In this document: positions 1 to 64,000 of the stretch, one piece after another
How the letters are laid out: the number at the start of each line of letters is the position of its first letter
Position numbering within the stretch: the first letter of the stretch is position 1
Assembly: GCA_041695325.1 (NCBI GenBank)
Contig: JBGFRC010000001.1
Coordinates: forward strand, 7,686-71,685
DNA from: Pseudomonadota bacterium
GTDB lineage: Bacteria > Pseudomonadota > Gammaproteobacteria > SURF-13
Length of the DNA stretch: 64,000 bases
Direction: 5' to 3'
Notes under the pieces: generated by a model
The model's input: the letters and a program-made list of their open reading frames with translations, nothing else
Database searches by the model: none
Told to the model about the DNA's origin: nothing
Program-made: the position numbers and the translations under genes

Positions 1-522
1 CTCCAGGTCCAGACATAATCCAGCCAGCTCCAGACGGTGAAAATGAGCGCCAGATAAATCAAACCGCTGATACTCCACTCCGGCAACGGCAGGAGGCTTA
101 GCTTGAGCATCACGGCCAGCACCAGGGTGATCTGCAACACGGTATTGACCTTGCTGATCCGGGTCGGCGCCAGATCAAAAGGGTGGACGGTGTAATGGTA
201 AACCAGCGCGCCGCCGACGATCATCACATCGCGCCCCAGCACCACCGCCACCAGCCAGGCCGGCAACAGGCCGAGCCATGCCAGGGCAATGTAAGCGGAG
301 ACCAGCAATATTTTGTCGGCCAGCGGGTCAAGGATCGAACCCAGGCGGCTCTTCCAGCCGTAACGCTTGGCCAGATAGCCATCGAGGGCGTCGCTCAGGC
401 CCGCCACGCCGAACAGCAGCAGCGCGGTAAAATAGCGTCCATCCGTCAACGCCATGATGAAGGGCGGCACCAGTACGATGCGCACTAGGCTGATAACATT
501 GGGAAGGTTGTTTTTACCCATG
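1..522 (-). CDS. pgsA: CDP-diacylglycerol--glycerol-3-phosphate 3-phosphatidyltransferase; partial, 3' end beyond left window edge
   Basis: Reverse-strand translation from the ATG at 522 gives MGKNNLPNVISLVRIVLVPPFIMALTDGRYF...DALDGYLAKRYG, a CDP-alcohol phosphatidyltransferase signature. The frame is open to position 1. Confidence 0.75.
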
Positions 523-639
523 AACACTCCCGCATTTTAGCAGGGTTTAGGCGTGTGCAGCGCGGGGCTTATAAAGTTGTTTTTTATTTGCAGTCCCTGC
601 GCCAGCCCGATAACATAAACGCCTTCTACAACGTATACC

Positions 640-1701
640 GTGTCCAAGCCCCCCTCAAAAACCTCCCTGCGCTACCAGGACGCCGGCGTCAACATAGACG
701 CGGGCAATGCGTTGGTCGAGCGCATCAAGCCCATCGCGGCGCGCACTGCCCGCCCCGGCCTACTCGCGGGCATCGGCGGTTTCGGCGCGCTGTTCGAGAT
801 CCAGCCCGGACGCTACCGCGAACCGGTGCTGGTCTCGGGCACCGACGGCGTAGGCACCAAGCTCAAGCTCGCCGTCGAGATGGGGCGTCATGACACCATC
901 GGCATTGATCTCGTTGCGATGTGCGTGAACGATGTCATTGTGCAGGGCGCGGAGCCCCTGTTTTTTCTGGATTACTACGCCACCGGCCGGCTCAGCGTGG
1001 AGGTAGCTGCTCAGGTCATCAAAGGCATCGGCGCAGGTTGCGAGCTGGCCGGCGCCGCGCTGGCGGGTGGCGAAACCGCCGAGATGCCGGGCATGTATGC
1101 GGATGGCGATTACGATCTCGCCGGTTTCTGCGTGGGCGTGGTGGAAAAATCGCGCATCGTGGACGGCCGTAAAGTGGCGCCGGGCGACGTGTTGCTCGGA
1201 CTCGCCTCCAGCGGCCCCCACTCCAACGGCTATTCGTTGATCCGCAAAATCATCGAAGTCACCGGCAGCGATCTCACCCTGCCGTTCGATGGCCGCACCC
1301 TGGGCGAGACCCTGCTCACCCCCACGCGCATCTACGTCAAGCCGCTGCTGAAGCTGCTTGACGACGTTGACGTGCACGCCTTGGCGCACATCACCGGCGG
1401 CGGCTTGCTGGAAAATATTCCGCGCGTGCTGCCGCCAACCACCTGCGCGGTGCTTAATCGCAGCGCCTGGACCGCCCCACCTGTCTTTGACTGGCTGCAA
1501 CGGCAGGGCGGTGTCACCGACCATGAGATGTACCGCACCTTCAACTGCGGCGTCGGTATGGTGGTGTGTGTTGCGGCGCAAAACGCCGACGCCGCGATTA
1601 AAACACTTCAAGCGCAAGGCGAAACCGTGTGGCGCATCGGACATATCGAGACGCGCACGGATCCGAACACGGCGCAAGTGGTCATCCAACCGCGCGCATG
1701 A
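640..1701 (+). CDS. purM: phosphoribosylformylglycinamidine cyclo-ligase (AIR synthetase); GTG start
   Basis: 353-aa ORF ...[23 protein letters not shown]... with full-length PurM similarity. Confidence 0.95.
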
Positions 1702-2344
1702 AGCAGGGCGCGCAGCGCAAGCTCCCCGTTGTCATACTCATCTCCGGGCGCGGCAGCAACCTGCGCGCCATCGCCGAGGCGGCGCGTAGTGACCTCCCCA
1801 TCGAAATCCGCGCCGTCATCAGCAACCGCCCCGACGCGCCGGGTCTTGTTTATGCGCGCGAATCCGGCCTACCAGCCGAAGTTCTGGATCACACGCAGTT
1901 TCCAGACCGTGCGGCCTATGATGAGGCGCTGAAAAAACTGATAGACAGCTACGCCCCCGAACTGGTGATACTCGCCGGTTTCATGCGCGTGCTCACACCG
2001 GAATTTGTCGCACACTACCGCGGACGCATGCTCAACATCCACCCCTCCCTGCTCCCCGCCTTCCCCGGCCTGCGCGCCGCCGAGCGCGCGCTCGAAGCGG
2101 GCGCGCGCGAACACGGCGCAAGCGTGCACTTCGTCACGGAAGACGTGGATGGCGGCCCGGTGGTGTTGCAGGCCAGGGTTCCGGTGCTCCCCGGTGACAC
2201 GCCGGAAGCCCTGAACGTGCGCGTGCTGGAAGAGGAACACCGCATTTATCCACGTGCGATACGCTGGTTCGCTGAAGGCAGACTGAAACTGGTTACCGAC
2301 AACCATGGCACCTATGCCACGCTGGACGGTCAAAGACTCAAGCC

Positions 2345-2348
<4 letters not shown>
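1698..2348 (+). CDS. purN: phosphoribosylglycinamide formyltransferase
   Basis: [25 protein letters not shown]...; ATGA overlap with the purM stop. The track ORF starts earlier at an in-frame non-homologous extension. Confidence 0.9.
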
Positions 2349-4349
<2,001 letters not shown>

Positions 4350-5537
4350 TCAATCCCCTGCTGCAATTACTTTCCACACGCCATTTTGTTTTGTCAGCAC
4401 ACGGTCACACTGCATCTCGCGCGCCCCGCCGTCCTGTCCTGGCAAGGCCGTGACCACGCGTTCCCCCTGCGTGCGCAGCTCTGAAACTTTCGCATTCAGC
4501 GCCGCATCATCCGACGCTGGCGCATAAATTCCACGCGCGGCCGAGGGCGCCGCGGGCACGAGGCTGAGCAGGGTTTTGACATCCGTGCTGAAGCCGGTGG
4601 CGGGACGCGCGCGTCCGAACACCTTGCCGACGTCGTCATAGCGTCCGCCTTGCGCCACGGCCTGGCCGTGTCCGGGCACGAAGGCGGCAAACACCACGCC
4701 GGTGTGATAGGCATAGCCGCGCAGCTCGGCCAGATCGAAGTACACGGGCGCAGTGCCGAAGCGCCGTTGCGCGGCTTGTGCGATCACCTTGAGCTTGGCG
4801 AGCGCGTCCATGACCGCTTGCGGCGCGCCGCGCAGACGTTGCTCCGCCTCTTCCAGGATTTCATCCCCGCCGTTCAACTCCGCCAGGCACAGGAGGCGCG
4901 CGTGCTGCTTTTTATCGAGCTTGAGGCGAGCGAGCGCTTGTTCGATCTCCGGCAGCGCCTTGCGTTGCATGGCGTCAAACAGTTCCGACTCCTGTTCGGC
5001 GTCGAGCCCGGCCTCCCCGGCCAGCGCGCGGAAGATGCCGACGTGGCCCAGGTCCACGTGAAAGTCATGGATGCCAGCGGCGCGCAAGGTTTCCACCATC
5101 AGCGCCAGCACCTCGGAGTCGCTCTCAATACCGGCGTGGCCGAACAGCTCCGCGCCCGCCTGCAGCGGGTTGCGCGTGCGCGCGAGCCCGTCGGGCCGGG
5201 TGTGCAGCACACCGCCGAAATAGCACAGGCGCGTAGGGGTGTTGCGCTTCAGATAATGCGCGTCTATGCGCGCCACCTGCGGCGTCATGTCGGCGCTCAC
5301 GCCCATCAGGCGTCCGCTGAGCGGATCGGTGAGCTTGAAGGTTTGCAGGTCGAGATCATTGCCGGCGCCGGTGAGCAGCGCCTCCAGATACTCCACCGGC
5401 GGCGGCACGACCAGCTCGTAACCCCAGCAGCGGAACAAGTCCAGCAGGCGGCGGCGCAATTGCTCCAGGCGCTCCGCTTGCGGCGGCAGCACCTCTTCAA
5501 TACCTTCAGGCAGCAGCCAGCGGTTGGGAATGGACAT
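4350..5537 (-). CDS. hisZ: ATP phosphoribosyltransferase regulatory subunit
   Basis: 395-aa HisRS-like paralog immediately upstream of purA, the conserved hisZ position. Confidence 0.9.
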   Translation of the reverse strand: MSIPNRWLLPEGIEEVLPPQAERLEQLRRRLLDLFRCWGYELVVPPPVEYLEALLTGAGNDLDLQTFKLTDPLSGRLMGVSADMTPQVARIDAHYLKRNTPTRLCYFGGVLHTRPDGLARTRNPLQAGAELFGHAGIESDSEVLALMVETLRAAGIHDFHVDLGHVGIFRALAGEAGLDAEQESELFDAMQRKALPEIEQALARLKLDKKQHARLLCLAELNGGDEILEEAEQRLRGAPQAVMDALAKLKVIAQAAQRRFGTAPVYFDLAELRGYAYHTGVVFAAFVPGHGQAVAQGGRYDDVGKVFGRARPATGFSTDVKTLLSLVPAAPSAARGIYAPASDDAALNAKVSELRTQGERVVTALPGQDGGAREMQCDRVLTKQNGVWKVIAAGD

Positions 5538-5552
5538 GGGGGAATACCGTTA

Positions 5553-5738
5553 TCAGTGCACGATGTAGAGCAAGGCCAGACCGAGCAGCATGCTCACCAG
5601 CCCCGCCATGCGCAGCGCCATGTCGTCCATTTGATTGATCACGTGCAGCAGGCGCCGCACCCAGGCTGGGTTGAGAAACGGCGCGATGCCTTCTATCACC
5701 AGCAGCAGCGCAAGGGCGCTCAGCAGCGTGTCCCACAT
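5553..5738 (-). CDS. DUF2065 family small membrane protein
   Basis: 61-aa hydrophobic protein at the conserved position between hflC and hisZ. Confidence 0.6.
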   Translation of the reverse strand: MWDTLLSALALLLVIEGIAPFLNPAWVRRLLHVINQMDDMALRMAGLVSMLLGLALLYIVH

Positions 5739-5754
5739 CGTCAGGCGCTGCGCG

Positions 5755-6636
5755 TCACGGCTTGCCTTTCCCGTACTGGTCCTTGAAGTATTTAAAGAAC
5801 TCCGAATCGGGGTCTATCACCAGCACGTCGCTCTTGTCGCGGAAGGTGTTTTTATATGCGTTCAGGCTGCGATACAGCGAGTAGAATTCCGCGTCGCTGC
5901 TGAAGGCCCTGGCGTAAATGTTCGCCGCCTGCGCATCGCCTTCGCCGCGGATGCGCTCCGCGTCGCGGTAAGCCTCGGCGATGATCACCGTGCGCTGGCG
6001 GTCGGCGTCGGCCCGGATGAGCTCGGCCGCCTCCGCGCCGCGGGCGCGGAACTCGCGCGCCGCGCGCGCGCGTTCCGCGCGCATGCGGTCATACACCGAG
6101 CTGCTCACCTCCTTGGGCAAATCCACGCGGCGCAGGCGCACGTCCACCACTTCGATGCCCAATTCCCTGGCCTGCTCGGTAGCCTCCCGCTTTACGATAT
6201 CTATAAGTTGCGCGCGGTCACCGGACACCACGTCCTGCAGGGTGCGCTTGGCGAATTCGCCGCGCAGGCCCTTTTTGATGATCTGGAACAGGTTGGCCCC
6301 GGCGCGCGCCGGATCGCCGCCGGTGGCGGTGTAGAAGCGCGCCACGTCCACGATGCGCCACTTGACGTAGGAGTCCACCAGCACGCTCTTCTTCTCCACC
6401 GTGAGATAGTCCTCCGGCTCGGCGTCCAGCGTCTGGATGCGCGCGTCGAATTTGCGCACGTTATAAAGTATCGGCACCATGGCATAGAGGCCCGGTTTGA
6501 AATCGGTGCGCACGATCTCGCCCAGGCGGAACAGGATGGCGCGCTCGCGCTGATGCACGGTGAATAACGAGGCATAGGCCAGGATCAGCGCCCCGACCAC
6601 GGCGATAATGGTCCACATCTTCTGGTTTTCGCTCAT
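5755..6636 (-). CDS. hflC: protease modulator HflC
   Basis: SPFH/band-7 protein MSENQKMWTIIAVVGALILAY...; follows hflK. Confidence 0.95.
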   Translation of the reverse strand: MSENQKMWTIIAVVGALILAYASLFTVHQRERAILFRLGEIVRTDFKPGLYAMVPILYNVRKFDARIQTLDAEPEDYLTVEKKSVLVDSYVKWRIVDVARFYTATGGDPARAGANLFQIIKKGLRGEFAKRTLQDVVSGDRAQLIDIVKREATEQARELGIEVVDVRLRRVDLPKEVSSSVYDRMRAERARAAREFRARGAEAAELIRADADRQRTVIIAEAYRDAERIRGEGDAQAANIYARAFSSDAEFYSLYRSLNAYKNTFRDKSDVLVIDPDSEFFKYFKDQYGKGKP

Positions 6637-7817
6637 CAGCGTCCTCCCCGCTCACGCGTGCGTTCACGCGGGTCGCTGGGCTGCGCCGCCGCGTCCCGCC
6701 CCTCCTGGATTGGGGTCTGGGCGGCGGCCGGCGGCAACAGCTGCTCCAGTGTCTTGTCGGCGGGCGCGCCGCCCAGGCGGTCAAGCGGCAGGTACAACAG
6801 GTTGCCACTGCCCTTGACATCCACCATCACCTTCCCCGCGCTGGCGAGCACGGATTCCACCGCCTCCAGATATAACCGCTCGCGCGTCACCGCGGGCGCC
6901 TTGCGGTACTCGCCAAGCACCTGCATAAAGCGGCTTCCCTCGCCCGTGGCTTGGGCGATCACCTGCGATTTATAGGCCTCGGCCTCCTGCAGCTGACGCG
7001 ACGCTGAGCCGCGCGCCACCGGCACGATGCCATTGGCGTACGTATGCGCCTCGTTGATCAGGCGCTGCTCGTCTTCACGCGAACGCACCACGTCCAGAAA
7101 CGCGTCGCGCACCTCCGCCGGTGCGGTGGCCTGCTGCATGTTGACGCTGGTCACCTGCAGGCCGGTGCCGTAGCGGTCCAGGATATCCTGCATCAGCATC
7201 TCGAGTTGCGGCTCGATCTCCTTGCGGCCCTCGGCGATAACCAAATCCATGTTGCTCTTGCCGACGATTTCACGCACCGCGCTCTCCGTGACCCGGAGCA
7301 GGGTGGCGTCCGGATCGCGCACATTGAACAGATAGGCAGTCGCATCCTTGATCTTGTATTGCACGGCAAGCTTGAGGTCTACGATGTTTTCGTCCCTGGT
7401 CAGGATCAGCGACCCGCTGTTGCCGCCGTCGGTTCCGCCGCGCATGCCGATCTCCACGCGCTTGATCTGGTCCACGTTCACCACCTCGACCCTTTCGATG
7501 GGATAAGGCCAGTGCCAATGCGGCCCGGGCAGGGTGGTCACGGTGTATTCGCCGAAACGAACCTCCACACCGCGCTCGGCGGGATCTATGATGTAAATGC
7601 CGGAGAGCAGCCAGACAACCAGGACCACGCCGCCTATCAGCGAAGCGCTGCGGGCGTTCACGCCGCCCGGGGCACCGCCGCCCTTGCCGCCGCCAAACAG
7701 GGCGCTCAATTTTTTCTGGAAACGGCGCAGCATTTCATCCAGGTCGGGCGGCCCGCTCGCGCCGCCGCGCCCGCCCCAGGGGTCCTTGCTGCCGCCACCC
7801 GGTTCATTCCAGGCCAT
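6636..7817 (-). CDS. hflK: FtsH protease activity modulator HflK
   Basis: Gly-rich N-terminus then SPFH domain; conserved hflX-hflK-hflC order. Confidence 0.95.
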   Translation of the reverse strand: MAWNEPGGGSKDPWGGRGGASGPPDLDEMLRRFQKKLSALFGGGKGGGAPGGVNARSASLIGGVVLVVWLLSGIYIIDPAERGVEVRFGEYTVTTLPGPHWHWPYPIERVEVVNVDQIKRVEIGMRGGTDGGNSGSLILTRDENIVDLKLAVQYKIKDATAYLFNVRDPDATLLRVTESAVREIVGKSNMDLVIAEGRKEIEPQLEMLMQDILDRYGTGLQVTSVNMQQATAPAEVRDAFLDVVRSREDEQRLINEAHTYANGIVPVARGSASRQLQEAEAYKSQVIAQATGEGSRFMQVLGEYRKAPAVTRERLYLEAVESVLASAGKVMVDVKGSGNLLYLPLDRLGGAPADKTLEQLLPPAAAQTPIQEGRDAAAQPSDPRERTRERGGR

Positions 7818-7851
7818 AATGCGTTCCTCGTTGTGTTCGCTTCACCATCAG

Positions 7852-9051
7852 TTATGAAACCGCGGCCGGCTGATGATCTTCAAGCCCGGTCATTTCACGT
7901 TCATAGTAGCTTGCAGTGCGTTGTCCGGCTGCGTGCTCGGCCAGCGCCAGGCGCAGCAGGTCCAGTCCCGCGCCGCTTGCGGCGGAGACCCAGACCCGCT
8001 TTATGCTTCCGTCACGGTTACGCTCCAGACGCGGAGCGCTATTTTCCAGCAGATCAATCTTGTTGTACACCTCAATCTGGGGAACGGCCTGTGCGCCGAT
8101 CTCGTGCAGCACCTGATTGACTTGTTCGCGGCGCTCCTGATGCCGGGGGTCGCCGGCGTCCATCACGTGCAGCAGCAGGCTCGCCAGGCGCGTTTCTTCC
8201 AGCGTGGCGCGAAACGCCGCCACCAGGTCATGCGGCAGATCGCGGATGAAGCCCACGGTGTCGGCGAGAATCACGGGCGCGTCGCCCGGCAGCTCAACGC
8301 GGCGCAGCGTAGGGTCGAGGGTGGCGAATAATTGATCGGCAGCGTACACCCTGGCCCCGGTGAGGGCGTTAAACAGGGTGGATTTGCCGGCATTGGTGTA
8401 ACCCACCAGCGACACCGTGGGCAGCGCGGCCTTGCCACGCCGCTTGCGGCCCTGCGCGCGTTGCTGCTGTACCTTGTGCAGGCGTTTCTGCACTTGTTTG
8501 ATGCGCTCGGCGATCTGGCGCCGGTCGCTTTCAAGCTGGGTTTCACCGGGGCCGCCGCGCAGGCCGATACCGCCCTTTTGCCGCTCCAAGTGGGCCCAGC
8601 CGCGCACCAGCCGCGTCGAGATGTGCTGTAGCTGGGCAAGCTCCACTTGCAGTTTCCCTTCGTGGGTCCGGGCGCGGCGAGCAAAGATGTCCAGTATCAG
8701 TCCGGTGCGATCCAGCACGCGGCAATTGAGCAGGCGCTGCAGGTTGCGTTCCTGGGACGGACTCAGCTCGTGATTGAACACCGCCACCGCCGCCTGCTCA
8801 CGCGCGACTGCATCGCGTATTTCCTCGGCCTTGCCGCTGCCGGCGTAGTATTGCGGATCGGGTTTCTTGCGCGTCCCGCCGATTGAGGCCACCGGGACGA
8901 CGCCCGCCGAACGCGCCAGTTCATGCAATTCGGCGAGCTCGGCGGCGTGGTCCCGCGCCCCGTTCAAGCCGGGCCCTGCTCCGTGCAGGTCGAGATGCAC
9001 CAGCACCGCCCGTTCCGCCTTCAGCGGGCGGCCACGCGCACGGTCAAACAA
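7852..9051 (-). CDS. hflX: GTPase HflX
   Basis: G-domain motifs GYTNAGKSTLFNALT and DTVGF; downstream of hfq. Confidence 0.95.
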   Translation of the reverse strand: MFDRARGRPLKAERAVLVHLDLHGAGPGLNGARDHAAELAELHELARSAGVVPVASIGGTRKKPDPQYYAGSGKAEEIRDAVAREQAAVAVFNHELSPSQERNLQRLLNCRVLDRTGLILDIFARRARTHEGKLQVELAQLQHISTRLVRGWAHLERQKGGIGLRGGPGETQLESDRRQIAERIKQVQKRLHKVQQQRAQGRKRRGKAALPTVSLVGYTNAGKSTLFNALTGARVYAADQLFATLDPTLRRVELPGDAPVILADTVGFIRDLPHDLVAAFRATLEETRLASLLLHVMDAGDPRHQERREQVNQVLHEIGAQAVPQIEVYNKIDLLENSAPRLERNRDGSIKRVWVSAASGAGLDLLRLALAEHAAGQRTASYYEREMTGLEDHQPAAVS

Positions 9052-9082
9052 TCACGCCCCCCTCATTGATTGCACACCGGAA

Positions 9083-9331
9083 TCAATCACCGTCATCCGC
9101 TTTGTCCATCTCGGCGAGAGGCAATTTGATATTGCGTGTGGGCACCACCGTGGAGATGGCGTGCTTGTAGACCATCTGGCTGACGGCATTCTTGAGCAGC
9201 ACCACAAACTGATCAAATGATTCAATCTGCCCCTGCAGCTTGATGCCGTTGGTGAGATAGATTGAAACCGGTACGCCTTCTTTGCGCAGGGTGTTTAAAA
9301 ATGGGTCCTGCAGTGATTTGCCTTTGGTCAT
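9083..9331 (-). CDS. hfq: RNA chaperone Hfq
   Basis: [46 protein letters not shown]..., the Sm-like Hfq signature. Confidence 0.97.
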
Positions 9332-9380
9332 TCGTCACCCTCCTTTTGTCGTTTTCATGTCAGGGTCACCGGGAAAGCTG

Positions 9381-10310
9381 TTAGATTGCGGCATCCGTAC
9401 AATAGTTCAATACTTTGGTCAAGACATTTGCGTCCAGGCCGTCAAACCACGTCACGCCCGGCTCCGCGCGCAGCCAGGTAAGCTGGCGCTTCGCCAGTTG
9501 GCGTGTAGCTATAATAGCGCGTTTTGCCATCTCCTCGCAATCAAACTCCCCTTGCAGATGCCGCCATACCTGGCGGTAGCCGACCGCGCGCAGGGCCGGC
9601 GTATCCAGGCTCAAATCCCTGCGCTGTTTAAGGTTTTTCACTTCTTCAATCAGACCGCGCCGCAGCATGTCATGAAAGCGCGCGGCGATGCGTTCGTGCA
9701 GTGCCGCGCGCCGGACGGGCGCAAGGGCGATTTTCTGAATCTGGTAAGGCAACGCGGCGCGCGAGGCCGCGCGGTGCAGTTCGCTCATCGGCGAGCCGCG
9801 CAGTTCGCAAACCTCCAGCGCGCGCTGGATGCGCTGCGCGTCGTTGGGATGGATGCGCGCGGCGGAGACGGGGTCCAGCCGAGCCAGGCGTGCATGCAGC
9901 GCCGCCCAGCCGTGTTGTCCGGCCTCGGCGGTCAGGCGCGCGCGCAGGACGGGATCGGCGCCTGGCAGGTCCGCGAGACCTTGCTCCAGCGCCCGGAAAT
10001 ACAAGAGGGTGCCGCCCACCAGCAGCGGAATACGCCCGCGCCGCGCGATCTGCTCCATCTCGCGCAGCGCATCCAGGCGGAACTGCGCCGCCGAATAAGC
10101 TTCGGCCGGATCGCGGATATCTATCAAGCGATGCGGGGCGCGCGCCAATGTTTCGGGCGGCGGCTTGGCGGTGCCGATGTCCATGCCGCGGTACACCATG
10201 CCGGAGTCCACGCTGATGATGTCGCACGGCAGCCGCTCGGCCAAACTCAACGCAAGCTCGGTCTTGCCGGAGGCGGTCGGCCCCATTAAAAAGATGGCGG
10301 GTGGCAACAT
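9381..10310 (-). CDS. miaA: tRNA dimethylallyltransferase
   Basis: P-loop [10 protein letters not shown]; start placed at internal Met [17 protein letters not shown] (complement of 10308-10310). The longer track ORF would overlap mutL by 76 nt. Confidence 0.9.
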
Positions 10311-10360
10311 AACATGCAGGTGCGAATTGATTCGCGCTTGAAGGCCGAATAAATCCGGCC

Positions 10361-12154
10361 TTACCGCCCCCTCATGAACAGCTTGTCCAGCGCCGTCATA
10401 TCGAGCTGCACCCAGGTAGGGCGGCCGTGGTTGCACTGGTTGCTGCGCGAGGTAGCTTCCATATCGCGCAGCAGTGCGTTCATCTCCGCAATGCTGAGCT
10501 TGCGTCGCGCGCGCACCGCGGTGTGACAGGCCATGCCCGCCAGGATTTCGTTCATCTGTTCACCCGGGCGCGCGCTGGTTCCGTACGCGGCAATGTCCGC
10601 CAGCGCGTCGCGCAGCAGCGCGGCGGCGTCCGCGTCGCCGAGCAGCGCCGGGACCTGGCGGATCAGGAGCGCCTCCGGCCCGGCTCGGCTGATTTCAAAA
10701 CCCAGTTTGTTTAACAGCGCGCCGTGCCGCTCCGCGAGCTCGGCCTCATGCTCGCTCACGTTCACGCTGACCGGCACCAGCAGCGGTTGCGCGCGCACGC
10801 CTTCGCCTTGCAGCGCCTGCTTCAGGCGTTCATACACCACGCGCTCGTGCGCGGCGTGCATGTCCACCAGCACCAGGCCGCTCTTGTTCTCGGCCAGGAT
10901 ATAGATGCCCTGTAATTGCGCCAGCGCATAACCCAGCGGCGGCATATCTTGCGGTGCGGCGGCTTCCCGTATCGGCTCCAACGACGGCATGCCGTGCAAA
11001 ATGTTGTAGGCGCTGATCTGCTCACGCACCTGTGATGCGTTGGGGTGCAGCGGCATGGCGGTTTGCTGCGCGTGTTGCACATGGAACGCGGCTGCCGGCG
11101 GCGCGGCGGAAACGGTCTGGCCCGCGCGCGTCCCGGCCAGTGCCTGCTGCACGGCGCGATACAGAAAATCGTGCGCCAGACGCGCGGTGCGAAAACGCAC
11201 TTCATGCTTGGCCGGATGAACGTTCACATCCACCTCTTCCGGCGGCAGGATAAAGTAGAGCACATAGGCCGGGTGGCGCCCCTGATACAGCACGCCCTGG
11301 TAAGCCTGGCGCAGCGCGTGGCTCACCAGCTTGTCGCGGATCAGGCGCCCGTTGAGATAAAAATACTGCATGTCAGCCTGGCTGCGCGAGAAGGTGGGCA
11401 GGCTGATCCAGCCTCTCACGCGCAACGGCCCGGCCCCGAATTCCATGCCGAGCGCCTGCGCCATGAAACTCTCTCCGCACAGCGCGGCCACGCGCCGCTC
11501 TATTCCTTCCTCGGCGCGCAACGTGAACACCGTGCGCTCGTGGTGGCGCAGCGTGAAGTCCGTATCGGCGCGCGACAAGGCCAGGCGCTTGACCGTCTCG
11601 TGCAGGTGCTCAAACTCGGTCTGCTCGCTCCTGAGAAACTTGCGCCGCGCGGGAATGTTATAAAACAGATCGCGCACCTCCACCGTGGTGCCGACGGGGT
11701 GCGGCGTAGGACGCGGCGCGCCGGTTTCGCCGCCGGCGATGGTCCAGCCGTTGGCGTCTTCCGCGCTGCGCGAGGCGAGTGTAAGACGTGACACGGAACA
11801 GATGCTGGGCAGCGCCTCGCCGCGGAAGCCGAGGCTCTGGACCCGTTCCAGGTCGCCCAAGGTTTGTATTTTGCTGGTGGCGTGACGGCTCAGGGCCAAG
11901 GCTAGATCGTTCCTGCGGATACCGCAGCCGTCGTCGCGCACCCGCATCAGGCGCATGCCGCCCTGCTCCACTTCGATTTCGATCCGGCGCGCGCCCGCGT
12001 CCAGGCTGTTCTCCAGCAACTCTTTCATAACCGAAGCCGGGCGCTCCACCACCTCACCGGCGGCGATCTGGCCTATGAGCACATCGGGCAGGCGCTGTAT
12101 GCGTGGAATTTCCGACAACGGTGTACCTCTTGGTAAGGCCGCTTTGACCCTCAC
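10361..12154 (-). CDS. mutL: DNA mismatch repair endonuclease MutL
   Basis: GHKL ATPase motif [27 protein letters not shown], 597 aa. Confidence 0.95.
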
Positions 12155-12203
12155 AGTATAAGGTCAAATCTCCCGCTTTCTAAGAGGCATATTCGGTAGA
12201 CTG

Positions 12204-13412
12204 TTACAGACGGCGCGCGGAAGTATTCGGACCTTCCTCCTGCGCCACGGTGCGCCGGTGCTGGGCCTCCTCGGCCAGCACCGTACCGGGCGGGGCCTTG
12301 CGGGCGAAATACTCACGCACTCCTTTCATCACGGCTTGTGCGAACTTTTCCTGGCGGCGAGGATCGCGCAACTTTTTTTCTTCAAGCGGATTGGAGATAA
12401 ATGCGGTCTCGACCAGAACGGACGGCACGTCCGGCGACTTCAGCACCACGAACCCGGCCTGCTGTACTTGCGGTTTGTGCAGGTCGCCCACGGCGCCCAG
12501 CTCTTTCAATATACTGGACGCCACGTCGTGACTGGCCTCTATCGTCGCAGTCTGCGACAGGTCGAGCAGCACCGAGGCAAGCAAATCGTCCTTGTCGTCC
12601 AGGCTCACGCCCCCCACGAGATCAGCGGCGTTTTCGCGTTCAGCGAGCCAGTGCGCGACCTCGCTGGTGGCGCCGCGTTCAGACAGGGTAAACACCGAGG
12701 ATCCGCGCGCTTCGGGGCGGAGAAAGGCGTCGGCGTGTATGGACACGAATAGATCGGCCTTGTGTTCGCGCGCCTTGTGGATACGCCCGCGCAGGCTCAC
12801 ATAATAATCGCCGTCGCGCGTGAGCACCGCCTTCATGCCGCGCTCCTGGTTGACAAGCGCGGCGAGCTTGCGCGCAATGGCGAGCGTGACGTCCTTTTCC
12901 CTGGTGCCGCGCTTGCCAAGCGCCCCGGGGTCCTCGCCACCATGACCGGCGTCTATCGCCACCACCACGTCGCGCAACGGCGCAGTGGGCTTGGTTTCAC
13001 GCGGCGGCTCCACGACGGCCTTAGCCGTCGCGGCGGGATACAAGTCCACCACCAGACGGTGGCCGTATTGTTTGTAAGGCTTGAGGGTAAAACTCTTGGC
13101 CTCGACGCCAGGCTTGAGTTGCAGCGTGAAGAGAGTGCCGTCCAGGGCGGGCAGGCTTTCGATTTTACTGAGCAGACCCTTCTTACCGTCATAGGCGGGC
13201 AGCGGATTAAGCAGCCGCGCGTCGCTGATCCGGATTTCAATCCGGCCGGTCTGCTGGGTGAGTTGATACTCTACCGGTCCGCTCAGGTCCAGCACCAAAC
13301 GGGTGTTGTCGGGGGCGGGCCAAATGCGCACGCCCTGAATGTCCACCGGCGCGGCGGCCAGTGGCATCACCGTGACCATCAGCATCAACGCTACGCCCAA
13401 GCGTCTCATCAT
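12204..13412 (-). CDS. amiB: N-acetylmuramoyl-L-alanine amidase (AMIN domain plus Amidase_3)
   Basis: Signal peptide, AMIN domain, amidase_3 core; position between tsaE and mutL as in the E. coli amiB locus. Confidence 0.9.
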   Translation of the reverse strand: MMRRLGVALMLMVTVMPLAAAPVDIQGVRIWPAPDNTRLVLDLSGPVEYQLTQQTGRIEIRISDARLLNPLPAYDGKKGLLSKIESLPALDGTLFTLQLKPGVEAKSFTLKPYKQYGHRLVVDLYPAATAKAVVEPPRETKPTAPLRDVVVAIDAGHGGEDPGALGKRGTREKDVTLAIARKLAALVNQERGMKAVLTRDGDYYVSLRGRIHKAREHKADLFVSIHADAFLRPEARGSSVFTLSERGATSEVAHWLAERENAADLVGGVSLDDKDDLLASVLLDLSQTATIEASHDVASSILKELGAVGDLHKPQVQQAGFVVLKSPDVPSVLVETAFISNPLEEKKLRDPRRQEKFAQAVMKGVREYFARKAPPGTVLAEEAQHRRTVAQEEGPNTSARRL

Positions 13413-13497
13413 CCTGCTCCCAGCCAGGGTTTGCGTCAGCCTACTCTATAAAAAAATATTTTGCAACTATTTTATATGGTTACAGTTTAAACTTCGA

Positions 13498-13980
13498 CTA
13501 ATTTGATGATTGTGGCTGCCAGCCCGCCATGGTACGCAGTATTTCCTCGCCTCGCGCCGTTTTTGCATTTAAATTCAATGACCTACCTTTGTTGACCCAG
13601 GCTAGTGCCAGTGCAATATCCGGCTCCGGCAGCACGCCCTCGCCCCGCTCCGGCCATTCGAGCAGGCAGATGGCACGGGGAGCAAAATAGTCTTCCAGCC
13701 CCATGGCCGTCAATTCGGATGGGGAATTAATTCTATATAAATCAAAATGGTATATTGTTATATCGGCAAGCTCATAGGGCTCAACCAAGGTAAACGTCGG
13801 GCTCTTCACCGCGCCTTGATGCCCTAAAGCACGCAGCACACCACGCACCAGAGTGGTTTTGCCCGCGCCCAGTTCGCCGCTGAGATAAATCCTGTCTCCT
13901 GCGCGCAGTTGCTTGGCCAGCGCTGCGCCGAAGGCCAGCATCACGGCCTCGTCCGCTATCACATAGTGTGTTTCAGGCAC
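13498..13980 (-). CDS. tsaE: tRNA threonylcarbamoyladenosine biosynthesis ATPase TsaE
   Basis: LSGELGAGKTTLVRGVL...SPTFTLVEPY, the YjeE family. Confidence 0.9.
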   Translation of the reverse strand: MPETHYVIADEAVMLAFGAALAKQLRAGDRIYLSGELGAGKTTLVRGVLRALGHQGAVKSPTFTLVEPYELADITIYHFDLYRINSPSELTAMGLEDYFAPRAICLLEWPERGEGVLPEPDIALALAWVNKGRSLNLNAKTARGEEILRTMAGWQPQSSN

Positions 13981-15451
13981 GATTCACCAGCATGCGCAAA
14001 GGCGCGAACAAATCGCTCGCCAGCAGCCCGCGCTCGCCGCGCTGTGCCGCTTCGTCGCCCGCCTGCGCGTGCAGATGCACACCCAGCCGCGCGGCATCGG
14101 CCAGGGTGATGCCTTGCACGGTCAAGCCTGCAATGACGCCGGTCAACACGTCACCCACGCCTGCGCTCGCCATGCTGGGATTGCCCGCGGTACACACGCT
14201 GACCGCTCCATCTCCAGCGGCAATCAACGTGCCCGCGCCTTTCAGCACTGCGACGCCGCCGTACTGCGCACGCAGTTGCCGCACGGCGTAATAACGATCA
14301 CGCTGAATCACGCTGCCCGCGCAATTCAGTAAACGCCCCGCTTCCCCGGGATGCGGCGTCAATATCCAGTCAGCCCGCGTTTGCGGGTGCTGCGCGAGCA
14401 GATTGAGCGCGTCGGCATCCACCACCAAGGGCAAAGAAGTCCGCAACACGGCGTTGAACAACTCGACCGCCCAAGGCGACAGGCCGAGGCCGGGGCCGAT
14501 GGCAACCGCGTCCACCTTTTCCAGCAAGAGCTGCAACTGCTCCGCGTTCTCCACCCCATGACACAACAGCTCCGGGCGCTGAGCGCAGAGTGCCGAGGCA
14601 TGCGATGTGCGCGTGGCGACATAAACCAATCCGGCCCCGGCGCGCGCCGCGGCCTCGCCCGCGAGACGCGCTGCGCCCGCCATGCCGTGATCGCCGCCGA
14701 TCACCAGCACGCGCCCGTAATCGCCTTTGTGCGAGTCGCGCGCGCGCAGCTTGAGCCGCGGTAAATTCTCTGCCGCGAGTCTTACCGCGGCAGGCGTGGC
14801 GCGCTGAACGATCTCCTGCGGCACGCCTAAATCATCCAGCACGATCTTGCCGCAATGATCCGGCGCCGCGCCGGTGAACAAACCCTGCTTGAGGGCGAGA
14901 AAACTGACGGTGACGCTCGCGCGCACCGCCGCACCGTGCACCGCGCCGGTGTCCGCATCCAGGCCGGAAGGAACATCGAGCGCCAGCACGTGCTTGTGCG
15001 CATGATTAATCGCCCTGATCGCTTCGCGCCACGCGCCACTCACCTCCCGATCCAGCCCGATGCCAAACAGCGCATCCACAATCAGCTCGGCGTCTTTGAG
15101 CCGCACCGCGGAAAACGGCGTTACTTCTACGCCCGCCGCGCGCAATGCCTCATACGCCGCCTGCGCATCCCCGCGCAGCGCGCCCTCCTCCCCCGCCTGC
15201 AATACGCACAGCTCCAGCCCGGCCTCATGCGCCAGCCGCGCCGTCACAAACCCATCGCCGCCGTTATTCCCCGTGCCGCACACCAAGACGATGCGCCGTG
15301 CCTTGGGCCAATGCGCGCGCAGCGTCTCAAACGCTGCACGCCCTGCGCGCTCCATCAGCATCGCGCCCGGAATGCCGTATTCCTCGATGGCGATACGATC
15401 AAACTCCCGCACTTGCGCGGCGCGGTATAAGTTGACAGGAAGATCAGACAT
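13973..15451 (-). CDS. nnr: bifunctional NAD(P)H-hydrate repair enzyme (epimerase/dehydratase)
   Basis: 492-aa fused YjeF-N/YjeF-C domains; 8-nt overlap with tsaE. Confidence 0.9.
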   Translation of the reverse strand: MSDLPVNLYRAAQVREFDRIAIEEYGIPGAMLMERAGRAAFETLRAHWPKARRIVLVCGTGNNGGDGFVTARLAHEAGLELCVLQAGEEGALRGDAQAAYEALRAAGVEVTPFSAVRLKDAELIVDALFGIGLDREVSGAWREAIRAINHAHKHVLALDVPSGLDADTGAVHGAAVRASVTVSFLALKQGLFTGAAPDHCGKIVLDDLGVPQEIVQRATPAAVRLAAENLPRLKLRARDSHKGDYGRVLVIGGDHGMAGAARLAGEAAARAGAGLVYVATRTSHASALCAQRPELLCHGVENAEQLQLLLEKVDAVAIGPGLGLSPWAVELFNAVLRTSLPLVVDADALNLLAQHPQTRADWILTPHPGEAGRLLNCAGSVIQRDRYYAVRQLRAQYGGVAVLKGAGTLIAAGDGAVSVCTAGNPSMASAGVGDVLTGVIAGLTVQGITLADAARLGVHLHAQAGDEAAQRGERGLLASDLFAPLRMLVNRA

Positions 15452-15485
15452 GCAAGCTATGTTAAAAGATGCCGCCTGTTCGTAC

Positions 15486-15723
15486 TAGCAGTTCGTTGAA
15501 AAACGAACTGCTAAGCGCCACAGGGGTGAGCCATGCCGGTGGCATGGCGAACGGACGCACAGGACGTGCGCCCTGGACTTTTCCGCGGAGCCGGGACGGC
15601 GCAGCGGAAAAGTGCCGCATCGAAAATCAAACACACAAGTGTTTGATTTTCGGAGCGAGGCGCGGACATGTGCCGCGCCAAGTGAGTTGAAAATCGCCAA
15701 GGATGGCGATTTTCAACAAACTG
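15486..15723 (+). repeat. ~240-bp multi-hairpin intergenic repeat element, copy A
   Basis: About 95% identical to the reverse complement of 59923-60162. It contains the nested palindromes gcagttcgTTGAAAAAcgaactgc, gccatgccggtggcatggc, cttttccgc..gcggaaaag, cgaaaatcaaacacACAAgtgtttgattttcg and gttgaaaatcgcca..tggcgattttcaac. Confidence 0.8.
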
Positions 15724-15964
15724 CTGGCAAAACTTCTTGTCGCAGTTGCGCACTTAAAATAAACGGATGTATCCTTTATGTTATGAGCATACCCGTTGAA
15801 AAAAATTACCGAGGCTATCTTATCGTTGCCAAGTGATGCGCGAGCGTTGCTGGCAGAAAGAACGCCAGTCCGGTCCCAGAAATCCGGCTATTGGCATGCT
15901 CGCACAGAGGCCGGGGCTTAACAAGTGAAGCATGTGGACACGAATAACGTCCCCACCCATCTTT

Positions 15965-16507
15965 TCAGGATTTAAGCTTCGCGTTGTAACGCTCGCGGAA
16001 TTTTTTGAGTTTGGGGGCAATGACCATCTGGCAGTACGGTTGATTGCCGTTTCTGGCGTAGTAATCCTGGTGATAGTCTTCGGCGCGGTAAAACGCGCTG
16101 AACGGTGCAAGCTCGGTAACGATCGGGCCGGGCCAGATCCGCGTTGCGCTGATTTCCTGAATCACCTGTCCGGCAACCCGTTTTTGCTCGGGCGTGTGAT
16201 AAAAAATCACTGAGCGGTATTGGGTGCCGGCGTCATTGCCCTGGCGGTTGAGCGTGGTGGGGTCATGGACGGAGAAGAATATCTCCAGCAATTCCCGATA
16301 GCTGATAACGCCGGGGTCGAACGTGACTTGCACCACCTCGGCGTGGCCGGTGTTGCCGGTACAGACTTCACGATAGGAAGGATTTTTTATCTCGCCGCCG
16401 GAGTAGCCGGATTCGACTTTGGACACGCCTTTGAGGGCGGCGAACAGCGGCTCCAGACACCAGAAGCAGCCGCCGCCCAGGGTTGCAAGCTCCGCGTTCG
16501 CAGGCAT
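15965..16507 (-). CDS. msrA: peptide-methionine (S)-S-oxide reductase
   Basis: [20 protein letters not shown]..., the active-site GCFWC motif. Start placed at the internal Met, 180 aa. Confidence 0.9.
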   Translation of the reverse strand: MPANAELATLGGGCFWCLEPLFAALKGVSKVESGYSGGEIKNPSYREVCTGNTGHAEVVQVTFDPGVISYRELLEIFFSVHDPTTLNRQGNDAGTQYRSVIFYHTPEQKRVAGQVIQEISATRIWPGPIVTELAPFSAFYRAEDYHQDYYARNGNQPYCQMVIAPKLKKFRERYNAKLKS

Positions 16508-17106
16508 CAGGGGAGTTCGCGCTGCATGCCGATGAGAGTGAACAATTCCATGCGCGAGGAGGGATTGTTGAGAAACACGCCGTGCAGTTTGCTGGTGGTG
16601 GTCCAGGAACCGGGTTTTTTCGCGCCGCGGTAGCACATGCAGAAGTGCTGGCACTGCATGATGACCGCAACGCCCTGCGGCTGCAAAACCTCTTCGATGG
16701 TATCCGCGATCTGAGCGGTGAGCTTTTCCTGCACTTGCAGGCGTTTGGAGTAAATGTCCACTACGCGCGCGAGCTTGGACAAGCCGATGATGCGCCCGTT
16801 CGGGATGTAGGCGACGTGCGCCTTGCCCACGAACGGCACCATGTGATGCTCGCAATGGCTGTGCAGTTCGATGTCGGACACCAGCACCAGCTCATCATAG
16901 CCCACCGCCGGCTCGAAGGTTTTGAGCAGATGTTCCTTGGGGTCCTGCTGATAGCCCTGGAAGTGCTCCTGCAATACGCCGATCACGCGCTCGGGCGTGT
17001 CGCGCAATCCGTCGCGGTCCGGATTCTCGCCGATGTACTCCAGCAGCCCGCGGATATGCGCCATGGCTTGCTGGTCTTTTTTATTGAACGATGAGGAATC
17101 AGGCAT
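16507..17106 (-). CDS. folE: GTP cyclohydrolase I
   Basis: ...[11 protein letters not shown]...; 199-aa FolE. Confidence 0.95.
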
Positions 17107-17177
17107 GATAGGTGTCCAGTGTTACCGGATAAACGAATAATGGGTTGATGAGCGGTGTGCGCCACGCCGCTACAATT

Positions 17178-17447
<270 letters not shown>

Positions 17448-17508
17448 TCATTTCACCCGCTACTTTTCCAACGTCGGCTAAATTACTATACCTGACTAAA
17501 ATAGTCAA

Positions 17509-18144
<636 letters not shown>

Positions 18145-18189
18145 TCATGCACAGAGCTTGCATCATCCTGCCGGAATACCGACGTCTTC

Positions 18190-18483
18190 ATGACTCGCAC
18201 AAAACTGTTGCCGCTGCTCATTCTGCTCGCCGGGCTGAGCGCCGCTTGCGCCAGCATTCCCTCGCAGGAGATGAGCGACGCGCGCCAGGCGGTGCAGGCG
18301 GCGCATGAGGCCAACGCGGACAAGCTTGCCCCTGAGCCGCTTAACGAAGCGCAGAAACTGCTGGACGAAGCACGCACCGCGCTCGGCCAGGGCGATTACA
18401 GCGCGGCGCGCGCCAAGGCCATCCGCGCCAAAGAAGCCGCGATCCGCGCACGCGAACAGGCGCTGGGCGCCCAGCCTGAATAA
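18190..18483 (+). CDS. DUF4398-like small lipoprotein
   Basis: Lipobox LSAAC after the signal peptide; Ala/Glu-rich helical remainder. Confidence 0.55.
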   Translation: MTRTKLLPLLILLAGLSAACASIPSQEMSDARQAVQAAHEANADKLAPEPLNEAQKLLDEARTALGQGDYSAARAKAIRAKEAAIRAREQALGAQPE

Positions 18484-18519
18484 ACACACGCTCAAGTTTT
18501 CAATCACCTCTTCCTGCGC

Positions 18520-20220
18520 ATGCGCACCTCACAGCTATTACTGCCCACACTCAAGGAAACACCCTCCGACGCCGAAGTCATCAGTCATCAGTTGATGCTG
18601 CGTGCGGGCATGATCCGCAAACTCGCCGCTGGCATCTATAACTGGCTGCCCCTCGGCCTGCGCGTGCTGCGCAAGGTGGAGGCCGTTGTGCGCGAGGAAA
18701 TGAGCCGCGCCGGCGCGCAAGAGCTGCTGATGCCCGCGGTGCAGCCCGCCGAGCTGTGGCAGGAATCCGGGCGCTGGGGGCAATACGGCCCTGAACTGTT
18801 GCGCCTGCAAGACCGTCACCAACGCGACTTCTGCTTCGGCCCGACGCACGAGGAGGTCATCACCGATCTGGTGCGCAACGAAATCCGCAGTTATAAACAA
18901 CTGCCTGCGATCTTTTACCAGATCCAAACCAAATTCCGCGACGAACCGCGCCCGCGGTTCGGCGTGATGCGCGCGCGCGAATTCCTGATGAAGGATGCGT
19001 ATTCATTTCACGCTGATAAAGCCAGCCTGGAAAAAACCTATCAGGTGATGCATGACGTCTATACCCGCATCTTCACCCGTCTTGGGTTAAGATTCCGCGC
19101 CGTGTACGCCGACACCGGCGCCATCGGCGGCACCGGTTCGCAGGAGTTCCACGTGCTCGCCGACTCCGGCGAAGACGCCGTCGCGTTTTGCCCGGATTCG
19201 GACTACGCCGCCAACGTGGAACTAGCCGAGGCCGTCGCGCCCGCGGGCAAGCGCCCTGCCCCACAACAGACGATGCAAATCGTGGACACGCCGGGCAAAC
19301 ACAGCATCGAAGAAGTCAGCGGCTTTTTAAAAATGGATCCCGCCCAGTGTCTGAAGACGCTGCTGGTGCAGGGCAAGGAAGGCGTCGTCGCGCTGGTGTT
19401 GCGCGGCGATCACGAATTGAACACGGTAAAAGCGGCCAAGCTGACGCAGGTTTTCGCCCCGCTGACACTGGCCACCCCGCAGCAGGTTCAGGACGCGGCC
19501 GGCTGCGCGCCGGGATCGGTGGGCCCGGTGGGGCTAAAGATTCCCGTCATCGCCGACCGCGCCGCCGCGCACGCAAGCGACTTTGTGTGCGGCGCAAATC
19601 AGGACGGCAGGCATTTCACCGGCGTCAACTGGAGCCGCGATCTGCCGGAGCCGCTGGTCGCGGACATCCGCAACGTCGTGCAAGGCGACCCTTCCCCCGA
19701 CGGCCAAGGCACGCTGTCCATCGCGCGCGGCATCGAGGTCGGCCACATTTTCCAGCTTGGCGGTAAATACTCCAGCGCCATGGGCGCGAGCTATCTCGAC
19801 GAAAACGGGCAATCGCAAATCATGGAGATGGGCTGCTACGGCATCGGCGTATCGCGCGTGGTGGCCGCCGCCATCGAACAGAACCACGACGCACGCGGTA
19901 TCATCTGGCCTGTGCCCCTTGCGCCGTTTCACGTCGCGCTGCTGCCGATGAACATGCACAAGTCGCCGCGCGTGCAGGAAACGGCGGAGAAACTCTATAC
20001 AGAATTAACACACGCCGGGATTGAGGTGTTATTCGATGATCGCCCCTTGCGCGCGGGCGTGATGTTCGCCGACATGGAGCTGATCGGCATCCCCCATCGC
20101 ATCGTCGTCGGCGAACGCGGCCTCGACGCCGGAACGGTGGAATATCAGAACCGTCGCGACGCGCAAAGCCGGAATGTACCGCTTGCTGAAATCACCGGCC
20201 TTCTGAAAGCGCGCTTATAA
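18520..20220 (+). CDS. proS: proline--tRNA ligase
   Basis: 566-aa class II aaRS with an editing domain and full-length ProRS similarity. Confidence 0.95.
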
Positions 20221-20532
20221 GCCGCTCTCCCTCCAGTCGGCCAGAAACTGCTCCAGGCCGAGGGTAGTGAGCGGGAGCCTGACCGTCACATTGGGCGCAA
20301 TCCTGGCCAGTTCGCGGCCCTGCTTGAGCATGCCTTCATAATCCATCGCAACGACCTCGGCGCTGACCGGGCCTTGCACCATCTCGCAGATCATCGCAAT
20401 CTGCTTATGAAAGCTGATACCGGTTTCCTTGGCTAGCAGCGATGGATTGGTGGTCACACCGTCGGCCATGCCCAACTCCACGGCTTTGCGTATATCCTCA
20501 AGATGTCCCGTGTCTATGGGGTAGCCATCCAA
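20215..20532 (-). pseudogene. internally deleted, start-less copy of the transaldolase/fructose-6-phosphate aldolase gene (paralog of 26240-26890)
   Basis: Its translation matches residues ~5-77 of the intact copy fused directly to the last 16 residues (…VRLPLT|[16 protein letters not shown]). The junction lies at the microhomology cccgctcac. There is no ATG at the 5' end, where the sequence diverges from the intact gene. Confidence 0.8.
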
Positions 20533-20574
20533 ACATCATGCCCAATCTCTGAAGGAGGTCATATGCCGAAGAAC

Positions 20575-20625
20575 CAAGCCTGGCACTGGTTTTCGGGAAA
20601 TTAACGCTCACAACTACCCACACGA
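20575..20625. repeat. 50-bp junction motif, copy 1 (ttcgggaaattaacgctcacaactacccacacgacttccagaagagcc)
   Basis: Near-identical to 26080-26130. Both copies lie between a tal-derived segment and IS630-like remnant sequence. Confidence 0.6.
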
Positions 20626-20673
20626 CTTCCAGAAGAGCCCCAAAATCTATATTCGCGCATTTTTGAGGATCAT

Positions 20674-21327
20674 TCAGCGCGCCGCCGCCCGGGAGAACAA
20701 TCTTCGCCCGAATGCGCCGCCGAATGCGGCGAGCACGGCCGCCGGGCCGAGGTTCCAAATCAGGATCAGCGTGGTCGCGTCCAGGTCATGAAAAAGCGAC
20801 AGCGCCGTTGCGGTCATGGCGGCGACGGCGAGGCCGCCCGTGATCGCGACCGGCGCCGGCGCGAGCAACGCCGCGTGGCGCAGCATGATGAGCAGCGCGA
20901 GCGAGAGCGGCGCGCCAACGAGCACGAGCGTCGCGAAGCAGCGCGCGGTCTCGCCGAGCGACACGCCCTCGGGCCCGATGCTGACCCAGGCGGTGAAACA
21001 GCCGTAGCCGATGGTCGCCACCCATACGAGGAGCCCGGGCGCAGGCAGAAGGAGCCAGCCTCGCGAGCGGTCGGGGAGGCTCAGGAGGAACGCGGCAATC
21101 GCGGCAAGGACGCCGGTCGCGAGCGCCGCGGCGACGCTGAGAACGAATACCGGCTGCTCGAGGCGAAACTCCAGGTCCGGGCGCACTCCGCGCGAGACGG
21201 CCAGCAGCGCGAGGATCAGCGCCGCGAAGAGCAGCCAGCCGGCGGCGCGCACGAGCGGCGGCCGCAGGCGCCGCAGCGGCGCCAGATGCGCGACAAGTGT
21301 CTCGATCAGGTCGGGCGTATTGATCAC
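20674..21327 (-). CDS. DUF1109 (NrsF-family) membrane anti-sigma factor
   Basis: 217 aa, six predicted TM segments, N-terminus INTPDLIETLVAHLAPLRRL, two cysteines in predicted outward-facing loops (GYGCFTAW, ARCF). ATGA-coupled to the upstream ECF sigma gene. Confidence 0.8.
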   Translation of the reverse strand: MINTPDLIETLVAHLAPLRRLRPPLVRAAGWLLFAALILALLAVSRGVRPDLEFRLEQPVFVLSVAAALATGVLAAIAAFLLSLPDRSRGWLLLPAPGLLVWVATIGYGCFTAWVSIGPEGVSLGETARCFATLVLVGAPLSLALLIMLRHAALLAPAPVAITGGLAVAAMTATALSLFHDLDATTLILIWNLGPAAVLAAFGGAFGRRLFSRAAAR

Positions 21328-21947
21328 CGGTCCGTTCGTTTCGTTCCGAGCAGTTTCCGCAGGCGCTTCAACGCGCGATGCGTAGCCACCTTGAGCGCCG
21401 CGACCGACATGCCGCTCGCCGCAGCCGCTTCCTGCAACGACATCTCCTTCAGCTTGAGAAGCTCGATCGCCTGGCGCTGTCCGGCGGGCAGATTCTCGAC
21501 CGCCTCCCGCAGCAGGCGCGCCTCGGAGGCCGCCTCCTGGCAGTTCGCCTCGGGCCCGGCAAAGGTTTCATGCTCGGGTTCGAGCGGCACCTCGCGGGCC
21601 CCCGCGCGTCCGTGCCGGCGCAGCGCATCCGCGATGCGCCGATTGGCGATCGCGACCAGCCACGGGCCGAAGGGGCGGGCAGGGTCGTAGGTATTGCGTA
21701 CTGCATGCACGGTGAGCAGCGTCTCCTGCACCACGTCCTCGACGTCGCTGCGGTTCCGCAGGCGCCGCGCCGCAAGCGAGCGCAGGTAAGGCGTCACCTG
21801 TTCGAGCAGCCGCCGGTAGGCTTCGCGGTCGCCGCCCTGCGCCCGCGCCATGCAGAGCGACCAGTCGAGTTCATGGCCGGCAGGCGCCTCCCCGGCCTTC
21901 CTGATGAGGCTCAGCGCCGGTCCGCGGCCGGGTCGGTTGGATCGCAT
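21324..21947 (-). CDS. ECF-type RNA polymerase sigma-70 factor (SigF-like)
   Basis: Sigma-70 region 2 (DVVQETLLTVHAVRNTYDPARPFGPWLVAIANRR) and region 4 (LPAGQRQAIELLKLKEMSLQEAAAASGMSVAALKVATHRALKRLR). Start ambiguous: 21947 (MRSN...) or 21851 (MARAQ...). Confidence 0.85.
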   Translation of the reverse strand: MRSNRPGRGPALSLIRKAGEAPAGHELDWSLCMARAQGGDREAYRRLLEQVTPYLRSLAARRLRNRSDVEDVVQETLLTVHAVRNTYDPARPFGPWLVAIANRRIADALRRHGRAGAREVPLEPEHETFAGPEANCQEAASEARLLREAVENLPAGQRQAIELLKLKEMSLQEAAAASGMSVAALKVATHRALKRLRKLLGTKRTDR

Positions 21948-22136
21948 GATGGAAATTTTAGCACATGGAGTCGGATCGGGCCGTCGGAAGCGGGGGCCCC
22001 TACCAGGATGTTGATAAATGCCGCATGACACCGTTTTCTTGGCGCAGTGACCGCGCTGTTCTCCTGGGGATGGCATTGTCCCTATGACCTCCCTTAAGGG
22101 GAGTGGTTCGAGGACTTTATCAACACCCTGCTACCT

Positions 22137-22162
22137 GTAACCTTTTGTTGCGCCCCGCCGAA
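22137..22162 (+). promoter_or_regulatory. ECF sigma (SigF-type) promoter GTAACC-N16-CGAA upstream of the DUF2282 precursor gene
   Basis: gtaacc at 22137-22142, exactly 16 nt, then cgaa at 22159-22162, about 47 nt upstream of the ATG at 22209. This matches the published Caulobacter SigF-dependent promoter consensus. Confidence 0.55.
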
Positions 22163-22208
22163 CTTCCTGTCGCGGCCCCGATCCCGGGGCCTTCTACAGG
22201 AGGAAAAC

Positions 22209-22505
22209 ATGGATCAGAAAGGCATTGTCGCGGCGGCGATCGCCGGCCTGTTCGCGCTGGGTGCGGCGACGGGTTCCGCGCTGGCGCAGGACAAGAAGGA
22301 GATGGAAAAGTGCTGGGGCGTGGTAAAGGCCGGCCAGAATGACTGCGGCAGCAACGCGACCGCGCATGCGTGTGCCGGGCAGTCGAATAAGGACTACGAC
22401 CCGAACGACTTCAAGGCGGTGAAAACCGGCACCTGCATCCAGATGGGCGGGAGCCTGAAGCAGGGCGAGCCGGGCGAGCTGGCCAAGAAGCACTTCAAGG
22501 GCTGA
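22209..22505 (+). CDS. DUF2282 bufferin-type precursor peptide (BufA-like), Sec signal peptide
   Basis: Signal peptide [26 protein letters not shown]. Core [26 protein letters not shown]...[10 protein letters not shown] has four Cys in the conserved DUF2282 arrangement. Strong RBS aggagg. Confidence 0.85.
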
Positions 22506-22515
22506 AGAGCGCGGC

Positions 22516-23370
22516 ATGAGCGCAGTCGCGGTTTCAGGCAGCGGCCCGCAGGGACTCGGGCCGGGGATCGGGCTGCGCGCGCCGCACTATCGCGCTTTCC
22601 TCGAGGCGCGCCAGCCTGTTGGCTGGGTCGAGGTCCACAGCGAGAACTACTTCGGGCAGGGCGGCTACCACCGGCACGTGCTCGAACGCGTGCGCGCCGA
22701 TTACGCCGTCAGCCTGCACGGGGTCGGGCTCGGCATCGGCTCCGCGGAGGGCTACCGCGAGCGCCACCTGAGGCGGCTGCGCTCGCTCGCGCGGTGGATC
22801 GAGCCGGTTTTCGTCTCCGAGCACTTGTGCTGGGGGGCGGCGTCCGGCCGGCACTTCAACGACCTGCTGCCGCTCGCCTACGGCCGGGAGGCGCTTGCAC
22901 TAGTGAGCGCGCGCGTCGAGCGCGCGCAGGAACTCCTCGGCCGGCGCCTGCTGATCGAGAACGTCACGGCGTATCTCGAGTTCGCCGGGCAGGAGATGGC
23001 CGAGGCCGAATTCATCGCCGAACTCGCGCACCGCACGGGCTGCGGCGTGCTGCTCGACGTGAACAACCTGTACGTGAATCAGCTTAACCACGGCGGCGAT
23101 GCGCTCGCTGCCCTGCGCACGCTCCCCGCGGGCTGCGTCGAGGAGATCCACCTTGCCGGCCATCTGGTCACCGAGGACTGCGTGATTGACCACCACGGCG
23201 CTCGCGTCGCCGAGCCCGTGTGGCGGCTCTACAAGGCCGCCCTCGAGCGCTTCGGTCCGGTCCCGACGCTGATCGAATGGGATACCGACATCCCGGAGCT
23301 TGCGGTGCTGCTCGATGAGGCCGCGCGCGCCGGCCGGTGCATGGGGGAACGCCTTGGCCTCGCTGCTTGA
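22516..23370 (+). CDS. DUF692 / MNIO-family (multinuclear non-heme iron oxidative) enzyme (BufB-like)
   Basis: 284 aa, TIM-barrel DUF692 signature ...VEVHSENYF..., [14 protein letters not shown]. Immediately follows the precursor gene. Confidence 0.85.
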
Positions 23371-24139
23371 GTTGCAGCGCGGCTTCGGGTCCGCGCTCGC
23401 CGACGCCGCGGGCGCAGCGCGCTCGGCCGCGCTTTTCCGCGGTCCGCCCGAGCGCGCGCTCGCGCGCCTCGCCGTGTATCGCGGCAACGTCTTCGGCAAC
23501 TGTTCGAAAGCGCTCGCCGGCGCGTATCCGATCGTTCGCAAGATCGTGGGCGAGGAATTCTTCGAGGACCTCTCACGCGCCTACTGGCGCTCGCGGCCTT
23601 CGGTGAGCGGCGACCTGAACGAGTACGGCCGCGGCTTCGATGCGTTCCTCGCAGGCTGCGCGCAGGTGCAGGACCTGCCGTATCTGCCGGACGTCGCGCA
23701 CATGGAGTGGCTCGCGCACCGCGCCTACTACGCCGCGGACAGCGCGCGCTTCGATCCCTCGCGCCTTGCGGCGCTGCCGCCGGAGCGCCATCCGGGCCTG
23801 CGCCCGGTGCTCGCCCGCGCCTGCGCGCTGTTCGAGTCGCACTGGCCGCTGGCACGGATCTGGGAGGTACACCAGGACGACTACACGGGCGAGATCAACG
23901 TTGATCTCGGCGCGGGCGGCGAGCGCATACTGGTGCACCGCCCGGCCTGGCGCGCCGTGGTCATCGGGCTCGGCGCCGCGGACCATGCGCTGCTCTGCGC
24001 CATCCGCGACGGCCTAGCGCTGGGGCCAGCGCTCGAGGCGGCGCTCGCCGCCGATCCCGCCTACGGCCCGTCTGCAGCGCTCGCGCGCTGGGTCGGCGCC
24101 GGCGCGATCGTGGCTCTTGCCGCGGGAGAGCCGCGATGA
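23315..24139 (+). CDS. DUF2063 domain protein (BufC-like MNIO partner)
   Basis: N-terminus ...[17 protein letters not shown] typical of DUF2063; overlaps the MNIO gene 3' end. Start approximate (first in-frame ATG). Confidence 0.8.
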
Positions 24140-24594
24140 GGGCGATCGGCGCATGGCTTCCGGCGATCGAGCGCGTGCTCGCCTGGTTGCAGGCGGCCGG
24201 CCATCTGGTCGATCTGGCGATCCGACTCTACGTCGCGAACGTGTTCTTCAAATCGGGCCTGGTCAAGATCGGCAACTGGGACGGCACCCTGTATCTGTTT
24301 CACGAGGAATACCGGGTGCCGCTGCTCCCGCCCGAGGTCGCGGCCTGGCTCGGCACGTTCGGGGAGCTCTTTTTCCCGCCGCTGCTCGCGCTCGGGCTCG
24401 CCGCCCGCTTCGCCGCGCTTTCGCTCTCCGTGTTCAACGTAGTGGCGGTAATCTCCTTCTGGCACGTGCTCAGCACCAACGAGGCGGCGCTGATGTCGCA
24501 CTTTTACTGGGGCTTGCTGCTGCTCGTTCCGCTGTGCCACGGCCCGGGCAAGCTCTCGCTCGATCACTGGATCTGGCGCTGGGTTTCCCGCTAG
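24136..24594 (+). CDS. DoxX family membrane protein
   Basis: 152 aa, four TM helices, DoxX signature; ATGA overlap with the DUF2063 gene. Confidence 0.8.
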   Translation: MRAIGAWLPAIERVLAWLQAAGHLVDLAIRLYVANVFFKSGLVKIGNWDGTLYLFHEEYRVPLLPPEVAAWLGTFGELFFPPLLALGLAARFAALSLSVFNVVAVISFWHVLSTNEAALMSHFYWGLLLLVPLCHGPGKLSLDHWIWRWVSR

Positions 24595-24624
24595 GCACGA
24601 GGAGCGAAGAGTGGACGCTTCGCC

Positions 24625-25740
24625 ATGAACCTGCGCAGCCTTGCGCTGGCGGCGGCGCTCGCGCTCGCCCCGGGTACGGTGCTCGCGCAGAGCGCGGAGG
24701 ACAGGCGCGAGTGGCCGCGGACCGATTTTTCGCGCCGCACGGTGGACCTCGCCGAGATCGAATCGGGCGGGCCGCCCAAGGACGGCATTCCGGCGATCGA
24801 CCGCCCGAGGTTCGTGGGCGCGCGCGCCGCGCGCACCTGGCTCAAGGCGAAAGAGCCGGTGATCGTGCTGCGCCTCGGGGGCGAGGCCCGTGCCTACCCG
24901 CTCCAGATCCTGATGTTCCACGAGATCGTGAACGACATGGTCGGCGGTGTGCCGGTCGCGGTCACGTTCTGCCCGCTATGCAACGCCTCGATCGTGTTCG
25001 AGCGCCGGGTCGGCGAGCGCGTGCTCGACTTCGGCACCACAGGGCGGCTCCGGCTCTCCGACCTCGTGATGTACGACCGGCAGACCGAATCCTGGTGGCA
25101 GCAGTTCACCGGCAAGGGGATCGTCGGGCACTATGCGGGAACTGAACTCGTGCGCTTGCCCTCGGAGATCGTCGCCTTCGAGGACTTCTCCGCCGCGCAT
25201 CCGATGGGGCTGGTGCTCTCGCGCGAGACGGGTCATGCGCGCCCGTACGGGCGCAACCCCTACGCGGGCTACGACCGGATCGACCGGAGCCCGTTGCTGT
25301 TCTCCTCGAGGCTGGACCCGCGGCTGCCGCCGATGGAGCGGGTGCTCTCGGTCACCGTGGGCGCAAAGCACCGGCTCTATCCGCTCACGCTGCTGGAAAA
25401 GCATCCCGTCACGAACCGGGAGCTGGAGGGCCTGTCCTACGCCGTGTTCGCCAAGCGCGGCATGGCCTCGCCGCTCGACCGCCCGGAGATCGAGCAGGGG
25501 CGGCCGATTCCGGCGGCGACCGCGTTCGCGCGGCGTCTCGAGGGCCGGACGCTCGAATTTGTCTCCCGCGGCGGCCGCTATTTCGACACGGCGACCGATT
25601 CCGAGTGGAACCTGCTCGGCGAGGCCGTGGCCGGGCCGCTAAAGGGCAAGCGCCTCGCCCCGCTCGAGAGCGGCGTTCACTTCGCCTTCGCCTGGCTCGC
25701 GTTCAACCCGGAAAGCGAGATCGTGCGCAGCCTGCCTTAG
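24625..25740 (+). CDS. secreted DUF3179 domain-containing protein
   Basis: Signal peptide MNLRSLALAAALALAPGTVLA then ...GIPAIDRPRFV...AYPLQILMFHEIVND...FCPLCNASIVFERR. 30 nt downstream of doxX, same strand. Confidence 0.7.
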   Translation: MNLRSLALAAALALAPGTVLAQSAEDRREWPRTDFSRRTVDLAEIESGGPPKDGIPAIDRPRFVGARAARTWLKAKEPVIVLRLGGEARAYPLQILMFHEIVNDMVGGVPVAVTFCPLCNASIVFERRVGERVLDFGTTGRLRLSDLVMYDRQTESWWQQFTGKGIVGHYAGTELVRLPSEIVAFEDFSAAHPMGLVLSRETGHARPYGRNPYAGYDRIDRSPLLFSSRLDPRLPPMERVLSVTVGAKHRLYPLTLLEKHPVTNRELEGLSYAVFAKRGMASPLDRPEIEQGRPIPAATAFARRLEGRTLEFVSRGGRYFDTATDSEWNLLGEAVAGPLKGKRLAPLESGVHFAFAWLAFNPESEIVRSLP

Positions 25741-25773
25741 TGGTCTGGTTCATAAATTCGGCAACGTATGTAT

Positions 25774-26075
25774 TCACGCCGCAAGAGGCAAAGGCGAGGG
25801 CTCGGCCGCGAACTTTCTGAGCAGCCGCGTGAGATCATCGCGCGTGAATCGCCAGTCAAACGGCGTGGCCATGCTCTCCAAGTGGTCCTGGAAGCGCAGC
25901 AATCGATCTGCGACCTCCGAAAGGCAGGAGAAGTCGTTGGGGGTAAGCGCCTTGCGCTGGACGATGGAGAAATAGATCTCGATCTGGTTGAGCCAATTGG
26001 TGTGAACCGGACCGTGAACGAGGACCAAGTTCGGGTAGGCCTGGGTCAGGCGTCGCACGCAGGGCTGGCCGCCTG
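25774..26075 (-). mobile_element. IS630-family transposase gene remnant (C-terminal ~100 codons only)
   Basis: Translation ...NLVLVHGPVHTNWLNQIEIYFSIVQRKALTPNDFSCLSEVADRLLRFQDHLESMATPFDWRFTRDDL matches the C-terminus of DDE_3/IS630 transposases. The frame is closed by a stop immediately upstream, so the N-terminal ~240 codons are missing. Confidence 0.7.
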
Positions 26076-26079
26076 GCGC

Positions 26080-26130
26080 GTGTTTCCGGGAAATTAACGC
26101 TCAAAACTACCCACACGACTTCCAGAAGAG
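26080..26130. repeat. 50-bp junction motif, copy 2
   Basis: ttccgggaaattaacgctcaaaactacccacacgacttccagaagagcc. It is followed at 26137-26215 by a second copy of the tal 5' region, including ATGAAATTT and then a stop. Confidence 0.6.
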
Positions 26131-26239
26131 CCTAAGAAATTTCATCACCACCTCCTGCCTTCAGGCATGACACCGTCAAGTTTCATGCCCAAAGCCAAAT
26201 GATGTTAGAATTTCGCGTTCGTTATGTATAAAAGCATGC

Positions 26240-26890
26240 TTATAAGCCGCTCTTCTTCCAGTCGGCCAGGAACTGCTCCAGGCCGAGGGTGGTGAGCGGG
26301 TGTTGGTACATCTGCTCCAGCACCTTGAACGGCAGGGTGGTGACGTGCGCGCCGATGCGCGCGGCTTCGATTACGTGGGTGACGTGGCGGATAGAGGCCA
26401 CCAGCACCTGTGTCTTCCATTCGTAATTGCGGTAAATGTCCACGATTTCCCCGATGAGCTTCATGCCGTGCTCGCCGACGTCATCCATTCTGCCCACAAA
26501 GGGTGACACAAACGCCGCTCCCGCCTTGGCGGCGAGGATGGCCTGCGCGGCGGAAAAGCACAAGGTGGCGTTGACCATCACACCCTCCTTGCTCAACACC
26601 GAGCAGGCGCGCATGCCGTCAGGCGTGAGCGGGAGTTTGACCGCGACGTTGGGCGCGATTTTGGCCAGCTCGCGGCCTTGTTTCAACATCCCCTCGTAAT
26701 CCGTTGCCACCACTTCAGCGCTGACCGGGCCTTGCACCATCTCGCAGATCATCGCAATCTGCTTATGAAAGCTGATACCGGTTTCCTTGGCTAGCAGCGA
26801 TGGATTGGTGGTCACACCGTCAGCCATGCCCAGTTCCACGGCCTTGCGAATATCCTCCAGATGTCCCGTGTCTATAAAAAATTTCATCAC
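26240..26890 (-). CDS. fructose-6-phosphate aldolase / transaldolase (TalC/Fsa subfamily)
   Basis: 216 aa MMKFFIDTGHLEDIRKAVELGMADGVTTNPSLL..., the short transaldolase family. Intact paralog of the pseudogene at 20215-20532. Confidence 0.9.
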   Translation of the reverse strand: MMKFFIDTGHLEDIRKAVELGMADGVTTNPSLLAKETGISFHKQIAMICEMVQGPVSAEVVATDYEGMLKQGRELAKIAPNVAVKLPLTPDGMRACSVLSKEGVMVNATLCFSAAQAILAAKAGAAFVSPFVGRMDDVGEHGMKLIGEIVDIYRNYEWKTQVLVASIRHVTHVIEAARIGAHVTTLPFKVLEQMYQHPLTTLGLEQFLADWKKSGL

Positions 26891-26982
26891 CGCCCCCTGC
26901 CTCCAGGCGTTACACAGTCAAGCTTCATGCTTAAAGCCAAATGATGTTAGAATTCCGCGTTTGTCAGCGCCATGGAGTATGC

Positions 26983-28236
<1,254 letters not shown>

Positions 28237-28343
28237 ACAGCCCATGACTCTGCCGCACCGCAAATATCTGCTGATTCTCGCTGCACTGTCCAAACCGCTC
28301 GGCGAAGACGAAATCGCCCGCCTGTGGCGGGAGCGGTAAGCCC

Positions 28344-28694
28344 TTATGCGCGCAGCAACGCTTCTATTTTGGCTGCGCAGATAAAGTCGTTTTCCGACAA
28401 ACCCTTGATGGCGTGCGTGGTAAAGCGCACGCGGCATTTGTTGTAGCTCACTTCCAGATCGGGATGATGGTCTTCCTGATGCGCGATCCAGGCCAAGGCG
28501 TTGACAAAGGCCATGGTCTGATAATGGTTTTTGAATTGGAAGGTGCGGCTGATTTCAGTGGCGGTCTCATTCAGCTCCCAGCCGCTGATTTGATTCAGCA
28601 GGTCGCGCGCCTGCGCGGCGCTGAGCGGCTGGGTTCCGCCTTCGCAGACCTTGCAGTGTTTGTTTAGCAGACCGGTTGTCATAGCTTCCTCCAC
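28344..28694 (-). CDS. phhB: 4a-hydroxytetrahydrobiopterin dehydratase
   Basis: ...FKNHYQTMAFVNALAWIAHQEDHHPDLEVSYNKCRVRFTTH..., the PCD/DCoH signature. Confidence 0.85.
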   Translation of the reverse strand: MEEAMTTGLLNKHCKVCEGGTQPLSAAQARDLLNQISGWELNETATEISRTFQFKNHYQTMAFVNALAWIAHQEDHHPDLEVSYNKCRVRFTTHAIKGLSENDFICAAKIEALLRA

Positions 28695-28733
28695 CCTCTC
28701 CCCGGCTCCGTCCCTGCGAGGGGGAGGGAGAAA

Positions 28734-29036
28734 TTACTTGAACTTGTAGAACGTCCGGTTGAGATACGCGGTCACGTCCTCGATTTGCTCGTCCGTCCAT
28801 TTCAGGCGCGCGTTCGTTTCGCAGAAGCGCACGCGCTTTTTCAAGGCGTCCAGCGAGTGGATGATGCGGTTGGACCGCATATGCACCGAGGTGTCGTGAC
28901 AACCCATGCAGTTCGCTTGATACAGCGCCTCGCCGCGCTTGGCATCGGCGGCCTGGAGCGCGCCGCTGCCCAGCATGAGCACGGCGCTGAGCATGATTAA
29001 ATTCATTGACCGCTTCATGGTTGATCTCCGTATCAT
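28734..29036 (-). CDS. small periplasmic c-type cytochrome
   Basis: Signal peptide plus a single CMGCH heme-binding motif. Confidence 0.7.
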   Translation of the reverse strand: MIRRSTMKRSMNLIMLSAVLMLGSGALQAADAKRGEALYQANCMGCHDTSVHMRSNRIIHSLDALKKRVRFCETNARLKWTDEQIEDVTAYLNRTFYKFK

Positions 29037-30280
29037 CCCCTGACCTTCGCCAACAAATGACTCACCCTCGCCGGCGCGGGCGGATGCGAGTCATGGAACG
29101 CGGAGTATACCGGATCGGGGGTGAGCGTGTTGGCGTTTTCCTTATACAGCTTGACCAGCGCCTCGGCCAGGGCGCGCGCATCGCTCTGCTCGGCGGCGAA
29201 GTCGTCGGCCTCGAATTCATCCCTGCGCGAAAGCCAGGCGAATGCCGGCTGCAAGAACAGGCTGAACACGGGCGCGACCAGCAGGAACAAGACCAGCGCG
29301 GTGTACAGCGACGGTTGTTGCACACCGAGGCCGGTGTAAAACCAGGGTTGATTGATCAGCCAGCCGAGCAGCGCCAGGCCGGCCAGACTGAAGACCAGGC
29401 CCTGGAACAGGCGTTTTTGCACGTGCCTGCGCTTGAAGTGCCCCAGCTCATGCGCCAGCACCGCCTCGATCTCGGCGGGCTGCAGCTGGCTCATCAGGGT
29501 GTCGAAAAACACGATGCGTTTGTTGGTTCCCAAACCGGTGAAATAGGCGTTACCGTGTCCACTGCGGCGCGAACCGTCCATGACGAAGATGCCGTTGCTG
29601 GTGAAGCCGCACTTTTGCAGCAGGATCTGGATACGCTGGCGCAAGGCCTCGTCCGTCAAGGGGCTGAATTTGTTGAACAGCGGCGCAATGAAGGCGGGAT
29701 AGGCCCACATCATGAGCAGGCCGAAACCCGCCCACACCAGCCAGACATACAGCCACCATAATCCGCCCGTCGTTTGCATCAGCCACAGCACCAGCGCGCT
29801 GAGCGGCGCACCCAGGGCAAGCAACAGCAGCGCCTGCTTGCCCAGATCGGCGGCGAACAGGCGCGGCGTAGTGCGATTGAAGCCGAAGCGTTGTTCGATG
29901 ACAAAGGTGCGGTAGAAGGAGAACGGCAAATCCAACAGCGCCATAATGGCCACGGTGCTGAGAGTAAAGGCGACACCGGTCGCCAACTGCCCCCAGGCCA
30001 GCGCGCGCCAGAGCTGGTCGAGCATGTTCAGCCCTCCGCCCAGCGTCCACAGGCCGAGCCACAGCGCTCCTGCCGCCAACTCGACCTCGGCCAGGCGCAG
30101 CTTGGCCGCGGTGTAGTCGGCGGCCTTGTGGTGGGCTTCCAGGGGGATCTGCGCGCGGAAGGCTTCCGGCACTTCGGCGCGGTGCGCCAGGACGTGGGCA
30201 CGCTGGCGGCGTATGAGCCAAAGCTGCAGAACCCATCCCGCCGTCAACGCCAACACGAAAATCCAGGAAAAGGTATTCAT
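29033..30280 (-). CDS. M48 family metallopeptidase (Ste24/HtpX-like)
   Basis: HELGHFKRRH zinc motif, multiple TM helices. Start at internal Met MNTFSWIF (complement of 30278-30280); the upstream in-frame extension has no homology. Confidence 0.85.
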   Translation of the reverse strand: MNTFSWIFVLALTAGWVLQLWLIRRQRAHVLAHRAEVPEAFRAQIPLEAHHKAADYTAAKLRLAEVELAAGALWLGLWTLGGGLNMLDQLWRALAWGQLATGVAFTLSTVAIMALLDLPFSFYRTFVIEQRFGFNRTTPRLFAADLGKQALLLLALGAPLSALVLWLMQTTGGLWWLYVWLVWAGFGLLMMWAYPAFIAPLFNKFSPLTDEALRQRIQILLQKCGFTSNGIFVMDGSRRSGHGNAYFTGLGTNKRIVFFDTLMSQLQPAEIEAVLAHELGHFKRRHVQKRLFQGLVFSLAGLALLGWLINQPWFYTGLGVQQPSLYTALVLFLLVAPVFSLFLQPAFAWLSRRDEFEADDFAAEQSDARALAEALVKLYKENANTLTPDPVYSAFHDSHPPAPARVSHLLAKVRG

Positions 30281-30362
30281 GGGCACATCAGAGTTCGAGC
30301 GGCTCAGCATAGCCTTTGATACAATGCCCTGCAAGTGGCGGTCTGAATAACAAGGAAAACTC

Positions 30363-30920
30363 ATGGCGCAAAACCCCAATAATCTGATCTGGATAGACCT
30401 GGAGATGACCGGACTCAACACCGATAGCGACCGCATCATTGAAATCGCCACCGTGGTCACCGACAATGGCCTGAATGTCATCGAGGAGGGGCCGGTGTTC
30501 GCCATCCACCAAAGCGAGGAGGTGCTCGCCGCCATGGATGACTGGAATACGCAGCAGCACAATCAGTCCGGGCTGGTGGCGCGCGTGCGCGCCAGCCGGG
30601 TCAATGAAATAGAGGCCGAGCAAAGGACGCTGGAATTCCTGCAAAGGCACGTGCCGCGCAACAAATCTCCCATGTGCGGCAACAGCATCTGTCAGGACCG
30701 GCGCTTTTTGTACCGCGCCATGCCGGACCTGGAAAAATATTTTCACTACCGCAATCTGGACGTGAGCACGGTAAAGGAGCTGGCGCGGCGCTGGGCGCCC
30801 GCGCTCGCCGACGGCTTCGTGAAAACCCCGGCGCATCTTGCGTTGGAGGACATCTACGACTCGATCCGGGAGCTTAAACATTACCGCGATCTGCTCTTCA
30901 AGCTCCCGGGAGTGCCGTAA
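30363..30920 (+). CDS. orn: oligoribonuclease
   Basis: [12 protein letters not shown]...; DEDDh exonuclease, 185 aa. Confidence 0.95.
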
Positions 30921-30940
30921 TAATTCATCTCGGCCAAGAG

Positions 30941-31942
30941 GTGAACCGGCAAATGGACCAACCCCTGCGCGTCCTGTTTGGCGGCGATGTCATGCTGGGA
31001 CGCATCGTGGCGCAATACCTCGGGGCGCACGGCGCGGATTATCCTCTCGGCGGGATCGCCGCGCGCATGAGCGCGGCGGACGTGACCGTGGTCAATCTGG
31101 AGTGCGCCATCACCTCCTCCACCCAGCCGTGGCGCGGCGCGCCCAAGGCCTTTTATTTCGGCGCTCCGCCGGAGGCGGCGCAGTCCCTGGAAAATGCCGG
31201 CGTTGATCTGGTGAGCCTGGCCAATAATCACGCCCTGGATTTCGACAGCGAGGGTCTGCTGGATACGCTGCGTCATTTGGATGAACGCGGCATTGCCCAT
31301 GCCGGGGCCGGCCTGAACATGCACGCGGCCTGCTCCCCGGCCTTCGTTGAACGCGAGGGCGTCAAGTTCGGCATGGCGGCCTACTGTGACCATCAGGAAG
31401 ACTTCGCCGCCGGAGACCATCAGCCGGGCATCGCCTATCTGGACCTCGCGGACGAACAACGGGCGCTGGCGGAGATAGGCAAAGCGTGCAACACGCTGCG
31501 CGATAACGGCGCGCACTGGCCCATTTTGTCGCTGCACTGGGGTTCGAACTGGGCGGAGCGCCCTTCAAGCCATTTCGTAAAACTGGCCCGCGCCGCCATA
31601 GACATGGGCTATGGTGTTATCTTCGGCCACAGCGCTCACCTGTTTCAGGGCATCGAGATTTACCGCGGCCGTCCGATCCTCTACGCCGCGGGCGACCTGG
31701 TGGACGATTATTATGTGGACCCCGATTTTCGCAACGACCACCAACTGCTGTTCGAACTGGAGCTCACGCGCGCCTCGCTCCTGCGCATCAACCTGTATCC
31801 GGTCTTTATCGGCGAGTGCCGCACCGAATTCGCCGCCGGAAAGCAGTTTGACTACATCGCCCGGCGCATGACGCGCCTGTGCGCGGAGCTGGGCACGGAG
31901 GTGCGGCGCGCGGAGCATGCACTCTGGATCAACTGCGCCTGA
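30941..31942 (+). CDS. CapA-family (poly-gamma-glutamate synthesis-like) metallophosphatase
   Basis: ...VLFGGDVMLGR...NLECAIT...SLANNHALDF..., the calcineurin-like CapA signature. Confidence 0.7.
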   Translation: MNRQMDQPLRVLFGGDVMLGRIVAQYLGAHGADYPLGGIAARMSAADVTVVNLECAITSSTQPWRGAPKAFYFGAPPEAAQSLENAGVDLVSLANNHALDFDSEGLLDTLRHLDERGIAHAGAGLNMHAACSPAFVEREGVKFGMAAYCDHQEDFAAGDHQPGIAYLDLADEQRALAEIGKACNTLRDNGAHWPILSLHWGSNWAERPSSHFVKLARAAIDMGYGVIFGHSAHLFQGIEIYRGRPILYAAGDLVDDYYVDPDFRNDHQLLFELELTRASLLRINLYPVFIGECRTEFAAGKQFDYIARRMTRLCAELGTEVRRAEHALWINCA

Positions 31943-31950
31943 AAGCGGGC

Positions 31951-32499
31951 CTAGCCGGCCAGACGGTGTTTGCCGATGCTCACCATTTTTGCCTGCGGCC
32001 CCTCCTCGCCCTGCTCTTCGAGGTACAGCACCTCGGCGCCGATCCGCAGGTGATCAAACGGCGGATGCACCACGCTGTTGCGATGAAAATAAATCTGCTC
32101 GCCGTCCAGCGTTTCGATGAAACCGTAGCCTTCGTCCGGGAACAGTTTGACGATGCGTCCGTGGAGATGTTCCTCATGCGTCTTCACGTCGCCGCGCTGC
32201 TGCCGCGCGTAATCCTCCAGCTGGCGGCCCGCGGCGTTAAACGCGTCGCGCAACGCCACGTACACGTCCTCATCCGGCTGGCGATTCACCGCGATCTCAC
32301 CCCCCGGCACGGTGATATCAATGCGCACATTGTAGAGCTTGCCCTGATGATGATGTTTCTGGGGCATGTCCACCACCACCCGGCAACCCATGATGCGGTC
32401 ATAAAACGATTCCAGCTTTTTCACCTTTTGCCGGATGCGCGCTTCCACGGCCGGAGAAGGGGGCATGTCACGAAAGGTAATTTGCAACGGAATCTGCAT
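31951..32499 (-). CDS. HPF/RaiA-family ribosome-associated protein fused to a C-terminal cold-shock domain
   Basis: N-terminus MQIPLQITFRDMPPSPAVEARIRQKVKKLE... (sigma-54 modulation/HPF fold). C-terminus RIVKLFPDEGYGFIETLDGEQIYFHRNSV, an S1-like CSD motif. Confidence 0.7.
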   Translation of the reverse strand: MQIPLQITFRDMPPSPAVEARIRQKVKKLESFYDRIMGCRVVVDMPQKHHHQGKLYNVRIDITVPGGEIAVNRQPDEDVYVALRDAFNAAGRQLEDYARQQRGDVKTHEEHLHGRIVKLFPDEGYGFIETLDGEQIYFHRNSVVHPPFDHLRIGAEVLYLEEQGEEGPQAKMVSIGKHRLAG

Positions 32500-32603
32500 G
32501 ACGTCACTCCTTGTCTTTTGACGTTTCCACTGTAAGGTAAAAAAACGTCGTCAATCTTTGATCTGGCGCAAGGTTTTCACCCGCATGCTTTTTAAAATCC
32601 ACT

Positions 32604-33635
32604 ATGCATGAAATTGACGGCTCTTACGGAGAAGGCGGAGGGCAACTGGTGCGCACGGCGGTGGCGCTCTCCGCCATGACCGGCCGCGCAATCGCGCTGC
32701 GCAATGTCCGCGCGCGGCGTCCCAAGCCGGGGCTCGCCGCCCAGCACCTCACCGCGGTGCGCGCGGCAGCGGCCCTGTGCCGGGCGGAGATCACCGGCCT
32801 GGAATTAGGCGCGCGCGAGTTCACCTTCCGCCCCGGCAGGCCGCAAGGCGGATACTATGATTTCAACGTGGGTACGGCGGGGAGCGTGGTTCTGGTTTTA
32901 CAGGCGGCGCTGCCGGCCGCGTTTGCCTGCGGGGAGCCGATACACCTGCGTCTTGCCGGTGGCACCGACGTCAAGGCCGCGCCGCCTCTGGATTATTTCC
33001 GTTACGTGCTGTTGCCGCTGCTCTCCAGGATGGGGTTGCCCGTGAACGTCACCGTGCTGCGCCGCGGCTACTACCCGCGCGGCGGCGGCGTGATCGAGGT
33101 GTCGCTGTCGCCGGTGGGGCAACTGCATCCACTCCATCTGGACACATTGGGAGCCGTGCAGGAGATCGAGGGCATCATCCACACCGCCAATCTGGCGGAC
33201 CATGTCGCGGAGCGTATGCGGCAAGCGGCGCTGCGCAGGCTCGAGGGTTTTGCCAACGCGCGCATAGACTGCCGGCGGCTGAGCCGCAGCGAGGCCATAG
33301 GACACGGCGGCGCCATCGTGCTCTGGGCGCGCACGCAGCACGCGCTGCTGGGCGCGGCTTCCACCGCGGAACGCGGCGTGCCCGCGGAGCGCATCGGGGA
33401 GGAAGCGGCCCAGGCCCTGGATGATGAAATCCGCGCCGGCGCGACGATGGATATCCACGCCTCCGACCAACTGCTGATCTATCTCGCGCTGGCGCAGGGC
33501 GCGTCGCGCCTGCTGCTGCGCCGACTCACCTCCCACGCCCAAACCACGCTGTGGCTGCTGCGGCAATTTCTGCCGCTGCGTTTCCAAACCACCCCAAGGG
33601 GAGAGCTGACGTGCCTGGACATCATCCCGCGCTGA
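32604..33635 (+). CDS. rtcA: RNA 3'-terminal phosphate cyclase
   Basis: MHEIDGSYGEGGGQLVRTAVALSAMTGRAIALRNVRARRPKPGL..., canonical RtcA. Confidence 0.9.
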   Translation: MHEIDGSYGEGGGQLVRTAVALSAMTGRAIALRNVRARRPKPGLAAQHLTAVRAAAALCRAEITGLELGAREFTFRPGRPQGGYYDFNVGTAGSVVLVLQAALPAAFACGEPIHLRLAGGTDVKAAPPLDYFRYVLLPLLSRMGLPVNVTVLRRGYYPRGGGVIEVSLSPVGQLHPLHLDTLGAVQEIEGIIHTANLADHVAERMRQAALRRLEGFANARIDCRRLSRSEAIGHGGAIVLWARTQHALLGAASTAERGVPAERIGEEAAQALDDEIRAGATMDIHASDQLLIYLALAQGASRLLLRRLTSHAQTTLWLLRQFLPLRFQTTPRGELTCLDIIPR

Positions 33636-33768
33636 TTGCCAATCCAGTCCAGCCCCACTACAATACACCCGACAGTCACCCGTGTACGGACATAGCCATG
33701 CCTGGTGCACCGCAAATCCGTTTGTTCCACGCCTTCCTGTGCGACGTGCTTGAAATGCAAAGGCAACC

Positions 33769-35052
33769 ATGAAGAAAAGCAAGGCGATGGCGATTAACCC
33801 TGTAACGGGCGGCGTTCCGGCCTGCGAGCCTGGCCGCCGGCACTCACACTCCACCCCGCTGGAACGCTGGCTGGCGGCCAAACTGTTGACGCTGGCTGGC
33901 AACCCGCCCTTGCGTTTGGCGCTGTGGGATGGCGAGGCAATCACCAAGTCCGCCGCGCCCATTCTAGCCAGCATGTGCATCCGCCGCCGCGCGGCGCTTT
34001 ATAAGCTGTTCATCAATCCCAATCTCCATTTCGGCGATCTCTACACGGCAGGCGCTATCGAGGTGGATGGAAACCTGGTCGAGTTCCTGGAGACCGTCTA
34101 TCGCGCGTCGGCTGCAAGGTTTCCCTTCCTCAGGAAAATTCAGACATCGCTGTTCAACCGCCCGCGCTCCAACACGCTGTCCGGTTCGTCCACCAACATT
34201 CATCACCACTATGATCTGAGCAACGAATTTTATGAACTGTGGCTGGACGAGGAGATGCAGTATACCTGCGCCTATTTTCCTTCTCCCGCCATGACGCTGG
34301 AGCAGGCGCAATTCGCCAAGATGGATCACGTCTGCCGCAAACTACGCCTCAAGCCCGGCGAGCGCGTGGTGGAAGCCGGCTGCGGCTGGGGAGGGCTGGC
34401 GCGCCACATGGCGCGCCACTATGGGGTATTGGTGCGCTCCTACAACATTTCCAAGGAACAGGTCCGCTACGCGCGCGAGCGCGCCAAGGCCGAGGGCGTG
34501 AGCGGAGTCGAATATATCGAGGACGATTACCGCAACATCTCCGGCACCTACGACGCCTTCGTGTCGGTGGGCATGCTGGAGCACGTCGGTCTGGATCATT
34601 ACCGTAAACTGGGAGACGTGATTCACCGCTCGCTCACGGAACACGGGCGCGGCTTGATCCACTCCATCGGACGTAACCACCCGGAATTGATGAACGCCTG
34701 GATTGAGAAACGCATCTTCCCCGGCGCCTATCCACCCTGCTTAAGCGAAATGATGAACATTTTCGAGCCGCGCGACTTTTCCGTGCTCGACGTGGAAAAC
34801 CTGCGTTTGCATTACGCCAGGACGCTTGAGCATTGGCTGCTGCGTTTCGAGCAGCATGCCGCGGCGGTGGAAAACATGTTCGACGCGAATTTCGTGCGCG
34901 CCTGGCGGCTTTATCTCGCCGGCTCGCTGGCCGCCTTCCATACCGGCTGCCTGCAACTTTTCCAGGTGGTCTTTACGCGCGGCGCCAACAATCAAATCCC
35001 CTGGTCGCGCGCCCATCTTTACGAAACCGGCCAGCGCGCCCACGCCGTGTGA
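33769..35052 (+). CDS. cfa: cyclopropane-fatty-acyl-phospholipid synthase family methyltransferase
   Basis: SAM motif VVEAGCGWGGLARHMA and CFA synthase C-terminal region. Confidence 0.88.
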   Translation: MKKSKAMAINPVTGGVPACEPGRRHSHSTPLERWLAAKLLTLAGNPPLRLALWDGEAITKSAAPILASMCIRRRAALYKLFINPNLHFGDLYTAGAIEVDGNLVEFLETVYRASAARFPFLRKIQTSLFNRPRSNTLSGSSTNIHHHYDLSNEFYELWLDEEMQYTCAYFPSPAMTLEQAQFAKMDHVCRKLRLKPGERVVEAGCGWGGLARHMARHYGVLVRSYNISKEQVRYARERAKAEGVSGVEYIEDDYRNISGTYDAFVSVGMLEHVGLDHYRKLGDVIHRSLTEHGRGLIHSIGRNHPELMNAWIEKRIFPGAYPPCLSEMMNIFEPRDFSVLDVENLRLHYARTLEHWLLRFEQHAAAVENMFDANFVRAWRLYLAGSLAAFHTGCLQLFQVVFTRGANNQIPWSRAHLYETGQRAHAV

Positions 35053-35070
35053 AGCATTCATCGTCCCCTC

Positions 35071-36189
35071 ATGGAACGCTGTGACGCAGCCATCATAGGC
35101 GGCGGGCCGGGCGGCTCCAGCGCGGCGTGGAAGCTCAAACGCGCGGGTCTCGAGGTCGTGGTGCTGGACAAAAAAACCTTCCCGCGCGACAAGGTGTGCG
35201 CGGGCTGGATCACGCCCAAGGTGGTGGACGCGCTGGAGCTCGATCTGGATGATTATCGCGCAAGCCGCGTGTTGCAAGCCTTCACCGGCTTTCGCACCGG
35301 CTGTCTGGGACAGGACCAGGTTGAAACGACCTACGGCGAGCCGGTGAGTTACGGCATACGCCGCTGCGAATTCGACCACTATCTGCTGCAGCGCTCAGGC
35401 GCGCGGCTCAGGCTCGGCGAGGCGTTGCAATCACTGCGGCGCGAGAACGGCGAATGGATCATCAACGAATCATTGCGCGCGCCGTTGCTGATCGGCGCGG
35501 GCGGGCACTTTTGTCCGGTGGCGCGCCGCCTGGGCGCCAGGCTGGGCGGCACCGAATCCGTGGTCGCCGCGCAGGAAGTTGAGTTCGCCATGAACGAGCG
35601 CCAGATGCAAGAGTGCCGCGTGGCGCAGGAAACGCCGGAATTATTTTTCTGCTCCGACCTCAAGGGCTACGGCTGGGCGGTGCGCAAGGGAAATTATCTC
35701 AATATCGGCCTGGGGCGCGAGGACAATCACAAACTGGCCGCGCACGTGGAAGCGTTTTGCGCGCTCCTTAAGCAACGGGGCAAGATTCCGCACGACATCC
35801 CGGCCCATTTCAACGGCCATGCCTATCTGCTGTACGCGCACACGCCCAGAAAAATCGTCGCGGACGGCGCGCTGCTCATCGGCGACGCCGCCGGGCTGGC
35901 CTACCCGCAGAGCGGCGAAGGCATACTACCCGCGATCGAATCCGCCCTGCTGGCCGCGGACGTCATCCTCGCCGCTCACGGCGACTACCGCTGCGACCAG
36001 TTGACGCCTTATGAAGAAAGGCTCGCGGCGCGCTTTGGCGCGCGCAAGGCCAAGACTCATGCCGGTGTCGTGGTCGAGAAGCTGAAGCAGGTGATGGGAC
36101 GCAGGCTCCTCGCCACACGCTGGTTCTCGCGTCACATCGTGCTGGAGCGGTGGTTCTTGCACAGCCATCTCCCCCCGCTTTACCCCTAG
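35071..36189 (+). CDS. FAD-dependent oxidoreductase (geranylgeranyl reductase family)
   Basis: Rossmann motif AAIIGGGPGGSSAA at the N-terminus; ~370 aa. Confidence 0.75.
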   Translation: MERCDAAIIGGGPGGSSAAWKLKRAGLEVVVLDKKTFPRDKVCAGWITPKVVDALELDLDDYRASRVLQAFTGFRTGCLGQDQVETTYGEPVSYGIRRCEFDHYLLQRSGARLRLGEALQSLRRENGEWIINESLRAPLLIGAGGHFCPVARRLGARLGGTESVVAAQEVEFAMNERQMQECRVAQETPELFFCSDLKGYGWAVRKGNYLNIGLGREDNHKLAAHVEAFCALLKQRGKIPHDIPAHFNGHAYLLYAHTPRKIVADGALLIGDAAGLAYPQSGEGILPAIESALLAADVILAAHGDYRCDQLTPYEERLAARFGARKAKTHAGVVVEKLKQVMGRRLLATRWFSRHIVLERWFLHSHLPPLYP

Positions 36190-36200
36190 CAGGTTGTTTC

Positions 36201-36239
36201 GCAAAGCGAAAAGTGTCATTTTCGCTTTGCTTCGTTTTT
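36201..36239 (+). terminator. rho-independent terminator (perfect 12-bp stem, 6-nt loop, T-run)
   Basis: gcaaagcgaaaa-gtgtca-ttttcgctttgc followed by ttcgttttt, 12 nt after the stop of the oxidoreductase gene. Confidence 0.6.
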
Positions 36240-36411
36240 CAAGCACATAAAGCGTGCTTGAAAAATGGCGGTGCCTGCGGCGCTCTCGCATCCTGCTTCG
36301 CTTGCAAGGCCAGGGCAAGCCATCCTTGGCTTGCCCGCTCGCAGCAGTGCTGCTCGCCCCTGCAACGCACGCAGGCTGTTTCTCAACAGCCTGCTAGCAG
36401 GCAGTTCGACG

Positions 36412-37071
36412 TCAGGCCGTGGCGAGCAACGCAGCATCGCCCCGCAGGCCGTCCTTATTATTGCGCGCGCGCAGCAAGGTCCAGTAATCGAACAGATTGA
36501 CCGGCGTTTGTTCAATAACATCGAGGCCGGTTTGATCCAGGAAAAGTTCCAGGGAAAAATCCGGACGAAACCCCAGCAGTCTGGACAGGGGCGCAATCAG
36601 GCGCTCTACGCCGCCCACCACTGGATTGCCATGCTGGAAGTGATTCACGATATACAGCTCGCCCTCCGGCTTGCATACGCGGCGCATCTCATCCACCAGG
36701 CGCGCGGGATGAGGCACCACGGAGGCCACGTACATCGCTACCACCTTGTCGAAGCTGTCGTCGGCAAAACGCATCTGTTCCGCGTTCATCTTGTGCAATG
36801 CCTCGATGTGGCGCAGGCCGTCCCTTTCAACACGCGCCCTGGCGCGCGCCAGCATCTCGTCGGACACGTCTATCCCGGTGATATGCACATCGCGCGGATA
36901 AAGCGGCAGGGACAGCCCCGTGCCGACGCCCACTTCCAGGATGCGCTCTCCGGGCCGGCATCTCATCCGCTCGATGACCGCGCGGCGCCCCGGCTGAAAC
37001 AGCGCGCCGAAATAAAAATCATAGCGTTGCGCGTAACGCCGGTAAACCCTTTCGACGGCCTGGATGTCCAT
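36412..37071 (-). CDS. class I SAM-dependent methyltransferase
   Basis: ILEVGVGTGLSLPLY motif I; ~219 aa. Confidence 0.75.
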   Translation of the reverse strand: MDIQAVERVYRRYAQRYDFYFGALFQPGRRAVIERMRCRPGERILEVGVGTGLSLPLYPRDVHITGIDVSDEMLARARARVERDGLRHIEALHKMNAEQMRFADDSFDKVVAMYVASVVPHPARLVDEMRRVCKPEGELYIVNHFQHGNPVVGGVERLIAPLSRLLGFRPDFSLELFLDQTGLDVIEQTPVNLFDYWTLLRARNNKDGLRGDAALLATA

Positions 37072-37146
37072 AAAGGCTCCTCAAGGTTGCAGCATCGAAT
37101 ACATTTTGCGTAAAAGCAGCCGTGCAATCAAGAGCGTATGCTTGCA

Positions 37147-37836
37147 TTAACGCACGCCACATTCGAGTACATCGTCCTTTAGCGCCGCGCACATGCGCCA
37201 CATATATTCTTCCTCATAGGCGCTGCGCTGAAGAAAGGAAGGGTCGAGCACCTTATCCGGCAGAAACTTCTGCAGCACGTAACGCCGGGCCCCCTTTATC
37301 AATTTTCCTATCGCCAGAATGTCCTTTTCGTCCAGTTGCGATTTGACCACGGTGGTCCTGAATTCATAGGATACGCCGGAACCCATGACTAATGCAATGC
37401 TGGCGGCGATGTTGCGCGTATCCACGTCCCTATTGATGACCTCCCGGTATTTTTCAAGAGGGGCCTTCACGTCCATGGCGATGTAATCCACCAGCCTGCG
37501 GTCAATTATTTGCTTCAGCGCTTCCGGATTGACGCCGTTGGTGTCAAGCTTCACCAGGAAGCCGAGATTTTTCACCTGGCGCATGAATTCCGGCAAATCG
37601 GCCTGCAGGGTCGGCTCGCCTCCCGTGATGGTGACGGCGTCCAGTATGCCGCAGCGCGTGCGCAAAAAATCAAGCACCTCCTGTTCCGGAATCAACTCCG
37701 CATAGCGCTCGGGCAAGACGAGTTCCGCATTGTAACAATAGCCGCAGCGAAAATCACAGCCGCGGGTGAAGATCACGGCGCAGATTTCGTCAGGGTAATC
37801 TATCAGGGAAACCTTCTGTAATCCTCCGATGTCCAC
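37147..37836 (-). CDS. nrdG: anaerobic ribonucleoside-triphosphate reductase activating protein (radical SAM)
   Basis: CDFRCGYCYN radical-SAM cysteine motif; directly downstream of nrdD. Confidence 0.9.
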   Translation of the reverse strand: MDIGGLQKVSLIDYPDEICAVIFTRGCDFRCGYCYNAELVLPERYAELIPEQEVLDFLRTRCGILDAVTITGGEPTLQADLPEFMRQVKNLGFLVKLDTNGVNPEALKQIIDRRLVDYIAMDVKAPLEKYREVINRDVDTRNIAASIALVMGSGVSYEFRTTVVKSQLDEKDILAIGKLIKGARRYVLQKFLPDKVLDPSFLQRSAYEEEYMWRMCAALKDDVLECGVR

Positions 37837-37838
37837 CG

Positions 37839-39926
37839 CTATACCTTGTACGTCCTTCTGCGCGCAAATTCTTCCTGCTTACCCTTGTTCCACTGGTCGG
37901 TCGGACGTAAATATCCCACGATGCGCGAGTACACCTCGCAGCGCGCGCCGCATTGGGGACACTGCGCGTATTGTCCCGCGAGATAGCCGTGCGCGGGACA
38001 AACACTGAAGGTGGGAGTGAAGGTGAAATAAGGCAGGCGGTAGCGCTCGCAAATCCTGCGCACCAGCTTTTTTATCACCCGGGGCGACTCGATCCTTTCT
38101 CCCACGAAGATATGCAGCACGGTGCCACCCGTGTATTTCGTCTGCAGATCGTCCTGCAGATCCAGCGCCTCAAAAAAGTCATCGGTGTAGTGCACCGGCA
38201 GGTGCGTGGAATTGGTATAAAACGGCTGCGCACCCTTCCTATAATGCTCCTCGTTGGCGCAAATAATATCCGGAAATTTCTTTTTGTCCTTTTGCGCCAG
38301 ACGATAGGCCGTGGACTCCGCCGGCGTGGCCTCGAGGTTATAGTTGTTGCCCGTCTCCTGCTGGAACTCGATGAGCGTGGCACGCATGAAATCGAGTATC
38401 CTGAGCGCGAAGGCGCGCCCGGCCGGGCTCGCGATAGTCTCGCCCAGCAGGTTCAGGCAGGCCTCGTTCATGCCCACCAGGCCGATGGTGGAAAAGTGAT
38501 TCTTCCAGTAGGCGCCGAAGCGCTGTTTGATGTCGCGCAAATAATATTTGACGTAGGGATAAAGCGATTTCTCCGTAAGCCGCTCCAGGGTCTTGCGTTT
38601 GACCTCCAGGCTATCCTTGGCAAGCCGCATCAGGCCGGACAGGCGCTGCTTGAACTCCTCTTCGTCCGCGGAAAGATAGCCCAGGCGCGGCATGTTGATG
38701 GTGACCACGCCGATCGAACCGGTGAGCGGGTTGGCACCGAAGAAGCCGCCGCCCCTGCGCTCCAGCAGGCGGGTGTCTATTCTCAGCCGGCAGCACATCG
38801 AGCGCGCATCTTCCGGCTTCATGTCGGAATTGATAAAGTTGGAAAAGTAGGGCACGCCGTACTTCGCCGTCATGCGCCACAGGCCCTCCAAGTCCGGGTT
38901 GTCCCAGTCAAAATCGCGCGTGACGTTGTAGGTGGGTATCGGGAAAGTGAACACGCGTCCCGCGGCGTCGCCATCCTGCATGACTTCGCAAAACGCCCGG
39001 TTGAACAAATTCATCTCATTCTGGAAATCCTGGTACGGTTTATCCTGCGCCACGCCGCCGATGATGACGCCTTGTCCGGCAAGATAGTCGGGCGGGCGCA
39101 AGTCCAACGTGATATTGGTAAACGGGGTCTGAAATCCGACGCGGGTCGGCACGTTGATATTGAAGATGAATTCCTGCACGGCCTGCTTTACTTCCGCGTA
39201 GTCCAAGCCGTCATAGCGGATAAACGGCGCGAGCAAGGTGTCGAAGTTGGAAAAGGCCTGCGCCCCCGCCGCCTCGCCCTGCAGGGTATAAAAGAAATTC
39301 ACCACCTGTCCCAGCGCGCTGCGGAAATGCCTGGCGGGGCGGCTTTCTATTTTTCCCTGCACGCCTTTGAAACCCTGCGTCAGCAGATCGGTGAGGTCCC
39401 ATCCCACGCAGTAAACCGAGATGGCGTTGAGGTTGTGGATGTGGAAATCGCCGTCCGCATAGGCCTGCCTGATTTCCGGACTGTAGACTTTATTGAGCCA
39501 ATAGACCTTGCTGACTTCGGATGAAATATAGTTGTTGAGCCCCTGCAGGGAATAGGTCATGTTGCTGTTTTCGCTCACCTGCCAATCGAGCTGCCGCAGA
39601 TAATGATCCACCAGCTCAACGTCAGCCTTGGCGATGATTTCGCGCAGCGCCGCGTGTTGCGCGCGATAGAGGATGTAGGCCTTGGCGGTGGCATGATAGG
39701 GCGAGGACAACAGCACCTCTTCCACCGCATCCTGGATTTCCTCCACGCTCGGCGTCCTGGCGCCCAGCTTCCGGTGCGCGGCGTCCACTACCTCGGCGGT
39801 CAACGCCTCGGCGACGTCAGGGCCGAATTCGCCCGTGGCCGTTCCCGCGCGCGCGATGGCGCGAGTGATTCTGGCGGCGTCAAAGGCCGTTACCGTCCCA
39901 TCGCGCTTGATGATGGCTTCAAACAT
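37839..39926 (-). CDS. nrdD: anaerobic ribonucleoside-triphosphate reductase (class III RNR)
   Basis: 695 aa; C-terminal Zn ribbon CPAHGYLAGQYAQCPQCG and glycyl-radical region ...SRIVGYL... Confidence 0.93.
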   Translation of the reverse strand: MFEAIIKRDGTVTAFDAARITRAIARAGTATGEFGPDVAEALTAEVVDAAHRKLGARTPSVEEIQDAVEEVLLSSPYHATAKAYILYRAQHAALREIIAKADVELVDHYLRQLDWQVSENSNMTYSLQGLNNYISSEVSKVYWLNKVYSPEIRQAYADGDFHIHNLNAISVYCVGWDLTDLLTQGFKGVQGKIESRPARHFRSALGQVVNFFYTLQGEAAGAQAFSNFDTLLAPFIRYDGLDYAEVKQAVQEFIFNINVPTRVGFQTPFTNITLDLRPPDYLAGQGVIIGGVAQDKPYQDFQNEMNLFNRAFCEVMQDGDAAGRVFTFPIPTYNVTRDFDWDNPDLEGLWRMTAKYGVPYFSNFINSDMKPEDARSMCCRLRIDTRLLERRGGGFFGANPLTGSIGVVTINMPRLGYLSADEEEFKQRLSGLMRLAKDSLEVKRKTLERLTEKSLYPYVKYYLRDIKQRFGAYWKNHFSTIGLVGMNEACLNLLGETIASPAGRAFALRILDFMRATLIEFQQETGNNYNLEATPAESTAYRLAQKDKKKFPDIICANEEHYRKGAQPFYTNSTHLPVHYTDDFFEALDLQDDLQTKYTGGTVLHIFVGERIESPRVIKKLVRRICERYRLPYFTFTPTFSVCPAHGYLAGQYAQCPQCGARCEVYSRIVGYLRPTDQWNKGKQEEFARRRTYKV

Positions 39927-39966
39927 CGCTCCGGCTCACTCCTTGCGGCAACACGGCATTAACCGC

Positions 39967-40362
39967 TCACAGGCGCGGCGTCGCCTCGTGCGCGTAGGTC
40001 TTTTCACGCTGGCTTTGACAGGTGAAGCAGCGTTTGGCGGTGGGATAGACGCTGAGCCGCTCGTAGCCGATGTCGCCGCCGCAATCAATGCAGACGCCGT
40101 AGCTCAAGTCGGCCAGGCGCAGCCACGCCGCTTCGATGTCGCGGATTTCCTGGATCTGGCGGTCAAACAGGGCGGCGTCCATGTCCGCCAGCATGTCGGC
40201 CACCGATTCATCGCCGATATCCAATACGCCCGAAACCAGGTCGGCATAGTGCTTTTCTCCGGAACGAATCAGCTCCGCGCGCGCCTCGTCGCGCAGTTTG
40301 GTGAAATTGTTGTTCAGCAGTTGACGCAGTTGCTTCAACTGCGCGTTGGTCAGATTGGCCAT
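39967..40362 (-). CDS. TraR/DksA-family C4 zinc-finger regulator
   Basis: C-terminus CIDCGGDIGYERLSVYPTAKRCFTCQ, a four-Cys DksA/TraR finger; ~131 aa. Confidence 0.8.
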   Translation of the reverse strand: MANLTNAQLKQLRQLLNNNFTKLRDEARAELIRSGEKHYADLVSGVLDIGDESVADMLADMDAALFDRQIQEIRDIEAAWLRLADLSYGVCIDCGGDIGYERLSVYPTAKRCFTCQSQREKTYAHEATPRL

Positions 40363-40533
40363 GGCATATCTCCCTTTAAAGTAGGGCTTAAGGAACCTCT
40401 GATTAAGTCAGAAGTTCCTTGCGGTGCAGGGACGCACTGCCATTTTTCAAACACAAAGTGTTTGAAAAATGGAGACCAGGATGGACTTATTCAGAGCTTC
40501 ATATAAGATACCTCAAGCGCTCCTCGAACGGGT

Positions 40534-40547
40534 TTGATGTAGATCAA
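40534..40547. promoter_or_regulatory. perfect FNR-type box TTGAT-GTAG-ATCAA in the divergent region between the dksA-like/nrdDG genes and the dodecin gene
   Basis: Sequence ttgatgtagatcaa matches TTGAT-N4-ATCAA. The spacing suits a class II promoter with a taaact -10 for dodecin (ATG at 40612) and a tatctt -10 on the other strand. Confidence 0.5.
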
Positions 40548-40611
40548 CTTCCACGCTGCAGGTGTTTTGTAAACTGTCATGGTCTTATATCAGGCGCAAA
40601 AGGAGGCCGTT

Positions 40612-40815
40612 ATGCCGCATATACTGAAAGTGATCGAGGTGCTCGCCGAGTCGGATAAGAGCTGGGAAGACGCGGCAGGGCAAGCCATAGCCCGTGCGGC
40701 CAAAACCCTGCACGGCATCAAATCCATCTACATCAAGAATTTCGAGGCCAAGGTGGAAAACAACAAAATCATCAGCTACCGCATCAATGCAAATATTTCA
40801 TTCCTGCTGGATTAG
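40612..40815 (+). CDS. dodecin-family flavin-binding protein
   Basis: MPHILKVIEVLAESDKSWEDAAGQAIARAAKTLHGIKSIYIKNFEAKVENNKIISYRINANISF, the 67-aa dodecin fold. RBS aaaggagg 6 nt upstream. Confidence 0.75.
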   Translation: MPHILKVIEVLAESDKSWEDAAGQAIARAAKTLHGIKSIYIKNFEAKVENNKIISYRINANISFLLD

Positions 40816-40838
40816 CGCAAATATTCCACCGTGACCAA

Positions 40839-41477
40839 TCAGCGGCCTTGCTTGCCGTCGCGCAGAATGGCAACCACCTCCTCGTCTTCCACCTGGGGGA
40901 AATCGAGATAAAACTGCCCCACCGCCTGGAAATACTCCGGTGTGTGCAGGCAGATCACCTCGTCGGCGTAGCCGGCAACCTTGCGCAGCGTATCGGGCGG
41001 CGCCACCGGCACGGCGGCGATCAATTTCTCCGGCTTCTTGGCGCGCAGCGCGTGCAGGGCCGAGATCATGGTGGCGCCCGTGGCCAGGCCGTCGTCCACC
41101 ACGATCACGACGCGGCCTTGCGGGTCCACCGGGGGGTGCACCGGCGTATATTGGGCGCGGCGCTTGCGCATGGTCGCAAGCTGGGCCTGCTTCTCGCGTT
41201 CAATGTATTCAGGGGTGGCGCCCACGCTCGCGGCATAATCCGCAATATAGGTCCAGCCGCTCTCATCCACTGAACCGATGGCGAATTCGGGGCTGCCCGG
41301 CGCGCTGATTTTCCTGACCAGCACCACGTCCATCTCGCCGCCCAGTTCATCGGCGATCAATTTCGCCATGGGCACTGCGCCGCGCGGGATGGCGAGAATT
41401 AAAGGATCCCTGCCCCGGTAATGAGCAAGCTTTTCGGCAAGCCGCCGCGCGGCTTCACCGCGATTTTTAAAGATCAT
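40839..41477 (-). CDS. phosphoribosyltransferase-family protein (type I PRTase fold)
   Basis: MIFKNRGEAARRLAEKL... and PRPP-binding loop VVIVVDDGLATGATM; ~212 aa. Confidence 0.75.
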   Translation of the reverse strand: MIFKNRGEAARRLAEKLAHYRGRDPLILAIPRGAVPMAKLIADELGGEMDVVLVRKISAPGSPEFAIGSVDESGWTYIADYAASVGATPEYIEREKQAQLATMRKRRAQYTPVHPPVDPQGRVVIVVDDGLATGATMISALHALRAKKPEKLIAAVPVAPPDTLRKVAGYADEVICLHTPEYFQAVGQFYLDFPQVEDEEVVAILRDGKQGR

Positions 41478-41509
41478 GCTGTCCCCTCCCGCCAAAAAGC
41501 AATTAATCG

Positions 41510-42361
41510 TTACAGCGCGTGCGCAAGCTGCCGGGCGATGCCGGCCACGCGCACCTTGTGCGGAACCATCGTATCGAGCGTGTCGCTCACCAAAATCCCG
41601 TCAATCGGGGCCTTGGCCAGAATGGCGCGGCTCGGCGCGGAGAAGATCGCGTGCGTCGCGGCCACGGTAATGGACTTGGCGCCCTGTTGCTTCAGCAATG
41701 CCGCGGCGGAGGCGATGGTGCGCCCGGTGTCTATCATGTCGTCCACCATCAGCGCCCTTTTCCCCGCGACCGGGTAGCGCGCCGCGCCGCGCGCGACGAT
41801 ATCGTGACTGGGGCGGCGCTTGGGGATGGTGATGACGGGCAAGCCCTGCGCCACCTCCTCCGCGCGCTGTTGCGCGCCTTGATCGGGCGCGACGACGATA
41901 TCCGTTTTTCGCACAACGCTGCGCACCATATCCGGCAGGCACCGCAGCTCGATGTGAGGAGCAAGCATGGCGCGCAGCGCATCACTGTGCAGGTCCACAA
42001 ACACCCTGCGCCGCGCGGGAATGCGGTTTACGATCCCGGCCATCATGCGCGCCAGCACCGCCTCGCCTTTTTCCGACTGCCGGTCCTGACGGCTGTAGCC
42101 GAGATAGGGAATACAGAGCGCGGCGATGGTAATACCGCTGTCCTCCAAGGCCTGCGCCAGCGCCAGCAGCTCAAACAGCGAGTAAGGCGCGGGCGTGATG
42201 TTGCCCAGCAATATAGCCGAGGCGGGCTTCCTGGAAAATTTGAGCCGGAAATAATACTCGCCGTCCGCAAATTGCCTGACTTCATAGTGCAACAGGCGGC
42301 AATGCATACAGCGCGCGATTTTGCGCGCCAGGCCCAGGCAATTTTTTGCCGCCAGTATCAC
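41510..42361 (-). CDS. ribose-phosphate pyrophosphokinase (PRPP synthetase) family protein, divergent
   Basis: ...ALCIPYLGYSRQDRQ... and ...LMVDDMIDTGRT..., the Prs motifs. 283 aa with an atypical N-terminus. Confidence 0.8.
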   Translation of the reverse strand: MILAAKNCLGLARKIARCMHCRLLHYEVRQFADGEYYFRLKFSRKPASAILLGNITPAPYSLFELLALAQALEDSGITIAALCIPYLGYSRQDRQSEKGEAVLARMMAGIVNRIPARRRVFVDLHSDALRAMLAPHIELRCLPDMVRSVVRKTDIVVAPDQGAQQRAEEVAQGLPVITIPKRRPSHDIVARGAARYPVAGKRALMVDDMIDTGRTIASAAALLKQQGAKSITVAATHAIFSAPSRAILAKAPIDGILVSDTLDTMVPHKVRVAGIARQLAHAL

Positions 42362-42373
42362 CGTTTGGACGCC

Positions 42374-43807
42374 TCAGCCCTTGACGCACGCCTTGGGGCG
42401 CAGGAAAGCGACGCGCCGGGCGAGACCCGCCTTTTCCGTCGCCTCGGCCACCAGGTCCACGTCCTTATACGCGCCCGGCGCCTCTTCCGCCGCGCCGCGC
42501 ATGGAACGGGTGCGGATCAGGATGCCGTGCTCGGCCAGCTCGTCAATCAGCTCGCGTCCGCGCCAATGACGCAGCGCCTGATGGCGGCTCATGGAACGCC
42601 CCGCGCCATGGCTGGCCGAGGAGTAGGCCTTGATCTCGCTCTCCGCCGTGCCCGCCAGCACGTAGGAGCCGGTGCCCATGCTGCCGCCGATGATGACCGG
42701 CTGCCCCGTGTCGCGATAGCGTTCGGGAATGGCGGGATGCCCCGGGCCGAAGGCGCGCGTCGCGCCCTTGCGGTGCACGTGCAGCACGCGCTGCTTGCCG
42801 TTTACCTTGTGCTTCTCCACCTTGCAAGTGTTGTGCGATATGTCGAATAATGTTTCCAGCATGGCGTCCGGCAGCATGCGCGCGAACACTTCGCGCGTGA
42901 GGTGCGTCAGGATTTGACGATTGGCAAGCGCGCAATTGATGGCGGCGTTCATCGCGCCGATATACTGCTGCCCTTCCGGCGAATTGATCGGCGCGCAGGC
43001 CAGCTCGCGATCCGGTAAGGAAATTCCCAGACGCGCGGCGGCCTTGGCGAGCGAAACCAGATACTCGGTGCCGATCTGATGCCCCAGGCCGCGCGAGCCG
43101 CAGTGGATGGAGACCACGATCTGGCCCTGGCGCAGACCAAAAGCCCGCGCGGCCGGCTGATCGTAAATACGATCCACCACCTGCACTTCCAGATAATGGT
43201 TGCCCGACCCCAACGTACCCATCTCGCCGCGCTGGCGTTTCTTGGCGTAATCCGAGACGTTCTCAGGCACGGCGCTCGCCACGCAGCCGTTTTCTTCCAC
43301 ATACTCCAGGTCTTCCGGCACGCCATAGCCTTGTTTGACCGCCCACGCCGCCCCGCCCTTCAGCACCTGGTCAAGCTGCGCCGGGGCGAGCTTGAGCCGC
43401 CCTTCTTCGCCCACGCCCGCCGGGATAGTGTGATACAGGGCGTCGGCCAGGTCCTTTAACCTGGGCGTGACCGCGGGCAAATCGAGATTGGTGCGCAGGC
43501 AACGAATACCGCAGGAAATATCGAAACCCACGCCGCCCGCGGAGATGATGCCGCCCTGCTCGGCGTCAAACGCCGCCACGCCGCCGATGGGGAAGCCATA
43601 GCCCCAGTGCGCATCCGGCATGGTCATCGCGGCACCCACCAGACCGGGCAGCTTGGCGACGTTGGTGATCTGCTCCAGCACCTTGTCGTCCATGCTGGCC
43701 AGCAACGGCTCGCTGCCATACAGACATACCGGCGCGCGCTGCTCGCCGGCAGCGAGCGGCACACTCCAGCGATAATCATCTATCTTCTGCAAACGCCGCA
43801 TATCCAT
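42374..43807 (-). CDS. rtcB: RNA-splicing ligase RtcB
   Basis: MDMRRLQKIDDYRW...HCGSRGLGHQIG...ASHGAGR, canonical RtcB. Start at the internal Met to avoid a 56-nt overlap with archease. Confidence 0.93.
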   Translation of the reverse strand: MDMRRLQKIDDYRWSVPLAAGEQRAPVCLYGSEPLLASMDDKVLEQITNVAKLPGLVGAAMTMPDAHWGYGFPIGGVAAFDAEQGGIISAGGVGFDISCGIRCLRTNLDLPAVTPRLKDLADALYHTIPAGVGEEGRLKLAPAQLDQVLKGGAAWAVKQGYGVPEDLEYVEENGCVASAVPENVSDYAKKRQRGEMGTLGSGNHYLEVQVVDRIYDQPAARAFGLRQGQIVVSIHCGSRGLGHQIGTEYLVSLAKAAARLGISLPDRELACAPINSPEGQQYIGAMNAAINCALANRQILTHLTREVFARMLPDAMLETLFDISHNTCKVEKHKVNGKQRVLHVHRKGATRAFGPGHPAIPERYRDTGQPVIIGGSMGTGSYVLAGTAESEIKAYSSASHGAGRSMSRHQALRHWRGRELIDELAEHGILIRTRSMRGAAEEAPGAYKDVDLVAEATEKAGLARRVAFLRPKACVKG

Positions 43808-43841
43808 TGCGCTACCCTCTTTCTTTGGCGTTATGTGTGAA

Positions 43842-44249
43842 TCAAACATCCACCACGCAGCGCGCCTCCCAGCGGCCGTTCTTGCGCGTAACCGCAAGCA
43901 TGGTGAGCGTCGCTCCTTTTACCTCCACGCCGCGCTCCAAACCCTTGCGCCACGGCTCGCCCCACGCCTGTGCCTGCCATTGCTCGCCCTTCCTGTGTAA
44001 TTCAAAGCGTCCTAAAACCAGGCCTTGGGTCTGCGCCTCGGTGAGCAGGCGATTCAGCCAGGTGACGAACGCCAGCTCGGTGTCGGCCTCCGTGAAGCTG
44101 AACTCAATGTGGCGCGTATTGCGTACCCCGGCGATGGCCACCATGACGGCAAACATCGCTTGCGCGGCCGCGACAAAGGCCTCTTCCACCGTTTTCCCGT
44201 AACCGGTAATGCCGATGTCGGCCTCGTGGTCAAAATAGTCGTAATTCAT
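43842..44249 (-). CDS. archease (RtcB activator)
   Basis: MNYDYFDHEADIGITGYGKTVEEAFVAAAQAMF..., the archease signature. Immediately upstream of rtcB. Confidence 0.85.
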   Translation of the reverse strand: MNYDYFDHEADIGITGYGKTVEEAFVAAAQAMFAVMVAIAGVRNTRHIEFSFTEADTELAFVTWLNRLLTEAQTQGLVLGRFELHRKGEQWQAQAWGEPWRKGLERGVEVKGATLTMLAVTRKNGRWEARCVVDV

Positions 44250-44377
44250 TCCAGGATTAACCCTAGCACAGCCACGCTCGGCATTTGTTTGATCTAGCGC
44301 AAAGCAAGGCAACAATCACTGGCGGTGCGGCCAGCCGCGCTATAAAATTGAAAACAAGCGTCCCAGAGGAGAGCCGC

Positions 44378-44623
44378 ATGTGCCTGGCGATTCCCATGCA
44401 GATCGTGGACATACACGCGCACACCGCGCGCTGCAACGCCAACGGCGTAGAGCGCACGGTAAACCTTTTCCTGATGCAGGAAACACCGCTTGCGGCGGGC
44501 GATTTTGTGATGGTGCACGTAGGCTATGCCATCCAGAAAATCACCCTGCGCGAGGCGCGCTCGGCGTGGCAGCTTTACGATGAGATGCAATCCGCGGAAC
44601 AGGAGGGCGGTTCTCATGCATGA
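44378..44623 (+). CDS. hypC: hydrogenase maturation chaperone HypC/HybG family
   Basis: N-terminal MCLAIPMQIVDI..., the essential Cys2 motif; 81 aa. Confidence 0.9.
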   Translation: MCLAIPMQIVDIHAHTARCNANGVERTVNLFLMQETPLAAGDFVMVHVGYAIQKITLREARSAWQLYDEMQSAEQEGGSHA

Positions 44624-44999
44624 ACTGTCCATCTGCCGCGCGCTCATCCGGCAAATCGAGACCCTGGCAAGACAGCATCTGGCGCAGGCGGTCACGCGCG
44701 TCACGCTGCAAATCGGCCCGCTTTCCGGCGTGGCACCGGAACTGCTGGAGCAGGCCTTTTACGCCACGCGCGAGGGCACGCTGGCCGCGGAGGCGCGCCT
44801 GACAACAGTGCATGCGCCGGTCCGCGTGCGTTGCGAACAGTGCGGCGCGGAGAGCGCAGCGGAGATCCATCGCCTCACCTGCGCCCAATGCGGTGGCTGG
44901 CGCACGCGGCTCATCAGCGGCAATGAAATGCAACTGGTGAGCGTGGAGCTGGAGGGCGGCGATGCCGCCCCCTCAAACGAGGAAGCGGCTTATGTGTAA
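44616..44999 (+). CDS. hypA: hydrogenase nickel insertion metallochaperone HypA
   Basis: MHELSICRALI... with zinc-ribbon CEQCG...CAQCG; 127 aa. Overlaps the hypC stop. Confidence 0.9.
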   Translation: MHELSICRALIRQIETLARQHLAQAVTRVTLQIGPLSGVAPELLEQAFYATREGTLAAEARLTTVHAPVRVRCEQCGAESAAEIHRLTCAQCGGWRTRLISGNEMQLVSVELEGGDAAPSNEEAAYV

Positions 45000-45771
45000 C
45001 ACCTGCGGCTGCACCGTCACCCCCGCCAATCAACACCTTATCTACCGGCCTGTCGAGCAACAACAGCGCACCCTGCCCGTGTTCCATCGCCTGCTCGCGG
45101 AAAATGACGCGCAGGCCGCGCACAACCGCGCGCATTTCGACGCGCACGGCGTGCTGGCCGTGAATCTCATGTCCTCCCCCGGCGCGGGCAAGACAGCGCT
45201 GCTGGAGGCGACCATAGCCGCGCTGCGCGATGAAATGCGGATGGCAGTGATCGAAGGCGACCTGGAAACGGAAAACGACGCCGATCGCATCCGCGCCCAG
45301 GGCGTGCCGGCGGTACAGATCACCACCGGCGCCGCCTGTCACCTGGATGCGCGCATGGTGCACGGCGCGCTGCATCAAATTGATCTGGCCGGGGTAGACA
45401 TTGTCTTCATCGAGAACGTCGGCAACCTGGTGTGCCCGGCGAGCTTTGACCTGGGCCAGCATCGCAACGTGGTGCTGCTCTCGGTCACTGAGGGAGACGA
45501 CAAACCCGCCAAGTACCCGGTGATGTTCCGCGCGGCGGACCTGGTGCTGCTGACCAAAACCGATCTGCTGCCGCATCTGGATAATTTTGACCCCACGCAA
45601 GCGGAGCGATACTTACGCCGGCTTGCCAATCCCGCGCCGCTGTGGCTGCTCTCCTCCAAAAAAATGACCGGCCTTGAACCTTGGCTCAACTGGCTGCGCA
45701 AGCACGCGCGCAAGGCGTCTCCTCCGGTTCATGCCGGCGTTGCACTTTTTTTCACTCCCAATCACGCATGA
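44992..45771 (+). CDS. hypB: hydrogenase nickel incorporation GTPase HypB
   Basis: N-terminal MCNTCGC Ni-binding motif and P-loop SSPGAGKTALL. Confidence 0.9.
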   Translation: MCNTCGCTVTPANQHLIYRPVEQQQRTLPVFHRLLAENDAQAAHNRAHFDAHGVLAVNLMSSPGAGKTALLEATIAALRDEMRMAVIEGDLETENDADRIRAQGVPAVQITTGAACHLDARMVHGALHQIDLAGVDIVFIENVGNLVCPASFDLGQHRNVVLLSVTEGDDKPAKYPVMFRAADLVLLTKTDLLPHLDNFDPTQAERYLRRLANPAPLWLLSSKKMTGLEPWLNWLRKHARKASPPVHAGVALFFTPNHA

Positions 45772-46874
45772 CAGCCCTCTCCGCCCAAGACTGGCTGGAA
45801 AAAATCCGCGCGCTGCCGCTGCGGCGGAAAGTGCGCATCATGAACGTGTGCGGCGGGCACGAGCGCACCATCACGCTGAGCGGATTGCGCCACGCGCTGC
45901 CCGCCAACATCGAGCTCATCCCCGGCCCAGGCTGTCCGGTGTGCGTGTGTCCCGAAGAAGACGTGTACGAGGCCATCCAGCTTGCGCGCCTGGAGCACGT
46001 CATCCTGTGCGTCTTCGGCGACATGCTGCGCGTGCCGGTGAACGCGCCCAAGGGAGACGTACGCTCCCTGGAGCAGGCCAAGGCCGCGGGCGCGGACGTC
46101 CGCCCCGTCGCCTCGCCCGCCGAGGTGGTGCAAATCGCCCGTGCCCATCCGCAACGTCCGGTGGTGTTCTTCGCCGCCGGATTCGAGACTACCATGGCGC
46201 CGCTGGCCGCGATGCTGGCGCAGGGCACGCCGGACAATCTGTTCCTGCTGCTCTCCGGACGCCTGACCTGGCCCGCGGTGGCAATGTTGCTTGCCTCCGG
46301 TGCGCCCGGCTTCGATGCGCTCATCGCCCCCGGTCACGTGTCCACCATTATGGGGCCTGAACAATGGCGCTTCGTGGCGGATGAACATCATATCCCCGCC
46401 GCGATTGGCGGCTTCACGCCCGAAACACTGCTCGCCGCGATGTATTCCACGCTGCGCCAGATCAGCGAAGGCGAATGCTTTCTCGATAACTGCTATCCCG
46501 AAGTGGTGCTGCCGGGCGGCAATACGAGCGCGCAAAAATACCTGGCCGCAACCCTGCAAGTAACGGACGCCACGTGGCGCGGAATCGGCGTGATTCCCGC
46601 GTCGGGATATGCGCTCAAGGAACACCTGCGGGACAAAGACGCACGGCGGCGCTTTTCCTTTCCCTGTAATACCCGCCGCAAACGCATGGGTGAAATGCCG
46701 CCCGGCTGCGACTGCGCCAAGGTGGTGCTGGGCAAGATTTATCCGAACGCGTGCACGCTCTACGGCCGCGCCTGCACGCCGCGCACCCCCATCGGCCCGT
46801 GCATGGTCTCGGACGAAGGCGCCTGCCGCATCTGGTGGGCGGGCGGTGTGCGCGCGGAGACCGAGGCGGTATAA
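45768..46874 (+). CDS. hypD: hydrogenase formation protein HypD
   Basis: MTALSAQDWLEKIRALP...CGGHER...GPGCPVCVCPEE..., the HypD CGxH and CPVC motifs. Confidence 0.95.
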   Translation: MTALSAQDWLEKIRALPLRRKVRIMNVCGGHERTITLSGLRHALPANIELIPGPGCPVCVCPEEDVYEAIQLARLEHVILCVFGDMLRVPVNAPKGDVRSLEQAKAAGADVRPVASPAEVVQIARAHPQRPVVFFAAGFETTMAPLAAMLAQGTPDNLFLLLSGRLTWPAVAMLLASGAPGFDALIAPGHVSTIMGPEQWRFVADEHHIPAAIGGFTPETLLAAMYSTLRQISEGECFLDNCYPEVVLPGGNTSAQKYLAATLQVTDATWRGIGVIPASGYALKEHLRDKDARRRFSFPCNTRRKRMGEMPPGCDCAKVVLGKIYPNACTLYGRACTPRTPIGPCMVSDEGACRIWWAGGVRAETEAV

Positions 46875-46878
46875 GGGC

Positions 46879-47982
46879 ATGCGCCCGATTTTTCATCCGC
46901 AACTGGTCAACGATCCCTTCGGCGACCCCGGCGTGTACGTGGAATTCCTGTTTGAAAAGCGCGCGCTGCTGTTTGACCTGGGCGACCTGCGCGCGCTTGC
47001 GCCACGCAAGATTCTGCGCCTGAGTCACGCGTTCGTATCGCACACCCATATGGATCACTTCATGGGCTTCGATCAATTGCTGCGCATATGCCTCGGCAGG
47101 GACAAGAAGCTCAGCCTGTACGGGCCGCCTGGATTCATCGAGCAGGTCCATCACAAGCTCGCCGCCTACACCTGGAATCTCGTGCAGAATTATCCCGCCG
47201 ACTTTACCCTGGAAGCATTTGAGATTCACCCCGGCGGACAGCTCGATGCGGTTGAGTTTCACTGCCGGCATGGTTTTCAACGCGAGCGCGCACGCACGTC
47301 CGCCATCACTGGCGATATCCTCGTTGATGACCCCGCCTTTCGCGTGCATGTGGCGTTTCTGGATCACAAGACCGCGTGTCTTGCTTTTGCTCTGGAGGAA
47401 AAGCAGCACGTCAACGTGTGGAAAAACCGCCTGCAGGAGCAGGGGCTTGCCGTCGGGCCGTGGCTCAAGGATTTAAAGCACGCGCTGTTGAGCGGCGCAG
47501 CCGACGATACGCCGCTCGCCGTGCAGTGGCATGGGGTGAACGGCGGACGGGAAAAATACCTGCCGCTGGGCCTGCTCAAAACCAACATTCTGCGCATCGT
47601 GCCGGGACAGAAAGTGGCTTACGTCACCGATGTCATCTATCATCCGGAAAACGCAAAGCGCATCGTGGAGCTGGCCCGTGACTCCGACCTGCTGTTCATC
47701 GAATGCACCTTTCTGGAAGAAGATGCCGCGCGCGCGATGGAAAAATATCACCTCACCGCGCGTCAGGCGGGCGCATTGGCGCGCGCGGCCGGCGCGAAGC
47801 GGGTCATTCCGTTTCATTTTTCGCCGAAATACGCCGGCCAGCCGGAGCGGCTCACGCAGGAATTGGCGCGGGCATTTTCCCCGCCGCCTGCCTGTGCGTC
47901 GCCTGCTTGCGCGCTGCGCGCAGGCAAGCACGCGGACAGGCGCGCGGAGGCGCCTGCGCGGAATGCCCTATCGCTCCTCTGA
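46879..47982 (+). CDS. MBL-fold metallo-hydrolase (RNase Z/ElaC-like)
   Basis: HAFVSHTHMDH beta-lactamase-fold motif; ~367 aa. Start at the internal Met MRPIFHPQLVN, 5 nt after the hypD stop. Confidence 0.75.
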   Translation: MRPIFHPQLVNDPFGDPGVYVEFLFEKRALLFDLGDLRALAPRKILRLSHAFVSHTHMDHFMGFDQLLRICLGRDKKLSLYGPPGFIEQVHHKLAAYTWNLVQNYPADFTLEAFEIHPGGQLDAVEFHCRHGFQRERARTSAITGDILVDDPAFRVHVAFLDHKTACLAFALEEKQHVNVWKNRLQEQGLAVGPWLKDLKHALLSGAADDTPLAVQWHGVNGGREKYLPLGLLKTNILRIVPGQKVAYVTDVIYHPENAKRIVELARDSDLLFIECTFLEEDAARAMEKYHLTARQAGALARAAGAKRVIPFHFSPKYAGQPERLTQELARAFSPPPACASPACALRAGKHADRRAEAPARNALSLL

Positions 47983-48381
47983 TTTCGCATGACTCCACAA
48001 GGCATCCATCTCTTCCAGTGTGGACTCCTGCGGTTTGCGGCCGCGCTCGGCGAGCAGCGCCTCGATGCGCCGGAAGCGGCGCTCGAACTTGGCGTTAGCC
48101 CGTTGCAGAGCGGCTTCCGGGGCAACGTCGAGATGACGCGCCAGATTCACGCATACAAACAGCAGGTCGCCGATCTCGTCCTCCAGCCGGTCGTGACCGG
48201 CGCCTTGCGCGATTTCGTGGCGGATCTCGCGCAACTCCTCCTCGATCTTGCCCAGCACCTGTTCCACCTGCGGCCAATCGAAGCCCACGCGCGCCACGCG
48301 CCTTTGAAACTCCAGCGCGTGGGCCAGGGCCGTCAAGGAGGACTGGATGTTATCGAGCACGCTCTCAGGTTTGATCTTCAT
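47968..48381 (-). CDS. mazG: MazG-family nucleoside triphosphate pyrophosphohydrolase (short form)
   Basis: ...EELREIRHEI...EDEIGDLLFVCVNLARHL..., the MazG EExxE motifs. Confidence 0.8.
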   Translation of the reverse strand: MKIKPESVLDNIQSSLTALAHALEFQRRVARVGFDWPQVEQVLGKIEEELREIRHEIAQGAGHDRLEDEIGDLLFVCVNLARHLDVAPEAALQRANAKFERRFRRIEALLAERGRKPQESTLEEMDALWSHAKSEER

Positions 48382-48426
48382 GATCCGGTTTATGTGAGTT
48401 TTCGGACGCCCTGCCGCGCATCATAA

Positions 48427-50724
48427 ATGCACACACCTGTCATGTCATCCCCGCCGCCGCTTGCACCCTCGCGTCAGTCCAGGCGCTGGCTGCTCGGCGG
48501 ACGCGTGCAAGGCGTGGGCTTCCGCCCTTTTGTGTACCGCCTTGCGCGGCATTATGACCTCTCCGGCTGGGTAAGAAATCTCTCCGGCCGGGTGGAGATT
48601 GTGGCGCAGGGCGCAAACGGGACACTGGAACAGTTCAGCCGCGCGCTGATGGGTGAAGCGCCGCCGCTCGCCAGAGTTGAAATTATCTCTTGTGAACCTC
48701 TTGCTCAGACGCAGGACTGCGTATCCTTCCACATCCTGCCCAGCCTGTCCGGCGCAACCGAGTCCATCCATCTGCCGCCGGATTACTTTCTGTGCGCGGA
48801 GTGCTGGAGCGAATTGCACGATCCAGCCAACCGACGTTACCGCTATCCCTTCATTAACTGTACGCAGTGCGGTCCGCGCTACACCGTGATCCGCGCGCTG
48901 CCCTACGATCGCGCCAACACCACGCTCGCAGGCTTTGAACTATGTGCAGAGTGCAGCAAAGAATACGGCAATCCACTCGACCGGCGTTTTCACGCCGAGC
49001 CGGTGGCCTGCCCCGCGTGCGGCCCGCAACTGTTCTTCCATGCGCCGGGGCGCACCTCCATTGACGACACAGCGGACGCCCTGAGCGCATGCGTGGCCGC
49101 ATTGCGCGAAGGGAAGATCGTGGCCGTGAAAGGCGTCGGCGGCTATCATCTTATGTGCGATGCGCGCAGCGACTCCGCCGTGCTGCGCCTGCGCAGCCGC
49201 AAGCCGCGGCCGCACAAACCTCTGGCGGTGATGTTCCCGCTGCAGGGCGAAGACGGATTGAACGGCGTGCGCGGGCACGCGCTTGTCGGCGCCGTTGAAA
49301 CACGCGCCTTGCTTGATCCGGCGTGCCCCATCGTGCTGGTAAAAAAAGGTTCACAGGCCGGATTGTCGCCATACATCGCACCGGGGCTGAATGAAATCGG
49401 CGCACTGCTGCCGTACAGTCCGTTGCATCATTTGTTACTGGAAGAGTTCGGCGCGCCGCTGGTCGCCACCTCCGCCAATATCAGCGGCGAACCGGTGCTC
49501 ACGGATAATGGCAAAGCGCAGGCGCGTCTCGCGCACGTGGCGGATACGTTCCTGCACCACAACCGTCCCATCGCCCGCCCCGCCGACGATGCCGTAGTGC
49601 GCGTCATCGCCGGCAAACCGCGTGTGCTGCGCCTTGGCAGAGGGCTGGCGCCGCTGGAACTCCCCTTGCCTTTTACCCTGCGCCGCCCTCTTCTCGCCTG
49701 CGGCGCGCATATCAAAAACACCACCGCGCTGGCGTGGAATAATCGCGTGGTGATCTCGCCCCACATCGGCGACCTCGGTACCGTACGCAGCATGGAAATA
49801 TATGAACAAACCGCCGCCGATCTGCAAGCGCTTTACGGCGTGCGCGCGGAAATACTGATCTGCGACGCGCACCCCGGTTACGCCAACACGCGCTGGGCGA
49901 GACGCACAGGCTTGCCCGTCATCCCGGTCTGGCATCATCATGCGCACGCCTCCGTGCTGGCGGGTGAATTCCCCGAGGTCAAAAACTGGTTGGTGTTTAG
50001 CTGGGATGGCGTAGGCTTGGGTGAAGACGGGACCCTATGGGGCGGCGAGGCCCTGCTGGGGGCGCCTGGAAACTGGCGGCGCGCAGCGACCCTGCGTCCG
50101 TTTCATTTGCCGGGCGGAGATAAGGCCGCGCGCGGACTGTGGCGCAGCGCGCTCGCATTGTGTTGGGAGGCGGGTTATGCCTGGCGCGAATGTCCGAAAG
50201 ACATCGCACTGTTACAACACGCCTGGCAGCGGCGGCTCAACAGCCCGCAAACCAGCGCGGCGGGGCGATTGTTTGACGGAGCGGCGGCCCTGCTCGGCTT
50301 GGCCGTCGAGACCAGCTTTGAAGGACAAGGACCGATGTATCTGGAGGCCATCAGCGGTGAAATCGCGCAACCCGTCACGCTGCCGTTGCAGCGCAACGCG
50401 CGCGGGATTTGGCAAACCGAGTGGGCGCCGCTCATTCCCTATCTGCTCAATGAGGATTTAACTATTGGGCAACGCGGCGCGGGTTTTCACGCCAGTCTCG
50501 CCCAGACCCTGTTACAGCAGGCACGCGTGTTGCGCGATGAGCACGGCGTAACTCACGTGGGCCTGAGCGGCGGCGTGTTTCAAAACTGCGTGCTTACGGA
50601 GCAGGCGATGGCGCTGCTGAACAATGACGGCTTTGAGGTCCGCCTTACCGAACGCGTGCCGTGCAATGACGGCGGCATCAGCTACGGCCAAATCATCGAA
50701 GCACGCGCCAGGCTGAACAACTGA
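48427..50724 (+). CDS. hypF: carbamoyltransferase HypF
   Basis: 765 aa with acylphosphatase domain, two Zn-finger CxxC pairs, YrdC and Kae1-like domains. Confidence 0.95.
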   Translation: MHTPVMSSPPPLAPSRQSRRWLLGGRVQGVGFRPFVYRLARHYDLSGWVRNLSGRVEIVAQGANGTLEQFSRALMGEAPPLARVEIISCEPLAQTQDCVSFHILPSLSGATESIHLPPDYFLCAECWSELHDPANRRYRYPFINCTQCGPRYTVIRALPYDRANTTLAGFELCAECSKEYGNPLDRRFHAEPVACPACGPQLFFHAPGRTSIDDTADALSACVAALREGKIVAVKGVGGYHLMCDARSDSAVLRLRSRKPRPHKPLAVMFPLQGEDGLNGVRGHALVGAVETRALLDPACPIVLVKKGSQAGLSPYIAPGLNEIGALLPYSPLHHLLLEEFGAPLVATSANISGEPVLTDNGKAQARLAHVADTFLHHNRPIARPADDAVVRVIAGKPRVLRLGRGLAPLELPLPFTLRRPLLACGAHIKNTTALAWNNRVVISPHIGDLGTVRSMEIYEQTAADLQALYGVRAEILICDAHPGYANTRWARRTGLPVIPVWHHHAHASVLAGEFPEVKNWLVFSWDGVGLGEDGTLWGGEALLGAPGNWRRAATLRPFHLPGGDKAARGLWRSALALCWEAGYAWRECPKDIALLQHAWQRRLNSPQTSAAGRLFDGAAALLGLAVETSFEGQGPMYLEAISGEIAQPVTLPLQRNARGIWQTEWAPLIPYLLNEDLTIGQRGAGFHASLAQTLLQQARVLRDEHGVTHVGLSGGVFQNCVLTEQAMALLNNDGFEVRLTERVPCNDGGISYGQIIEARARLNN

Positions 50725-51728
50725 TGCAAGACACCCACATCAGCCTCGCGCACGGCAACGGCGGGCGCTGCATGCGCGAGCTCATCGAACGCCTGTTCGC
50801 GCATCACCTGGCCAATCCGCTGCTCGACATTGACGCCGATGCCGTGCCGCTGCCGATGCCGGAGGGCGAGATCATGCTCACCACGGACGGTTTCACCGTG
50901 CAGCCGCTGGAGTTTCCCGGCGGCGACATCGGGGCGCTCGCCGTACACGGCACGGTGAACGACCTCGCGGTGGCTGGCGCGACGCCGCTCTATCTCACCC
51001 TCAACGCGTTGATTGAGGAAGGCCTGGAAGTCGCCCAGCTCCGGCGCATCATCGCCAGCCTCGCGCGCAGCGCGCGGGAAACCGGCGTGCGCGTGGTGGC
51101 GGGCGACACCAAGGTCGTGCCGCGTGGCGCGGGCGGCGGTCTGTACCTTTCCGCCAGCGGCGTGGGTGCGCGCGCGCCTGGCGTACAGTTGGGCATAACG
51201 CAGATCAGGGAGGGTGATGCGATACTGGTCAGCGGGCCGGTGGGCGATCACGCCGTGGCCGTGCTGCTCGCACGCGAACAATTCGGCCTGCGCGGAAACA
51301 TATACTCCGACATGGCCTGCGTGCTGCCGCTCACCCGCGCCCTGCTCGCCTTTGCCGGTCTGCGCTTCATGCGCGATCCCACGCGCGGCGGACTCGCCAC
51401 CGTGCTGCACGAAATTTGCCGTGCAACCAATCTGGGCGTGCATCTTGAAGAAGCCGCCATACCCATCAGGCCCGCCGTGCGCTCGGTATGTGACATGCTC
51501 GGCTATGACCCGCTCTATCTCGCCTGCGAAGGCCGCGTAGTCGCGGTGATTGCACCCGATCAGGCGCAAGCGGCGCTCGCAGTCTGGCGCACCGCGCCGC
51601 TGGGCGACCAGGCCGCCATCATCGGACACATGACAGGCAACCCGGCGCGTGTAATCCTGGAAACCTACATCGGCGGCAGACGCATACTGGAAGAACTGGA
51701 AGACGACCCCCTGCCGCGTATCTGCTGA
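50724..51728 (+). CDS. hypE: hydrogenase expression/formation protein HypE
   Basis: AIR-synthase-like fold ending ...DDPLPRIC with the conserved C-terminal Cys; 334 aa. Confidence 0.95.
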   Translation: MQDTHISLAHGNGGRCMRELIERLFAHHLANPLLDIDADAVPLPMPEGEIMLTTDGFTVQPLEFPGGDIGALAVHGTVNDLAVAGATPLYLTLNALIEEGLEVAQLRRIIASLARSARETGVRVVAGDTKVVPRGAGGGLYLSASGVGARAPGVQLGITQIREGDAILVSGPVGDHAVAVLLAREQFGLRGNIYSDMACVLPLTRALLAFAGLRFMRDPTRGGLATVLHEICRATNLGVHLEEAAIPIRPAVRSVCDMLGYDPLYLACEGRVVAVIAPDQAQAALAVWRTAPLGDQAAIIGHMTGNPARVILETYIGGRRILEELEDDPLPRIC

Positions 51729-51897
51729 CAACACGCCTGGACCCCGGTCATCGAATCCAGGGTCGAACGGGCATCCCTTGTGACGGGACTTTCCTATTTG
51801 TCGAAAAAAAGGTATTATTTCGACACATTATTCCGATCTGTCGATGCGATCAACAGGTTCTGCGGACGTGTCGAACCACGAGATACTTGATAAACAA

Positions 51898-53037
51898 ATG
51901 AAAAATTTCGATCCCGCCAAGCCCTATAACGCACTGCCCCTGCTGCCTCCACAGGCAGATATCGAAAGCCGGACGGTACTCAAGGCTTGCATCGGCGCCC
52001 GCGCCGCGCTGGGGGAGCTCAAGCAGGCCGCAGGGTTGATTCCCAACCCGGCCATCCTGATCAACACCATTCCCCTGCTCGAAGCGCGCGCCAGTTCCGA
52101 AATCGAGAATATCGTCACCACTGCCGATCGTCTGTTCCGATATGCCCAGAATGATGCGGCAGGGCGGGCCGACCCGGCTACGAAGGAAGCGCTGCGTTAC
52201 CGTACCGCGCTGTATCAGGGGTTCCAATCGCTGAAAAAGCGGCCACTCACCACCGCCACCGCCGTGGACATCTGTCGCACCATCAAGGGTGTGGCCTTGG
52301 ATGTCCGGCGCATACCAGGCACGACACTCGCCAACGACGCTACCGGCAAGGTGATCTATACGCCACCGCAGGGCGAGGCCTTGCTGCGCAAGCTGCTCGC
52401 CAATTGGGAGCGTTTCCTGCACGAGGCCGACGAGTTCGACCCCCTCATTCGCATGGCCGTGGCGCATTGCCAGTTCGAGGCTATACACCCGTTCAGCGAC
52501 GGTAACGGCCGTACCGGTCGCATCCTCAACCTGCTGTTCCTGGTAGAACAAGGGCTGATCGATCTGCCTGTGCTCTACCTCAGCCGTCATATTCTCCGCC
52601 GCAAGGCTGATTACTACCGCCTTCTGCAGGCGGTCACCACCGGGGGACAATGGGAAAAATGGCTGCTTTACATGCTGAGCGGCGTCGAGGAGACGGCCCG
52701 CTGGACCACCACCAAGATTCAAGCCATTCGCGAACTACTTGATGCCACGGCGGATTGGGTTGGCGCAGAACTGCCCGCCATCTGCAGCCGCGAGCTCATT
52801 GAGCTGGTATTCGTTCAGCCATACTGCCGCATCGCAAATGTAGTGGAGGCCGGAATAGCCCGACGCCAGACCGCCTCAGTATATCTAAAGGAACTATGCG
52901 CTGTCGGTATCCTGAAAGAAATGAGCGCCGGACGCGAGAAGCTTTTTATCAACCCACGACTGATGACACTACTCACAGCAGAACACCACGCTGTGTCCAT
53001 ATCTCTGGGGAAGAAAAGATCAAACCATGCCAACTGA
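51898..53037 (+). CDS. Fic-family protein with C-terminal winged helix
   Basis: Fic motif HPFSDGNGRTGR; N-terminus MKNFDPAKPYNALPLLPP typical of this Fic class. Alternative upstream start at 51844. Confidence 0.85.
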   Translation: MKNFDPAKPYNALPLLPPQADIESRTVLKACIGARAALGELKQAAGLIPNPAILINTIPLLEARASSEIENIVTTADRLFRYAQNDAAGRADPATKEALRYRTALYQGFQSLKKRPLTTATAVDICRTIKGVALDVRRIPGTTLANDATGKVIYTPPQGEALLRKLLANWERFLHEADEFDPLIRMAVAHCQFEAIHPFSDGNGRTGRILNLLFLVEQGLIDLPVLYLSRHILRRKADYYRLLQAVTTGGQWEKWLLYMLSGVEETARWTTTKIQAIRELLDATADWVGAELPAICSRELIELVFVQPYCRIANVVEAGIARRQTASVYLKELCAVGILKEMSAGREKLFINPRLMTLLTAEHHAVSISLGKKRSNHAN

Positions 53038-55390
53038 AGCCGACACCTGCCGCAAATTCGTTGTCCCGAAACTCCAGGCCGCCGGGTGGGACAACGAGCC
53101 GCATTCGATCGCGGAGCAGCGCACCATCACCGACGGGCGCATCGTGCCGGTCGGCAAGGGTTTTATCCGCAAGCTGCCCAAACGCGTAGACTACCTGTTG
53201 CGCTATACACGCGATTTCCCGCTTGCCGTTGTCGAAGCCAAGGCCAGCTATAAATCCGCTGCGGACGGGATGCAGCAGGCCAAGGATTATGCCGAAATTC
53301 TGGGTCTCAAGTTCGCCTACGCCACGAACGGCCGCGACATCATCGAATTCGATCACTTCACGGGACGCGAAACGTCGTTGGCGGACTACCCGCCGCCGGC
53401 GGAGTTGTGGCGGCGCTACCGTACCGGCAGCAGGATCAAGGACGACAAAACCGCTGAACGCCTGCTTGCGCCCTTCAACCACGAGGTCGGCAAGGGTGAG
53501 CGTTACTACCAGCAAATCGCCGTCAACCGCACCGTCGAGGCAATTCTCAAAGGGCAGCGGCGTCTGCTCATCACCATGGCCACGGGCACGGGTAAAACCG
53601 TGGTGGCTTTTCAAATTTGCTGGAAGCTATGGAATGCCCGCTGGAACCGAACTGGCGATTATCGCCGGCCACGCATCCTGTATCTCGCCGACCGCAATAT
53701 TCTCATTGACCAGCCGAAGGACGGCATCTTCGCCGCCTTCGGCGACGCGCGCTACAAGATCGAGTCCGGCGAGGTGGTGAAAAGCCGCGAGATGTACTTC
53801 GCCATCTATCAGGCGCTCGCGGAAGATGAGAGGCGCGCCGGTCTGTTCAAGGAATACTCGCCCGATTACTTCGACCTCGTTATCGTGGATGAATGCCACC
53901 GCGGCAGTGCCCGCGACGACAGCGCTTGGCGCAGCATCCTCGACTACTTCCAACCCGCCGTGCAACTCGGCATGACCGCCACGCCTCTGCGCGAAGAAAG
54001 CCGCGATACCTATCTCTATTTCGGCAACCCGATATACGAGTATAGCCTGCGCCAAGGCATTGACGACGGCTTCCTGGCCCCTTACCGCGTACATCGGGTC
54101 ATCACCGAATGGGACGCCGCCGGCTGGCGCCCGAACAAGGTCGATCTTGATCGTTACGGACGCCCGATTCCCGATGACGAATACCAGACCAAGGACTTCG
54201 AGCGGGCGGTGGCATTGCGGGCTCGTACCGAAACCATCGCACGCCATCTCACCGAGTTTCTAAAGAAAACCGACCGTTTCGCCAAGACCATCGTTTTCTG
54301 CGTGGACCAGGAACACGCCAGCGAAATGCGAAAGGCTTTGACCAATCTGAACAGCGATCTCGCCGCCAGGCACCCGGATTACGTCTGCCGCGTCACCGCC
54401 GACGAGGGCGATATCGGACGCGGCCATCTCGGCCGCTTTCAGGACGTGGATACCCAGACGCCGGCAATCCTCACGACCTCGCAACTGCTCACGACCGGCG
54501 TGGATGCACCGACCTGCAAGAACGTCGTGCTCGCCCGGGTGGTGGGCTCGATGGCCGAATTCAAGCAGATCATCGGCCGGGGCACGCGCGTGCGTGACGA
54601 TTACAACAAGCTCTGGTTCAACATTCTCGATTACACCGGCTCGGCGACTCGCCTGTTTGCCGACCCGGCGTTCGACGGCGATCCGGTGAAGCTGACGGAG
54701 GAGGAGTTGCTGGCGGGCGGCGAGAGCAGGATCCTCACCAAAACCGGCATCGAAACAGAAGCTGGAGTGGCGGAACCCGAGGGGCCTTATGTGGTGGAGC
54801 CCCCGGAAGAAGAGCGCCGGAAATATTATTTTGACGGCGGTTCGGTCGAGATTGCGGCCCATCTCGTCTATGAGCTGGACCCGGACGGCAAGCAACTGCG
54901 CGTCGTGCGCTATACCGACTATGCGGCCGAGAAGGTGCGCACGCTTTGCCCCACGGCCCGCGAGTTGCGTGAAAAATGGGCCGATCCGGCACAACGCTCC
55001 GAGATCATTCAGGCCCTCGAAGAGCGGGGCGTCAGCTTCATGGAGCTGGCGGAACAGGCGAAGATGCCCGAGGCCGACCCCTTCGACCTGCTCTGTCATC
55101 TCGCCTTCAACGCGCCGCTGCGCACGCGCCGCGAGCGCGCCCAGCGCCTGAAGAGCGAGCGCAAGGACTTCTTCGAGCAATACGGACCCGAAGCCAGCCA
55201 GATTCTGGAAGAGCTGCTGGAAAAATATGCCGAGCACGGCAATGCCCAGTTCCTGCTGCCGGACGTACTGCACGTCCCGCCCATCTCGTCGCATGGCACG
55301 GTGCGCGAAATCAGCGCCGCTTTCGGCGGTCCCGAGAAACTTCGGCAGGCCGTGAACGACCTGCAAAACCTGCTGTACGCCGCATCGTGA
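53027..55390 (+). CDS. hsdR: type I restriction enzyme R subunit
   Basis: N-terminal restriction domain; helicase motifs MATGTGKT and DECHRG; 787 aa. Confidence 0.9.
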   Translation: MPTEADTCRKFVVPKLQAAGWDNEPHSIAEQRTITDGRIVPVGKGFIRKLPKRVDYLLRYTRDFPLAVVEAKASYKSAADGMQQAKDYAEILGLKFAYATNGRDIIEFDHFTGRETSLADYPPPAELWRRYRTGSRIKDDKTAERLLAPFNHEVGKGERYYQQIAVNRTVEAILKGQRRLLITMATGTGKTVVAFQICWKLWNARWNRTGDYRRPRILYLADRNILIDQPKDGIFAAFGDARYKIESGEVVKSREMYFAIYQALAEDERRAGLFKEYSPDYFDLVIVDECHRGSARDDSAWRSILDYFQPAVQLGMTATPLREESRDTYLYFGNPIYEYSLRQGIDDGFLAPYRVHRVITEWDAAGWRPNKVDLDRYGRPIPDDEYQTKDFERAVALRARTETIARHLTEFLKKTDRFAKTIVFCVDQEHASEMRKALTNLNSDLAARHPDYVCRVTADEGDIGRGHLGRFQDVDTQTPAILTTSQLLTTGVDAPTCKNVVLARVVGSMAEFKQIIGRGTRVRDDYNKLWFNILDYTGSATRLFADPAFDGDPVKLTEEELLAGGESRILTKTGIETEAGVAEPEGPYVVEPPEEERRKYYFDGGSVEIAAHLVYELDPDGKQLRVVRYTDYAAEKVRTLCPTARELREKWADPAQRSEIIQALEERGVSFMELAEQAKMPEADPFDLLCHLAFNAPLRTRRERAQRLKSERKDFFEQYGPEASQILEELLEKYAEHGNAQFLLPDVLHVPPISSHGTVREISAAFGGPEKLRQAVNDLQNLLYAAS

Positions 55391-55412
55391 AACGAGACAG
55401 CAAAGACACCCC

Positions 55413-55507
55413 TGGATTGCTTCGCGGCCTTCGGCCGTTCGCAATGACGGCGACGGCGGGTGCAACCTATCGTCATTGCGAGCGCCCACAGGGCGCGAAG
55501 CAATCCA
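55413..55507. repeat. nested palindromic ~95-bp element, left flank of the GIY-YIG gene
   Basis: Outer arms tggattgcttcgcg / cgcgaagcaatcca and inner arms cgcaatgacg / cgtcattgcg. A second copy lies at 55839-55942. Confidence 0.7.
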
Positions 55508-55548
55508 GTAGTCAATGAGTATTGGCAACACGAAATCCTCCAGAGCCC

Positions 55549-55836
55549 ATGAAACAACCCTGCGTCTACATCATGGCAAACAAACGAAACGGCACGTTAT
55601 ATACGGGCGTTACGTCAAACCTTGTACAACGCGTCCACCAACACAAGGAAGGGGTGGTGGAGGGGTTTACCAGCAAGTACGACTGCAAAATGCTTGTCTG
55701 GTACGAGCCGCACGAAACGATGGAAAGCGCCATCCAGCGGGAGAAACAGATCAAAGGGGGAAGTCGTGCAAAAAAGCTGGCGCGGATTGAGGCCGCAAAT
55801 CCAGCATGGCGGGATTTGTATGGCGACATCGTATAG
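55549..55836 (+). CDS. GIY-YIG nuclease family protein (UPF0213/COG2827 type)
   Basis: MKQPCVYIMANKRNGTLYTGVTSNLVQRVHQHKEG...EREKQIKG..., the GIY-YIG motif; ~95 aa. Confidence 0.85.
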   Translation: MKQPCVYIMANKRNGTLYTGVTSNLVQRVHQHKEGVVEGFTSKYDCKMLVWYEPHETMESAIQREKQIKGGSRAKKLARIEAANPAWRDLYGDIV

Positions 55837-55838
55837 CC

Positions 55839-55942
55839 TGGATTGCTTCGCGCCCTTCGGTCGCTCGCAATGACGAGGCCGCATCAGCGGTGGCGTCATT
55901 GCGAGGAGGGCGGAGCCCGACGAAGCAATCCAGAATCAGCCC
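55839..55942. repeat. nested palindromic ~100-bp element, right flank of the GIY-YIG gene
   Basis: Same arms as 55413-55507 (tggattgcttcgcg...cgcaatgacg...cgtcattgcg...cgaagcaatcca). Begins 2 nt after the GIY-YIG stop. Confidence 0.7.
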
Positions 55943-55995
55943 GGAAGTCCCCGAGAAACCACCACACGACGACATAAAACGAGAGAGCACGCGTA

Positions 55996-57546
55996 ATGCC
56001 ACGTAACAGGAAGACAAAGGCGGACAAGCCGCTCACCACCGCCCAATCGCTCGGCAGCCTGCTCAAGTCCGCGCGCGACATTATGCGCAAGGACAAGGGC
56101 CTGAACGGCGATCTCGACCGCCTGCCGATGCTCACCTGGATCATGTTCCTCAAGTTTCTGGACGACTTGGAGCTTCAGCGGGAGGAAGAGGCGAAGCTAG
56201 CGGGTACCCGGTTCAAGGCCGCTGTCGAAAAACCGTATCGCTGGCGCGACTGGGGCGCGAAGCCGGACGGCATCACCGGCGACGAGCTGCTCGCCTTCAT
56301 CAATCAGGATAAGAGTCGCCGCCCTGACGGCAGCAGGGGACCGGGTCTGTTCGCCTATCTGCGCGGTCTGACCAGCTCCAACGGCGACAACCGCCGCGAC
56401 GTGATCGCGACCGTATTCAAAGGCGTGGATAACCGCATGAAGAGCGGTTACCTGCTGCGCGACGTTATCAACAAGGTCAACGGCATCCATTTCACGGCCA
56501 GCGACGAACTGCACACGCTCGGCTCGCTCTACGAATCCATGCTGCGCGAGATGCGCGACGCCGCGGGCGACTCCGGCGAGTTCTATACACCGCGTCCGGT
56601 GGTGCGCTTCATGGTCGAGGCGGTCAATCCTCGGCTCGACGAAACCGTGCTCGACCCGGCTTGCGGCACCGGTGGCTTTCTGGTCGAGGCGTTCAATCAC
56701 CTGAGCCAACAGGTGGAAACTGTCGCCGGCCGCAAACTGCTTCAGGGCAGGTCTCTTTATGGTTTTGAGCCCAAGCCGCTGCCGTATCTGCTCGCACAGA
56801 TGAACCTGTTATTGCACGGCCTCGATGCCCCGCAGATTGACCCCGGCAACGCGCTGCGCTTCAAGCTCACCGAGATCGGCGAGAAGAACCGCGTGTACGT
56901 GATCCTTACCAACCCGCCCTTCGGCGGAGAGGAGGAAAAGGGTATTCAGGACAACTTCCCCGAGAATCGGCAGACCGCCGAAACTGCACTGCTGTTTCTT
57001 CAGCTCATTATGCGCCGGCTGCATCGTGCGCCGGGGAAATCCGGCTATGCCCGTGCGGCGGTGGTCGTACCCAACGGCACGCTTTTCGGCGACGGTGTCT
57101 GCGCCCGCATCAAGGAAGAACTGCTCAAGGATTTCAACCTGCACACCATCGTGCGCCTGCCGAACGGCGTATTCGCGCCGTACACGAGCATCCCGACCAA
57201 CATCCTGTTCTTCGACCGTTCCGGCCCGACGAAAGACGTGTGGTACTACGAGCAACCCTTGCCCGAGGGTCGTAAGAACTACACCAAAACCCAGGCGATT
57301 CAGTTTGAGGAATTCAAACCTTGCCTTGAATGGTGGAAGAAGCGCGAGGAAAACGATCGCGCCTGGAAGGTGAGCGCCGAAGAATTGCTCGCTAACAACT
57401 GCAACCTCGACCGCAAGAACCCACGCGGCAAGGTGGACTTCGAGCACCTGCCACCGGAACAGCTCGCCGATGACATCCTGAAGAAGGAACAGCGTATCGC
57501 CGAGATCATGACTGAAATCAAGACTATGTTGGCGCAGAAGGTGTGA
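55996..57546 (+). CDS. hsdM: type I restriction-modification N6-adenine DNA methyltransferase subunit M
   Basis: NPPFGG catalytic motif and HsdM N-terminal domain; 516 aa. Confidence 0.95.
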   Translation: MPRNRKTKADKPLTTAQSLGSLLKSARDIMRKDKGLNGDLDRLPMLTWIMFLKFLDDLELQREEEAKLAGTRFKAAVEKPYRWRDWGAKPDGITGDELLAFINQDKSRRPDGSRGPGLFAYLRGLTSSNGDNRRDVIATVFKGVDNRMKSGYLLRDVINKVNGIHFTASDELHTLGSLYESMLREMRDAAGDSGEFYTPRPVVRFMVEAVNPRLDETVLDPACGTGGFLVEAFNHLSQQVETVAGRKLLQGRSLYGFEPKPLPYLLAQMNLLLHGLDAPQIDPGNALRFKLTEIGEKNRVYVILTNPPFGGEEEKGIQDNFPENRQTAETALLFLQLIMRRLHRAPGKSGYARAAVVVPNGTLFGDGVCARIKEELLKDFNLHTIVRLPNGVFAPYTSIPTNILFFDRSGPTKDVWYYEQPLPEGRKNYTKTQAIQFEEFKPCLEWWKKREENDRAWKVSAEELLANNCNLDRKNPRGKVDFEHLPPEQLADDILKKEQRIAEIMTEIKTMLAQKV

Positions 57547-57548
57547 GA

Positions 57549-58721
57549 ATGGCGTGGCCGAATGTGACGCTAAGAGAAGTTTTGACGCCGATCGAACGTC
57601 CTGAGTCACCGCTGCCAGGCACGGCCTACCGCCAGCTCGGAGTAAAGCTGTGGGGCGAAGGCGCTTATGAGCGCGAGACCATTGACGGCGCTGCCACGAA
57701 ATACTCGACGCTTTCCCGCATAGAAGCAGATGACGTTGTGGTCAACAAGATTTGGGCACGCAGCGGCAGCGTCGCGGTAGTGCAGTTTCCGCTTGCTGGA
57801 TGCTACGTCAGCGGAGAATTTCCGACGTTCACTGTGAATCCCGCGAAGTTGTCGCCGCGCTGGATGCATTGGCTGACCAAGACGCCGAACTTCTGGTTGC
57901 AGTGCGACGAGAAGTCACGGGGCACAAGTGGAAAGAACCGCATCAAGCCTGAGCAGTTCCTGAGTGTCGAAATCCCCCTGCCGCCGCTGGCCGAACAGCG
58001 GCGCATCGTGGCGCGCATCGAAGCCCTGTCAGCCAAAATCGCCGAAGTCCGCTCCTTTCGCCAAGAGAGTGTGGAGGAAGGAGAGCGTTTGCTCATTTGT
58101 ATGGCCCATAGACGTGACCTAGACGACAACGCAAAGCAGCGCTCTGGATGGCGTCGCCTTAAACTTCGTGAGTGCATTCAGCTCGTTGACGACTCATGCA
58201 GTGTAGAGGCCGATAAGAGCTATCCAAATCTTGGTATCTACAGTTTTGGCCGAGGGCTTTTTCACAAACCCCCGATCGAGGGCATTTCAACCGCGGCCAA
58301 AACATTGCGGCGCGTGCATCGGGGGCAGTTTATCTACAGTCGCCTGTTCGCATTTGAGGGTGCCTACGGTATGGTGTCCGATGAATTCGATAGGCATTTT
58401 GTCTCCGGTGAGTATCCAACGTTCGAATGCAAGCGGGACTTGATTCGTGCGGAATTTCTGGCCGCATATTTCAGGTCAGCAGAGGTGTGGAGGAGCGTGG
58501 CTATAGGTAGTAAGGGCTTGGGCGATCGTCGCCAGCGCGTACAACCGGACCAAGTGCTCGGTTCAGATATCTGGCTGCCGCCAATTGCTTTACAAAATCA
58601 GCTTGCTGAGTCCCAGGCCAAGGTCGATGCGCTCAAACACCTACAGTCCGAATCCGCCGCCGAACTCGATGCCATGCTGCCCGCCATCCTCGACTGCGCG
58701 CTTAAGGGAGAACTGTCATGA
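57549..58721 (+). CDS. hsdS: type I restriction-modification specificity subunit S
   Basis: Two target-recognition domains separated by conserved helical spacers; start overlaps the hsdM stop. Confidence 0.85.
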   Translation: MAWPNVTLREVLTPIERPESPLPGTAYRQLGVKLWGEGAYERETIDGAATKYSTLSRIEADDVVVNKIWARSGSVAVVQFPLAGCYVSGEFPTFTVNPAKLSPRWMHWLTKTPNFWLQCDEKSRGTSGKNRIKPEQFLSVEIPLPPLAEQRRIVARIEALSAKIAEVRSFRQESVEEGERLLICMAHRRDLDDNAKQRSGWRRLKLRECIQLVDDSCSVEADKSYPNLGIYSFGRGLFHKPPIEGISTAAKTLRRVHRGQFIYSRLFAFEGAYGMVSDEFDRHFVSGEYPTFECKRDLIRAEFLAAYFRSAEVWRSVAIGSKGLGDRRQRVQPDQVLGSDIWLPPIALQNQLAESQAKVDALKHLQSESAAELDAMLPAILDCALKGELS

Positions 58722-58879
58722 GCAATATGGATACATTGCGGCTTTACGCCGAAGGCAAGGTCTTTGTGGAAGGGCGATTCTACCTTCGGGAAACGATTAG
58801 GCTTCTTGACAGGGGATGGCAATACCGTTGGCATCCAGATAGCGGAGACCGCCGACGTTCACAGCTTTTCGCAGACCGC

Positions 58880-59056
58880 GTACGACAAAGGACCGCAAGC
58901 GGCGCTCGCTGTCTGGCGCGCCCTGCCGCTGGGCCAACAAGCCGCCATCATCGGGCGCGTGACGGCACCCCGCCGCGCGCAACCCTGGAAACCCCCATCG
59001 GCGGCAGACGCACCCTGGAAGAACTGGAAGATGACCCCCTGCCGCGCATTTGCTAA
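58880..59056 (+). pseudogene. degenerate, frameshifted duplicate of the hypE 3' end
   Basis: About 85% nucleotide identity to 51565-51731. It encodes ...QAALAVWRALPLGQQAAIIG... then, after a 1-nt frameshift, ...IGGRRTLEELEDDPLPRIC-stop, mirroring the HypE C-terminus. Confidence 0.7.
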
Positions 59057-59122
59057 AAACCTTACATACAAGGCCCGTATCAATATCCCGCTCGATTATT
59101 CTTCGCGCTTTAGGTATCCCGC

Positions 59123-59896
59123 ATGTTCTGGAGTTTAAAATCCTGGCGGCGTCGCCGTATTTTGAAGCGCCGCTCGTTACCGGATGGTATATGGCGGCGC
59201 GTGCTGGAGCGGCTTGTCTTTCTGCAAGACTTGACTCAAGAGGAGCTTGGCCGGTTGCGCGCTTGGGTTGTGCTGTTTTTGCATGATAAGAAATTCAGTA
59301 CGGCGGGCGGACTGGCGCTCACCGACGAAATGCGCGTGATGATTGCGGCGCAGGCCTGTATTCTGATTCTGAATCTCGACCTTGACTATTACGACGACTG
59401 GGTGGAAATCATCGTCTACCCGGATGAATTTATTCCCGATCATGAATACGAGGACGAAACGGGCGTCGTGCATCGTGTGCACGATCCGCTCAGCGGTGAA
59501 TCGTGGCCTCATGGGCCGGTCATTCTGTCGTGGGCGGACGCCGCCGGCCGCGGGGCGGCACCGGGCTATAGCGTGGTGATACACGAATTCGCCCACAAGC
59601 TCGATATGCGCAACGGCGAGGCCAATGGCTTTCCGCAGTTACATGCGGAGATGAGCCGGCCGGCCTGGAGCGCTGCATTCGGCGCGGCTTACGCCGATTT
59701 TTGCATGAAGGTGGATGCAGGCGATGAGACGGAGATTGACCCCTACGCCGCGGAAAGTCCGGCGGAGTTCTTCGCGGTCGTGAGTGAAGCATTCTTCACC
59801 ATCCCGCACAGCGTGCAGCAAATGTATCCGGCGGTTTACCGGCAATTGGCGCTCTTTTACCGCCAAGATACTCTGGCGAGGCGCGGCAACCAATAA
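59123..59896 (+). CDS. mtfA: M90-family zinc metallopeptidase (MtfA-like)
   Basis: HEFAHKLD zinc motif and MtfA-like length (257 aa). Confidence 0.8.
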   Translation: MFWSLKSWRRRRILKRRSLPDGIWRRVLERLVFLQDLTQEELGRLRAWVVLFLHDKKFSTAGGLALTDEMRVMIAAQACILILNLDLDYYDDWVEIIVYPDEFIPDHEYEDETGVVHRVHDPLSGESWPHGPVILSWADAAGRGAAPGYSVVIHEFAHKLDMRNGEANGFPQLHAEMSRPAWSAAFGAAYADFCMKVDAGDETEIDPYAAESPAEFFAVVSEAFFTIPHSVQQMYPAVYRQLALFYRQDTLARRGNQ

Positions 59897-59922
59897 ACGA
59901 ATGAGGCCAGCCAGCCGTACTA

Positions 59923-60162
59923 CCAGTTTGTTGAAAAAGGCCGTCCTGGCCTTTTTCAACTCGCTTCGGCGCGGCACATGTCCGCGCCTCGCTCCGAAAA
60001 TCAAACACTTGCGTGTTTGATTTTCGATGCGGCACTTTTCCGCTGCGCCGTCCCGGCTCCGCGGAAAAGTCCAGGGCGCACGTCCTGTGCGCCCGTTCGC
60101 CATGCCACCGGCATGGCTCACCCCTGTGGCGCCTGGCAGTTCGTTTTTCAACGAACCGCTAC
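59923..60162 (-). repeat. ~240-bp multi-hairpin intergenic repeat element, copy B (inverted relative to copy A)
   Basis: Its reverse complement aligns at about 95% identity with 15486-15723, including all internal palindromes. Confidence 0.8.
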
Positions 60163-61199
60163 TCTTCGCGCGCTCCGACCATACGGCGTGCCGCCAGGGT
60201 CACGGCTTCGGCGTTGGGGATGGAGGCGGCCTCCAGAGCGCCGTTGTAGGGCGTGGGCACGTCCGCGCCCGCGGCGCGCGCGATGGGCGCATCGAGTTCA
60301 TAAAACGCCGCCTCTTGCAGCGCCGCCACGATCTCCGCCCCGGCGCCGGCGAATTTGCAGTCCTCTTCCACCACGATGGCGCGGTGGGTCTTTTTGAGGG
60401 AGGCGACGAGCAACGGCAAATCTATGGGCTTCAAGCTTCTCAAATCAATCACCTCCGCTGAAATGTCGTCTTCGCTGGCGAGCACGTCGGCGGCCTGCAG
60501 GCACACATCCACCATGCGATGCCAGGCGATGAGGGTGACGTGCGCGCCCGCGCGGCGCACGGCGGCGCTGTGCAGGGGCGGGGCTTCGGCGTGAACGTTG
60601 AATGGGTCTTTCTTGAAATAGAGCAGCTCATGCTCCAGCACGATGATGGGATCGTCTTCGCGTATGGCTTGGGTCAACTGCCAGTAGGAATCCTGCGCCG
60701 TGCCGGGCGCCACGATGCGCAGTCCCGGCACGTTCATCAGGGTGTGCTCCAGGCGCTGCGAGTGCTGGGCGGCGAGTTGTCTCGCGACGCCGCCGGGCAT
60801 GCGCACCACCAGCGGCACGCGCAGTTTTCCGCCAGACATGTAGCGCAGCTTGGCGGCCATGTTGATGATGGCGTCCAGGGCGAGCAGCGCGAAGTTGACG
60901 GTCATGATCTCGATCACCGGGCGCCCGCCCACCAGCGCCGCGCCCACGCCGAGGCCGGTAAAGCTGTTTTCCGAGATCGGGGTGTCGCGCACGCGCCATT
61001 CACCGTACTTGGCGTATAGGCCCTGCGTCACGCGATAGCTGCCGCCGTACAGGCCGACGTCCTCGCCCATGATGAACACCGCCTCGTCCGCGGCCAAGGC
61101 CTGATCGAGCGCGATGTTGAGCGCCTCCCACACCATGAGCTCGGAGCGCGCCTTGGCGGGCGCGATGAGACCGGCGCTTTCCTGAGCGGCGTGTTTCAC
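60159..61199 (-). CDS. 2-oxoacid (pyruvate/acetoin) dehydrogenase E1 component beta subunit
   Basis: Transketolase-like pyrimidine-binding and C-terminal domains; ATGA-coupled to the upstream alpha subunit gene. Confidence 0.9.
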   Translation of the reverse strand: MKHAAQESAGLIAPAKARSELMVWEALNIALDQALAADEAVFIMGEDVGLYGGSYRVTQGLYAKYGEWRVRDTPISENSFTGLGVGAALVGGRPVIEIMTVNFALLALDAIINMAAKLRYMSGGKLRVPLVVRMPGGVARQLAAQHSQRLEHTLMNVPGLRIVAPGTAQDSYWQLTQAIREDDPIIVLEHELLYFKKDPFNVHAEAPPLHSAAVRRAGAHVTLIAWHRMVDVCLQAADVLASEDDISAEVIDLRSLKPIDLPLLVASLKKTHRAIVVEEDCKFAGAGAEIVAALQEAAFYELDAPIARAAGADVPTPYNGALEAASIPNAEAVTLAARRMVGAREE

Positions 61200-62173
61200 G
61201 GGCGGCCCTGGTAGAGATTGAGCGGCCGCCGGTAAACGCCATAGTAAAGATCTTCCGGCGCGGGGCCTTGCTCGGCGAAGCGTATCGCTTCCTCGACTAC
61301 GGCGTGCGCCTTCTGGTGCAGGGTTTCGATGTCCTCTTCACTGATCCAGTTATTTTCCAGCGCCCGGTTGCGCAGATTGAGCAGCGGGTCGCGCGCCTTG
61401 AGCTCGGCGACTTCCAGCGCCGAACGGTAGTCTCCGCCGTCGGCCATGGAATGGCCGCGGAAGCGGTAGGTATCGCACTCCAGAAGAAACGGGCCGTTGC
61501 CGCCGCGCACGTGTTGCACAGCGTCACGCGCAGCCTCATACACCACGAGTACATCCATGCCGTCCACGCGCCTGCCCGGCACGCCGTTGCCGCAACCGCG
61601 CTTGTACACCTCGACCACCGCGGCCTGGCGGTGCACCTCGGTGCCGATCTGATAGTGATTGTTCTCGCAGATGAACAGCACCGGCAATTTCCACAGCGCC
61701 GCCATGTTGAGCGACTCGTGAAACGTGCCCTGGTTGGCCGCGCCCTCGCCGAAAAAGCACAGCACCACGTCCGGAGAACGGTTCATCGCCAGCCAATAGC
61801 CAACGCCGATGGCCACCGGAAACGTCTCACCCACAATGGCGTAGCCGCCAAGGAAGCGATGCTCGGCGCTGAACAGATGCATGGAGCCGCCGTAACCGCC
61901 GGAGCAACCGGTGGCGCGCCCGAACATCTCCGCCATGATGGCGCCGGGCGGAACGCCGCGCATCAAGGCGTGCACGTGCTCGCGGTAGGTGCTGACCGCG
62001 TAGTCGCCCGGCTCCGCCGCGCGCAGGCTGCCCACCGCCACCGCCTCTTCCCCGGGGTAGAGGTGCAGGAAGCCGCCGACCTTACCCTGGGTATACTGTT
62101 CCGCCGCGGCCTCCTCGAAACGGCGCGCCAGAAGCATGTCGTAGAGAAACTGCCTGACCAGGTCCCTCTGCAC
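61196..62173 (-). CDS. 2-oxoacid dehydrogenase E1 component alpha subunit (TPP-dependent)
   Basis: TPP-binding region ...GGNGPFLLECDTYRFRGHS...; 325 aa. Confidence 0.9.
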   Translation of the reverse strand: MQRDLVRQFLYDMLLARRFEEAAAEQYTQGKVGGFLHLYPGEEAVAVGSLRAAEPGDYAVSTYREHVHALMRGVPPGAIMAEMFGRATGCSGGYGGSMHLFSAEHRFLGGYAIVGETFPVAIGVGYWLAMNRSPDVVLCFFGEGAANQGTFHESLNMAALWKLPVLFICENNHYQIGTEVHRQAAVVEVYKRGCGNGVPGRRVDGMDVLVVYEAARDAVQHVRGGNGPFLLECDTYRFRGHSMADGGDYRSALEVAELKARDPLLNLRNRALENNWISEEDIETLHQKAHAVVEEAIRFAEQGPAPEDLYYGVYRRPLNLYQGRP

Positions 62174-62250
62174 GGCACGCCCCCTGTTTTATCCGAAACG
62201 GGAGGAGCGCGCTGATTCTGCACCCCTCCCCATCTCGCCCAAGTTCAATT

Positions 62251-62748
62251 TTACTGAATCGCGATACTGTGACGCTTGGCCTTTTCCCGTTTGGGAATGG
62301 TCAACTCCAGCAAGCCGTCCTTGAATACTGCCTTGGCCCTGGCATCGTCCACCTCCGCCGGCAAGGCTATCGTGCGCGTAAACGCCCCGTGCATGATCTC
62401 ACAGCGGCAATACTCGCCCTTTTCCTCTTTTTCCTCGCGACGGGTGCAGCCCTTGATGGTGACGCTGTTCTCCGTCATGGACACATCCAGATCCTTCTTA
62501 TCCACGCCGGGAAGCTCCGCGCGCACCAGGATTTCATCGTCGCGGTCCACGACGTCCGCGCGCGGCGTCAGCTCGCCCGTCAAATCGCCCCACAGCGGCC
62601 GCGCCCAGCTTAAGGGCCGCATCCAGCCGCGTGGAAACATTCTTTCAAACATCTGTTCCATTTCCTCGAACGGGCTCATGATATGCATGGGGGCGGCCTT
62701 CTGCACCTCCTGCCCTTTGGCGGCAACTTGTTTCGTTTCGTTAGCCAT
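62251..62748 (-). CDS. Hsp20/alpha-crystallin family small heat-shock protein
   Basis: Alpha-crystallin domain ...VRAELPGVDKKDLDVSMTENSVTIKG...; start taken at the second ATG (MANETKQ), which has an AAGGAGGAA RBS. Confidence 0.88.
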   Translation of the reverse strand: MANETKQVAAKGQEVQKAAPMHIMSPFEEMEQMFERMFPRGWMRPLSWARPLWGDLTGELTPRADVVDRDDEILVRAELPGVDKKDLDVSMTENSVTIKGCTRREEKEEKGEYCRCEIMHGAFTRTIALPAEVDDARAKAVFKDGLLELTIPKREKAKRHSIAIQ

Positions 62749-62893
62749 GGTCTGTTCCTCCTTCATTTAGCGGGAAAATACCCGGTTACCACGCAACCTA
62801 ACGCGCAACCTTATATAAAATATTAAAAGGCTGCATCGTTCGCGCCTTGATATAGATCAATTTTCAGCGTGTCCGCCCCGCCGGCAAGAACCA

Positions 62894-63394
62894 TTAGCCA
62901 TTCCATATGGTTGCCGTCTCCGGCGCAGTGCTGCGTGGACAGGGGTCGCGTAACCATGCTGTTATTTTGGCGCGAGCGGCCTCAGTCCATTGAGGAAGAT
63001 AGTGCTCCACTGCGAAGGTTGCATCCTCCGGCTGGATGGGGCCGACCTCCAAACCCAGCAGACACAAACGTGCCGGCATGGCGGCGAGCGTGCGCGCCAG
63101 CGCCACGCATTCCGCCACGCCGAGATGGTGACTCGACCAGGCGGCATTCGCCAGGCGCGCGATCTCGTCCCCCTCCAGACAACAGAGACCGCCCGCCTCA
63201 CCGGCGCCGCATACGGCGTCGAGCAGCAGCACGCTGTCTTCCTTGCGCCAGTGTTCGAGCAGCGCCGGCCCCGGGCGGTCCAAGACGCTCACCTCGACGC
63301 ACCGCTCGTCAAACAGGCCGCGCAAGGCTTGCGCCGCCCGCCAGCCGGCCTGGTCGTCACCCCACGGCGAACCGAGGCCGATGACGCGGATCAT
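62894..63394 (-). CDS. hydrogenase maturation protease (HoxW/HyaD family)
   Basis: MIRVIGLGSPWGDDQAGW...HHLGV..., the endopeptidase signature. ATGA-coupled to the upstream hydrogenase large-subunit gene. Confidence 0.85.
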   Translation of the reverse strand: MIRVIGLGSPWGDDQAGWRAAQALRGLFDERCVEVSVLDRPGPALLEHWRKEDSVLLLDAVCGAGEAGGLCCLEGDEIARLANAAWSSHHLGVAECVALARTLAAMPARLCLLGLEVGPIQPEDATFAVEHYLPQWTEAARAKITAWLRDPCPRSTAPETATIWNG

Positions 63395-64000
63395 GTGCGC
63401 CTCAGCGTGAGGTTCAAAAAATGCGTGGCGCAAGAAATGCAAGGATCGTAATTGCGTATCCCCGCCTCCAGCCGCGCGCGCAGCTCATCGTCACACAAGT
63501 CCAAGTTTTCCTCCACCGAGGCGCGCAAATCGGCCTCCATCTGCGCCTGATTCTGGCTGGTGGGCGGCACGATGCGCGATTTTTTCACCAGTCCTTCCTC
63601 GTCCAGCTCATAACGCTGCCATAAGATTCCGCGCGGCGCCTCGGTGCACCACGCGCCCGCGCCGGCGCGCGGGACGATCTCCACAAACGGTTTATCGGGC
63701 GGTGCGTACTGTTCCAGCAGGGCAATGGCTTCGTGCAGGGCGAAATGAACCTCCAGCGAGCGCGCCACGATGCTGTGGTAGGGATTGACGCTGGGCCAGC
63801 GGATGCCCGTCTCCTCGGCCAGGCGCAAGGTGCGCGGCGGTAAATGGTCCAGGTTATTGTTGACGCGCGCCAGCGGCCCCACCCAGTAGGGTTTGCCGTT
63901 GATGAGCGCGTGCAAGGCGGTGGAATGCGGCACCTGATGTTCCATCACGTGCGCATCAAATTCCGCCGCGGACATGGCCAGCCCCTCGCTGGAAATGATG
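63391..64000 (-). CDS. [NiFe] hydrogenase large subunit, C-terminal part (5' portion beyond right window edge); bidirectional/HoxH-like
   Basis: C-terminal Ni-binding motif DPCISCATHFL immediately before the stop. The ORF is open to the window end. Confidence 0.8.
   Translation of the reverse strand, partial: IISSEGLAMSAAEFDAHVMEHQVPHSTALHALINGKPYWVGPLARVNNNLDHLPPRTLRLAEETGIRWPSVNPYHSIVARSLEVHFALHEAIALLEQYAPPDKPFVEIVPRAGAGAWCTEAPRGILWQRYELDEEGLVKKSRIVPPTSQNQAQMEADLRASVEENLDLCDDELRARLEAGIRNYDPCISCATHFLNLTLRRT

Follow-up and report, generated by a model that had tools for sequence, protein, structure and literature searches.

A 249-bp intergenic region (40363-40611) was analysed within a 64-kb stretch of gammaproteobacterial DNA, which is referred to as the window. 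The region separates a dodecin-like gene on the plus strand from a DksA/TraR-like gene, nrdD and nrdG on the minus strand. The following features were assigned to the locus and to a second site elsewhere in the window.

37147-37836, minus strand: nrdG, radical-SAM activase (TIGR02495 NrdG2, 222 bits, above cut-off)
37839-39926, minus strand: nrdD, class III (anaerobic) ribonucleotide reductase (Pfam NRDD, 669 bits, plus ATP-cone; NCBIfam above cut-off)
39967-40362, minus strand: DksA/TraR-family C4 zinc-finger gene, 131 aa, which opens the minus-strand unit (Pfam PF01258, 45 bits)
40391-40500, no strand: MITE-like palindromic insertion in the DksA-like leader (absent from relatives, inverted termini, three hairpins)
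40505-40510, minus strand: predicted -10 hexamer TATCTT of the DksA-like/nrdDG promoter (seven of the nine lineages have it at 22-23 nt from the box)
40534-40547, no strand: predicted FNR/CRP-family binding site TTGATGTAGATCAA (consensus match and conservation in nine lineages)
40570-40575, plus strand: predicted -10 hexamer TAAACT of the dodecin promoter (22-nt spacer to the box, invariant A2 and T6)
40600-40606, plus strand: ribosome-binding site AAGGAGG of the dodecin gene (read from the sequence, kept in relatives)
40612-40815, plus strand: dodecin-family gene, 67 aa (Pfam PF07311, 85.5 bits)
62847-62860, no strand: perfect FNR-type box TTGATATAGATCAA, the second of the window, upstream of the minus-strand Hsp20-family gene at 62251-62748

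On the minus strand, the gene calls of the first-pass annotation agreed with Pfam and NCBIfam, and its gaps of 40 nt between the DksA-like gene and nrdD and of 2 nt between nrdD and nrdG were confirmed. The adjacent nrdD and nrdG form a pair of class III reductase and activase. Co-transcription of the three genes is supported by these short gaps and by the lack of a minus-strand terminator, from which we infer a single transcription unit. The DksA-like protein scored below the cut-off of all NCBIfam DksA/TraR models. The cysteines C91, C94, C112 and C115 of its C4 finger are invariant in 17 homologs, as are D48, G50 and D51 of the acidic stretch D48-I-G-D51-E-S53, which resembles the DxxDxA tip of DksA.

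The dodecin-like gene starts at 40612; an alternative ATG upstream at 40579 is not conserved in relatives. Its product matched Pfam PF07311 over the full length at a cut-off of 22.5 bits and was beneath both NCBIfam equivalog cut-offs (NF043052 with 41.2 vs 75 and NF041389 with 33.8 vs 100). Among solved structures, 3onr and 2vxa come closest. In the H. halophila protein, the Trp of RWFEV acts as flavin clamp; it aligns with the Ser of KSIYI, and the dodecin of M. tuberculosis (3onr) likewise has no Trp at this position. The gene product had initially been described as a flavin-storage protein. The family assignment stands, while flavin storage is a family label and not a finding, given the scores below the NCBIfam cut-offs and the exchange of Trp for Ser.

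The sequence TTGATGTAGATCAA is centred at 40540.5 and matches TTGAT-N4-ATCAA exactly, so the perfect FNR box claimed at 40534-40547 was right in both sequence and position. Two exact matches are present in the 64-kb window, starting at 40534 and 62847, whereas dinucleotide-preserving shuffles contained a mean of 0.01 per window and reached two matches in 0 of 100 cases. When one mismatch was allowed, no further site was gained across the window. The TTGAT-N4-ATCAA core is recognised by many members of the CRP/FNR family. Since several paralogues have it in common, oxygen is not proven as the signal. A gene of the CRP/FNR family was not found within the window. A tblastn search of the window with an approximate E. 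coli FNR query had a best E-value of 0.096, which was considered spurious; the corresponding fnr candidate at 59837-59992 was rejected as a weak match located in no credible ORF.

No sigma-70 promoter with -35 and -10 elements was detectable on either strand of 39800-40900, in keeping with activator-dependent promoters. On the plus strand, the hexamer TAAACT lies 29.5 bp from the centre of the box, which would place the site at about -41.5 relative to a predicted transcription start near 40582. On the minus strand, TATCTT is 30.5 bp away from the centre, with a predicted start near 40498 and the box at about -42.5. Both distances are within the 29-31 bp from the -10 edge that characterise class II sites, as reckoned for predicted starts. 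The box precedes the DksA/TraR-like gene by 178 bp and the ATG of nrdD by 614 bp, and an FNR-type box immediately before nrdD was not found. NrdR boxes are common in nrd promoters of Proteobacteria, and the first-pass annotation had brought up such a box upstream of nrdD for comparison. A search for ACACWATATATWGTGT with up to three mismatches yielded zero matches anywhere in the window, and NrdR control of nrdDG was rejected on these grounds.

Relatives were collected from species-representative genomes, for which an alignment of the DksA-like protein served as query, and contigs with close dodecin homologs were then added. The same divergent pair of dodecin and DksA-like genes was present in eight further uncultured gammaproteobacterial lineages. 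The DksA-like proteins were 98% identical in L001 (SURF_13), 94% in L002, 72% in L003 and approx. 62% in L087/88/89; the remaining lineages with the divergent pair are L090, L091, L092 and L093/94. The gene order, nrdG-nrdD-DksA-like gene on one side and dodecin-phosphoribosyltransferase-Prs-like-RtcB-archease on the other, is kept in all of them except L003.

A phylogenetic footprint was obtained by aligning the nine intergenic regions with the box as anchor. The box pattern T-TTGA[T/C]-nTAG-ATCAA is nearly invariant with a mean pairwise identity of 94%, compared with 45-50% for the spacers on both sides and 32% for the DNA further out. Comparisons between the distant groups gave 90% identity for the box, 35% for the spacer and 21% farther out. 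No other element of the intergenic region is as well conserved as the box. The spacer between the box and the dodecin-side hexamer is exactly 22 nt long in nine of nine lineages. The hexamer itself varies (TAAACT, TACACT, TATGTT, TATGAT, TACGAT, CATGCT and CATATT) and always retains A2 and T6, the two most critical positions of a -10 element. The class II placement with a TAAACT -10 element at about 40570, which had been proposed for the dodecin gene from this one sequence, is supported by this constant spacing and by a predicted position of -41.5. The proposal that the box could also serve the minus-strand unit gained support as well, as an identical TATCTT is present at a distance of 22-23 nt in seven of the nine lineages and would be the -10 element of that unit. 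Four of the seven, the window and L001-L003, have a spacer of 23 nt, and L090, L092 and L093 have one of 22 nt, which corresponds to a leftward site at -41.5 or -42.5. The presence of a conserved FNR-type site midway between two predicted back-to-back promoters is well supported by these alignments.

The natural variants of the locus, namely loss of nrdDG, a start codon within the box and an insertion at the predicted leftward +1, show which half of the region is under stronger constraint. L003 does not contain nrdDG, and the methyltransferase gene that follows nrdG in the window comes directly after the DksA-like gene; the box and both -10 elements are kept. As nrdDG is present in more distant lineages, it was lost in L003, and the retention of the box after this loss means that the site is not specific for nrdDG. 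In L087/88/89 (3857-3870 in L087) and L091 (2161-2174), the box contains the start codon of the DksA-like gene, and the sequence on the strand of this gene is GGAGAAATTGATCTATGTCAAAT. Within TTGATCTATGTCAA, both the start codon and the ribosome-binding site are embedded in the box and its flank. TATCTT is absent from these lineages, the dodecin-side hexamer is still found at 22 nt, nrdDG is present, and the dodecin leader is longer by approx. 67 nt. A sigma-70-like promoter for the DksA-like/nrdDG unit was not found in 3400-4250 of L087. The loss of TATCTT indicates that the leftward promoter is dispensable or replaceable in relatives, while the geometry on the dodecin side survives in the variants and marks the dodecin promoter as the invariant partner and the constant target of the box.

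The two further hairpins that had been reported for the region are present, at 40390-40420 (13-nt arms, 12 of 13 paired) and 40440-40472 (15-nt arms, perfect), together with a third, G+C-rich one at 40421-40440. They form no part of the control region and belong to a MITE-like insertion that is found only in this genome. In comparison to L001-L003, the alignment contains ~110 extra nt between TATCTT and the ribosome-binding site of the DksA-like gene, and this block is absent from L001, L002, L003, L087 and L090-L093. Its termini are imperfect inverted repeats of 17 nt (40393-40409 and 40484-40500) that match at 15 of 17 positions. The core palindrome (TTTTCAAACAC-N3-GTGTTTGAAAA) was recovered from six contigs in a metagenome scan. 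Among them, L086 carries a relative of 152 nt (2147-2298) that shares the termini and all three hairpins and has one hairpin more, and one of its hairpins shows compensatory base changes with respect to the window copy. Two ORFs, one of 438 aa and a hydrophobic one of 118 aa, lie upstream of it, in a context unrelated to that of the window. Partial relatives occur in L081 and L083, and the core palindrome alone was found in the unrelated contigs L082 and L084 (28% GC) and twice in tandem in L085. The window contains a single copy, and a possible TAAG target duplication is inconsistent between the window and L086. Inverted termini of 17-19 nt and three to four hairpins are shared by the elements of the window and L086. 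Judged by its structure and distribution, the putative insertion at 40391-40500 is a MITE-like mosaic palindromic element unrelated to the box. A role of the hairpins as attenuator or operator was rejected because the whole block is an insertion with inverted termini that is absent from relatives and has a homolog in L086.

The leader RNA with the insertion folds at z = -7. The insertion begins at the predicted leftward start, and the mRNA of the DksA-like/nrdDG unit would thus open with three stable hairpins. The sole hairpin with a T-run, which resembles a terminator, reads on the plus strand and should therefore not terminate this mRNA. The insertion at the predicted start may have changed the output of the leftward promoter. 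Known RNA families were searched as well: no Rfam family reached its gathering threshold in the window, a permissive scan of 40300-40700 returned sub-threshold chance matches only, and the long dodecin leader of L087 had no Rfam match, even in a permissive scan. A riboswitch or other known RNA in either leader was rejected accordingly.

The window contains several other repeats. Copies of a 194-nt inverted repeat with 97% complementarity are located 44 kb apart at 15486-15679 and 59968-60161. Direct repeats with 86% identity (51565-51732 and 58894-59060) lie at the 3' end of a hypE-like gene and bracket ~7.3 kb with type I restriction-modification-like genes, identified by translation only; this arrangement suggests the insertion of an island that duplicated its target. 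Several direct repeats with 87-92% identity (20206-20639 and 26071-26964) bracket another ~6 kb. Among these repeats is a transaldolase-like gene fragment present in duplicate, and a transposase-like fragment adjoins at 25774-26058.

The second perfect box of the window points to further members of the same putative regulon. A TAATAT hexamer (62820-62825, minus strand) lies 28.5 bp from its centre upstream of the Hsp20-family gene, a distance compatible with class II, and this arrangement is read here as evidence for one common regulon. Two genes similar to pyruvate-dehydrogenase E1 alpha and beta, again by translation only, follow the Hsp20-family gene. A perfect box was also present upstream of archease-RtcB in L092. 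FNR-like boxes with two mismatches are located at 32558-32571 (TTGATCTGGCGCAA) and 44289-44302 (TTGATCTAGCGCAA) and have the right half CGCAA in common. The former lies in the divergent region between HPF and RtcA, both named from their translations, the latter between archease and hypC.

The DksA-like family was inspected more widely in loci L001-L080, which comprise 843 kb and contain 16 perfect FNR-type boxes. Five of the 16 are situated not more than 400 bp upstream of the DksA-like gene (L001, L002, L003, L049 and L058). A general link of the family to nrdDG or dodecin was rejected, as 77 of the 80 loci have neither neighbour. Other neighbours of the family in these loci encode Usp, RtcB, Hsp20 and phosphoribosyltransferase.

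Outside the clade, dodecin homologs of ~80-85% identity are encoded directly upstream of archease-RtcB in the Nitrospirota L095/L096 (2768-7371), L099 (3125-7305) and L101 (4026-10074). In L095/L096 and L101, genes for phosphoribosyltransferase, LigD_N and a ribosome hibernation factor follow and an Hsp20 gene is nearby; in L099 a Usp gene takes the place of Hsp20. FNR boxes upstream of dodecin were not found in the four loci scanned, L095 and L096 (Nitrospirota), L097 and L098. The neighbourhood in Nitrospirota suggests that the dodecin homolog may belong to a set of stress or dormancy genes.

The architecture of the locus can be compared with well-studied promoters. Of the 23 FNR-activated promoters of E. 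coli whose starts are known, 19 carry the site at -41.5 ± 4; in ydhY and fnrS it is at -42.5 (PMC3688515). Like the class II FNR promoters of E. coli (narG, dmsA, nirB, ydhY, fnrS), those predicted here combine a site with the consensus TTGATnnnnATCAA at about -41.5 ± 1 with the lack of a usable -35 element. They differ in that one site would be in class II position for two divergent -10 hexamers ~60 bp apart, with predicted starts on both sides. Activation of divergent promoters from one CRP site has been shown in E. coli, and the divergent nir promoters of denitrifiers share NNR/Dnr boxes. The locus would resemble such single CRP-family sites, with one dimer site between back-to-back promoters.

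For the individual genes, precedents exist in other regulons. E. coli nrdDG uses two FNR sites. As in E. coli and P. aeruginosa, the anaerobic reductase operon is located downstream of an FNR-type box, but here a DksA/TraR-like gene intervenes, no box stands right before nrdD, and the window contains no NrdR box. The E. coli nrdD gene carries an FNR ChIP peak (PMC3688515), and in P. aeruginosa, nrdD (PA1920), the TraR-type gene PA4577 and ibpA appear in tables of genes that depend on Anr or are induced anaerobically (PMC8575079; PMC8087004). The main text of a study on the Anr core regulon (PMC6588701) does not mention TraR, DksA or nrdD. Similar to PA4577 and ibpA, a TraR/DksA zinc-finger gene and an Hsp20 gene are found behind FNR-type boxes in the window. 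Unlike PA4577, the DksA-like gene is joined to the nrdDG unit in this clade, and the likeness is drawn at the level of the family. With nrdD, TraR/DksA-type and Hsp20 genes reported under FNR or Anr, three of the four gene types considered here have a precedent. The fourth is dodecin, which, as the first-pass annotation had remarked, is not usually tied to anaerobic control; the literature searched contained no report of dodecin under FNR control and no text that joins the two. In mycobacteria, Acg and Fsq are hypoxia-linked flavin sequesterers under DosR, Fsq is protective during hypoxic growth, and the M. tuberculosis dodecin is described as DosR-independent (PMC13494985). The dodecin-like protein would parallel Acg and Fsq as a small protein of the flavin-sequestering type under a putative low-oxygen regulator, whereas it belongs to another family, the dodecins, and its flavin binding is putative.

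Taken together, it is likely that one FNR-type site serves two back-to-back class II promoters and that the dodecin-like gene and the DksA-like/nrdDG unit are co-induced. A dimeric FNR-type activator of the CRP/FNR family would bind the single site in the 249-bp region, where both promoters are devoid of a -35 element. To the right, RNA polymerase would use TAAACT (40570-40575), start near 40582 and transcribe a leader of ~30 nt followed by the dodecin-like gene. To the left, it would use TATCTT (40510-40505), start near 40498 and produce a single transcript of the DksA/TraR-like gene, nrdD and nrdG. The active regulator, presumably in the absence of oxygen if it is FNR or Anr, would recruit RNA polymerase on either side from its position at about -41.5 and -42.5, and both units would be induced together under anoxia. 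In this genome alone, the leftward leader would begin with the 110-nt MITE-like element and its three stable hairpins, through which transcription is expected to proceed, as they are not terminator-like on the minus strand. A single dimer would have to serve both sides on the same template. Two polymerases cannot flank one site at -41.5/-42.5 simultaneously, and the two directions may therefore compete rather than fire together.

The stronger constraint on one half raises the question whether the box activates the dodecin promoter only, with the DksA-like/nrdDG unit driven by another, unrecognised promoter and TATCTT unused. This would agree with a dodecin-side geometry kept in nine of nine lineages vs seven of nine on the DksA-like side, with the start codon inside the box of L087 and L091, where nrdDG is still there, and with the box that L003 kept after the loss of nrdDG. 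Nevertheless, we regard this as distinctly unlikely: seven lineages share the exact TATCTT, 22-23 nt from the box, in surroundings of only ~46-50% identity, 39800-40900 contains no other promoter-like site, and anaerobic induction is the behaviour expected of nrdDG. The reverse assignment, in which the box serves only DksA-like/nrdDG and dodecin is expressed independently, is very improbable. The invariant spacing and the A2 and T6 of the dodecin hexamer in nine lineages, including two without the DksA-like promoter and one without nrdDG, speak against it, even though nrdDG is a textbook FNR target and the literature searched does not bring dodecin and FNR together.

The same architecture could also be operated by another CRP/FNR paralogue of the Dnr/NnrR or FixK type. 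Its cue would be nitric oxide or an upstream two-component signal, in place of direct oxygen sensing by an Fe-S cluster. The recognition of the TTGAT-N4-ATCAA core by many family members is compatible with such a regulator, as is the lack of a regulator gene in the window, and the right half CGCAA common to the weaker sites at 32558 and 44289, which belong to the same gene island, could hint at a second specificity. However, the set of genes with perfect boxes (nrdDG, TraR/DksA-type and Hsp20) mirrors the oxygen-responsive Anr/FNR regulons, and no sequence feature favours nitric oxide, so that a paralogue of this kind seems rather unlikely. The probability that the palindrome matches by chance or is a repeat without regulatory function is negligible. 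The motif is small, but two sites face 0.01 expected per window, the box is 94% identical in nine lineages with flanks of 21-45%, and the only repeat element of the region is the separate MITE-like insertion. Activation of both promoters from one FNR-type site thus remains the preferred reading.

As far as can be judged from the sequence, the putatively shared FNR-type box follows an ordinary regulatory scheme, to which dodecin adds a mildly new member. The regulatory principle is textbook knowledge and the value of the finding is accordingly incremental. The locus may offer a clear case from nature in which a single FNR-type site is in class II position for two divergent promoters, and the new point is the predicted membership of dodecin in an FNR regulon. 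A more far-reaching idea, which we put forward tentatively and hold to be possible rather than probable, is that this dodecin subfamily is no general flavin store but a fixed member of a cross-phylum toolkit for low oxygen and dormancy, which would be under an FNR-type regulator in this clade. The proposed toolkit comprises Hsp20, Usp, a ribosome hibernation factor, RNA repair by archease-RtcB, phosphoribosyltransferase and the oxygen-independent ribonucleotide reductase. It draws support from the dodecin homologs directly before archease-RtcB in the Nitrospirota loci L095/96, L099 and L101, from the position of dodecin next to the phosphoribosyltransferase-Prs-RtcB-archease operon in this clade and from the FNR-type boxes that several of the island's promoters carry. 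In mycobacteria, DosR controls a comparable set of genes. Under anoxia and upon re-oxygenation, the dodecin might then keep flavins or a different ligand sequestered. A physiological trigger for dodecin in Proteobacteria is not described in the literature searched, and the prediction from this locus is that a dodecin-family gene would be induced by anoxia alongside the anaerobic ribonucleotide reductase.

What the first reader, a model, noticed from the sequence alone, without database searches (positions are those of the whole stretch)
40839..44249. Tight operon archease-rtcB-(PRPP synthetase-like)-(phosphoribosyltransferase) detached from rtcA
Four minus-strand genes are separated by 34, 12 and 32 nt. 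RtcB and archease are the RNA ligase and its activator. The two downstream genes encode a divergent Prs-family protein with an atypical N-terminus and a small type I PRTase-fold protein. This is a pair that could make PRPP and transfer the phosphoribosyl group to a base or an RNA end. rtcA lies 10 kb away on the other strand, and no rtcR is visible. Coupling an RNA-repair ligase to a dedicated PRPP-generating and PRPP-consuming pair is not a described arrangement, and it sits directly divergent from the hyp cluster.
Basis: inference. Interest (0 to 1): 0.6.

Follow-up and report, generated by a model that had tools for sequence, protein, structure and literature searches.

The report
RNA-repair plus PRPP-salvage stasis operon
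A real four-gene operon joins the RNA ligase RtcB and its activator archease to a stripped-down PRPP synthase and an uncharacterised phosphoribosyltransferase. It most likely belongs to a low-oxygen/dormancy gene island like those known in Mycobacterium and Burkholderia, not to a new RNA-repair chemistry.

Summary
Four minus-strand genes, archease, rtcB, a Prs-like gene and a PRTase gene, are separated by 34, 12 and 32 nt and are divergent from hypCABD. The operon is conserved in at least four related uncultured proteobacterial MAGs.

The PRTase belongs to the uncharacterised TT1426 (PDB 1WD5) family. The Prs-like protein keeps all catalytic motifs but lacks the C-terminal and allosteric module of housekeeping Prs.

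Prs-like and PRTase form a module of their own. In about 7 of 9 lineages they are adjacent or near each other, often with a DLH-type hydrolase. These lineages include CPR bacteria and an archaeon, usually without RtcB.

RtcB/archease lies near the PRTase in only 6 of 80 betaproteobacterial loci, and near the Prs-like gene in one further lineage. In those loci the neighbours are HPF, HSP20, USP, PncA/PncB and DksA. The M. tuberculosis DosR regulon likewise lists RtcB and a putative PRTase.

A CRP/FNR-type box, TTGATCYRGCGCAA, precedes both the archease operon and the detached rtcA.

My reading is co-regulated stasis functions (RNA repair plus PRPP-dependent salvage), not direct chemical coupling. 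This is a new variant of a known kind, of moderate interest. The PRTase substrate remains unknown.

The parts
43842..44249 (-). archease (135 aa), first gene of the operon
   Evidence: PF01951 E=4.7e-37, full-length match. The N-terminal DHEADIG motif is read from the sequence.
42374..43807 (-). RtcB RNA 3'-phosphate/2',3'-cyclic-phosphate ligase (477 aa), archaeal/eukaryal-like type
   Evidence: PF01139 E=4e-169 over model positions 1-426. Its best NCBIfam similarity is to the archaeal-type RtcB model rather than E. coli RtcB (622 vs 164 bits). The SHGAGR and DISCG motifs are present.
41510..42361 (-). Truncated PRPP-synthase paralogue (Prs-like, 283 aa, GTG start)
   Evidence: TIGR01251 gives 191 bits, above the cut-off of 113, but the protein falls below all equivalog cut-offs. 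The FADGE, RQDR, DLHS, PDxG, KRRP and DDMIDTGxT motifs are conserved. The C-terminal ~17 aa and the class I regulatory-loop residues are missing. E. coli Prs is the best PDB hit for this protein at 106 bits; B. subtilis Prs is the best hit for the subfamily profile at 206 bits.
40839..41477 (-). TT1426-family type I phosphoribosyltransferase (212 aa), substrate unknown
   Evidence: PF00156 E=1.6e-22. There is no NCBIfam equivalog. It matches PDB 1WD5, 'hypothetical protein TT1426', at E=2e-47 over its full length. The PRPP loop VVIVVDDGLATGATM is invariant in alignment A1.
44289..44302 (.). CRP/FNR-type box TTGATCTAGCGCAA in the hypC/archease divergent promoter region, 40 nt upstream of the archease ATG
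   Evidence: The same box sits at the same place in L004. The hybrid motif TTGATN4CGCAA occurs 13 times against 1.5 expected in 1.43 Mb of loci.
32558..32571 (.). Second copy of the box (TTGATCTGGCGCAA, 13/14 identical) between the HPF-CSD gene and rtcA, 33 nt upstream of the rtcA ATG
32604..33635 (+). rtcA (RNA 3'-phosphate cyclase), detached but carrying the same upstream box
   Evidence: PF01137/PF05189 on the identical gene in L005 and its relatives. The tblastn panel confirms the position.
31951..32499 (-). Ribosome hibernation factor fused to a cold-shock domain (HPF-CSD)
   Evidence: PF02482 plus PF00313.
30941..31942 (+). PGA_cap-family protein (the Pfam family I recall for M. tuberculosis Rv0574c, a DosR-regulon gene)
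   Evidence: PF09587 E=7e-66. Rv0574c is listed as a DosR-regulon gene in PMC5309233; that review does not give its Pfam family, and I did not test the assignment.
37147..40362 (-). dksA/traR-like gene, nrdD and nrdG (anaerobic ribonucleotide reductase and its activase), directly downstream of the operon region
   Evidence: Pfam annotation of the identical genes in L005, the tblastn panel and NCBIfam DksA-like matches.
40534..40547 (.). Perfect FNR/Anr-type palindrome TTGATGTAGATCAA between dksA-nrdDG and the dodecin gene
   Evidence: (0 mismatches) and sequence.
40612..40815 (+). Dodecin gene, convergent with the PRTase gene (23 nt between the stop codons)
   Evidence: PF07311 on the identical gene in L005. 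Sequence.
44378..46874 (+). hypC-hypA-hypB-hypD hydrogenase maturation genes, divergent from archease
   Evidence: Pfam annotation of the same genes in L005 and ORFs.
46879..47982 (+). RNase Z-subfamily metallo-beta-lactamase protein. Its homologue lies between the PRTase gene and archease-rtcB in L041.
   Evidence: NF002558 gives 474 bits against a cut-off of 315. L041 arrangement; homology.
62251..62860 (-). HSP20/alpha-crystallin gene with a perfect FNR-type box (62847-62860) upstream
   Evidence: tblastn with the L008 HSP20. Box.

Best explanation
The four genes form one transcription unit inside a low-oxygen/stasis gene island. The other members of the island are hyp, nrdDG, dksA-like, HPF-CSD, PGA_cap, rtcA, an RNase Z-like gene and HSP20.

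Shown:
- The operon structure.
- Its conservation in related MAGs.
- The family assignments.
- The recurrence of its parts in similar islands in other lineages.

Inferred:
- A CRP/FNR-family regulator switches on the archease operon and the detached rtcA together, through the shared TTGATCYRGCGCAA box.
- RtcB, with archease and with RtcA preparing the ends, reseals RNAs that carry 3'-phosphate or 2',3'-cyclic-phosphate and 5'-OH ends and that accumulate in non-growing cells.
- The truncated Prs paralogue makes PRPP from ribose-5-phosphate and ATP. Because it lacks the C-terminal and allosteric module, it is not shut down by ADP when energy charge is low, as the housekeeping class I enzyme would be.
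- The TT1426-type PRTase uses that PRPP to salvage a base, not yet identified, that is released by RNA and nucleotide turnover. In sister islands PncB does the equivalent job for nicotinate.

On this reading RNA repair and PRPP-dependent salvage are co-expressed parts of a dormancy toolkit. They are not consecutive steps of one reaction.
For: Operon: the gaps are 34, 12 and 32 nt, with ribosome-binding sites and no internal terminators. The order is conserved in L001, L002 and L004.

Operator: one perfect FNR-type palindrome lies in the dksA-nrdDG/dodecin intergenic region and another upstream of the HSP20 gene. The variant box lies upstream of archease/hypC and of rtcA/HPF. Of the five sites with perfect half-sites, four are intergenic. 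The variant box is conserved upstream of archease in L004. It also occurs upstream of PRTase genes in L038 and L089. The hybrid motif has 13 hits against 1.5 expected.

Recurrence of the same gene set with RtcB/archease:
- L041: PRTase, RNase Z-like, archease, RtcB, PncA, PncB.
- L065: PncB, PncA, HPF, USP, RtcB, archease, then PolX and PRTase.
- L073 and L087: archease-RtcB divergent from the PRTase gene.
- L008 (Nitrospirota): Prs-like, archease, RtcB, DksA, HPF-CSD, HSP20, PncA and PncB within 17 kb.
- L174: Prs-like, archease, RtcB and a CRP/FNR regulator.

Prs-like/PRTase as an independent module.

The Prs-like protein is catalytically intact but lacks the regulatory C-terminus and regulatory loop.

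Precedents. The DosR regulon lists Rv2631 (RtcB), Rv0571c (putative PRTase), Rv0570 (RNR), Rv0573c (nicotinamide recycling), Rv0574c and Rv0079 (ribosome-associated factor) (PMC5309233). The Burkholderia lxa low-oxygen locus has an Anr/Fnr-like motif, alpha-crystallin, an RNR and a ribokinase that feeds PRPP (PMC3721108).
Against: There are no expression data.

A canonical FNR box is not enriched upstream of the PRTase gene in 76 betaproteobacterial loci. No CRP/FNR regulator and no USP gene is encoded in the window.

The commonest neighbours of close PRTase homologues are a DLH-type hydrolase (44 of 80) and the AmmeMemoRadiSam genes (about 37 of 80). These are not classic dormancy genes.

I did not test whether Rv0571c belongs to the same PRTase subfamily. 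I showed only that PRTase-DLH fusions of ~440 aa are abundant.

Loss of allosteric control is inferred from the sequence, not measured. The PRTase substrate is unknown, so 'salvage' is a generic guess.
Confidence: 0.55

Rival explanations
1. Direct biochemical coupling. The Prs-like/PRTase pair serves RtcB itself. It could regenerate GMP/GTP (RtcB's guanylylation cofactor) from free guanine when de novo synthesis is off. Alternatively it could phosphoribosylate an RNA end or a damaged base as part of repair.
For: The operon is tight, with apparent translational coupling. Linkage of the PRTase or Prs-like gene with archease/RtcB recurs in several arrangements and in at least three lineages, well above the <1% expected for random placement within 10 kb. 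In L173 the Prs-like gene was lost together with archease, RtcB and RtcA.
Against: 74 of 80 close PRTase homologues have no RtcB within 10 kb. The Prs-like/PRTase(/DLH) module occurs without RtcB in CPR bacteria, an archaeon and others. In L173 the PRTase stays intact after RtcB, archease and Prs are lost. From established knowledge, RtcB chemistry has no PRPP-dependent step. The usual fusion or operon partner of the PRTase is a hydrolase, not an RNA enzyme.
Confidence: 0.1
2. Accidental operon. A mobile Prs-like/PRTase module landed downstream of rtcB in the ancestor of one small clade and is simply read through. Apart from sharing a promoter, there is no functional relationship with RNA repair or with the island.
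For: The full four-gene operon was seen only in one clade, whose Prs-like proteins are 63-86% identical. The gene order Prs->PRTase is inverted relative to the PRTase->Prs order seen elsewhere. The Prs-like protein evolves faster (63% identity) than RtcB (87%) or the PRTase (83%) between the window and L001. L173 shows that the parts can be lost separately.
Against: Independent RtcB-PRTase and RtcB-Prs-like proximity in Nitrosomonadales-type and Nitrospirota-type genomes, with different intervening genes, argues for selection on linkage. The box is also shared with rtcA and with PRTase genes in other genomes.
Confidence: 0.2
3. Adps-like chemistry. The truncated Prs does not make PRPP. Instead it pyrophosphorylates another ribose-5-phosphate-containing molecule, such as ADP-ribose, as phage Adps does in NARP1. 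The PRTase then joins a base to that product, rebuilding NAD or a related dinucleotide during stasis.
For: Like Adps (about 280 aa), the protein lacks the C-terminal alpha11-alpha12 module and has a remodelled regulatory loop (PMC13586617). NAD-salvage genes pncA and pncB sit in sister islands.
Against: The protein is clearly closer to cellular Prs than to phage Prs-like proteins. It scores 106 bits at full length against E. coli Prs and 191 bits against TIGR01251. Phage Prs-like proteins of 88-kb coliphages, which I took as Adps candidates without confirming them, give about 63 bits over 63% of the length. Its PP-loop region (PDxGAxxRA) looks canonical. The partner is a type I PRTase, not a NAMPT-family Namat. 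There are no PADLOC or anti-defence signals.
Confidence: 0.07

Closest known systems
M. tuberculosis DosR (DevR) dormancy regulon
   Same: It contains an RtcB (Rv2631) and a putative, uncharacterised PRTase (Rv0571c). It also has an oxygen-independent RNR (Rv0570), a nicotinamide-recycling enzyme (Rv0573c), Rv0574c and a ribosome-associated hypoxia factor (Rv0079) (PMC5309233). From memory, Rv0574c is a PGA_cap-type protein and the regulon also includes alpha-crystallin. The window carries counterparts of all of these.
   Different: The regulator type differs: DosR is a NarL-type response regulator, whereas here the operator is a CRP/FNR-type box. In M. tuberculosis the genes lie in separate blocks and no Prs paralogue is listed. 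I did not test whether Rv0571c is orthologous to the window PRTase.
Burkholderia cenocepacia lxa low-oxygen-activated locus
   Same: It is a proteobacterial island induced by low oxygen. It has an Anr/Fnr-like TGA-N6-TCA motif, alpha-crystallin and an oxygen-independent RNR. It also has a ribokinase proposed to feed PRPP and nucleotide synthesis (PMC3721108).
   Different: That paper mentions no RtcB, archease or TT1426-type PRTase. The lxa locus is rich in USP genes, and the window has none.
E. coli rtcBA operon with RtcR
   Same: It has the same RNA-repair enzymes, an RtcB ligase and an RtcA cyclase.
   Different: Here rtcA is unlinked and on the opposite strand, there is no RtcR or sigma-54 activator, an archease is present, and the RtcB is of the archaeal/eukaryal type.
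Thermus thermophilus TT1426 (PDB 1WD5) / PRTase-DLH fusion family
   Same: The window PRTase aligns end to end with 1WD5 (E=2e-47). The family is widespread, and its members are often adjacent to or fused with a dienelactone-hydrolase-type domain.
   Different: No DLH partner is present in the 64-kb window. Here the partner is the Prs paralogue, and the operon is shared with RtcB.
Class III (archaeal) PRPP synthases and phage Adps
   Same: These are short (about 280-290 aa) Prs-fold enzymes without the C-terminal and allosteric module.
   Different: By sequence the subfamily profile is nearer to bacterial class I Prs (206 bits) than to archaeal class III structures (160-165 bits). It is far from phage Prs-like proteins. 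It scores below the NF002095 equivalog cut-off (178 vs 296).

Membership tests
RtcB-archease RNA ligation system | Full-length RtcB domain with the catalytic His (HGAGR) and the metal-binding Cys/His motifs | tested here: met
   PF01139 E=4e-169 over model positions 1-426. The SHGAGR, DISCG and DAHWGYGFPIGG motifs are read from the translation.
RtcB-archease RNA ligation system | Archease gene adjacent to rtcB | tested here: met
   PF01951 E=5e-37, 34 nt upstream of rtcB.
E. coli-type rtcR-rtcBA regulon | rtcA co-operonic with rtcB, and a divergent sigma-54 activator RtcR | tested here: not met
   rtcA is at 32604-33635 on the other strand. No Sigma54_activat or CARF protein is found among the ORFs scanned.
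Housekeeping class I PRPP synthase (Prs) | Catalytic motifs (FxDGE, RQDR, DLH, PDxGG, KRR loop, DDxxDTGGT) | tested here: met
   All are conserved in alignment A5. TIGR01251 gives 191 bits against a cut-off of 113.
Housekeeping class I PRPP synthase (Prs) | C-terminal helix module / allosteric ADP-site residues (..SVSxLF) and the regulatory-loop motif; score above the equivalog cut-offs | tested here: not met
   The protein ends ~17 residues before the class I sequences, and its regulatory loop reads RQSEKGEAV instead of RKDQPRVAI. It falls below all class I equivalog cut-offs, for example 164 vs 297.
Class III archaeal PRPP synthase | Short form without the allosteric site; membership of the archaeal equivalog NF002095 | tested here: inconclusive
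   The length and missing module fit. However, NF002095 gives 178 bits against a cut-off of 296, and the subfamily profile scores higher on bacterial class I structures.
Phage Adps (NARP1 ADP-ribose pyrophosphokinase) | Closer to Adps than to Prs; partnered with a NAMPT-family Namat | tested here: not met
   Phage Prs-like proteins give about 63 bits at 30% identity over 63% of the length, against 106 bits for E. coli Prs. The partner is a type I PRTase. Acceptor specificity cannot be tested with these tools.
TT1426/COG1926-type PRTase | End-to-end similarity to TT1426 and an intact PRPP-binding loop | tested here: met
   1WD5 E=2e-47, query residues 1-206 against chain residues 1-204. The VVDDGLATGxTM loop is invariant.
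TT1426/COG1926-type PRTase | Association or fusion with a dienelactone-hydrolase-type domain | tested here: not met
   No DLH homologue is found in the window, although 44 of 80 homologous loci have one and fusions are abundant.
Low-oxygen / dormancy island (DosR-regulon-like, lxa-like) | Co-location of ribosome hibernation factor, alpha-crystallin, oxygen-independent RNR and RNA-repair/salvage genes | tested here: met
   HPF-CSD, HSP20, NrdDG, RtcA/B, PGA_cap and Prs/PRTase are all in the window.
Low-oxygen / dormancy island (DosR-regulon-like, lxa-like) | Common oxygen-responsive operator upstream of the transcription units | tested here: inconclusive
   There are two perfect FNR-type boxes and two near-identical variant boxes in the relevant intergenic regions, and the variant motif is enriched across loci. 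However, no enrichment of the canonical box is seen upstream of the PRTase gene in 76 loci, and no regulator has been identified.
Low-oxygen / dormancy island (DosR-regulon-like, lxa-like) | Induction under hypoxia or stasis | not testable with these tools
   This needs expression data from the organism, which is an uncultured MAG, or from a cultured relative.
Anti-phage defence system | Match to known defence-system protein models | tested here: not met
   PADLOC gives only PRPP-loop-level hits of 18-22 bits.

The most novel reading that the evidence does not exclude
The truncated Prs and the TT1426-type PRTase could be a so-far unrecognised accessory arm of RtcB-type RNA repair. They might make PRPP locally to rebuild the guanine nucleotide cofactor. 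Alternatively they might phosphoribosylate an RNA end, a nucleobase lesion or a repair intermediate. Either way PRPP chemistry would be mechanistically tied to RNA resealing in dormant cells.
Probability: 0.08. Interest if true: 0.8.

Novelty: new variant of a known kind. Interest (0 to 1): 0.4.

Why it matters
The natural role of bacterial RtcB is still debated. Here, and in several unrelated lineages, archease-RtcB sits with ribosome hibernation factors, small heat-shock proteins and PRPP-dependent salvage enzymes. In this window it sits behind a CRP/FNR-type box that is also found in front of rtcA. That points to RNA resealing as part of survival in and exit from oxygen-limited stasis, and it gives a concrete promoter element to test.

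The work also delineates a widespread, uncharacterised module that reaches from archaea and CPR bacteria to proteobacteria. The module joins a TT1426-type PRTase and a stripped-down PRPP synthase, usually with a DLH-type hydrolase. Its substrate is unknown, and a putative PRTase of possibly the same kind (Rv0571c) is listed in the M. tuberculosis dormancy regulon.

Tried and rejected
It returned mostly generic Prs; only L092-L097 were in the subfamily, and L094 was the only useful one.
2. A canonical FNR box upstream of the PRTase gene in 76 loci showed no enrichment over random windows. I therefore dropped the claim that the PRTase family as a whole is FNR-regulated.
3. Defence-system reading: PADLOC gave only trivial PRPP-loop hits, and PHROGs matched only a generic Prs family.
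4. Adps/NARP1 reading: phage Prs-like proteins are much more distant than cellular Prs, and no Adps chain appeared among the PDB hits.
5. I searched the window for RtcR, a CRP/FNR regulator, USP, DLH and AmmeMemoRadiSam genes. None was found.
6. Literature searches for an RtcB/archease plus PRTase/Prs association, or for a function of TT1426/Rv0571c, found no such description and no assigned function.
7. I did not obtain the Rv0571c sequence. Its orthology with the window PRTase rests on annotation and on the abundance of PRTase-DLH fusions, not on a direct comparison.
8. Structure prediction was not run, because a solved homologue (1WD5) already covers the PRTase and it would not reveal the substrate.

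Full report
OBSERVATION

- Archease, 43842-44249: PF01951, E=5e-37.
- RtcB, 42374-43807: PF01139, E=4e-169, full length. It resembles the archaeal-type RtcB model more than E. coli RtcB (622 vs 164 bits).
- Prs-like protein, 41510-42361, GTG start: it carries the PF13793, PF14572 and PF00156 domains. On TIGR01251 it scores 191 bits, above the subfamily cut-off of 113, but it is below every equivalog cut-off.
- PRTase, 40839-41477: 212 aa, only the generic PF00156 domain and no NCBIfam equivalog.

The gaps are 34, 12 and 32 nt. Shine-Dalgarno-like sequences precede rtcB and the PRTase gene, and no credible minus-strand terminator lies in the gaps. hypC begins at 44378 on the opposite strand. 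rtcA is at 32604-33635 (+). No RtcR-like sigma-54 activator is found among the ORFs scanned across the window.

The window matches a MAG contig (GCA_041695115.1). The same four-gene order, flanked by the same hyp, dodecin, dksA-like, nrdDG, rtcA, HPF and PGA_cap genes, recurs in other MAGs whose Prs-like protein is only 63-65% identical (L001, L002/L012, L004).

WHAT THE TWO 'PRPP' GENES ARE

The PRTase aligns end to end with Thermus thermophilus TT1426 (PDB 1WD5, deposited as 'hypothetical protein'; E=2e-47). Its PRPP loop is intact. The family is large, and I found no assigned function in the literature.

The Prs-like protein keeps every catalytic motif of PRPP synthase: FADGE, RQDR, DLHS, PDxG, the KRRP loop and DDMIDTGxT. 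It is ~10 residues shorter at the N-terminus, and it lacks the last ~17 residues of class I enzymes (..SVSxLFD). It also has a different regulatory-loop sequence.

Archaeal class III enzymes are a similarly short form. A 2026 structural paper describes the same streamlining for phage Adps, which has lost the C-terminal alpha11-alpha12 module and has degenerate allosteric sites (PMC13586617).

By sequence, however, the protein is nearer to genuine cellular Prs than to phage proteins. It scores 106 bits against E. coli Prs, and the subfamily profile scores 206 bits against B. subtilis Prs. The Prs-like proteins of ~88-kb coliphages give about 63 bits over two-thirds of the length.

Only about 20 protein clusters in the 5.8-billion-protein collection are at least 46% identical to it. 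I therefore infer that it is a sporadic paralogue, not the housekeeping enzyme.

NEIGHBOURHOODS OF THE PRS-LIKE GENE

I sampled about nine independent lineages of the Prs-like subfamily.
- The PRTase gene is directly upstream and overlaps by 4 nt in a Uhrbacteria genome (L010) and in two metagenomic contigs.
- A PRTase-DLH hydrolase-Prs operon occurs in L094, next to an HSP20 gene, and in an archaeon (L176).
- In L175 a DLH-PRTase pair lies about 4 kb from the Prs-like gene, and a USP gene lies next to the Prs-like gene.
- Only the window clade has RtcB in the same operon.
- A Nitrospirota-type lineage has archease-rtcB about 3 kb downstream of the Prs-like gene, with different intervening genes in its two members. 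I treat L008 and L174 as one lineage because their RtcBs are 93% identical.
- One context (L009) has neither gene nearby.

So Prs-like and PRTase, usually with the DLH hydrolase, form a conserved module in their own right. Natural PRTase-DLH fusions of ~440 aa are abundant.

NEIGHBOURHOODS OF THE PRTASE GENE

I retrieved 80 species-level loci whose PRTases are 67-83% identical to the window protein. Most are betaproteobacterial.
- Archease and/or RtcB lies within 10 kb in 6 of the 80. The Prs-like gene is adjacent only in the window's own clade.
- The commonest neighbours are the DLH-type hydrolase (44 of 80) and the three AmmeMemoRadiSam genes (36-37 of 80). The latter are confirmed by TIGR04335/6/7 scores above their cut-offs.
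- HSP20 (11 loci), HPF-CSD (6), PncA/PncB (4) and PGA_cap (3) also recur.

The RtcB-positive loci show three different arrangements.
- L041: PRTase, RNase Z-like, archease, RtcB, PncA, PncB, all on one strand.
- L065: PncB, PncA, HPF, USP, RtcB and archease on one strand, then PolX and the PRTase on the other.
- L073 and L087: archease-RtcB directly divergent from the PRTase gene.

Six of 80 is far above the <1% expected for random placement within 10 kb, but it remains a minority.

One relative gives a natural experiment. L173 (GCA_016853205.1) retains only remnants of archease (the first ~40 codons, of which ~19 align at protein level) and of RtcB (residues 347-446). It has lost the Prs-like gene and rtcA, and its PGA_cap gene is fragmented. 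It keeps a full-length PRTase (79% identical), the dodecin gene, dksA, nrdDG and HPF. The PRTase therefore does not depend on RtcB or on the Prs paralogue. This is MAG data, so some caution is needed.

REGULATION

The window has two perfect FNR/Anr-type palindromes. One, TTGATGTAGATCAA at 40534, lies between dksA-nrdDG and the dodecin gene. The other, TTGATATAGATCAA at 62847, lies upstream of the HSP20 gene.

It also has two near-identical variant boxes. TTGATCTAGCGCAA at 44289 is 40 nt upstream of the archease ATG, in the region shared with hypC. TTGATCTGGCGCAA at 32558 is 33 nt upstream of the rtcA ATG, in the region shared with the HPF-CSD gene.

Of the five sites with perfect half-sites, four are intergenic and sit in front of island genes. 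The variant box is at the same position upstream of archease in L004 and is degenerate in L001. Across 1.43 Mb of fetched loci the hybrid motif occurs 13 times against 1.5 expected. These include TTGATCCAGCGCAA 112 and 178 nt upstream of PRTase genes in L038 and L089.

Read from the sequence, the spacing to plausible -10 elements (TAGGGT and TAAAAT) fits class II CRP/FNR-type promoters with very short leaders. This is inference.

Two results count against a simple picture. The canonical box is not enriched upstream of PRTase genes in general, and no CRP/FNR regulator is encoded in the window.

COMPARISON WITH KNOWN SYSTEMS

A review of the M. tuberculosis DosR regulon lists the following members (PMC5309233):
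[quoted passage not shown] - Rv0570, a ribonucleotide reductase.
- Rv0573c, involved in nicotinamide recycling.
- Rv0574c.
- Rv0079, a ribosome-associated hypoxia factor.

The Burkholderia cenocepacia lxa locus is a proteobacterial low-oxygen island. It has an Anr/Fnr-like motif, alpha-crystallin, an oxygen-independent RNR and a ribokinase, which its authors link to PRPP supply (PMC3721108). The window carries counterparts of nearly all these functions.

I found no paper describing an archease-rtcB-prs-PRTase operon.

INTERPRETATION

The best-supported reading (about 0.55) is that the operon is one transcription unit of a stasis/low-oxygen island. In that island RNA resealing (RtcA, RtcB, archease), ribosome hibernation, anaerobic dNTP supply and PRPP-dependent salvage are co-expressed.

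The Prs paralogue plausibly supplies PRPP when the ADP-sensitive housekeeping enzyme is throttled. The PRTase then consumes that PRPP to salvage a base that has not been identified.

Three rivals remain:
- Direct chemical coupling to RtcB (about 0.1).
- An accidental insertion of the Prs/PRTase module downstream of rtcB in one clade (about 0.2).
- Adps-like non-PRPP chemistry (about 0.07).

The linkage is real and recurrent, but the pair is not dedicated to RtcB, and nothing supports action on RNA ends.

VERDICT

This is a new variant of a known kind, of moderate interest (0.4). The most useful leads are the shared operator in front of the archease operon and rtcA, and the widespread, uncharacterised PRTase-(DLH)-Prs module.

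Noticed in passing
window 46879-47982 (+); L041 10677-11696: The metallo-beta-lactamase gene after hypD belongs to an RNase Z subfamily (NF002558, 474 bits against a cut-off of 315). Its homologue lies between the PRTase gene and archease-rtcB in L041, so another RNA-processing enzyme travels with this island.
   Followed up: partly
window 31951-32499 (-); also L001 14307-14855, L008 15327-15917: The ribosome hibernation factor is fused to a C-terminal cold-shock domain (S30AE + CSD, 182 aa). The same architecture recurs in Nitrospirota-type and betaproteobacterial islands next to RtcB or PRTase genes.
   Followed up: partly
L173 5820-6919 (GCA_016853205.1): This is a decayed version of the locus. 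It has an archease remnant and an RtcB fragment (residues 347-446) fused in frame to an intact PRTase gene. The Prs-like gene and rtcA are absent and PGA_cap is fragmented. The dodecin gene, dksA, nrdDG and HPF are intact.
   Followed up: yes
L012-L091 (80 PRTase loci): Close homologues of the PRTase are most often next to a DLH-type hydrolase (44 of 80) and the three-gene AmmeMemoRadiSam system (36-37 of 80). The function of that system is also unknown, and this association may be worth its own study.
   Followed up: partly
L176 6721-8858 (archaeal contig, GCA_964459835.1); L094 157-2417: A PRTase-DLH hydrolase-Prs three-gene operon with overlapping start and stop codons occurs in an archaeon and in a bacterial metagenomic contig. 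The module therefore crosses domains.
   Followed up: partly
window 40534-40547 and 62847-62860: Two perfect FNR/Anr-type palindromes (TTGATNNNNATCAA) are present. One lies between dksA-nrdDG and the dodecin gene. The other lies upstream of the HSP20 gene, downstream of a HycI-like hydrogenase protease gene.
   Followed up: partly
window 51844-58721: A Fic-family gene and a type I restriction-modification system (hsdR, hsdM, hsdS) lie between hypE and an M90 peptidase gene. They look like an insertion into the hyp/hydrogenase region.
   Followed up: no
window 20674-25740: A cluster of ECF sigma factor, NrsF-type anti-sigma, a small ORF, an MbnB/TglH/ChrH (DUF692) enzyme, DoxX and DUF3179. It is a stress-responsive cluster unrelated to the finding.
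   Followed up: no
window 40815-40839: The dodecin and PRTase genes converge with only 23 nt between their stop codons and no recognisable hairpin. How either transcript terminates is unclear.
   Followed up: no

Follow-up and report, generated by a model that had tools for sequence, protein, structure and literature searches.

Insertions with long target duplication are described as inserts of less than 20 kb that contain restriction and modification genes, lack mobility genes and are flanked by repeats of more than 30 bp, with a single copy of the repeated sequence in the comparison genome (PMC2853133). Such insertions of restriction-modification (R-M) genes are known for type I systems and at the 3' ends of genes, and the published repeats are mostly 93-100% identical (PMC2853133). 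Replacement of a gene end is also known from e14 and phage 21, which, according to PMC13626634 (citing Hill et al.), provide the Escherichia coli gene icd with a diverged 3' end and leave the remnant icdC; e14 has an integrase, an excisionase and a defined att core. The joints formed by homology-facilitated illegitimate recombination contain 3-10 bp of microhomology (de Vries & Wackernagel 2002; Prudhomme 2002; Meier & Wackernagel 2003, as cited in PMC6382021). In the SoFic system of E. coli, the Fic gene is followed by the small antitoxin gene AS1 (PMC12249575).

The locus described here is a composite anti-phage island, which consists of a SoFic-type Fic toxin, an intact-looking type I R-M system, a dead fourth gene and a nested GIY-YIG hairpin element. 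Its 7,162 bp (~7.2 kb) separate the working hypE end from a decaying second one in the window, the 64-kb stretch of DNA that was analysed.

Architecture of the island

The gene order 3' of hypE is Fic, hsdR, hsdM and hsdS (Table 1), and Pfam, PADLOC and NCBIfam assignments agree with the earlier note, in which this cassette had been placed directly downstream of hypE. The insert is a mosaic of a 52-nt linker, the Fic cassette, an EcoAI-family R-M operon with the nested GIY-YIG element and the remains of a fourth gene; its modules meet at 51784, 53017/53027 and 58721. No integrase, transposase or tRNA was found in or beside the insert (ORF list, Pfam, PADLOC, tRNA scan); there are no tRNA genes in 47000-62000 and no Rfam matches in 50500-60000. 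All insert ORFs could be assigned and none encodes a recombinase (ORF list, Pfam, PADLOC, NCBIfam), which confirms that no integrase remains.

Table 1. Features of the hypE locus (positions in the window).
Feature	Position	Strand	Evidence
hypE, intact, 334 aa, ends PRIC	50724..51731	+	Pfam AIRS and AIRS_C
Repeat copy A, working hypE terminus, plus stop+4	51565..51735	+	repeat alignment
Linker, about 50 nt, hypE stop to Fic cassette	51736..51783	+	no significant fold
Fic cassette upstream region, four TGTCGA half-sites	51784..51897	+	conservation 5' of Fic in four unrelated contexts
SoFic-type Fic AMP-transferase	51844..53037	+	Pfam, PADLOC, NCBIfam; HPFSDGNGRTGR and SSEIEN in translation
hsdR, EcoAI/EcoEI (type IB) family	53027..55390	+	NCBIfam restrict_EcoAI; Pfam
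Nested mini-element, GIY-YIG ORF (55549-55836) between two palindromic hairpins, ~95 nt each	55411..55935	+	Pfam GIY-YIG 2e-17
hsdM, N6-adenine methyltransferase	55996..57546	+	N6_Mtase 6e-63; PADLOC MTase_I end to end
hsdS, specificity subunit	57543..58721	+	PADLOC Specificity_I end to end
Relic of fourth operon gene (297 aa in relatives)	58718..58895	+	comparison with relatives; intact arrangement in L174
Repeat copy B, displaced hypE terminus, TAA stop, 1-nt deletion after 58963	58894..59060	+	repeat alignment
M90 (MtfA-like) peptidase, native right-hand neighbour	59123..59896	+	Pfam Peptidase_M90 1.6e-92; 93% nucleotide identity to L002

The linker has no homolog in the fetched loci save for a weak resemblance to the sequence 3' of the hypE stop of one relative (L001). 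The region upstream of Fic contains the palindrome TGTCGAAA-N11-TTTCGACA at 51799-51825 and a second, imperfect palindrome at 51838-51856, whose TGTCGA half-site begins at 51839; a further site is located at 51869. Four of the 17 TGTCGA/TCGACA sites of the window fall in this region. An inverted repeat with an N12 spacer had been reported at about 51787-51814 as a candidate operator; the repeat is present, but its position and spacer had to be corrected. It is a plausible operator, but one that is part of the Fic cassette and not of the integration event, and Fic probably regulates its own expression through the TGTCGA sites.

The Fic protein, whose true start may be at 51898 (MKNFDP), contains the Pfam domains Fic_N, Fic and SoFic-like_C and matches the PADLOC SoFic model with 5.8e-120 and the NCBIfam SoFic equivalog with 609 bits (cutoff 550). 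Its translation carries the Fic motif HPFSDGNGRTGR, which follows the SoFic pattern HxFx(D/E)GNGRxxR, and the inhibitory motif SSEIEN, which follows the pattern (S/T)xxxE(G/N). The protein thus resembles SoFic defence proteins in its domains, its Fic motif, its N-terminal inhibitory motif and its score above the equivalog cutoff, and it is predicted from its family to mediate abortive infection via AMPylation. In contrast to the E. coli system, the Fic stop lies within the start of hsdR, and the final few codons of Fic deviate from those in relatives; a small AS1-like antitoxin ORF after Fic is absent at the hypE locus, where there is no room for it because hsdR starts 11 nt before the Fic stop. 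At present, hsdR is probably translationally coupled to Fic. Homology to other Fic cassettes stops at 53017, and nucleotide homology with related R-M loci begins exactly at 53027. Elsewhere, the Fic cassette occurs alone, in another lineage alone beside a hypE fragment. Fic homologs with 77-78% identity are found in unrelated contexts, one of them beside a P4-type integrase and Prim-Pol, and are uninformative for the hypE locus. For neither HsdS nor the 389-aa Fic call did an exact look-up give a match.

HsdR matches NCBIfam restrict_EcoAI end to end with 1038 bits (cutoff 550) and contains the Pfam domains HSDR_N, ResIII, Helicase_C and EcoEI_R_C, that is, the N-terminal nuclease region, the SF2 motor and the EcoEI_R_C domain that define the EcoAI/EcoEI (type IB) family. 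HsdM and an HsdS with two target-recognition domains are encoded in the same operon, as in type IB systems. Compared with its relatives, hsdS has conserved spacer regions (83-93% identity) and diverged target-recognition domains. Judged from these families, the R-M system is predicted to restrict unmethylated DNA. Of 80 related loci, 69 had a detected hsdM 3' of hsdR, and these share the R-M-S order; neither Fic nor hypE is present in any of the 80. On plasmids and phages, the hsdR-hsdM part alone is matched (~64-72% nucleotide identity, plasmids), never together with Fic. The GIY-YIG ORF with its two hairpins (z-scores of -8.0 and -7.6), which was overlooked in the earlier note, occupies the spacer between hsdR and hsdM; in related R-M loci, hsdR abuts hsdM.

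The 172 nt between the hsdS stop and the start of copy B, likewise passed over before, are the relic of a fourth gene, here termed orf297. Codons 1-31 and 233-261 are kept, ~604 nt have been lost internally and the 3' end is cut at the junction with copy B, whereas another contig (L174) carries an intact hsdM-hsdS-orf297 arrangement. The right junction, GACAAAGGACCG|CAAGCGG, lies at orf297 codon 261 and shows a microhomology of 0-2 nt.

The hypE terminus in relatives

The search for an empty site in related strains, which the earlier note had proposed, was successful in the sister MAG L002. Its contig is collinear with the window on both sides and reads hypE-66 nt-M90 peptidase with a single copy of the hypE terminus; relative to L002, the 7.2-kb block is an insertion. 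Among 80 genome loci, a duplicated hypE end was found in one other case only: L001 contains a second insertion at the hypE end, with higBA as cargo and with repeat boundaries (-55 to +65) that differ from those in the window. A 46-nt match in L058 was set aside, as it lies within or after other ORFs and lacks the PRIC ending. At another locus, L082, hypE breaks off at 51557, within 8 nt of the position that corresponds to the start of copy B (51565); its hypE fragment was too short and too conserved for phylogenetic placing. The hypE-acoB interval is variable and holds different cargo in every relative examined. On IMG/VR viral contigs, the hypE-terminus motif gave no matches with a first pattern and no genuine match with a second one; two matches to the latter lie on the non-coding strand of unrelated genes and were taken as chance.

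Copies A (51565-51732) and B (167 bp) are 85.5-86% identical (BLAST E about 1e-48). The ~85%-identical, frameshifted copy of the terminus with the ending DDPLPRIC-stop that had been noted previously is therefore real and can be refined to 167 bp with 86% identity (58894-59060); its C-terminal end still reads DDPLPRIC-TAA despite the 1-nt deletion. Copy B is joined to the M90 upstream region by the same fusion as in L002. The stop of copy A is followed by TGACAAC, as in L001 and L003, and that of copy B by TAAAAACCTTACAT, as in L002. At the left end of both copies, there is an identical, imperfectly palindromic stretch of 16 nt, CGCAAGCGGCGCTCGC, which could be an att core. This stretch is a candidate for the att-like core that the earlier note had suggested looking for within the repeat; the right junction, however, lies inside the truncated orf297. 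No significant fold was found at the repeat boundary or 3' of the hypE stop.

Informative sites, with those that unite the window with L002 given first, are distributed 26:4:1 in 50724-51230 and 5:9:5 in 51231-51728 (Fisher p=7e-5). The topology switches near 51230, some 335 bp 5' of the repeat, and hypE is probably chimeric, the 5' 500 nt being sister to L002 and the remainder not. Copy B leans to L002 (informative sites 4:2:1, identity 88.3%, B-L002 dN/dS 0.24). Its private changes are five synonymous, two non-synonymous and one frameshift (p=0.02 against neutrality); as they are mostly synonymous, copy B was working or under selection until recently. These changes and the L002-type M90 fusion bear out the view that the downstream copy is the displaced original terminus, left to decay. 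The private changes of copy A (four synonymous, nine non-synonymous) depart from the local constraint (p=0.03) and look unconstrained. Copy A is 84.1% identical to the L002 ortholog and 85.9% identical to copy B. The dS between A and B is 0.21, about as large as that between the window and L002 (0.27-0.30), and therefore too large for a recent in-situ duplication. Quartet analysis of the 167-nt repeat alone gave 2:2:1 and 2:4:2, too few sites to decide between grouping B with A, B with L002 or A with L002. The window and L002 show a mosaic of identities throughout (75-97% in a sliding window over hypF and hypE), and the block from copy B to M90 is unusually close to L002 (94-95%). In view of this local range across hypF and hypE, the 84% identity of copy A to L002 was rejected as proof of a foreign copy A.

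Origin of the island

The origin that we favour, and hold to be somewhat probable, is recombination between island-bearing and island-free relatives, by homology at one end and by an illegitimate join at the opposite end, both directions of transfer being counted. Two related strains would have been involved: in one, the island followed closely on an intact hypE; in the other, the hypE-M90 site was empty. One side would have been resolved via homologous recombination; on the other, a break in the fourth gene of the island would have been joined illegitimately to position -167 of a hypE copy, with no self-encoded recombinase taking part. In the favoured direction, a tract of ~7.7 kb (roughly 51231-58893) would have been imported into an L002-like recipient. 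It would have brought the final 500 nt of the donor hypE, with copy A, and then the linker, Fic, the R-M genes and what is left of orf297. Copy B would be the recipient's own terminus, redundant and now decaying, and hypE would still be functional because the incoming DNA brought a complete 3' end. In the mirror-image direction, an L002-like fragment from copy B to M90 would have entered a genome that already held the island. Flank identity does not separate island import from import of the right flank, and the closeness of the B-M90 block to L002 fits the mirror image equally well.

This origin is supported by the empty site in L002, both junctions in independent contigs, the absence of an integrase, the mosaic modules, the lone Fic beside a hypE fragment in another lineage, the 80 R-M loci without Fic or hypE, the right junction in truncated orf297, the topology switch in hypE, the leaning of copy B to L002, the contrast between the substitutions in A and B, the A-B dS and the post-stop sequences. 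The locus resembles homology-facilitated illegitimate recombination in that one end appears to be anchored by homology (breakpoint near 51230), the other shows minimal microhomology and several kb are trapped. It differs in its microhomology of 0-2 nt and in the duplication of 167 bp; in the reports of de Vries & Wackernagel, Prudhomme, and Meier & Wackernagel, recipient DNA is said to be usually deleted. Several observations speak against recombination between relatives. The 167-nt segment contains few informative sites, and, since the identity to L002 is mosaic everywhere, the breakpoint close to the island may have nothing to do with the insertion. Copy A was present in all same-species contigs found, a working B-type allele in none. 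The microhomology of 0-2 nt contrasts with the 3-10 bp given in PMC6382021, and the L082 breakpoint close to the copy B start gives a hint of a preferred site, where a purely random illegitimate join would predict none.

In another course of events, which we regard as unlikely, a site-specific integrative element, like e14 in icd, would have used an attB core ~167 bp before the hypE stop, carried a replacement terminus and later lost its integrase and, by deletion, its right-hand part. The identical 16-nt stretch in both copies, the hypE/Fic breakpoint of L082 8 nt from the copy B start, the relaxed evolution of copy A, which suits a passenger copy, and the clearly eroded right end of the island, where genes may have been lost, all fit such an element. 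As in icd, incoming DNA brought a diverged substitute for the 3' end of a housekeeping gene, and the terminus that it displaced survives as a pseudogene on the far side. Unlike e14, the insert is without any recombinase, its end is not intact and the divergent hypE tract begins ~335 bp upstream of the supposed core; moreover, the deletion would need to end at precisely the att core, within orf297, the histories of the modules differ, the repeat of L001 has other boundaries and the hypE-terminus motif was not found in IMG/VR contigs. Of the integrative-element reading given in the earlier note, the insertion relative to L002, the displacement of copy B and the lack of an integrase are supported, but dedicated att-site targeting of the hypE 3' end is not: the orf297 junction, the mosaic insert, the 80 R-M loci without Fic or hypE, the breakpoint near 51230 and the missing viral hypE terminus argue against it. 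The junctions look like the by-product of sloppy recombination between strains, not like the footprint of a dedicated integrating element.

Slightly less probable still is a strict in-situ insertion with long target duplication, in which a native 167-bp target was duplicated upon insertion of the R-M genes and both copies diverged later. With an insert of 7,162 bp, a repeat of 167 bp and one copy in L002, the window shows all descriptive features listed by Furuta et al. 2010 (PMC2853133), and two shared derived sites unite A and B. It is similar to the R-M insertions of Nobusato, Furuta and Kobayashi in its size below 20 kb, its lack of integrase and transposase, its long direct repeats and the single copy in a relative, but its repeats are only 86% identical and apparently stem from two lineages, the insert is a mosaic with SoFic and one junction lies inside a truncated gene; a single act of insertion leaves this junction and the mosaic unexplained. 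At 85.9% identity, A and B are no closer to each other than to the L002 ortholog (84.1% and 88.3%). Non-functional B shows purifying-type changes and a shorter branch and functional A neutral-type changes and a longer branch, the opposite of what an old in-situ duplication predicts. Small as the numbers are, the identity of 85.9% and the asymmetric branches favour two origins for A and B. A chimera of assembly or binning, with reads of two strains mis-joined, is very improbable. The sources are metagenome assemblies, and a 99.4%-identical MAG contig (L175) stops 5 nt past the hypE stop; yet the left side is present at 100% identity in Logan contig L081 (SRR35803137, 47937-55856) and the right side in L171 (SRR35774035, 57142-59953), which are separate assemblies of other runs. 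The left junction is further present in a JGI contig and another Logan contig, and no exact match between A and B is long enough to collapse in a k-mer graph.

Implications and possible recurrence at the hypE 3' end

If the island was gained by recombination between relatives, a defence island can be gained at the end of a needed gene while the gene keeps working, even if the island has no recombinase of its own. A replacement terminus plus a decaying remnant, usually read as the footprint of a prophage or integrase, could then arise when diverged relatives recombine by homology on one side and illegitimately on the other, which calls for caution in the prediction of islands and att sites. The locus adds a well-resolved environmental case to the few catalogued R-M insertions that are flanked by long repeats; it represents a clean but fairly ordinary island gain and shows neither a new mechanism nor a new protein family.

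It is conceivable, albeit doubtful, that the hypE 3' end is a recurrent, integrase-free insertion hot spot in this clade. Addiction-type modules, i.e. R-M plus SoFic in the window and higBA in L001, would enter with long and variable duplications of the gene end, possibly triggered by double-strand breaks at the GATC at 51558-51561, and the repeats might permit later RecA-mediated excision and re-entry. Such a hot spot would correspond to the 'virus-like' life cycle of R-M systems that the Kobayashi group is said to have put forward as a hypothesis, not as a demonstrated fact. This GATC is situated 3' of the L082 breakpoint and 5' of the position that corresponds to the start of copy B (51565).

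Organization of the hypE-M90 interval

The Fic-hsdR-hsdM-hsdS cassette described directly after hypE in the earlier note is present in the window, with the remaining hyp genes upstream of hypE and a NiFe hydrogenase downstream (Table). The final 167 bp of hypE and the next 4 nt (copy A, 51565-51735) occur a second time to the right of this island as copy B, which is 85.5-86% identical to copy A, carries a 1-base deletion after 58963 and ends with the stop codon TAA. This similarity is not due to chance, since the BLAST E-value of the match is ~1e-48, and the duplicated, frameshifted hypE terminus reported previously is thus real.

Table. Annotated features between hypF and the M90 peptidase gene (window positions)
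Feature	Position	Strand	Remark
hypF	48427-50724	+	
hypE	50724-51731	+	full-length HypE, C-terminal PRIC motif kept
SoFic-type Fic gene	51844 or 51898 to 53037	+	
hsdR, EcoAI/EcoEI family	53027-55390	+	
small GIY-YIG ORF	55549-55836	+	between hsdR and hsdM
hsdM	55996-57546	+	
hsdS	57543-58721	+	
partial hypE terminus (copy B)	58894-59060	+	
M90 (MtfA-like) peptidase gene	59123-59896	+	

Two Logan contigs from other runs reproduce the left junction (SRR35803137, spanning 47937-55856) and the right junction (SRR35774035, spanning 57142-59953) at 100% identity, and the left junction is also found in one JGI contig and one further Logan contig. Because the junctions recur in the assemblies of other runs, an artefact of a single assembly was ruled out. 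Copy A is present in all conspecific contigs recovered (99.4-99.9% identical), and those running beyond hypE go on into Fic. In a 99.4%-identical MAG (GCA_041695115.1), the 59-kb contig JBGFRM010000017.1 ends at window position 51736, 5 nt past the A-type hypE stop and precisely at the left boundary of the island, which suggests a strain-level polymorphism beginning at this edge.

The empty site and other insertions in relatives

The comparison of hypE-downstream regions proposed in the earlier note revealed an empty site. The closest genome found, MAG SURF_13 (L002; HypE 90% identical), is collinear with the window over 44001 to 51732 and 58896 to 64000, and its hypE is followed by 66 nt and then the M90 gene; its positions 10844-11009 (166 bp) align to copy A and copy B alike. 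The island is thus an insertion relative to this sister genome. Over 44000-64000, blocks of ~80-85% and ~94-97% identity to L002 alternate every few hundred bp, a pattern that indicates frequent homologous exchange among these lineages.

The hypE-acoB interval differs among relatives. In L169, hypE is followed by 18 nt and acoB, without M90. In L003, M90 is preceded by 8 kb of different genes (5465-13470), among them a minus-strand ORF of 1993 aa. The MAG locus L001 (HypE 88% identical) contains toxin-antitoxin genes, a minus-strand higB/higA pair between two 87%-identical 115-nt copies (2046-2160 and 3012-3124) of a repeat that comprises the final 55 nt of hypE and 65 nt downstream and contains the palindrome TTACGCGTGGCGTAA. 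L001 is a second case of insertion at the end of hypE, and its repeat boundaries differ from those of the window. In a more distant lineage (L082 1629-1720, likewise L083 and L084), a hypE fragment of 62 nt, corresponding to window 51496-51557, is followed by 15 nt and the Fic cassette; DUF6933 is also present in L082. The L082 Fic is 88% nucleotide-identical to the window Fic and its flanks are 70-80% identical. This locus lacks hypF, the greater part of hypE, the R-M genes and M90.

A mosaic insert

The insert is composed of several distinct pieces. TGACAACACGC lies between the hypE stop and Fic, and the first ~50 nt after the copy A stop are without clear homolog. The Fic cassette begins at ~51784, from where the window is 88%, 82% and 79% identical to Fic upstream regions in three unrelated contexts, and homology to other Fic cassettes stops at 53017. 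Homology to eight close R-M loci starts exactly at the hsdR ATG (53027), has a gap from 55386 to 55995 and extends as far as the hsdS stop. Fic and hypE are absent from all 80 metagenomic loci with a 71-87% identical HsdR, and hsdM follows hsdR in the 69 of them in which hsdM was detected. Precisely in the hsdR-hsdM spacer of the window, and accounting for the gap in homology, sits an element (55411-55935) with a GIY-YIG ORF, consisting of the catalytic domain only, between two ~95-nt palindromes, which are built from a 39-nt unit (CTGGATTGCTTCGC...TCGCAATGACG), have folding z-scores of -8.0 and -7.6 and occur nowhere else in the 64-kb window; the element resembles a small mobile cassette flanked by hairpins.

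The 172 nt that separate hsdS from copy B represent the relic (58718-58895) of a gene for 297 aa (orf297) with no assigned function and no match in Pfam or NCBIfam. A related R-M locus (L174 2606-3499) carries the intact gene after hsdS, translationally coupled to it and with the same ATGA overlap, and in this R-M family orf297 is possibly an accessory gene that has not been characterised so far. The relic keeps codons 1-31 (87% identical) and, in a different frame, codons 233-261 (83% identical), ~604 nt having been lost internally at a CTTGA microhomology. It ends after codon 261, exactly at the start of copy B (GACAAAGGACCG|CAAGCGG, 0-2 nt shared). Neither an integrase or transposase gene nor a tRNA or other Rfam element was found at the insert, in agreement with the previous remark that no integrase remains.

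Origin of the two hypE termini

Copies A and B differ at 25 positions over 167 nt; L002 has the B base at 14 of them, the A base at 7 and a base found in neither copy at 4. Past the stop, copy B reads TAAAAACCTTACAT..., like L002, and copy A reads TGACAAC..., like L001 and L003. A quartet analysis on the 167-nt repeat alone gave no decisive topology. The private changes of copy B comprise five synonymous and two non-synonymous changes and the frameshift (synonymous excess over neutrality, p=0.02), those of copy A four synonymous and nine non-synonymous changes (synonymous deficit versus local constraint, p=0.03). The dN/dS ratio is 0.24 between B and L002 and 0.68 between A and B, and dS between A and B (0.21) is near that between window and L002 (0.27-0.30). 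Because of these patterns, copy B appears to have been a working terminus until recently, and copy A to have a past of relaxed constraint. Their histories are the reverse of their present roles, which argues for two origins and against an old in-situ duplication of the hypE terminus. The earlier proposal of a replacement terminus (A) and a displaced original (B) thus gains support from the change patterns and the L002-like flank of B.

With L001 and L169 for reference, the informative sites of hypE 50724-51230 are split 26:4:1 for a grouping of window and L002, as against 5:9:5 from 51231 to the stop (Fisher p=7e-5); the breakpoint thus lies upstream of the repeat. Within the terminus, B leans toward L002 (4:2:1) and A does not (3:4:1). 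In the simplest reading, the recipient hypE would have been L002-like, and the donor tract would run from ~51231 through copy A and the island to 58893. However, window-L002 identity is mosaic throughout (75 to 97%) and the B-M90 block is unusually near L002 (94-95%), so the mirror image may also apply, in which an L002-like fragment entered an island-bearing genome and was joined at its left end into orf297.

The proposed donor-tract insertion would have involved one homologous and one illegitimate crossover, a combination known from homology-facilitated illegitimate recombination (see the summary in PMC6382021). The incoming DNA would have carried a complete hypE end, and the illegitimate joint, in a truncated gene with minimal microhomology, would have formed 167 bp ahead of the recipient stop codon, thereby leaving the 167-bp duplicate as a by-product. 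Descriptively, the locus fits the criteria that Furuta, Abe and Kobayashi (PMC2853133) gave for an R-M "insertion with long target duplication"; its repeat identity is low, which suggests that copies A and B are not both target-derived. The nearest look-alike is the e14/icd/icdC architecture (PMC13626634). A site-specific element targeting the hypE end, as the earlier note had envisaged, could have used as att core a 16-nt identical, imperfectly palindromic stretch (CGCAAGCGGCGCTCGC) at the left end of both copies, and the L082 hypE fragment, joined to its Fic cassette, ends at 51557, 8 nt from the start of the B-homologous region (51565), with a GATC (51558-51561) in between, which hints at a site preference. 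Unlike in e14/icd, however, the insert encodes no integrase and the foreign DNA does not start at the att core, and this origin is unlikely; for intact ends defined by an att core, the 16-nt stretch may speak in favour and the right junction inside the truncated orf297 against. The GATC, one of five in hypE, might be a common break site, or its position a coincidence.

Predicted functions and the Fic upstream region

By family assignment, the insert would be a defence island, in which SoFic would act in abortive infection via AMPylation. The three subunits of the type IB R-M system each give full-length matches to their family models. For E. coli SoFic, toxicity and a downstream antitoxin have been described (PMC12249575), whereas the window leaves no space for an antitoxin gene: hsdR and the end of Fic share 11 nt. 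An upstream region of its own is no longer present at hsdR, and either the Fic promoter or an internal one probably drives its expression.

Of 17 TGTCGA half-sites in the 64-kb window, four lie in 51784-51897, forming two palindromes and one single site, and these half-sites are conserved ahead of Fic genes whose genomic surroundings are unrelated. The inverted repeat previously noted as a candidate operator, with an N12 spacer at about 51787-51814, is better described as TGTCGAAA-N11-TTTCGACA at 51799-51825; its proposed role is credible for the Fic cassette itself, and the sites are likely an operator for autoregulation by way of the winged-helix C-terminal domain of SoFic-like proteins. Candidate Fic start codons are at 51844 (longest ORF), 51868 (one gene call, 389 aa) and 51898 (equivalent of the homologs' MKNFDP).

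Follow-up and report, generated by a model that had tools for sequence, protein, structure and literature searches.

What a small nuclease gene bracketed by long hairpins represents inside a type I restriction-modification (R-M) operon was the question raised by a locus in a 64-kb stretch of gammaproteobacterial DNA, hereafter called the window. The initial annotation had described a selfish-looking GIY-YIG element inserted between hsdR and hsdM, and had not connected it with the Ssn/SRM system already in print (PMC11893778). The 95-aa GIY-YIG gene and the two long inverted repeats on its flanks were borne out by Pfam, a repeat search and folding (z = -8.1 and -7.7). We propose, with a probability of about 0.85, that the nuclease gene and its hairpins are an Ssn-family gene with its cognate Ssn-related motifs (SRMs), inserted as a cassette between hsdR and hsdM.

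The R-M operon and its hsdR-hsdM junction

Judged from its sequence, the operon is of type IB (EcoAI family). HsdR scored 1037.8 bits against the NCBIfam equivalog model NF046051 (cut-off 550) and also matched Pfam ResIII and EcoEI_R_C, and the gene order hsdR-hsdM-hsdS is common to the window and its EcoAI-family relatives. The left border of the insertion is hsdR (53027..55390, + strand), which is intact and encodes 787 aa; the length and C-terminus (..LLYAAS*) of its product were equal to those of relatives without the insert. The right border is hsdM (55996..57546, + strand), also intact (516 aa; Pfam N6_Mtase, E = 6e-63, and HsdM_N), and the specificity subunit gene hsdS follows (57543..58721, + strand; Pfam Methylase_S). 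The distance between hsdR and hsdM was 605 bp in the window, as opposed to 10–14 bp in EcoAI-family relatives. GC content was approximately 52% over the nuclease gene versus approximately 62% in the flanks. A scan for tRNA and tmRNA genes found none.

The nuclease gene and its protein

The Ssn nucleases, first described only in 2025, are a family of site-specific single-stranded-DNA endonucleases with associated SRMs (Chenal et al., Nat Commun 2025, PMC11893778). The family corresponds to CDD cd10448 (GIY-YIG_unchar_3) and includes SsnA of Neisseria meningitidis (NMV_0044/NMB0047) (PMC11893778). These enzymes are small and single-domain; they bind an oriented hairpin repeat in ssDNA only and place a nick a few nucleotides to its 5' side. 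The repeats of an Ssn system are the recognition sites of the nuclease and not generic transposon ends (PMC11893778). SsnA did not bind RNA, and no activity on dsDNA was detected (PMC11893778).

The gene in the window, ssn (55549..55836, + strand), encodes a 95-aa protein in which the Pfam GIY-YIG domain (PF01541, E = 1.6e-17) spans residues 4–76 and an extra DNA-binding domain is absent; the Neisseria protein likewise has a single GIY-YIG domain and about 94 residues. We used the N. gonorrhoeae orthologue (94 aa, L084:1998-2279), which has 16 copies of the Neisseria repeat NTS within the 4.3 kb around it, as a proxy for N. meningitidis SsnA. The window protein was 63% identical to this orthologue (E = 2e-46 pairwise, E = 2e-34 by tblastn); the published cut-off for homology was E<1e-10 against N. 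meningitidis SsnA (PMC11893778). Mutation of Y6, Y17 or E64 abolishes cleavage by N. meningitidis SsnA (PMC11893778), and in the pairwise alignment with the gonococcal orthologue these residues correspond to Y7, Y18 and E65 of the window protein. All three were invariant in sets of 15 and 34 homologues, as were R28, H32 and N84. We assign the protein to the Ssn family because of the 63% identity, the retained catalytic Tyr/Tyr/Glu, the single GIY-YIG domain and the flanking SRM-type units.

The AlphaFold2 model (pLDDT 94.2) showed one compact GIY-YIG domain, and a fold search with it returned GIY-YIG folds as the best PDB matches. The top structural matches were the UPF0213/YhbQ-type proteins 1zg2 (BH0048) and 1ywl (EF2693), with E = 1.8e-3 and a TM score of 0.57. 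They resemble the window protein in size and in having a single GIY-YIG domain, but share merely 21–25% identity with it, are not known to be associated with hairpins and are assigned to another CDD subfamily than Ssn (PMC11893778). A sequence search of the PDB gave nothing at E<=0.01 for the window protein, and neither NCBIfam nor PADLOC had a matching model for it. The exact protein was found only at the same locus in three other assemblies, and this look-up therefore provided no independent context.

Hairpins flanking the gene

Long inverted-repeat elements lie on both sides of ssn, at 55412-55508 and 55838-55933. They had been annotated as identical, but agreed at only 76 of 97 positions (78%); the outer arms were 92–100% alike and the inner parts differed. 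As RNA, the two elements folded at -67.8 and -67.0 kcal/mol (z = -8.1 and -7.7, respectively), and 0/200 shuffles were as stable. The core 12-mer CGTCATTGCGAG occurred four times in the window, every time at the ssn locus, where 0.77 occurrences were expected. Overlapping open reading frames do exist over the repeats, as the annotation had pointed out, and carry no information.

The description of each element as a nested hairpin was right as to the long inverted repeat but not as to its construction, which is a head-to-head pair of 38–40-nt units, each able to fold alone. On the left, unit L1 (55412..55449, minus strand; CGTCATTGCGAACGGCCGAAGGCCGCGAAGCAATCCAG), located by regular-expression and repeat searches, and unit L2 (55471..55508, plus strand; CGTCATTGCGAGCGCCCACAGGGCGCGAAGCAATCCAG) are separated by a 21-nt spacer between their CGTC heads (55450..55470), the loop of the left long hairpin. 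On the right, unit R1 (55838..55875, minus strand; CGTCATTGCGAGCGACCGAAGGGCGCGAAGCAATCCAG) and unit R2 (55894..55933, plus strand; CGTCATTGCGAGGAGGGCGGAGCCCGACGAAGCAATCCAG) are separated by 18 nt (55876..55893), the loop of the right long hairpin. R2 was nearly identical in a second locus with the same cassette (L004), which also carries a unit with a TGTC head variant.

All four units have the form CGTC-ATTGC-GA-[GC stem]-GAA-GCAAT-CCAG and were folded into an unpaired 4-nt CGTC head, a 5-bp ATTGC/GCAAT outer stem, a 2x3-nt internal loop (GA/GAA), a variable GC inner stem of 4–6 bp with a 3-nt loop, and a CCAG tail. When folded singly, three of the four were not significantly more stable than shuffles; L2 had a DNA fold of -10.7 kcal/mol (z = -3.5) and was 92% complementary to R1 across the gene. 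Alternatively a whole pair, as duplex DNA or as transcript, can form one hairpin of 97 nt, and this would compete with the folding of single units. Outside the units, conservation reached no further than one base (Y) ahead of the head and two (AG/T) beyond the tail, and no conserved insertion target was found beside them. Searches of the whole window against Rfam in gathering mode gave nothing; in the region itself, a search in E-value mode matched only mir-606 (30 bits, gathering score 80) and mir-512 (24 bits, gathering score 94), which were rejected as chance matches of the long hairpin.

The units resemble the Neisseria NTS (CGTCATTCCCGCGMAVGCGGGAATCYRG) in the CGTCATT head, the AATCCAG tail and the layout of unpaired 4-nt head, stem and unpaired tail. 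Both systems have oriented hairpin repeats to either side of the gene, as well as solo copies of the motif scattered at other places. The window units differ from the 28-nt simple hairpin of Neisseria in their length of 38–40 nt and their bipartite stem, and, unlike those of Neisseria, they form head-to-head pairs that give 97-nt hairpins. The location inside a type I R-M operon is also unlike Neisseria. Just four units were present in 64 kb, so nothing here points to genomic copies in the hundreds as in Neisseria.

Association of the unit class with ssn homologues

The published SRM search string, HGTCWYN(0-2)YYVSBRHN(0-5)WNVSBRGN(0-2)RNCYNB (transcribed from the methods of that paper and a heuristic rather than a definition), had 0 matches in the window, and units of the ATTGC class fail at its YY positions. 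According to its authors, the string detects a motif beside no more than 71% of homologues (PMC11893778). We examined the 80 closest homologue loci and found units within 300 nt of the gene on both sides in 53 and on at least one side in 72. Unit density was 4.64 per kb near the gene versus 0.152 per kb elsewhere. This association agrees with the published figures of 42% and 71% (PMC11893778). At 49 of the 80 loci, the unmatched ATTGC class was the sole class near the gene. Judging by sequence, the ATTGC-class unit is a longer motif variant missed by the published string. Copies of the unit type clearly apart from any ssn gene, the existence of which the annotation had proposed to check, were present at 37 of 80 metagenome loci (at least 37 contigs).

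Empty, filled and solo-motif junctions

Six related R-M systems (L085, L086, L087, L088, L090 and L091) had hsdR and hsdM 10–14 bp apart with no GIY-YIG gene between them. Their HsdM proteins were 85–93% identical to that of the window (93% for P0122, from an empty-junction locus), and the spacer AAGGTAAGC was conserved. The empty junction reads stop-(A)AGGTAAGC(A/C)-ATG (..GCATCCTAGAAGGTAAGCCATGCC..). Two loci were filled in addition to the window: L004 carried the same cassette with 90% nucleotide identity over 650 nt, and L092 also carried it. One further locus, L089, had a gene-free junction with two canonical motifs that belong to another class.

The insertion noted in the annotation was thus upheld by the six relatives with a 10–14-bp junction and no nuclease gene. 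Its extent was larger than had been thought: removal of the 522-bp unit leaves 83 bp, not about 70 bp, and relatives have only 10–14 bp, so that in effect the entire 605 bp between the two genes are insert. On the left, the flank of the cassette (21 nt, 55391..55411) was missing in empty junctions and partly kept in L004; the right flank (62 nt, 55934..55995, up to the hsdM ATG) was homologous in L004 and missing in empty junctions, and it stands in place of the short ancestral spacer with its AAGG ribosome-binding site. The comparison supports a block of approximately 600 bp, including the 21-nt and 62-nt flanks, as an inserted cassette and not a type I R-M subunit.

A conserved partnership between the nuclease and R-M systems was rejected. 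Type I genes lay beside the nuclease homologue in L004 only (1/80 loci), and 78/80 homologue loci had no homologue of the type I R-M genes of the window. An hsdR-GIY-YIG-hsdM arrangement conserved in distant type I systems without repeats, which would have spoken for a functional subunit, was accordingly not seen among these 80 loci. The position in the R-M operon is not a family trait; hitch-hiking with R-M systems, as the annotation put it, describes one lineage (window, L004 and L092) and not the family.

The GIY-YIG domain, the position between conserved genes and the presence/absence polymorphism would also suit a free-standing homing endonuclease of the phage Seg or I-TevI type that cleaves dsDNA at empty hsdR-hsdM junctions. 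We regard this as very improbable. The protein has 95 aa in a single domain, without a linker or DNA-binding domain, and is 63% identical to the orthologue of SsnA, for which dsDNA activity was not detected (PMC11893778); I-TevI was among the fold matches, but weakly (E about 0.8–2), and homologues occur in unrelated contexts accompanied by the hairpin motif.

Arrival and possible roles of the cassette

The Ssn-family cassette may have arrived by transposition, by a homing-like copy or by allelic recombination between R-M operons. A co-conversion signature of homing was sought and not found: the 130 codons flanking the cassette on each side were no more alike between filled alleles than the remaining gene. 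The 8-nt sequence AAACGAGA, of which the window has one copy after the hsdR stop and another 20 nt ahead of the hsdM start codon, was considered as a target-site duplication; it was degenerate in L004 and absent in L092, and was therefore not counted as evidence.

These observations bear on whether the SRM-ssn-SRM block moves actively and autonomously, in an IS-like or homing-like manner, and has invaded the hsdR-hsdM spacer more than once; Ssn nicks at the hairpins would then drive the spread of cassette copies and solo SRMs to new sites. The biological role of Ssn is known only in Neisseria. The authors of the Ssn paper speculated that the repeat-gene-repeat block is or once was mobile, favoured domestication and noted the likeness to IS and REP-associated transposase (RAYT) architecture (PMC11893778). 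That layout, the dispersed solo units, the polymorphism at a single site and the L089 junction with its two SRMs of a different class and no gene all speak for mobility, as does the 75–80% identity of Ssn proteins across alpha-, beta- and gammaproteobacteria. The filled alleles were also not grouped: hsdR of L004 was 93.1% identical in nucleotides to that of the empty L090 and 81–82% to those of the other filled alleles, and hsdM of the window was closest to that of the empty L085. The R-M alleles are, however, visibly mosaic, and therefore allelic recombination alone can explain the distribution of filled and empty junctions. Strand transfer is not a known reaction of a GIY-YIG hydrolase of 95 aa, which also lacks a separate DNA-binding domain; a convincing target-site duplication was not found, and the neighbouring codons were not raised in identity. 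The three filled alleles, in one orientation and with homologous extra flanks, fit a single origin. We therefore consider an active element possible but doubtful. The term selfish used in the annotation stays hypothetical; dN/dS of ssn was 0.06–0.09, and the published preference is for domestication.

The same dN/dS values indicate that ssn is under strong purifying selection, which suits a domesticated host function. Such a function could lie in a defence island of SoFic, type I R-M and Ssn, where Ssn would restrict ssDNA entering by transformation or conjugation, a substrate beyond the reach of type I enzymes, and the operon position would serve co-expression. The window does contain a SoFic gene near the R-M genes (PADLOC, 399 bits), and the cassette is in operon orientation in 3/3 filled alleles. 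On the other hand, Ssn cuts solely DNA with its own motif, which is self-like DNA; no PADLOC model matched the ssn protein, nearly all homologue loci (78/80) had no homologue of these R-M genes, and the closest R-M relatives function without the cassette. A role in defence thus appears unlikely.

We also considered a role of the hairpins chiefly as RNA, in which REP-like stabilisation of the 3' end or attenuation would uncouple hsdR from hsdM and hsdS and the nuclease gene would be incidental. They are very stable as RNA (-67 kcal/mol), they lie right after the hsdR stop and ahead of hsdM, the ancestral coupled junction of 10–14 bp with its AAGG ribosome-binding site has been lost, and action of REPs in 3' UTRs has been described. 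A consensus scan of 55300-56100, however, showed no sigma-70 promoter, no intrinsic-terminator consensus and no U-tract terminator on the + strand; the one terminator-like site was on the minus strand inside the nuclease gene and was no more than shuffles gave. No Rfam family reached its threshold, the chance miRNA-model matches being far below gathering scores, and RNA is not bound by SsnA (PMC11893778). The association of motif and gene across 80 unrelated contexts points to a DNA-level relation with the protein, and we consider a chiefly RNA-level role quite unlikely.

Relation to CGTC-tagged REPs and REPIN-RAYT systems

The SRM units recall the CGTC-tagged REPs, which are mainly proteobacterial, include Neisseria dRS3 as CGTC-1 and 'apparently lack a dedicated transposase', no associated enzyme gene having been found (Di Nocera et al., BMC Genomics 2013, PMC3733652). 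These REPs are recognised by an unpaired CGTC (or TGTC/CCTC) end, a complementary A-T/T-A stem start and a short CCA tail, and the window units share the unpaired 5' CGTC tag, the stem starting A-T, T-A and the unpaired CCA tail. Inverted dimers are frequent among CGTC-tagged REPs, as in the window pairs. They have an 8–9-bp stem with a 4–5-nt loop (PMC3733652), whereas the window stem is longer and interrupted and so lies outside that description. CGTC-tagged REPs occur in hundreds of copies per genome (PMC3733652) against four units in the 64-kb window, and the window units, unlike the REPs of the 2013 survey, flank a nuclease gene.

REPtrons or REPIN-RAYT systems (PMC2817692, PMC3116915) also place a single-copy enzyme gene between hairpin repeats, and their repeats, like the window unit type, are dispersed as monomers and inverted dimers. 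Recognition of the hairpins in ssDNA and possible domestication are further likenesses to Ssn. Their enzyme is an HUH/Y1 (IS200/IS605-like) tyrosine transposase, whereas that of the window is a GIY-YIG hydrolase and hence not a RAYT; covalent-intermediate chemistry, unlike in REPIN-RAYT, is not known for an enzyme of this type. The repeat tag is CGTC in the window and GTAG in REPIN-RAYT.

Tentatively, and with the odds well against it, the SRM-ssn-SRM block may be mobile and Ssn may be the mobilising enzyme that the CGTC-tagged REP superfamily has long seemed to lack. If this were true, the hsdR-hsdM spacer would be a filled, empty and solo-motif series that catches the element in the act, and the system would be a second, mechanistically distinct counterpart of REPIN-RAYT in which a hydrolytic GIY-YIG enzyme replaces the HUH transposase.

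Predicted action and implications

By analogy with N. meningitidis SsnA, the ssn protein would recognise each unit as a hairpin in ssDNA that arises during replication, transformation or conjugation, and would cut approximately 3 nt upstream of the CGTC head on each strand (PMC11893778). Head-to-head pairing would put both predicted nick sites in the 18–21-nt spacer of each pair. In close relatives the place of the cassette is taken by a translationally coupled hsdR-hsdM spacer of 10–14 bp.

The locus thus appears, from its sequence, to be an Ssn system of the published kind that carries a longer motif variant. CGTC-ATTGC-GA..GAA-GCAAT-CCAG is a large motif class outside the reach of the published string. 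Because that string misses the sole class at 49/80 loci, the published association figures may be underestimates. Each motif variant is a candidate new enzyme/site pair for ssDNA tools. The comparison also ties the Ssn work to the earlier survey of CGTC-tagged REPs, which is not among the references of the Ssn paper. Within one type I R-M family, six empty junctions, three filled junctions and one solo-motif junction form a natural insertion series in which mobility and recombination are directly testable. For the R-M system itself, the insert removes a tightly coupled junction, and the R:M expression ratio may be altered.

A nuclease gene and two long inverted repeats in a type I operon

The genes hsdR (53027-55390, plus strand, 787 aa; NCBIfam NF046051, 1037.8 bits against a cut-off of 550), hsdM (55996-57546, 516 aa; Pfam N6_Mtase and HsdM_N) and hsdS (57543-58721, directly after hsdM) were assigned by sequence to a type I restriction-modification (R-M) system of the EcoAI (type IB) family. 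The gene of a SoFic-type Fic protein (51844-53037, plus strand, 397 aa; PADLOC SoFic, 399 bits, E=5.8e-120) lies directly 5' of hsdR, and its stop overlaps the hsdR start at 53027. The Fic and R-M genes form a lower-GC block (about 55-62%, roughly 51.7-59.3 kb) that looks like a defence island; the adjoining hydrogenase-maturation genes hypF (48427-50724) and hypE (50724-51728) have 63-72% GC. An ORF of 112 aa (58718-59056, plus strand) shares 4 nt with the stop end of hsdS; it had no match in Pfam or PADLOC. The genes after hsdS differ among related operons (HTH/Peptidase_M78, HipA_2, or unannotated ORFs).

The 605 bp between the hsdR stop and the hsdM start contain a 95-aa ORF (55549-55836, plus strand) with a GIY-YIG domain (PF01541, E=1.6e-17) and two long inverted repeats, at 55412-55508 (left; RNA folding energy -67.8 kcal/mol, z -8.1) and 55838-55933 (right; -67.0 kcal/mol, z -7.7). 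For both repeats, none of 200 shuffled sequences folded into an equally stable RNA. The window contains four copies of their core 12-mer, all at this locus, against 0.77 expected. The ORF, its domain, the folding and the 12-mer counts showed that the arrangement described in the initial annotation, a GIY-YIG gene between two inverted-repeat elements at hsdR-hsdM, is real. However, the flanking elements, which had been called identical, share 78% identity, and their removal leaves a spacer of 83 bp instead of the proposed ~70 bp.

Relationship to the Ssn endonucleases

SsnA of Neisseria meningitidis, a 94-aa GIY-YIG protein of the Ssn family of site-specific single-stranded DNA endonucleases, binds the Neisseria repeat NTS (CGTCATTCCCGCGMAVGCGGGAATCYRG) solely as single-stranded DNA, cuts a few nucleotides 5' of it, and is inactive on double-stranded DNA, RNA and the reverse strand (Chenal et al. 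2025, PMC11893778). Its homologues (CDD cd10448) number in the thousands, four of them were shown to cut each its own motif, and 71% of Ssn genes have at least one nearby Ssn-related motif (SRM), with motifs on both sides in 42% (PMC11893778). Direct comparison with SsnA was possible because gonococcal chromosomes are filed in the plasmid collection (PLSDB NZ_CP119140.1 and NZ_CP119142.1, 2.17-Mb Neisseria gonorrhoeae chromosomes entered as plasmids; L084). The window protein was 63% identical, without gaps (E=2e-46), to a 94-aa ORF of this misfiled gonococcal chromosome (L084:1998-2279), which has 16 NTS copies within the surrounding 4.3 kb. Residues Y7, Y18 and E65 align to Y6, Y17 and E64 of SsnA, mutation of which abolished cleavage (PMC11893778). 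Together with R28, H32 and N84, they were invariant in alignments of 15 and of 34 family members. An AlphaFold2 model (pLDDT 94.2) showed a single GIY-YIG domain, and its top fold matches in the PDB were UPF0213 BH0048, Slx1, the UvrC N-terminal domain and I-TevI; no Ssn structure was found in the PDB.

Architecture of the repeats

Each long hairpin consists of two units, 38-40 nt long and inverted relative to each other. All four units, written 5' to 3' on their respective strands, have the order CGTC-ATTGC-GA(G/A), a GC-rich inner stem with a 3-nt loop, and (C)GAA-GCAAT-CCAG. When a single unit is folded as DNA, 4 nt stay unpaired at the head and 4 nt at the tail; between them lie an outer stem of 5 bp, an internal loop of 2x3 nt and an inner stem of 4-6 bp. 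The 28-nt NTS shares this overall layout. Both pairs are head-to-head, with a minus-strand unit, 21 or 18 nt, and a plus-strand unit. The gene-proximal units (55471-55508 and 55838-55875) resemble each other most and are 92% complementary.

Association of the gene with an ATTGC class of motifs

We analyzed 80 genome loci encoding relatives of the window protein (62-88% identical) in alpha-, beta- and gammaproteobacteria, Chloroflexota, Nitrospinota and other hosts. CGTCAT...AATCC units were located within 300 nt of the gene on both sides in 53 of the 80 loci and on one side or both in 72, and their density was 4.64/kb near the gene vs 0.152/kb in the other 1.09 Mb. The published degenerate SRM string, which we re-implemented from the methods text and which may differ from the authors' implementation, had no match in the whole window and left the window units unmatched. 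Near the gene, it matched in 23 loci; 49 had the ATTGC class alone and 8 had neither. The published association figures may therefore be underestimated, because the string misses the CGTC-ATTGC-GA..GAA-GCAAT-CCAG class. From the 63% match to SsnA, the aligned catalytic residues, the GIY-YIG model and the gene-motif association, the gene is best regarded as a member of the Ssn family (ssn) and the units as its probable SRMs. The ~600-bp cassette is not a new class; the system was already published in 2025.

The usual forms of the ATTGC class are 30 nt and 36 nt long (CGTCATTGCGAGCGCAGCGAAGCAATCCAG and CGTCATTGCGAGGAGCGAAGCGACGAAGCAATCCAG), and in the window units the inner stem is extended. Within the class, the outer stem and the GA/GAA internal loop hardly change; it is the inner stem that differs in sequence and length. 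The conserved stretch reaches one base 5' of the head and two bases 3' of the tail, in agreement with published cleavage in the variable flank (PMC11893778). Pairs were tail-to-tail in 56 cases vs head-to-head in 10 at the 80 genome loci (L004-L083), and 27 vs 1 among the matches listed for metagenome loci (L096-L175). The cassettes of the window, L004 and L092 thus have the minority head-to-head form.

Several further arrangements were observed around ssn homologues. In many Betaproteobacteria, Chloroflexota and others (L011, L012, L019, L028, L051, L052, L056, L058, L061, L063, L066, L067 and L077), a plus-oriented unit ends 13-16 nt 5' of the ssn start codon. This places the motif tail at the position expected of a ribosome-binding site, which could reflect autoregulation or a fixed 5' UTR. 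In the window, the unit lies 40 nt from the ssn ATG, and an in-frame TTG (55522) occurs 13 nt past the unit. Regular arrays of CGTCATTGC-containing units, with periods of 44 nt to about 217 nt, form much larger repeat clusters than those of the window (L072, 900-10700; L077, 11881-12110; L006, L025 and L048). The Chloroflexota chromosome L077 also carries two tandem ssn paralogues (10001-10285 and 10395-10676), whose products share 66% and 61% identity with the window protein; a CGTCATTGC motif lies 5' of each.

Filled, empty and solo-motif junctions

Junctions were compared on contigs that encode the nearest relatives of HsdM, with 85-93% identity. Six of them (L085, L086, L087, L088, L090 and L091) have hsdR and hsdM separated by 10-14 bp without a GIY-YIG gene. 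Because these empty junctions share (A)AGGTAAGC(A/C) followed by ATG, the short junction looks ancestral, and the insertion proposed in the initial annotation was borne out by the six orthologous junctions. HsdR and HsdM of the window have full lengths and intact termini, and GC content is about 52% over ssn vs about 62% in the flanks. The same cassette was found in the same place and orientation in an Acidiferrobacterales MAG (L004; Ssn 88% identical) and in L092 (4177-4900; Ssn 92% identical). The L004 insert was 90% identical to that of the window over 650 nt, including the 21-nt and 62-nt extra flanks. L092 has one head-to-head pair 5' of ssn and two 3' of it, so pair number varies among copies. 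Neighboring genes differ (SoFic upstream in the window, kinase-HDOD-GAF in L004, thioredoxin/HEAT in L092). Across the three copies, ssn had a dN/dS of 0.06-0.09 (dS 0.4-0.7), and purifying selection maintains the protein.

In another relative (L089, 400-500; HsdM 88% identical), the junction is 135 bp long and contains two canonical motifs, inverted and tail-to-tail (CGTCATTCCGGCGGAAGCCGGAATCCAG and CGTCACGCCAGTGGAAACTGGCATCCAG), but no ssn gene. Since their class differs from that of the window, this junction was hit independently. The alternative to an insertion, an hsdR-GIY-YIG-hsdM arrangement conserved in distant type I systems, was not what we found: type I genes adjoined the ssn homologue in only 1 of the 80 genome loci (L004), and the gene of the Ssn next in similarity (P0003, 80% identical) has metabolic genes as neighbors. 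Location in an R-M operon is a trait of one lineage and not of the Ssn family; the nuclease is no subunit of the R-M system.

The cassette could have entered the hsdR-hsdM site repeatedly, as the filled alleles do not form one group. At the nucleotide level, hsdR of L004 was 93.1% identical to that of the empty L090 and 81-82% to those of the window and L092; the closest hsdM to that of the window was from the empty L085 (87.5% nt, 93.4% aa), and the closest to that of L004 was from L092 (91.1%). However, the R-M genes are clearly mosaic, and allelic recombination is able to move the cassette or its flanks. Repeated entry should also be viewed with caution because the 130 codons on either side of the cassette showed no raised similarity among filled alleles, no target-site duplication is conserved in all three, and the homology of the extra flanks is compatible with one origin. 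A possible duplication, AAACGAGA(C/G)AGCA, occurs in the window just past the hsdR stop (55391-55403) and 20 nt before the hsdM ATG (55975-55987); L004 has a degenerate form of it, and L092 lacks it.

Units without the gene

When metagenome contigs were scanned for exact matches to the pattern of the window-type unit, at least 120 stretches were obtained. Among the matches listed (80 loci), 4 had an ssn homologue within 400 nt of the unit, 37 clearly had none within 700 nt, and 39 were uninformative with the contig end too near. Copies of the flanking element lacking a GIY-YIG gene, for which the initial annotation had advised a search, were thus found. Given 4 loci with and 37 without ssn among these matches, the unit is dispersed mostly without the gene, as REPs are relative to their transposases.

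Predicted activity and effect on the operon

Family membership by sequence and fold, motif architecture, gene-motif association, insertion polymorphism and purifying selection were established here, and the activity would follow by analogy with N. meningitidis SsnA. Ssn would bind each unit in single-stranded DNA through the CGTC head, the stem and the C that follows the stem, and the nick would fall ~3 nt before the head on its 5' side. For head-to-head pairs, the predicted nick sites of both strands lie in the 21-nt and 18-nt spacers, which are the loops of the long hairpins. Such nicking may help to spread the motif, to control incoming single-stranded DNA, or both. The cassette replaces a coupled 10-14-bp junction and its AAGG ribosome-binding site, and separates hsdR from hsdM by an additional gene and two hairpins of very high stability. 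Because a consensus scan found no sigma-70 promoter or terminator on the plus strand at this junction, read-through transcription would be the simplest expectation.

Relation to CGTC-tagged REPs

CGTC-tagged REPs have a CGTC head, an AT-initial stem and a CCA tail, and often form dimers (Di Nocera et al. 2013, PMC3733652). Their catalogue includes the Neisseria dRS3 as CGTC-1, associates no enzyme with them, and states that they "apparently lack a dedicated transposase" (PMC3733652). This catalogue goes uncited in the 2025 Ssn paper ("Nocera" is absent from the text of PMC11893778), and the two studies treat one repeat superfamily. The interest of the present locus lies in the series of filled, empty and solo-motif states at one junction and in a large motif class missed by the published string, and the locus ties the Ssn system to the CGTC REPs that were "orphans" in 2013.
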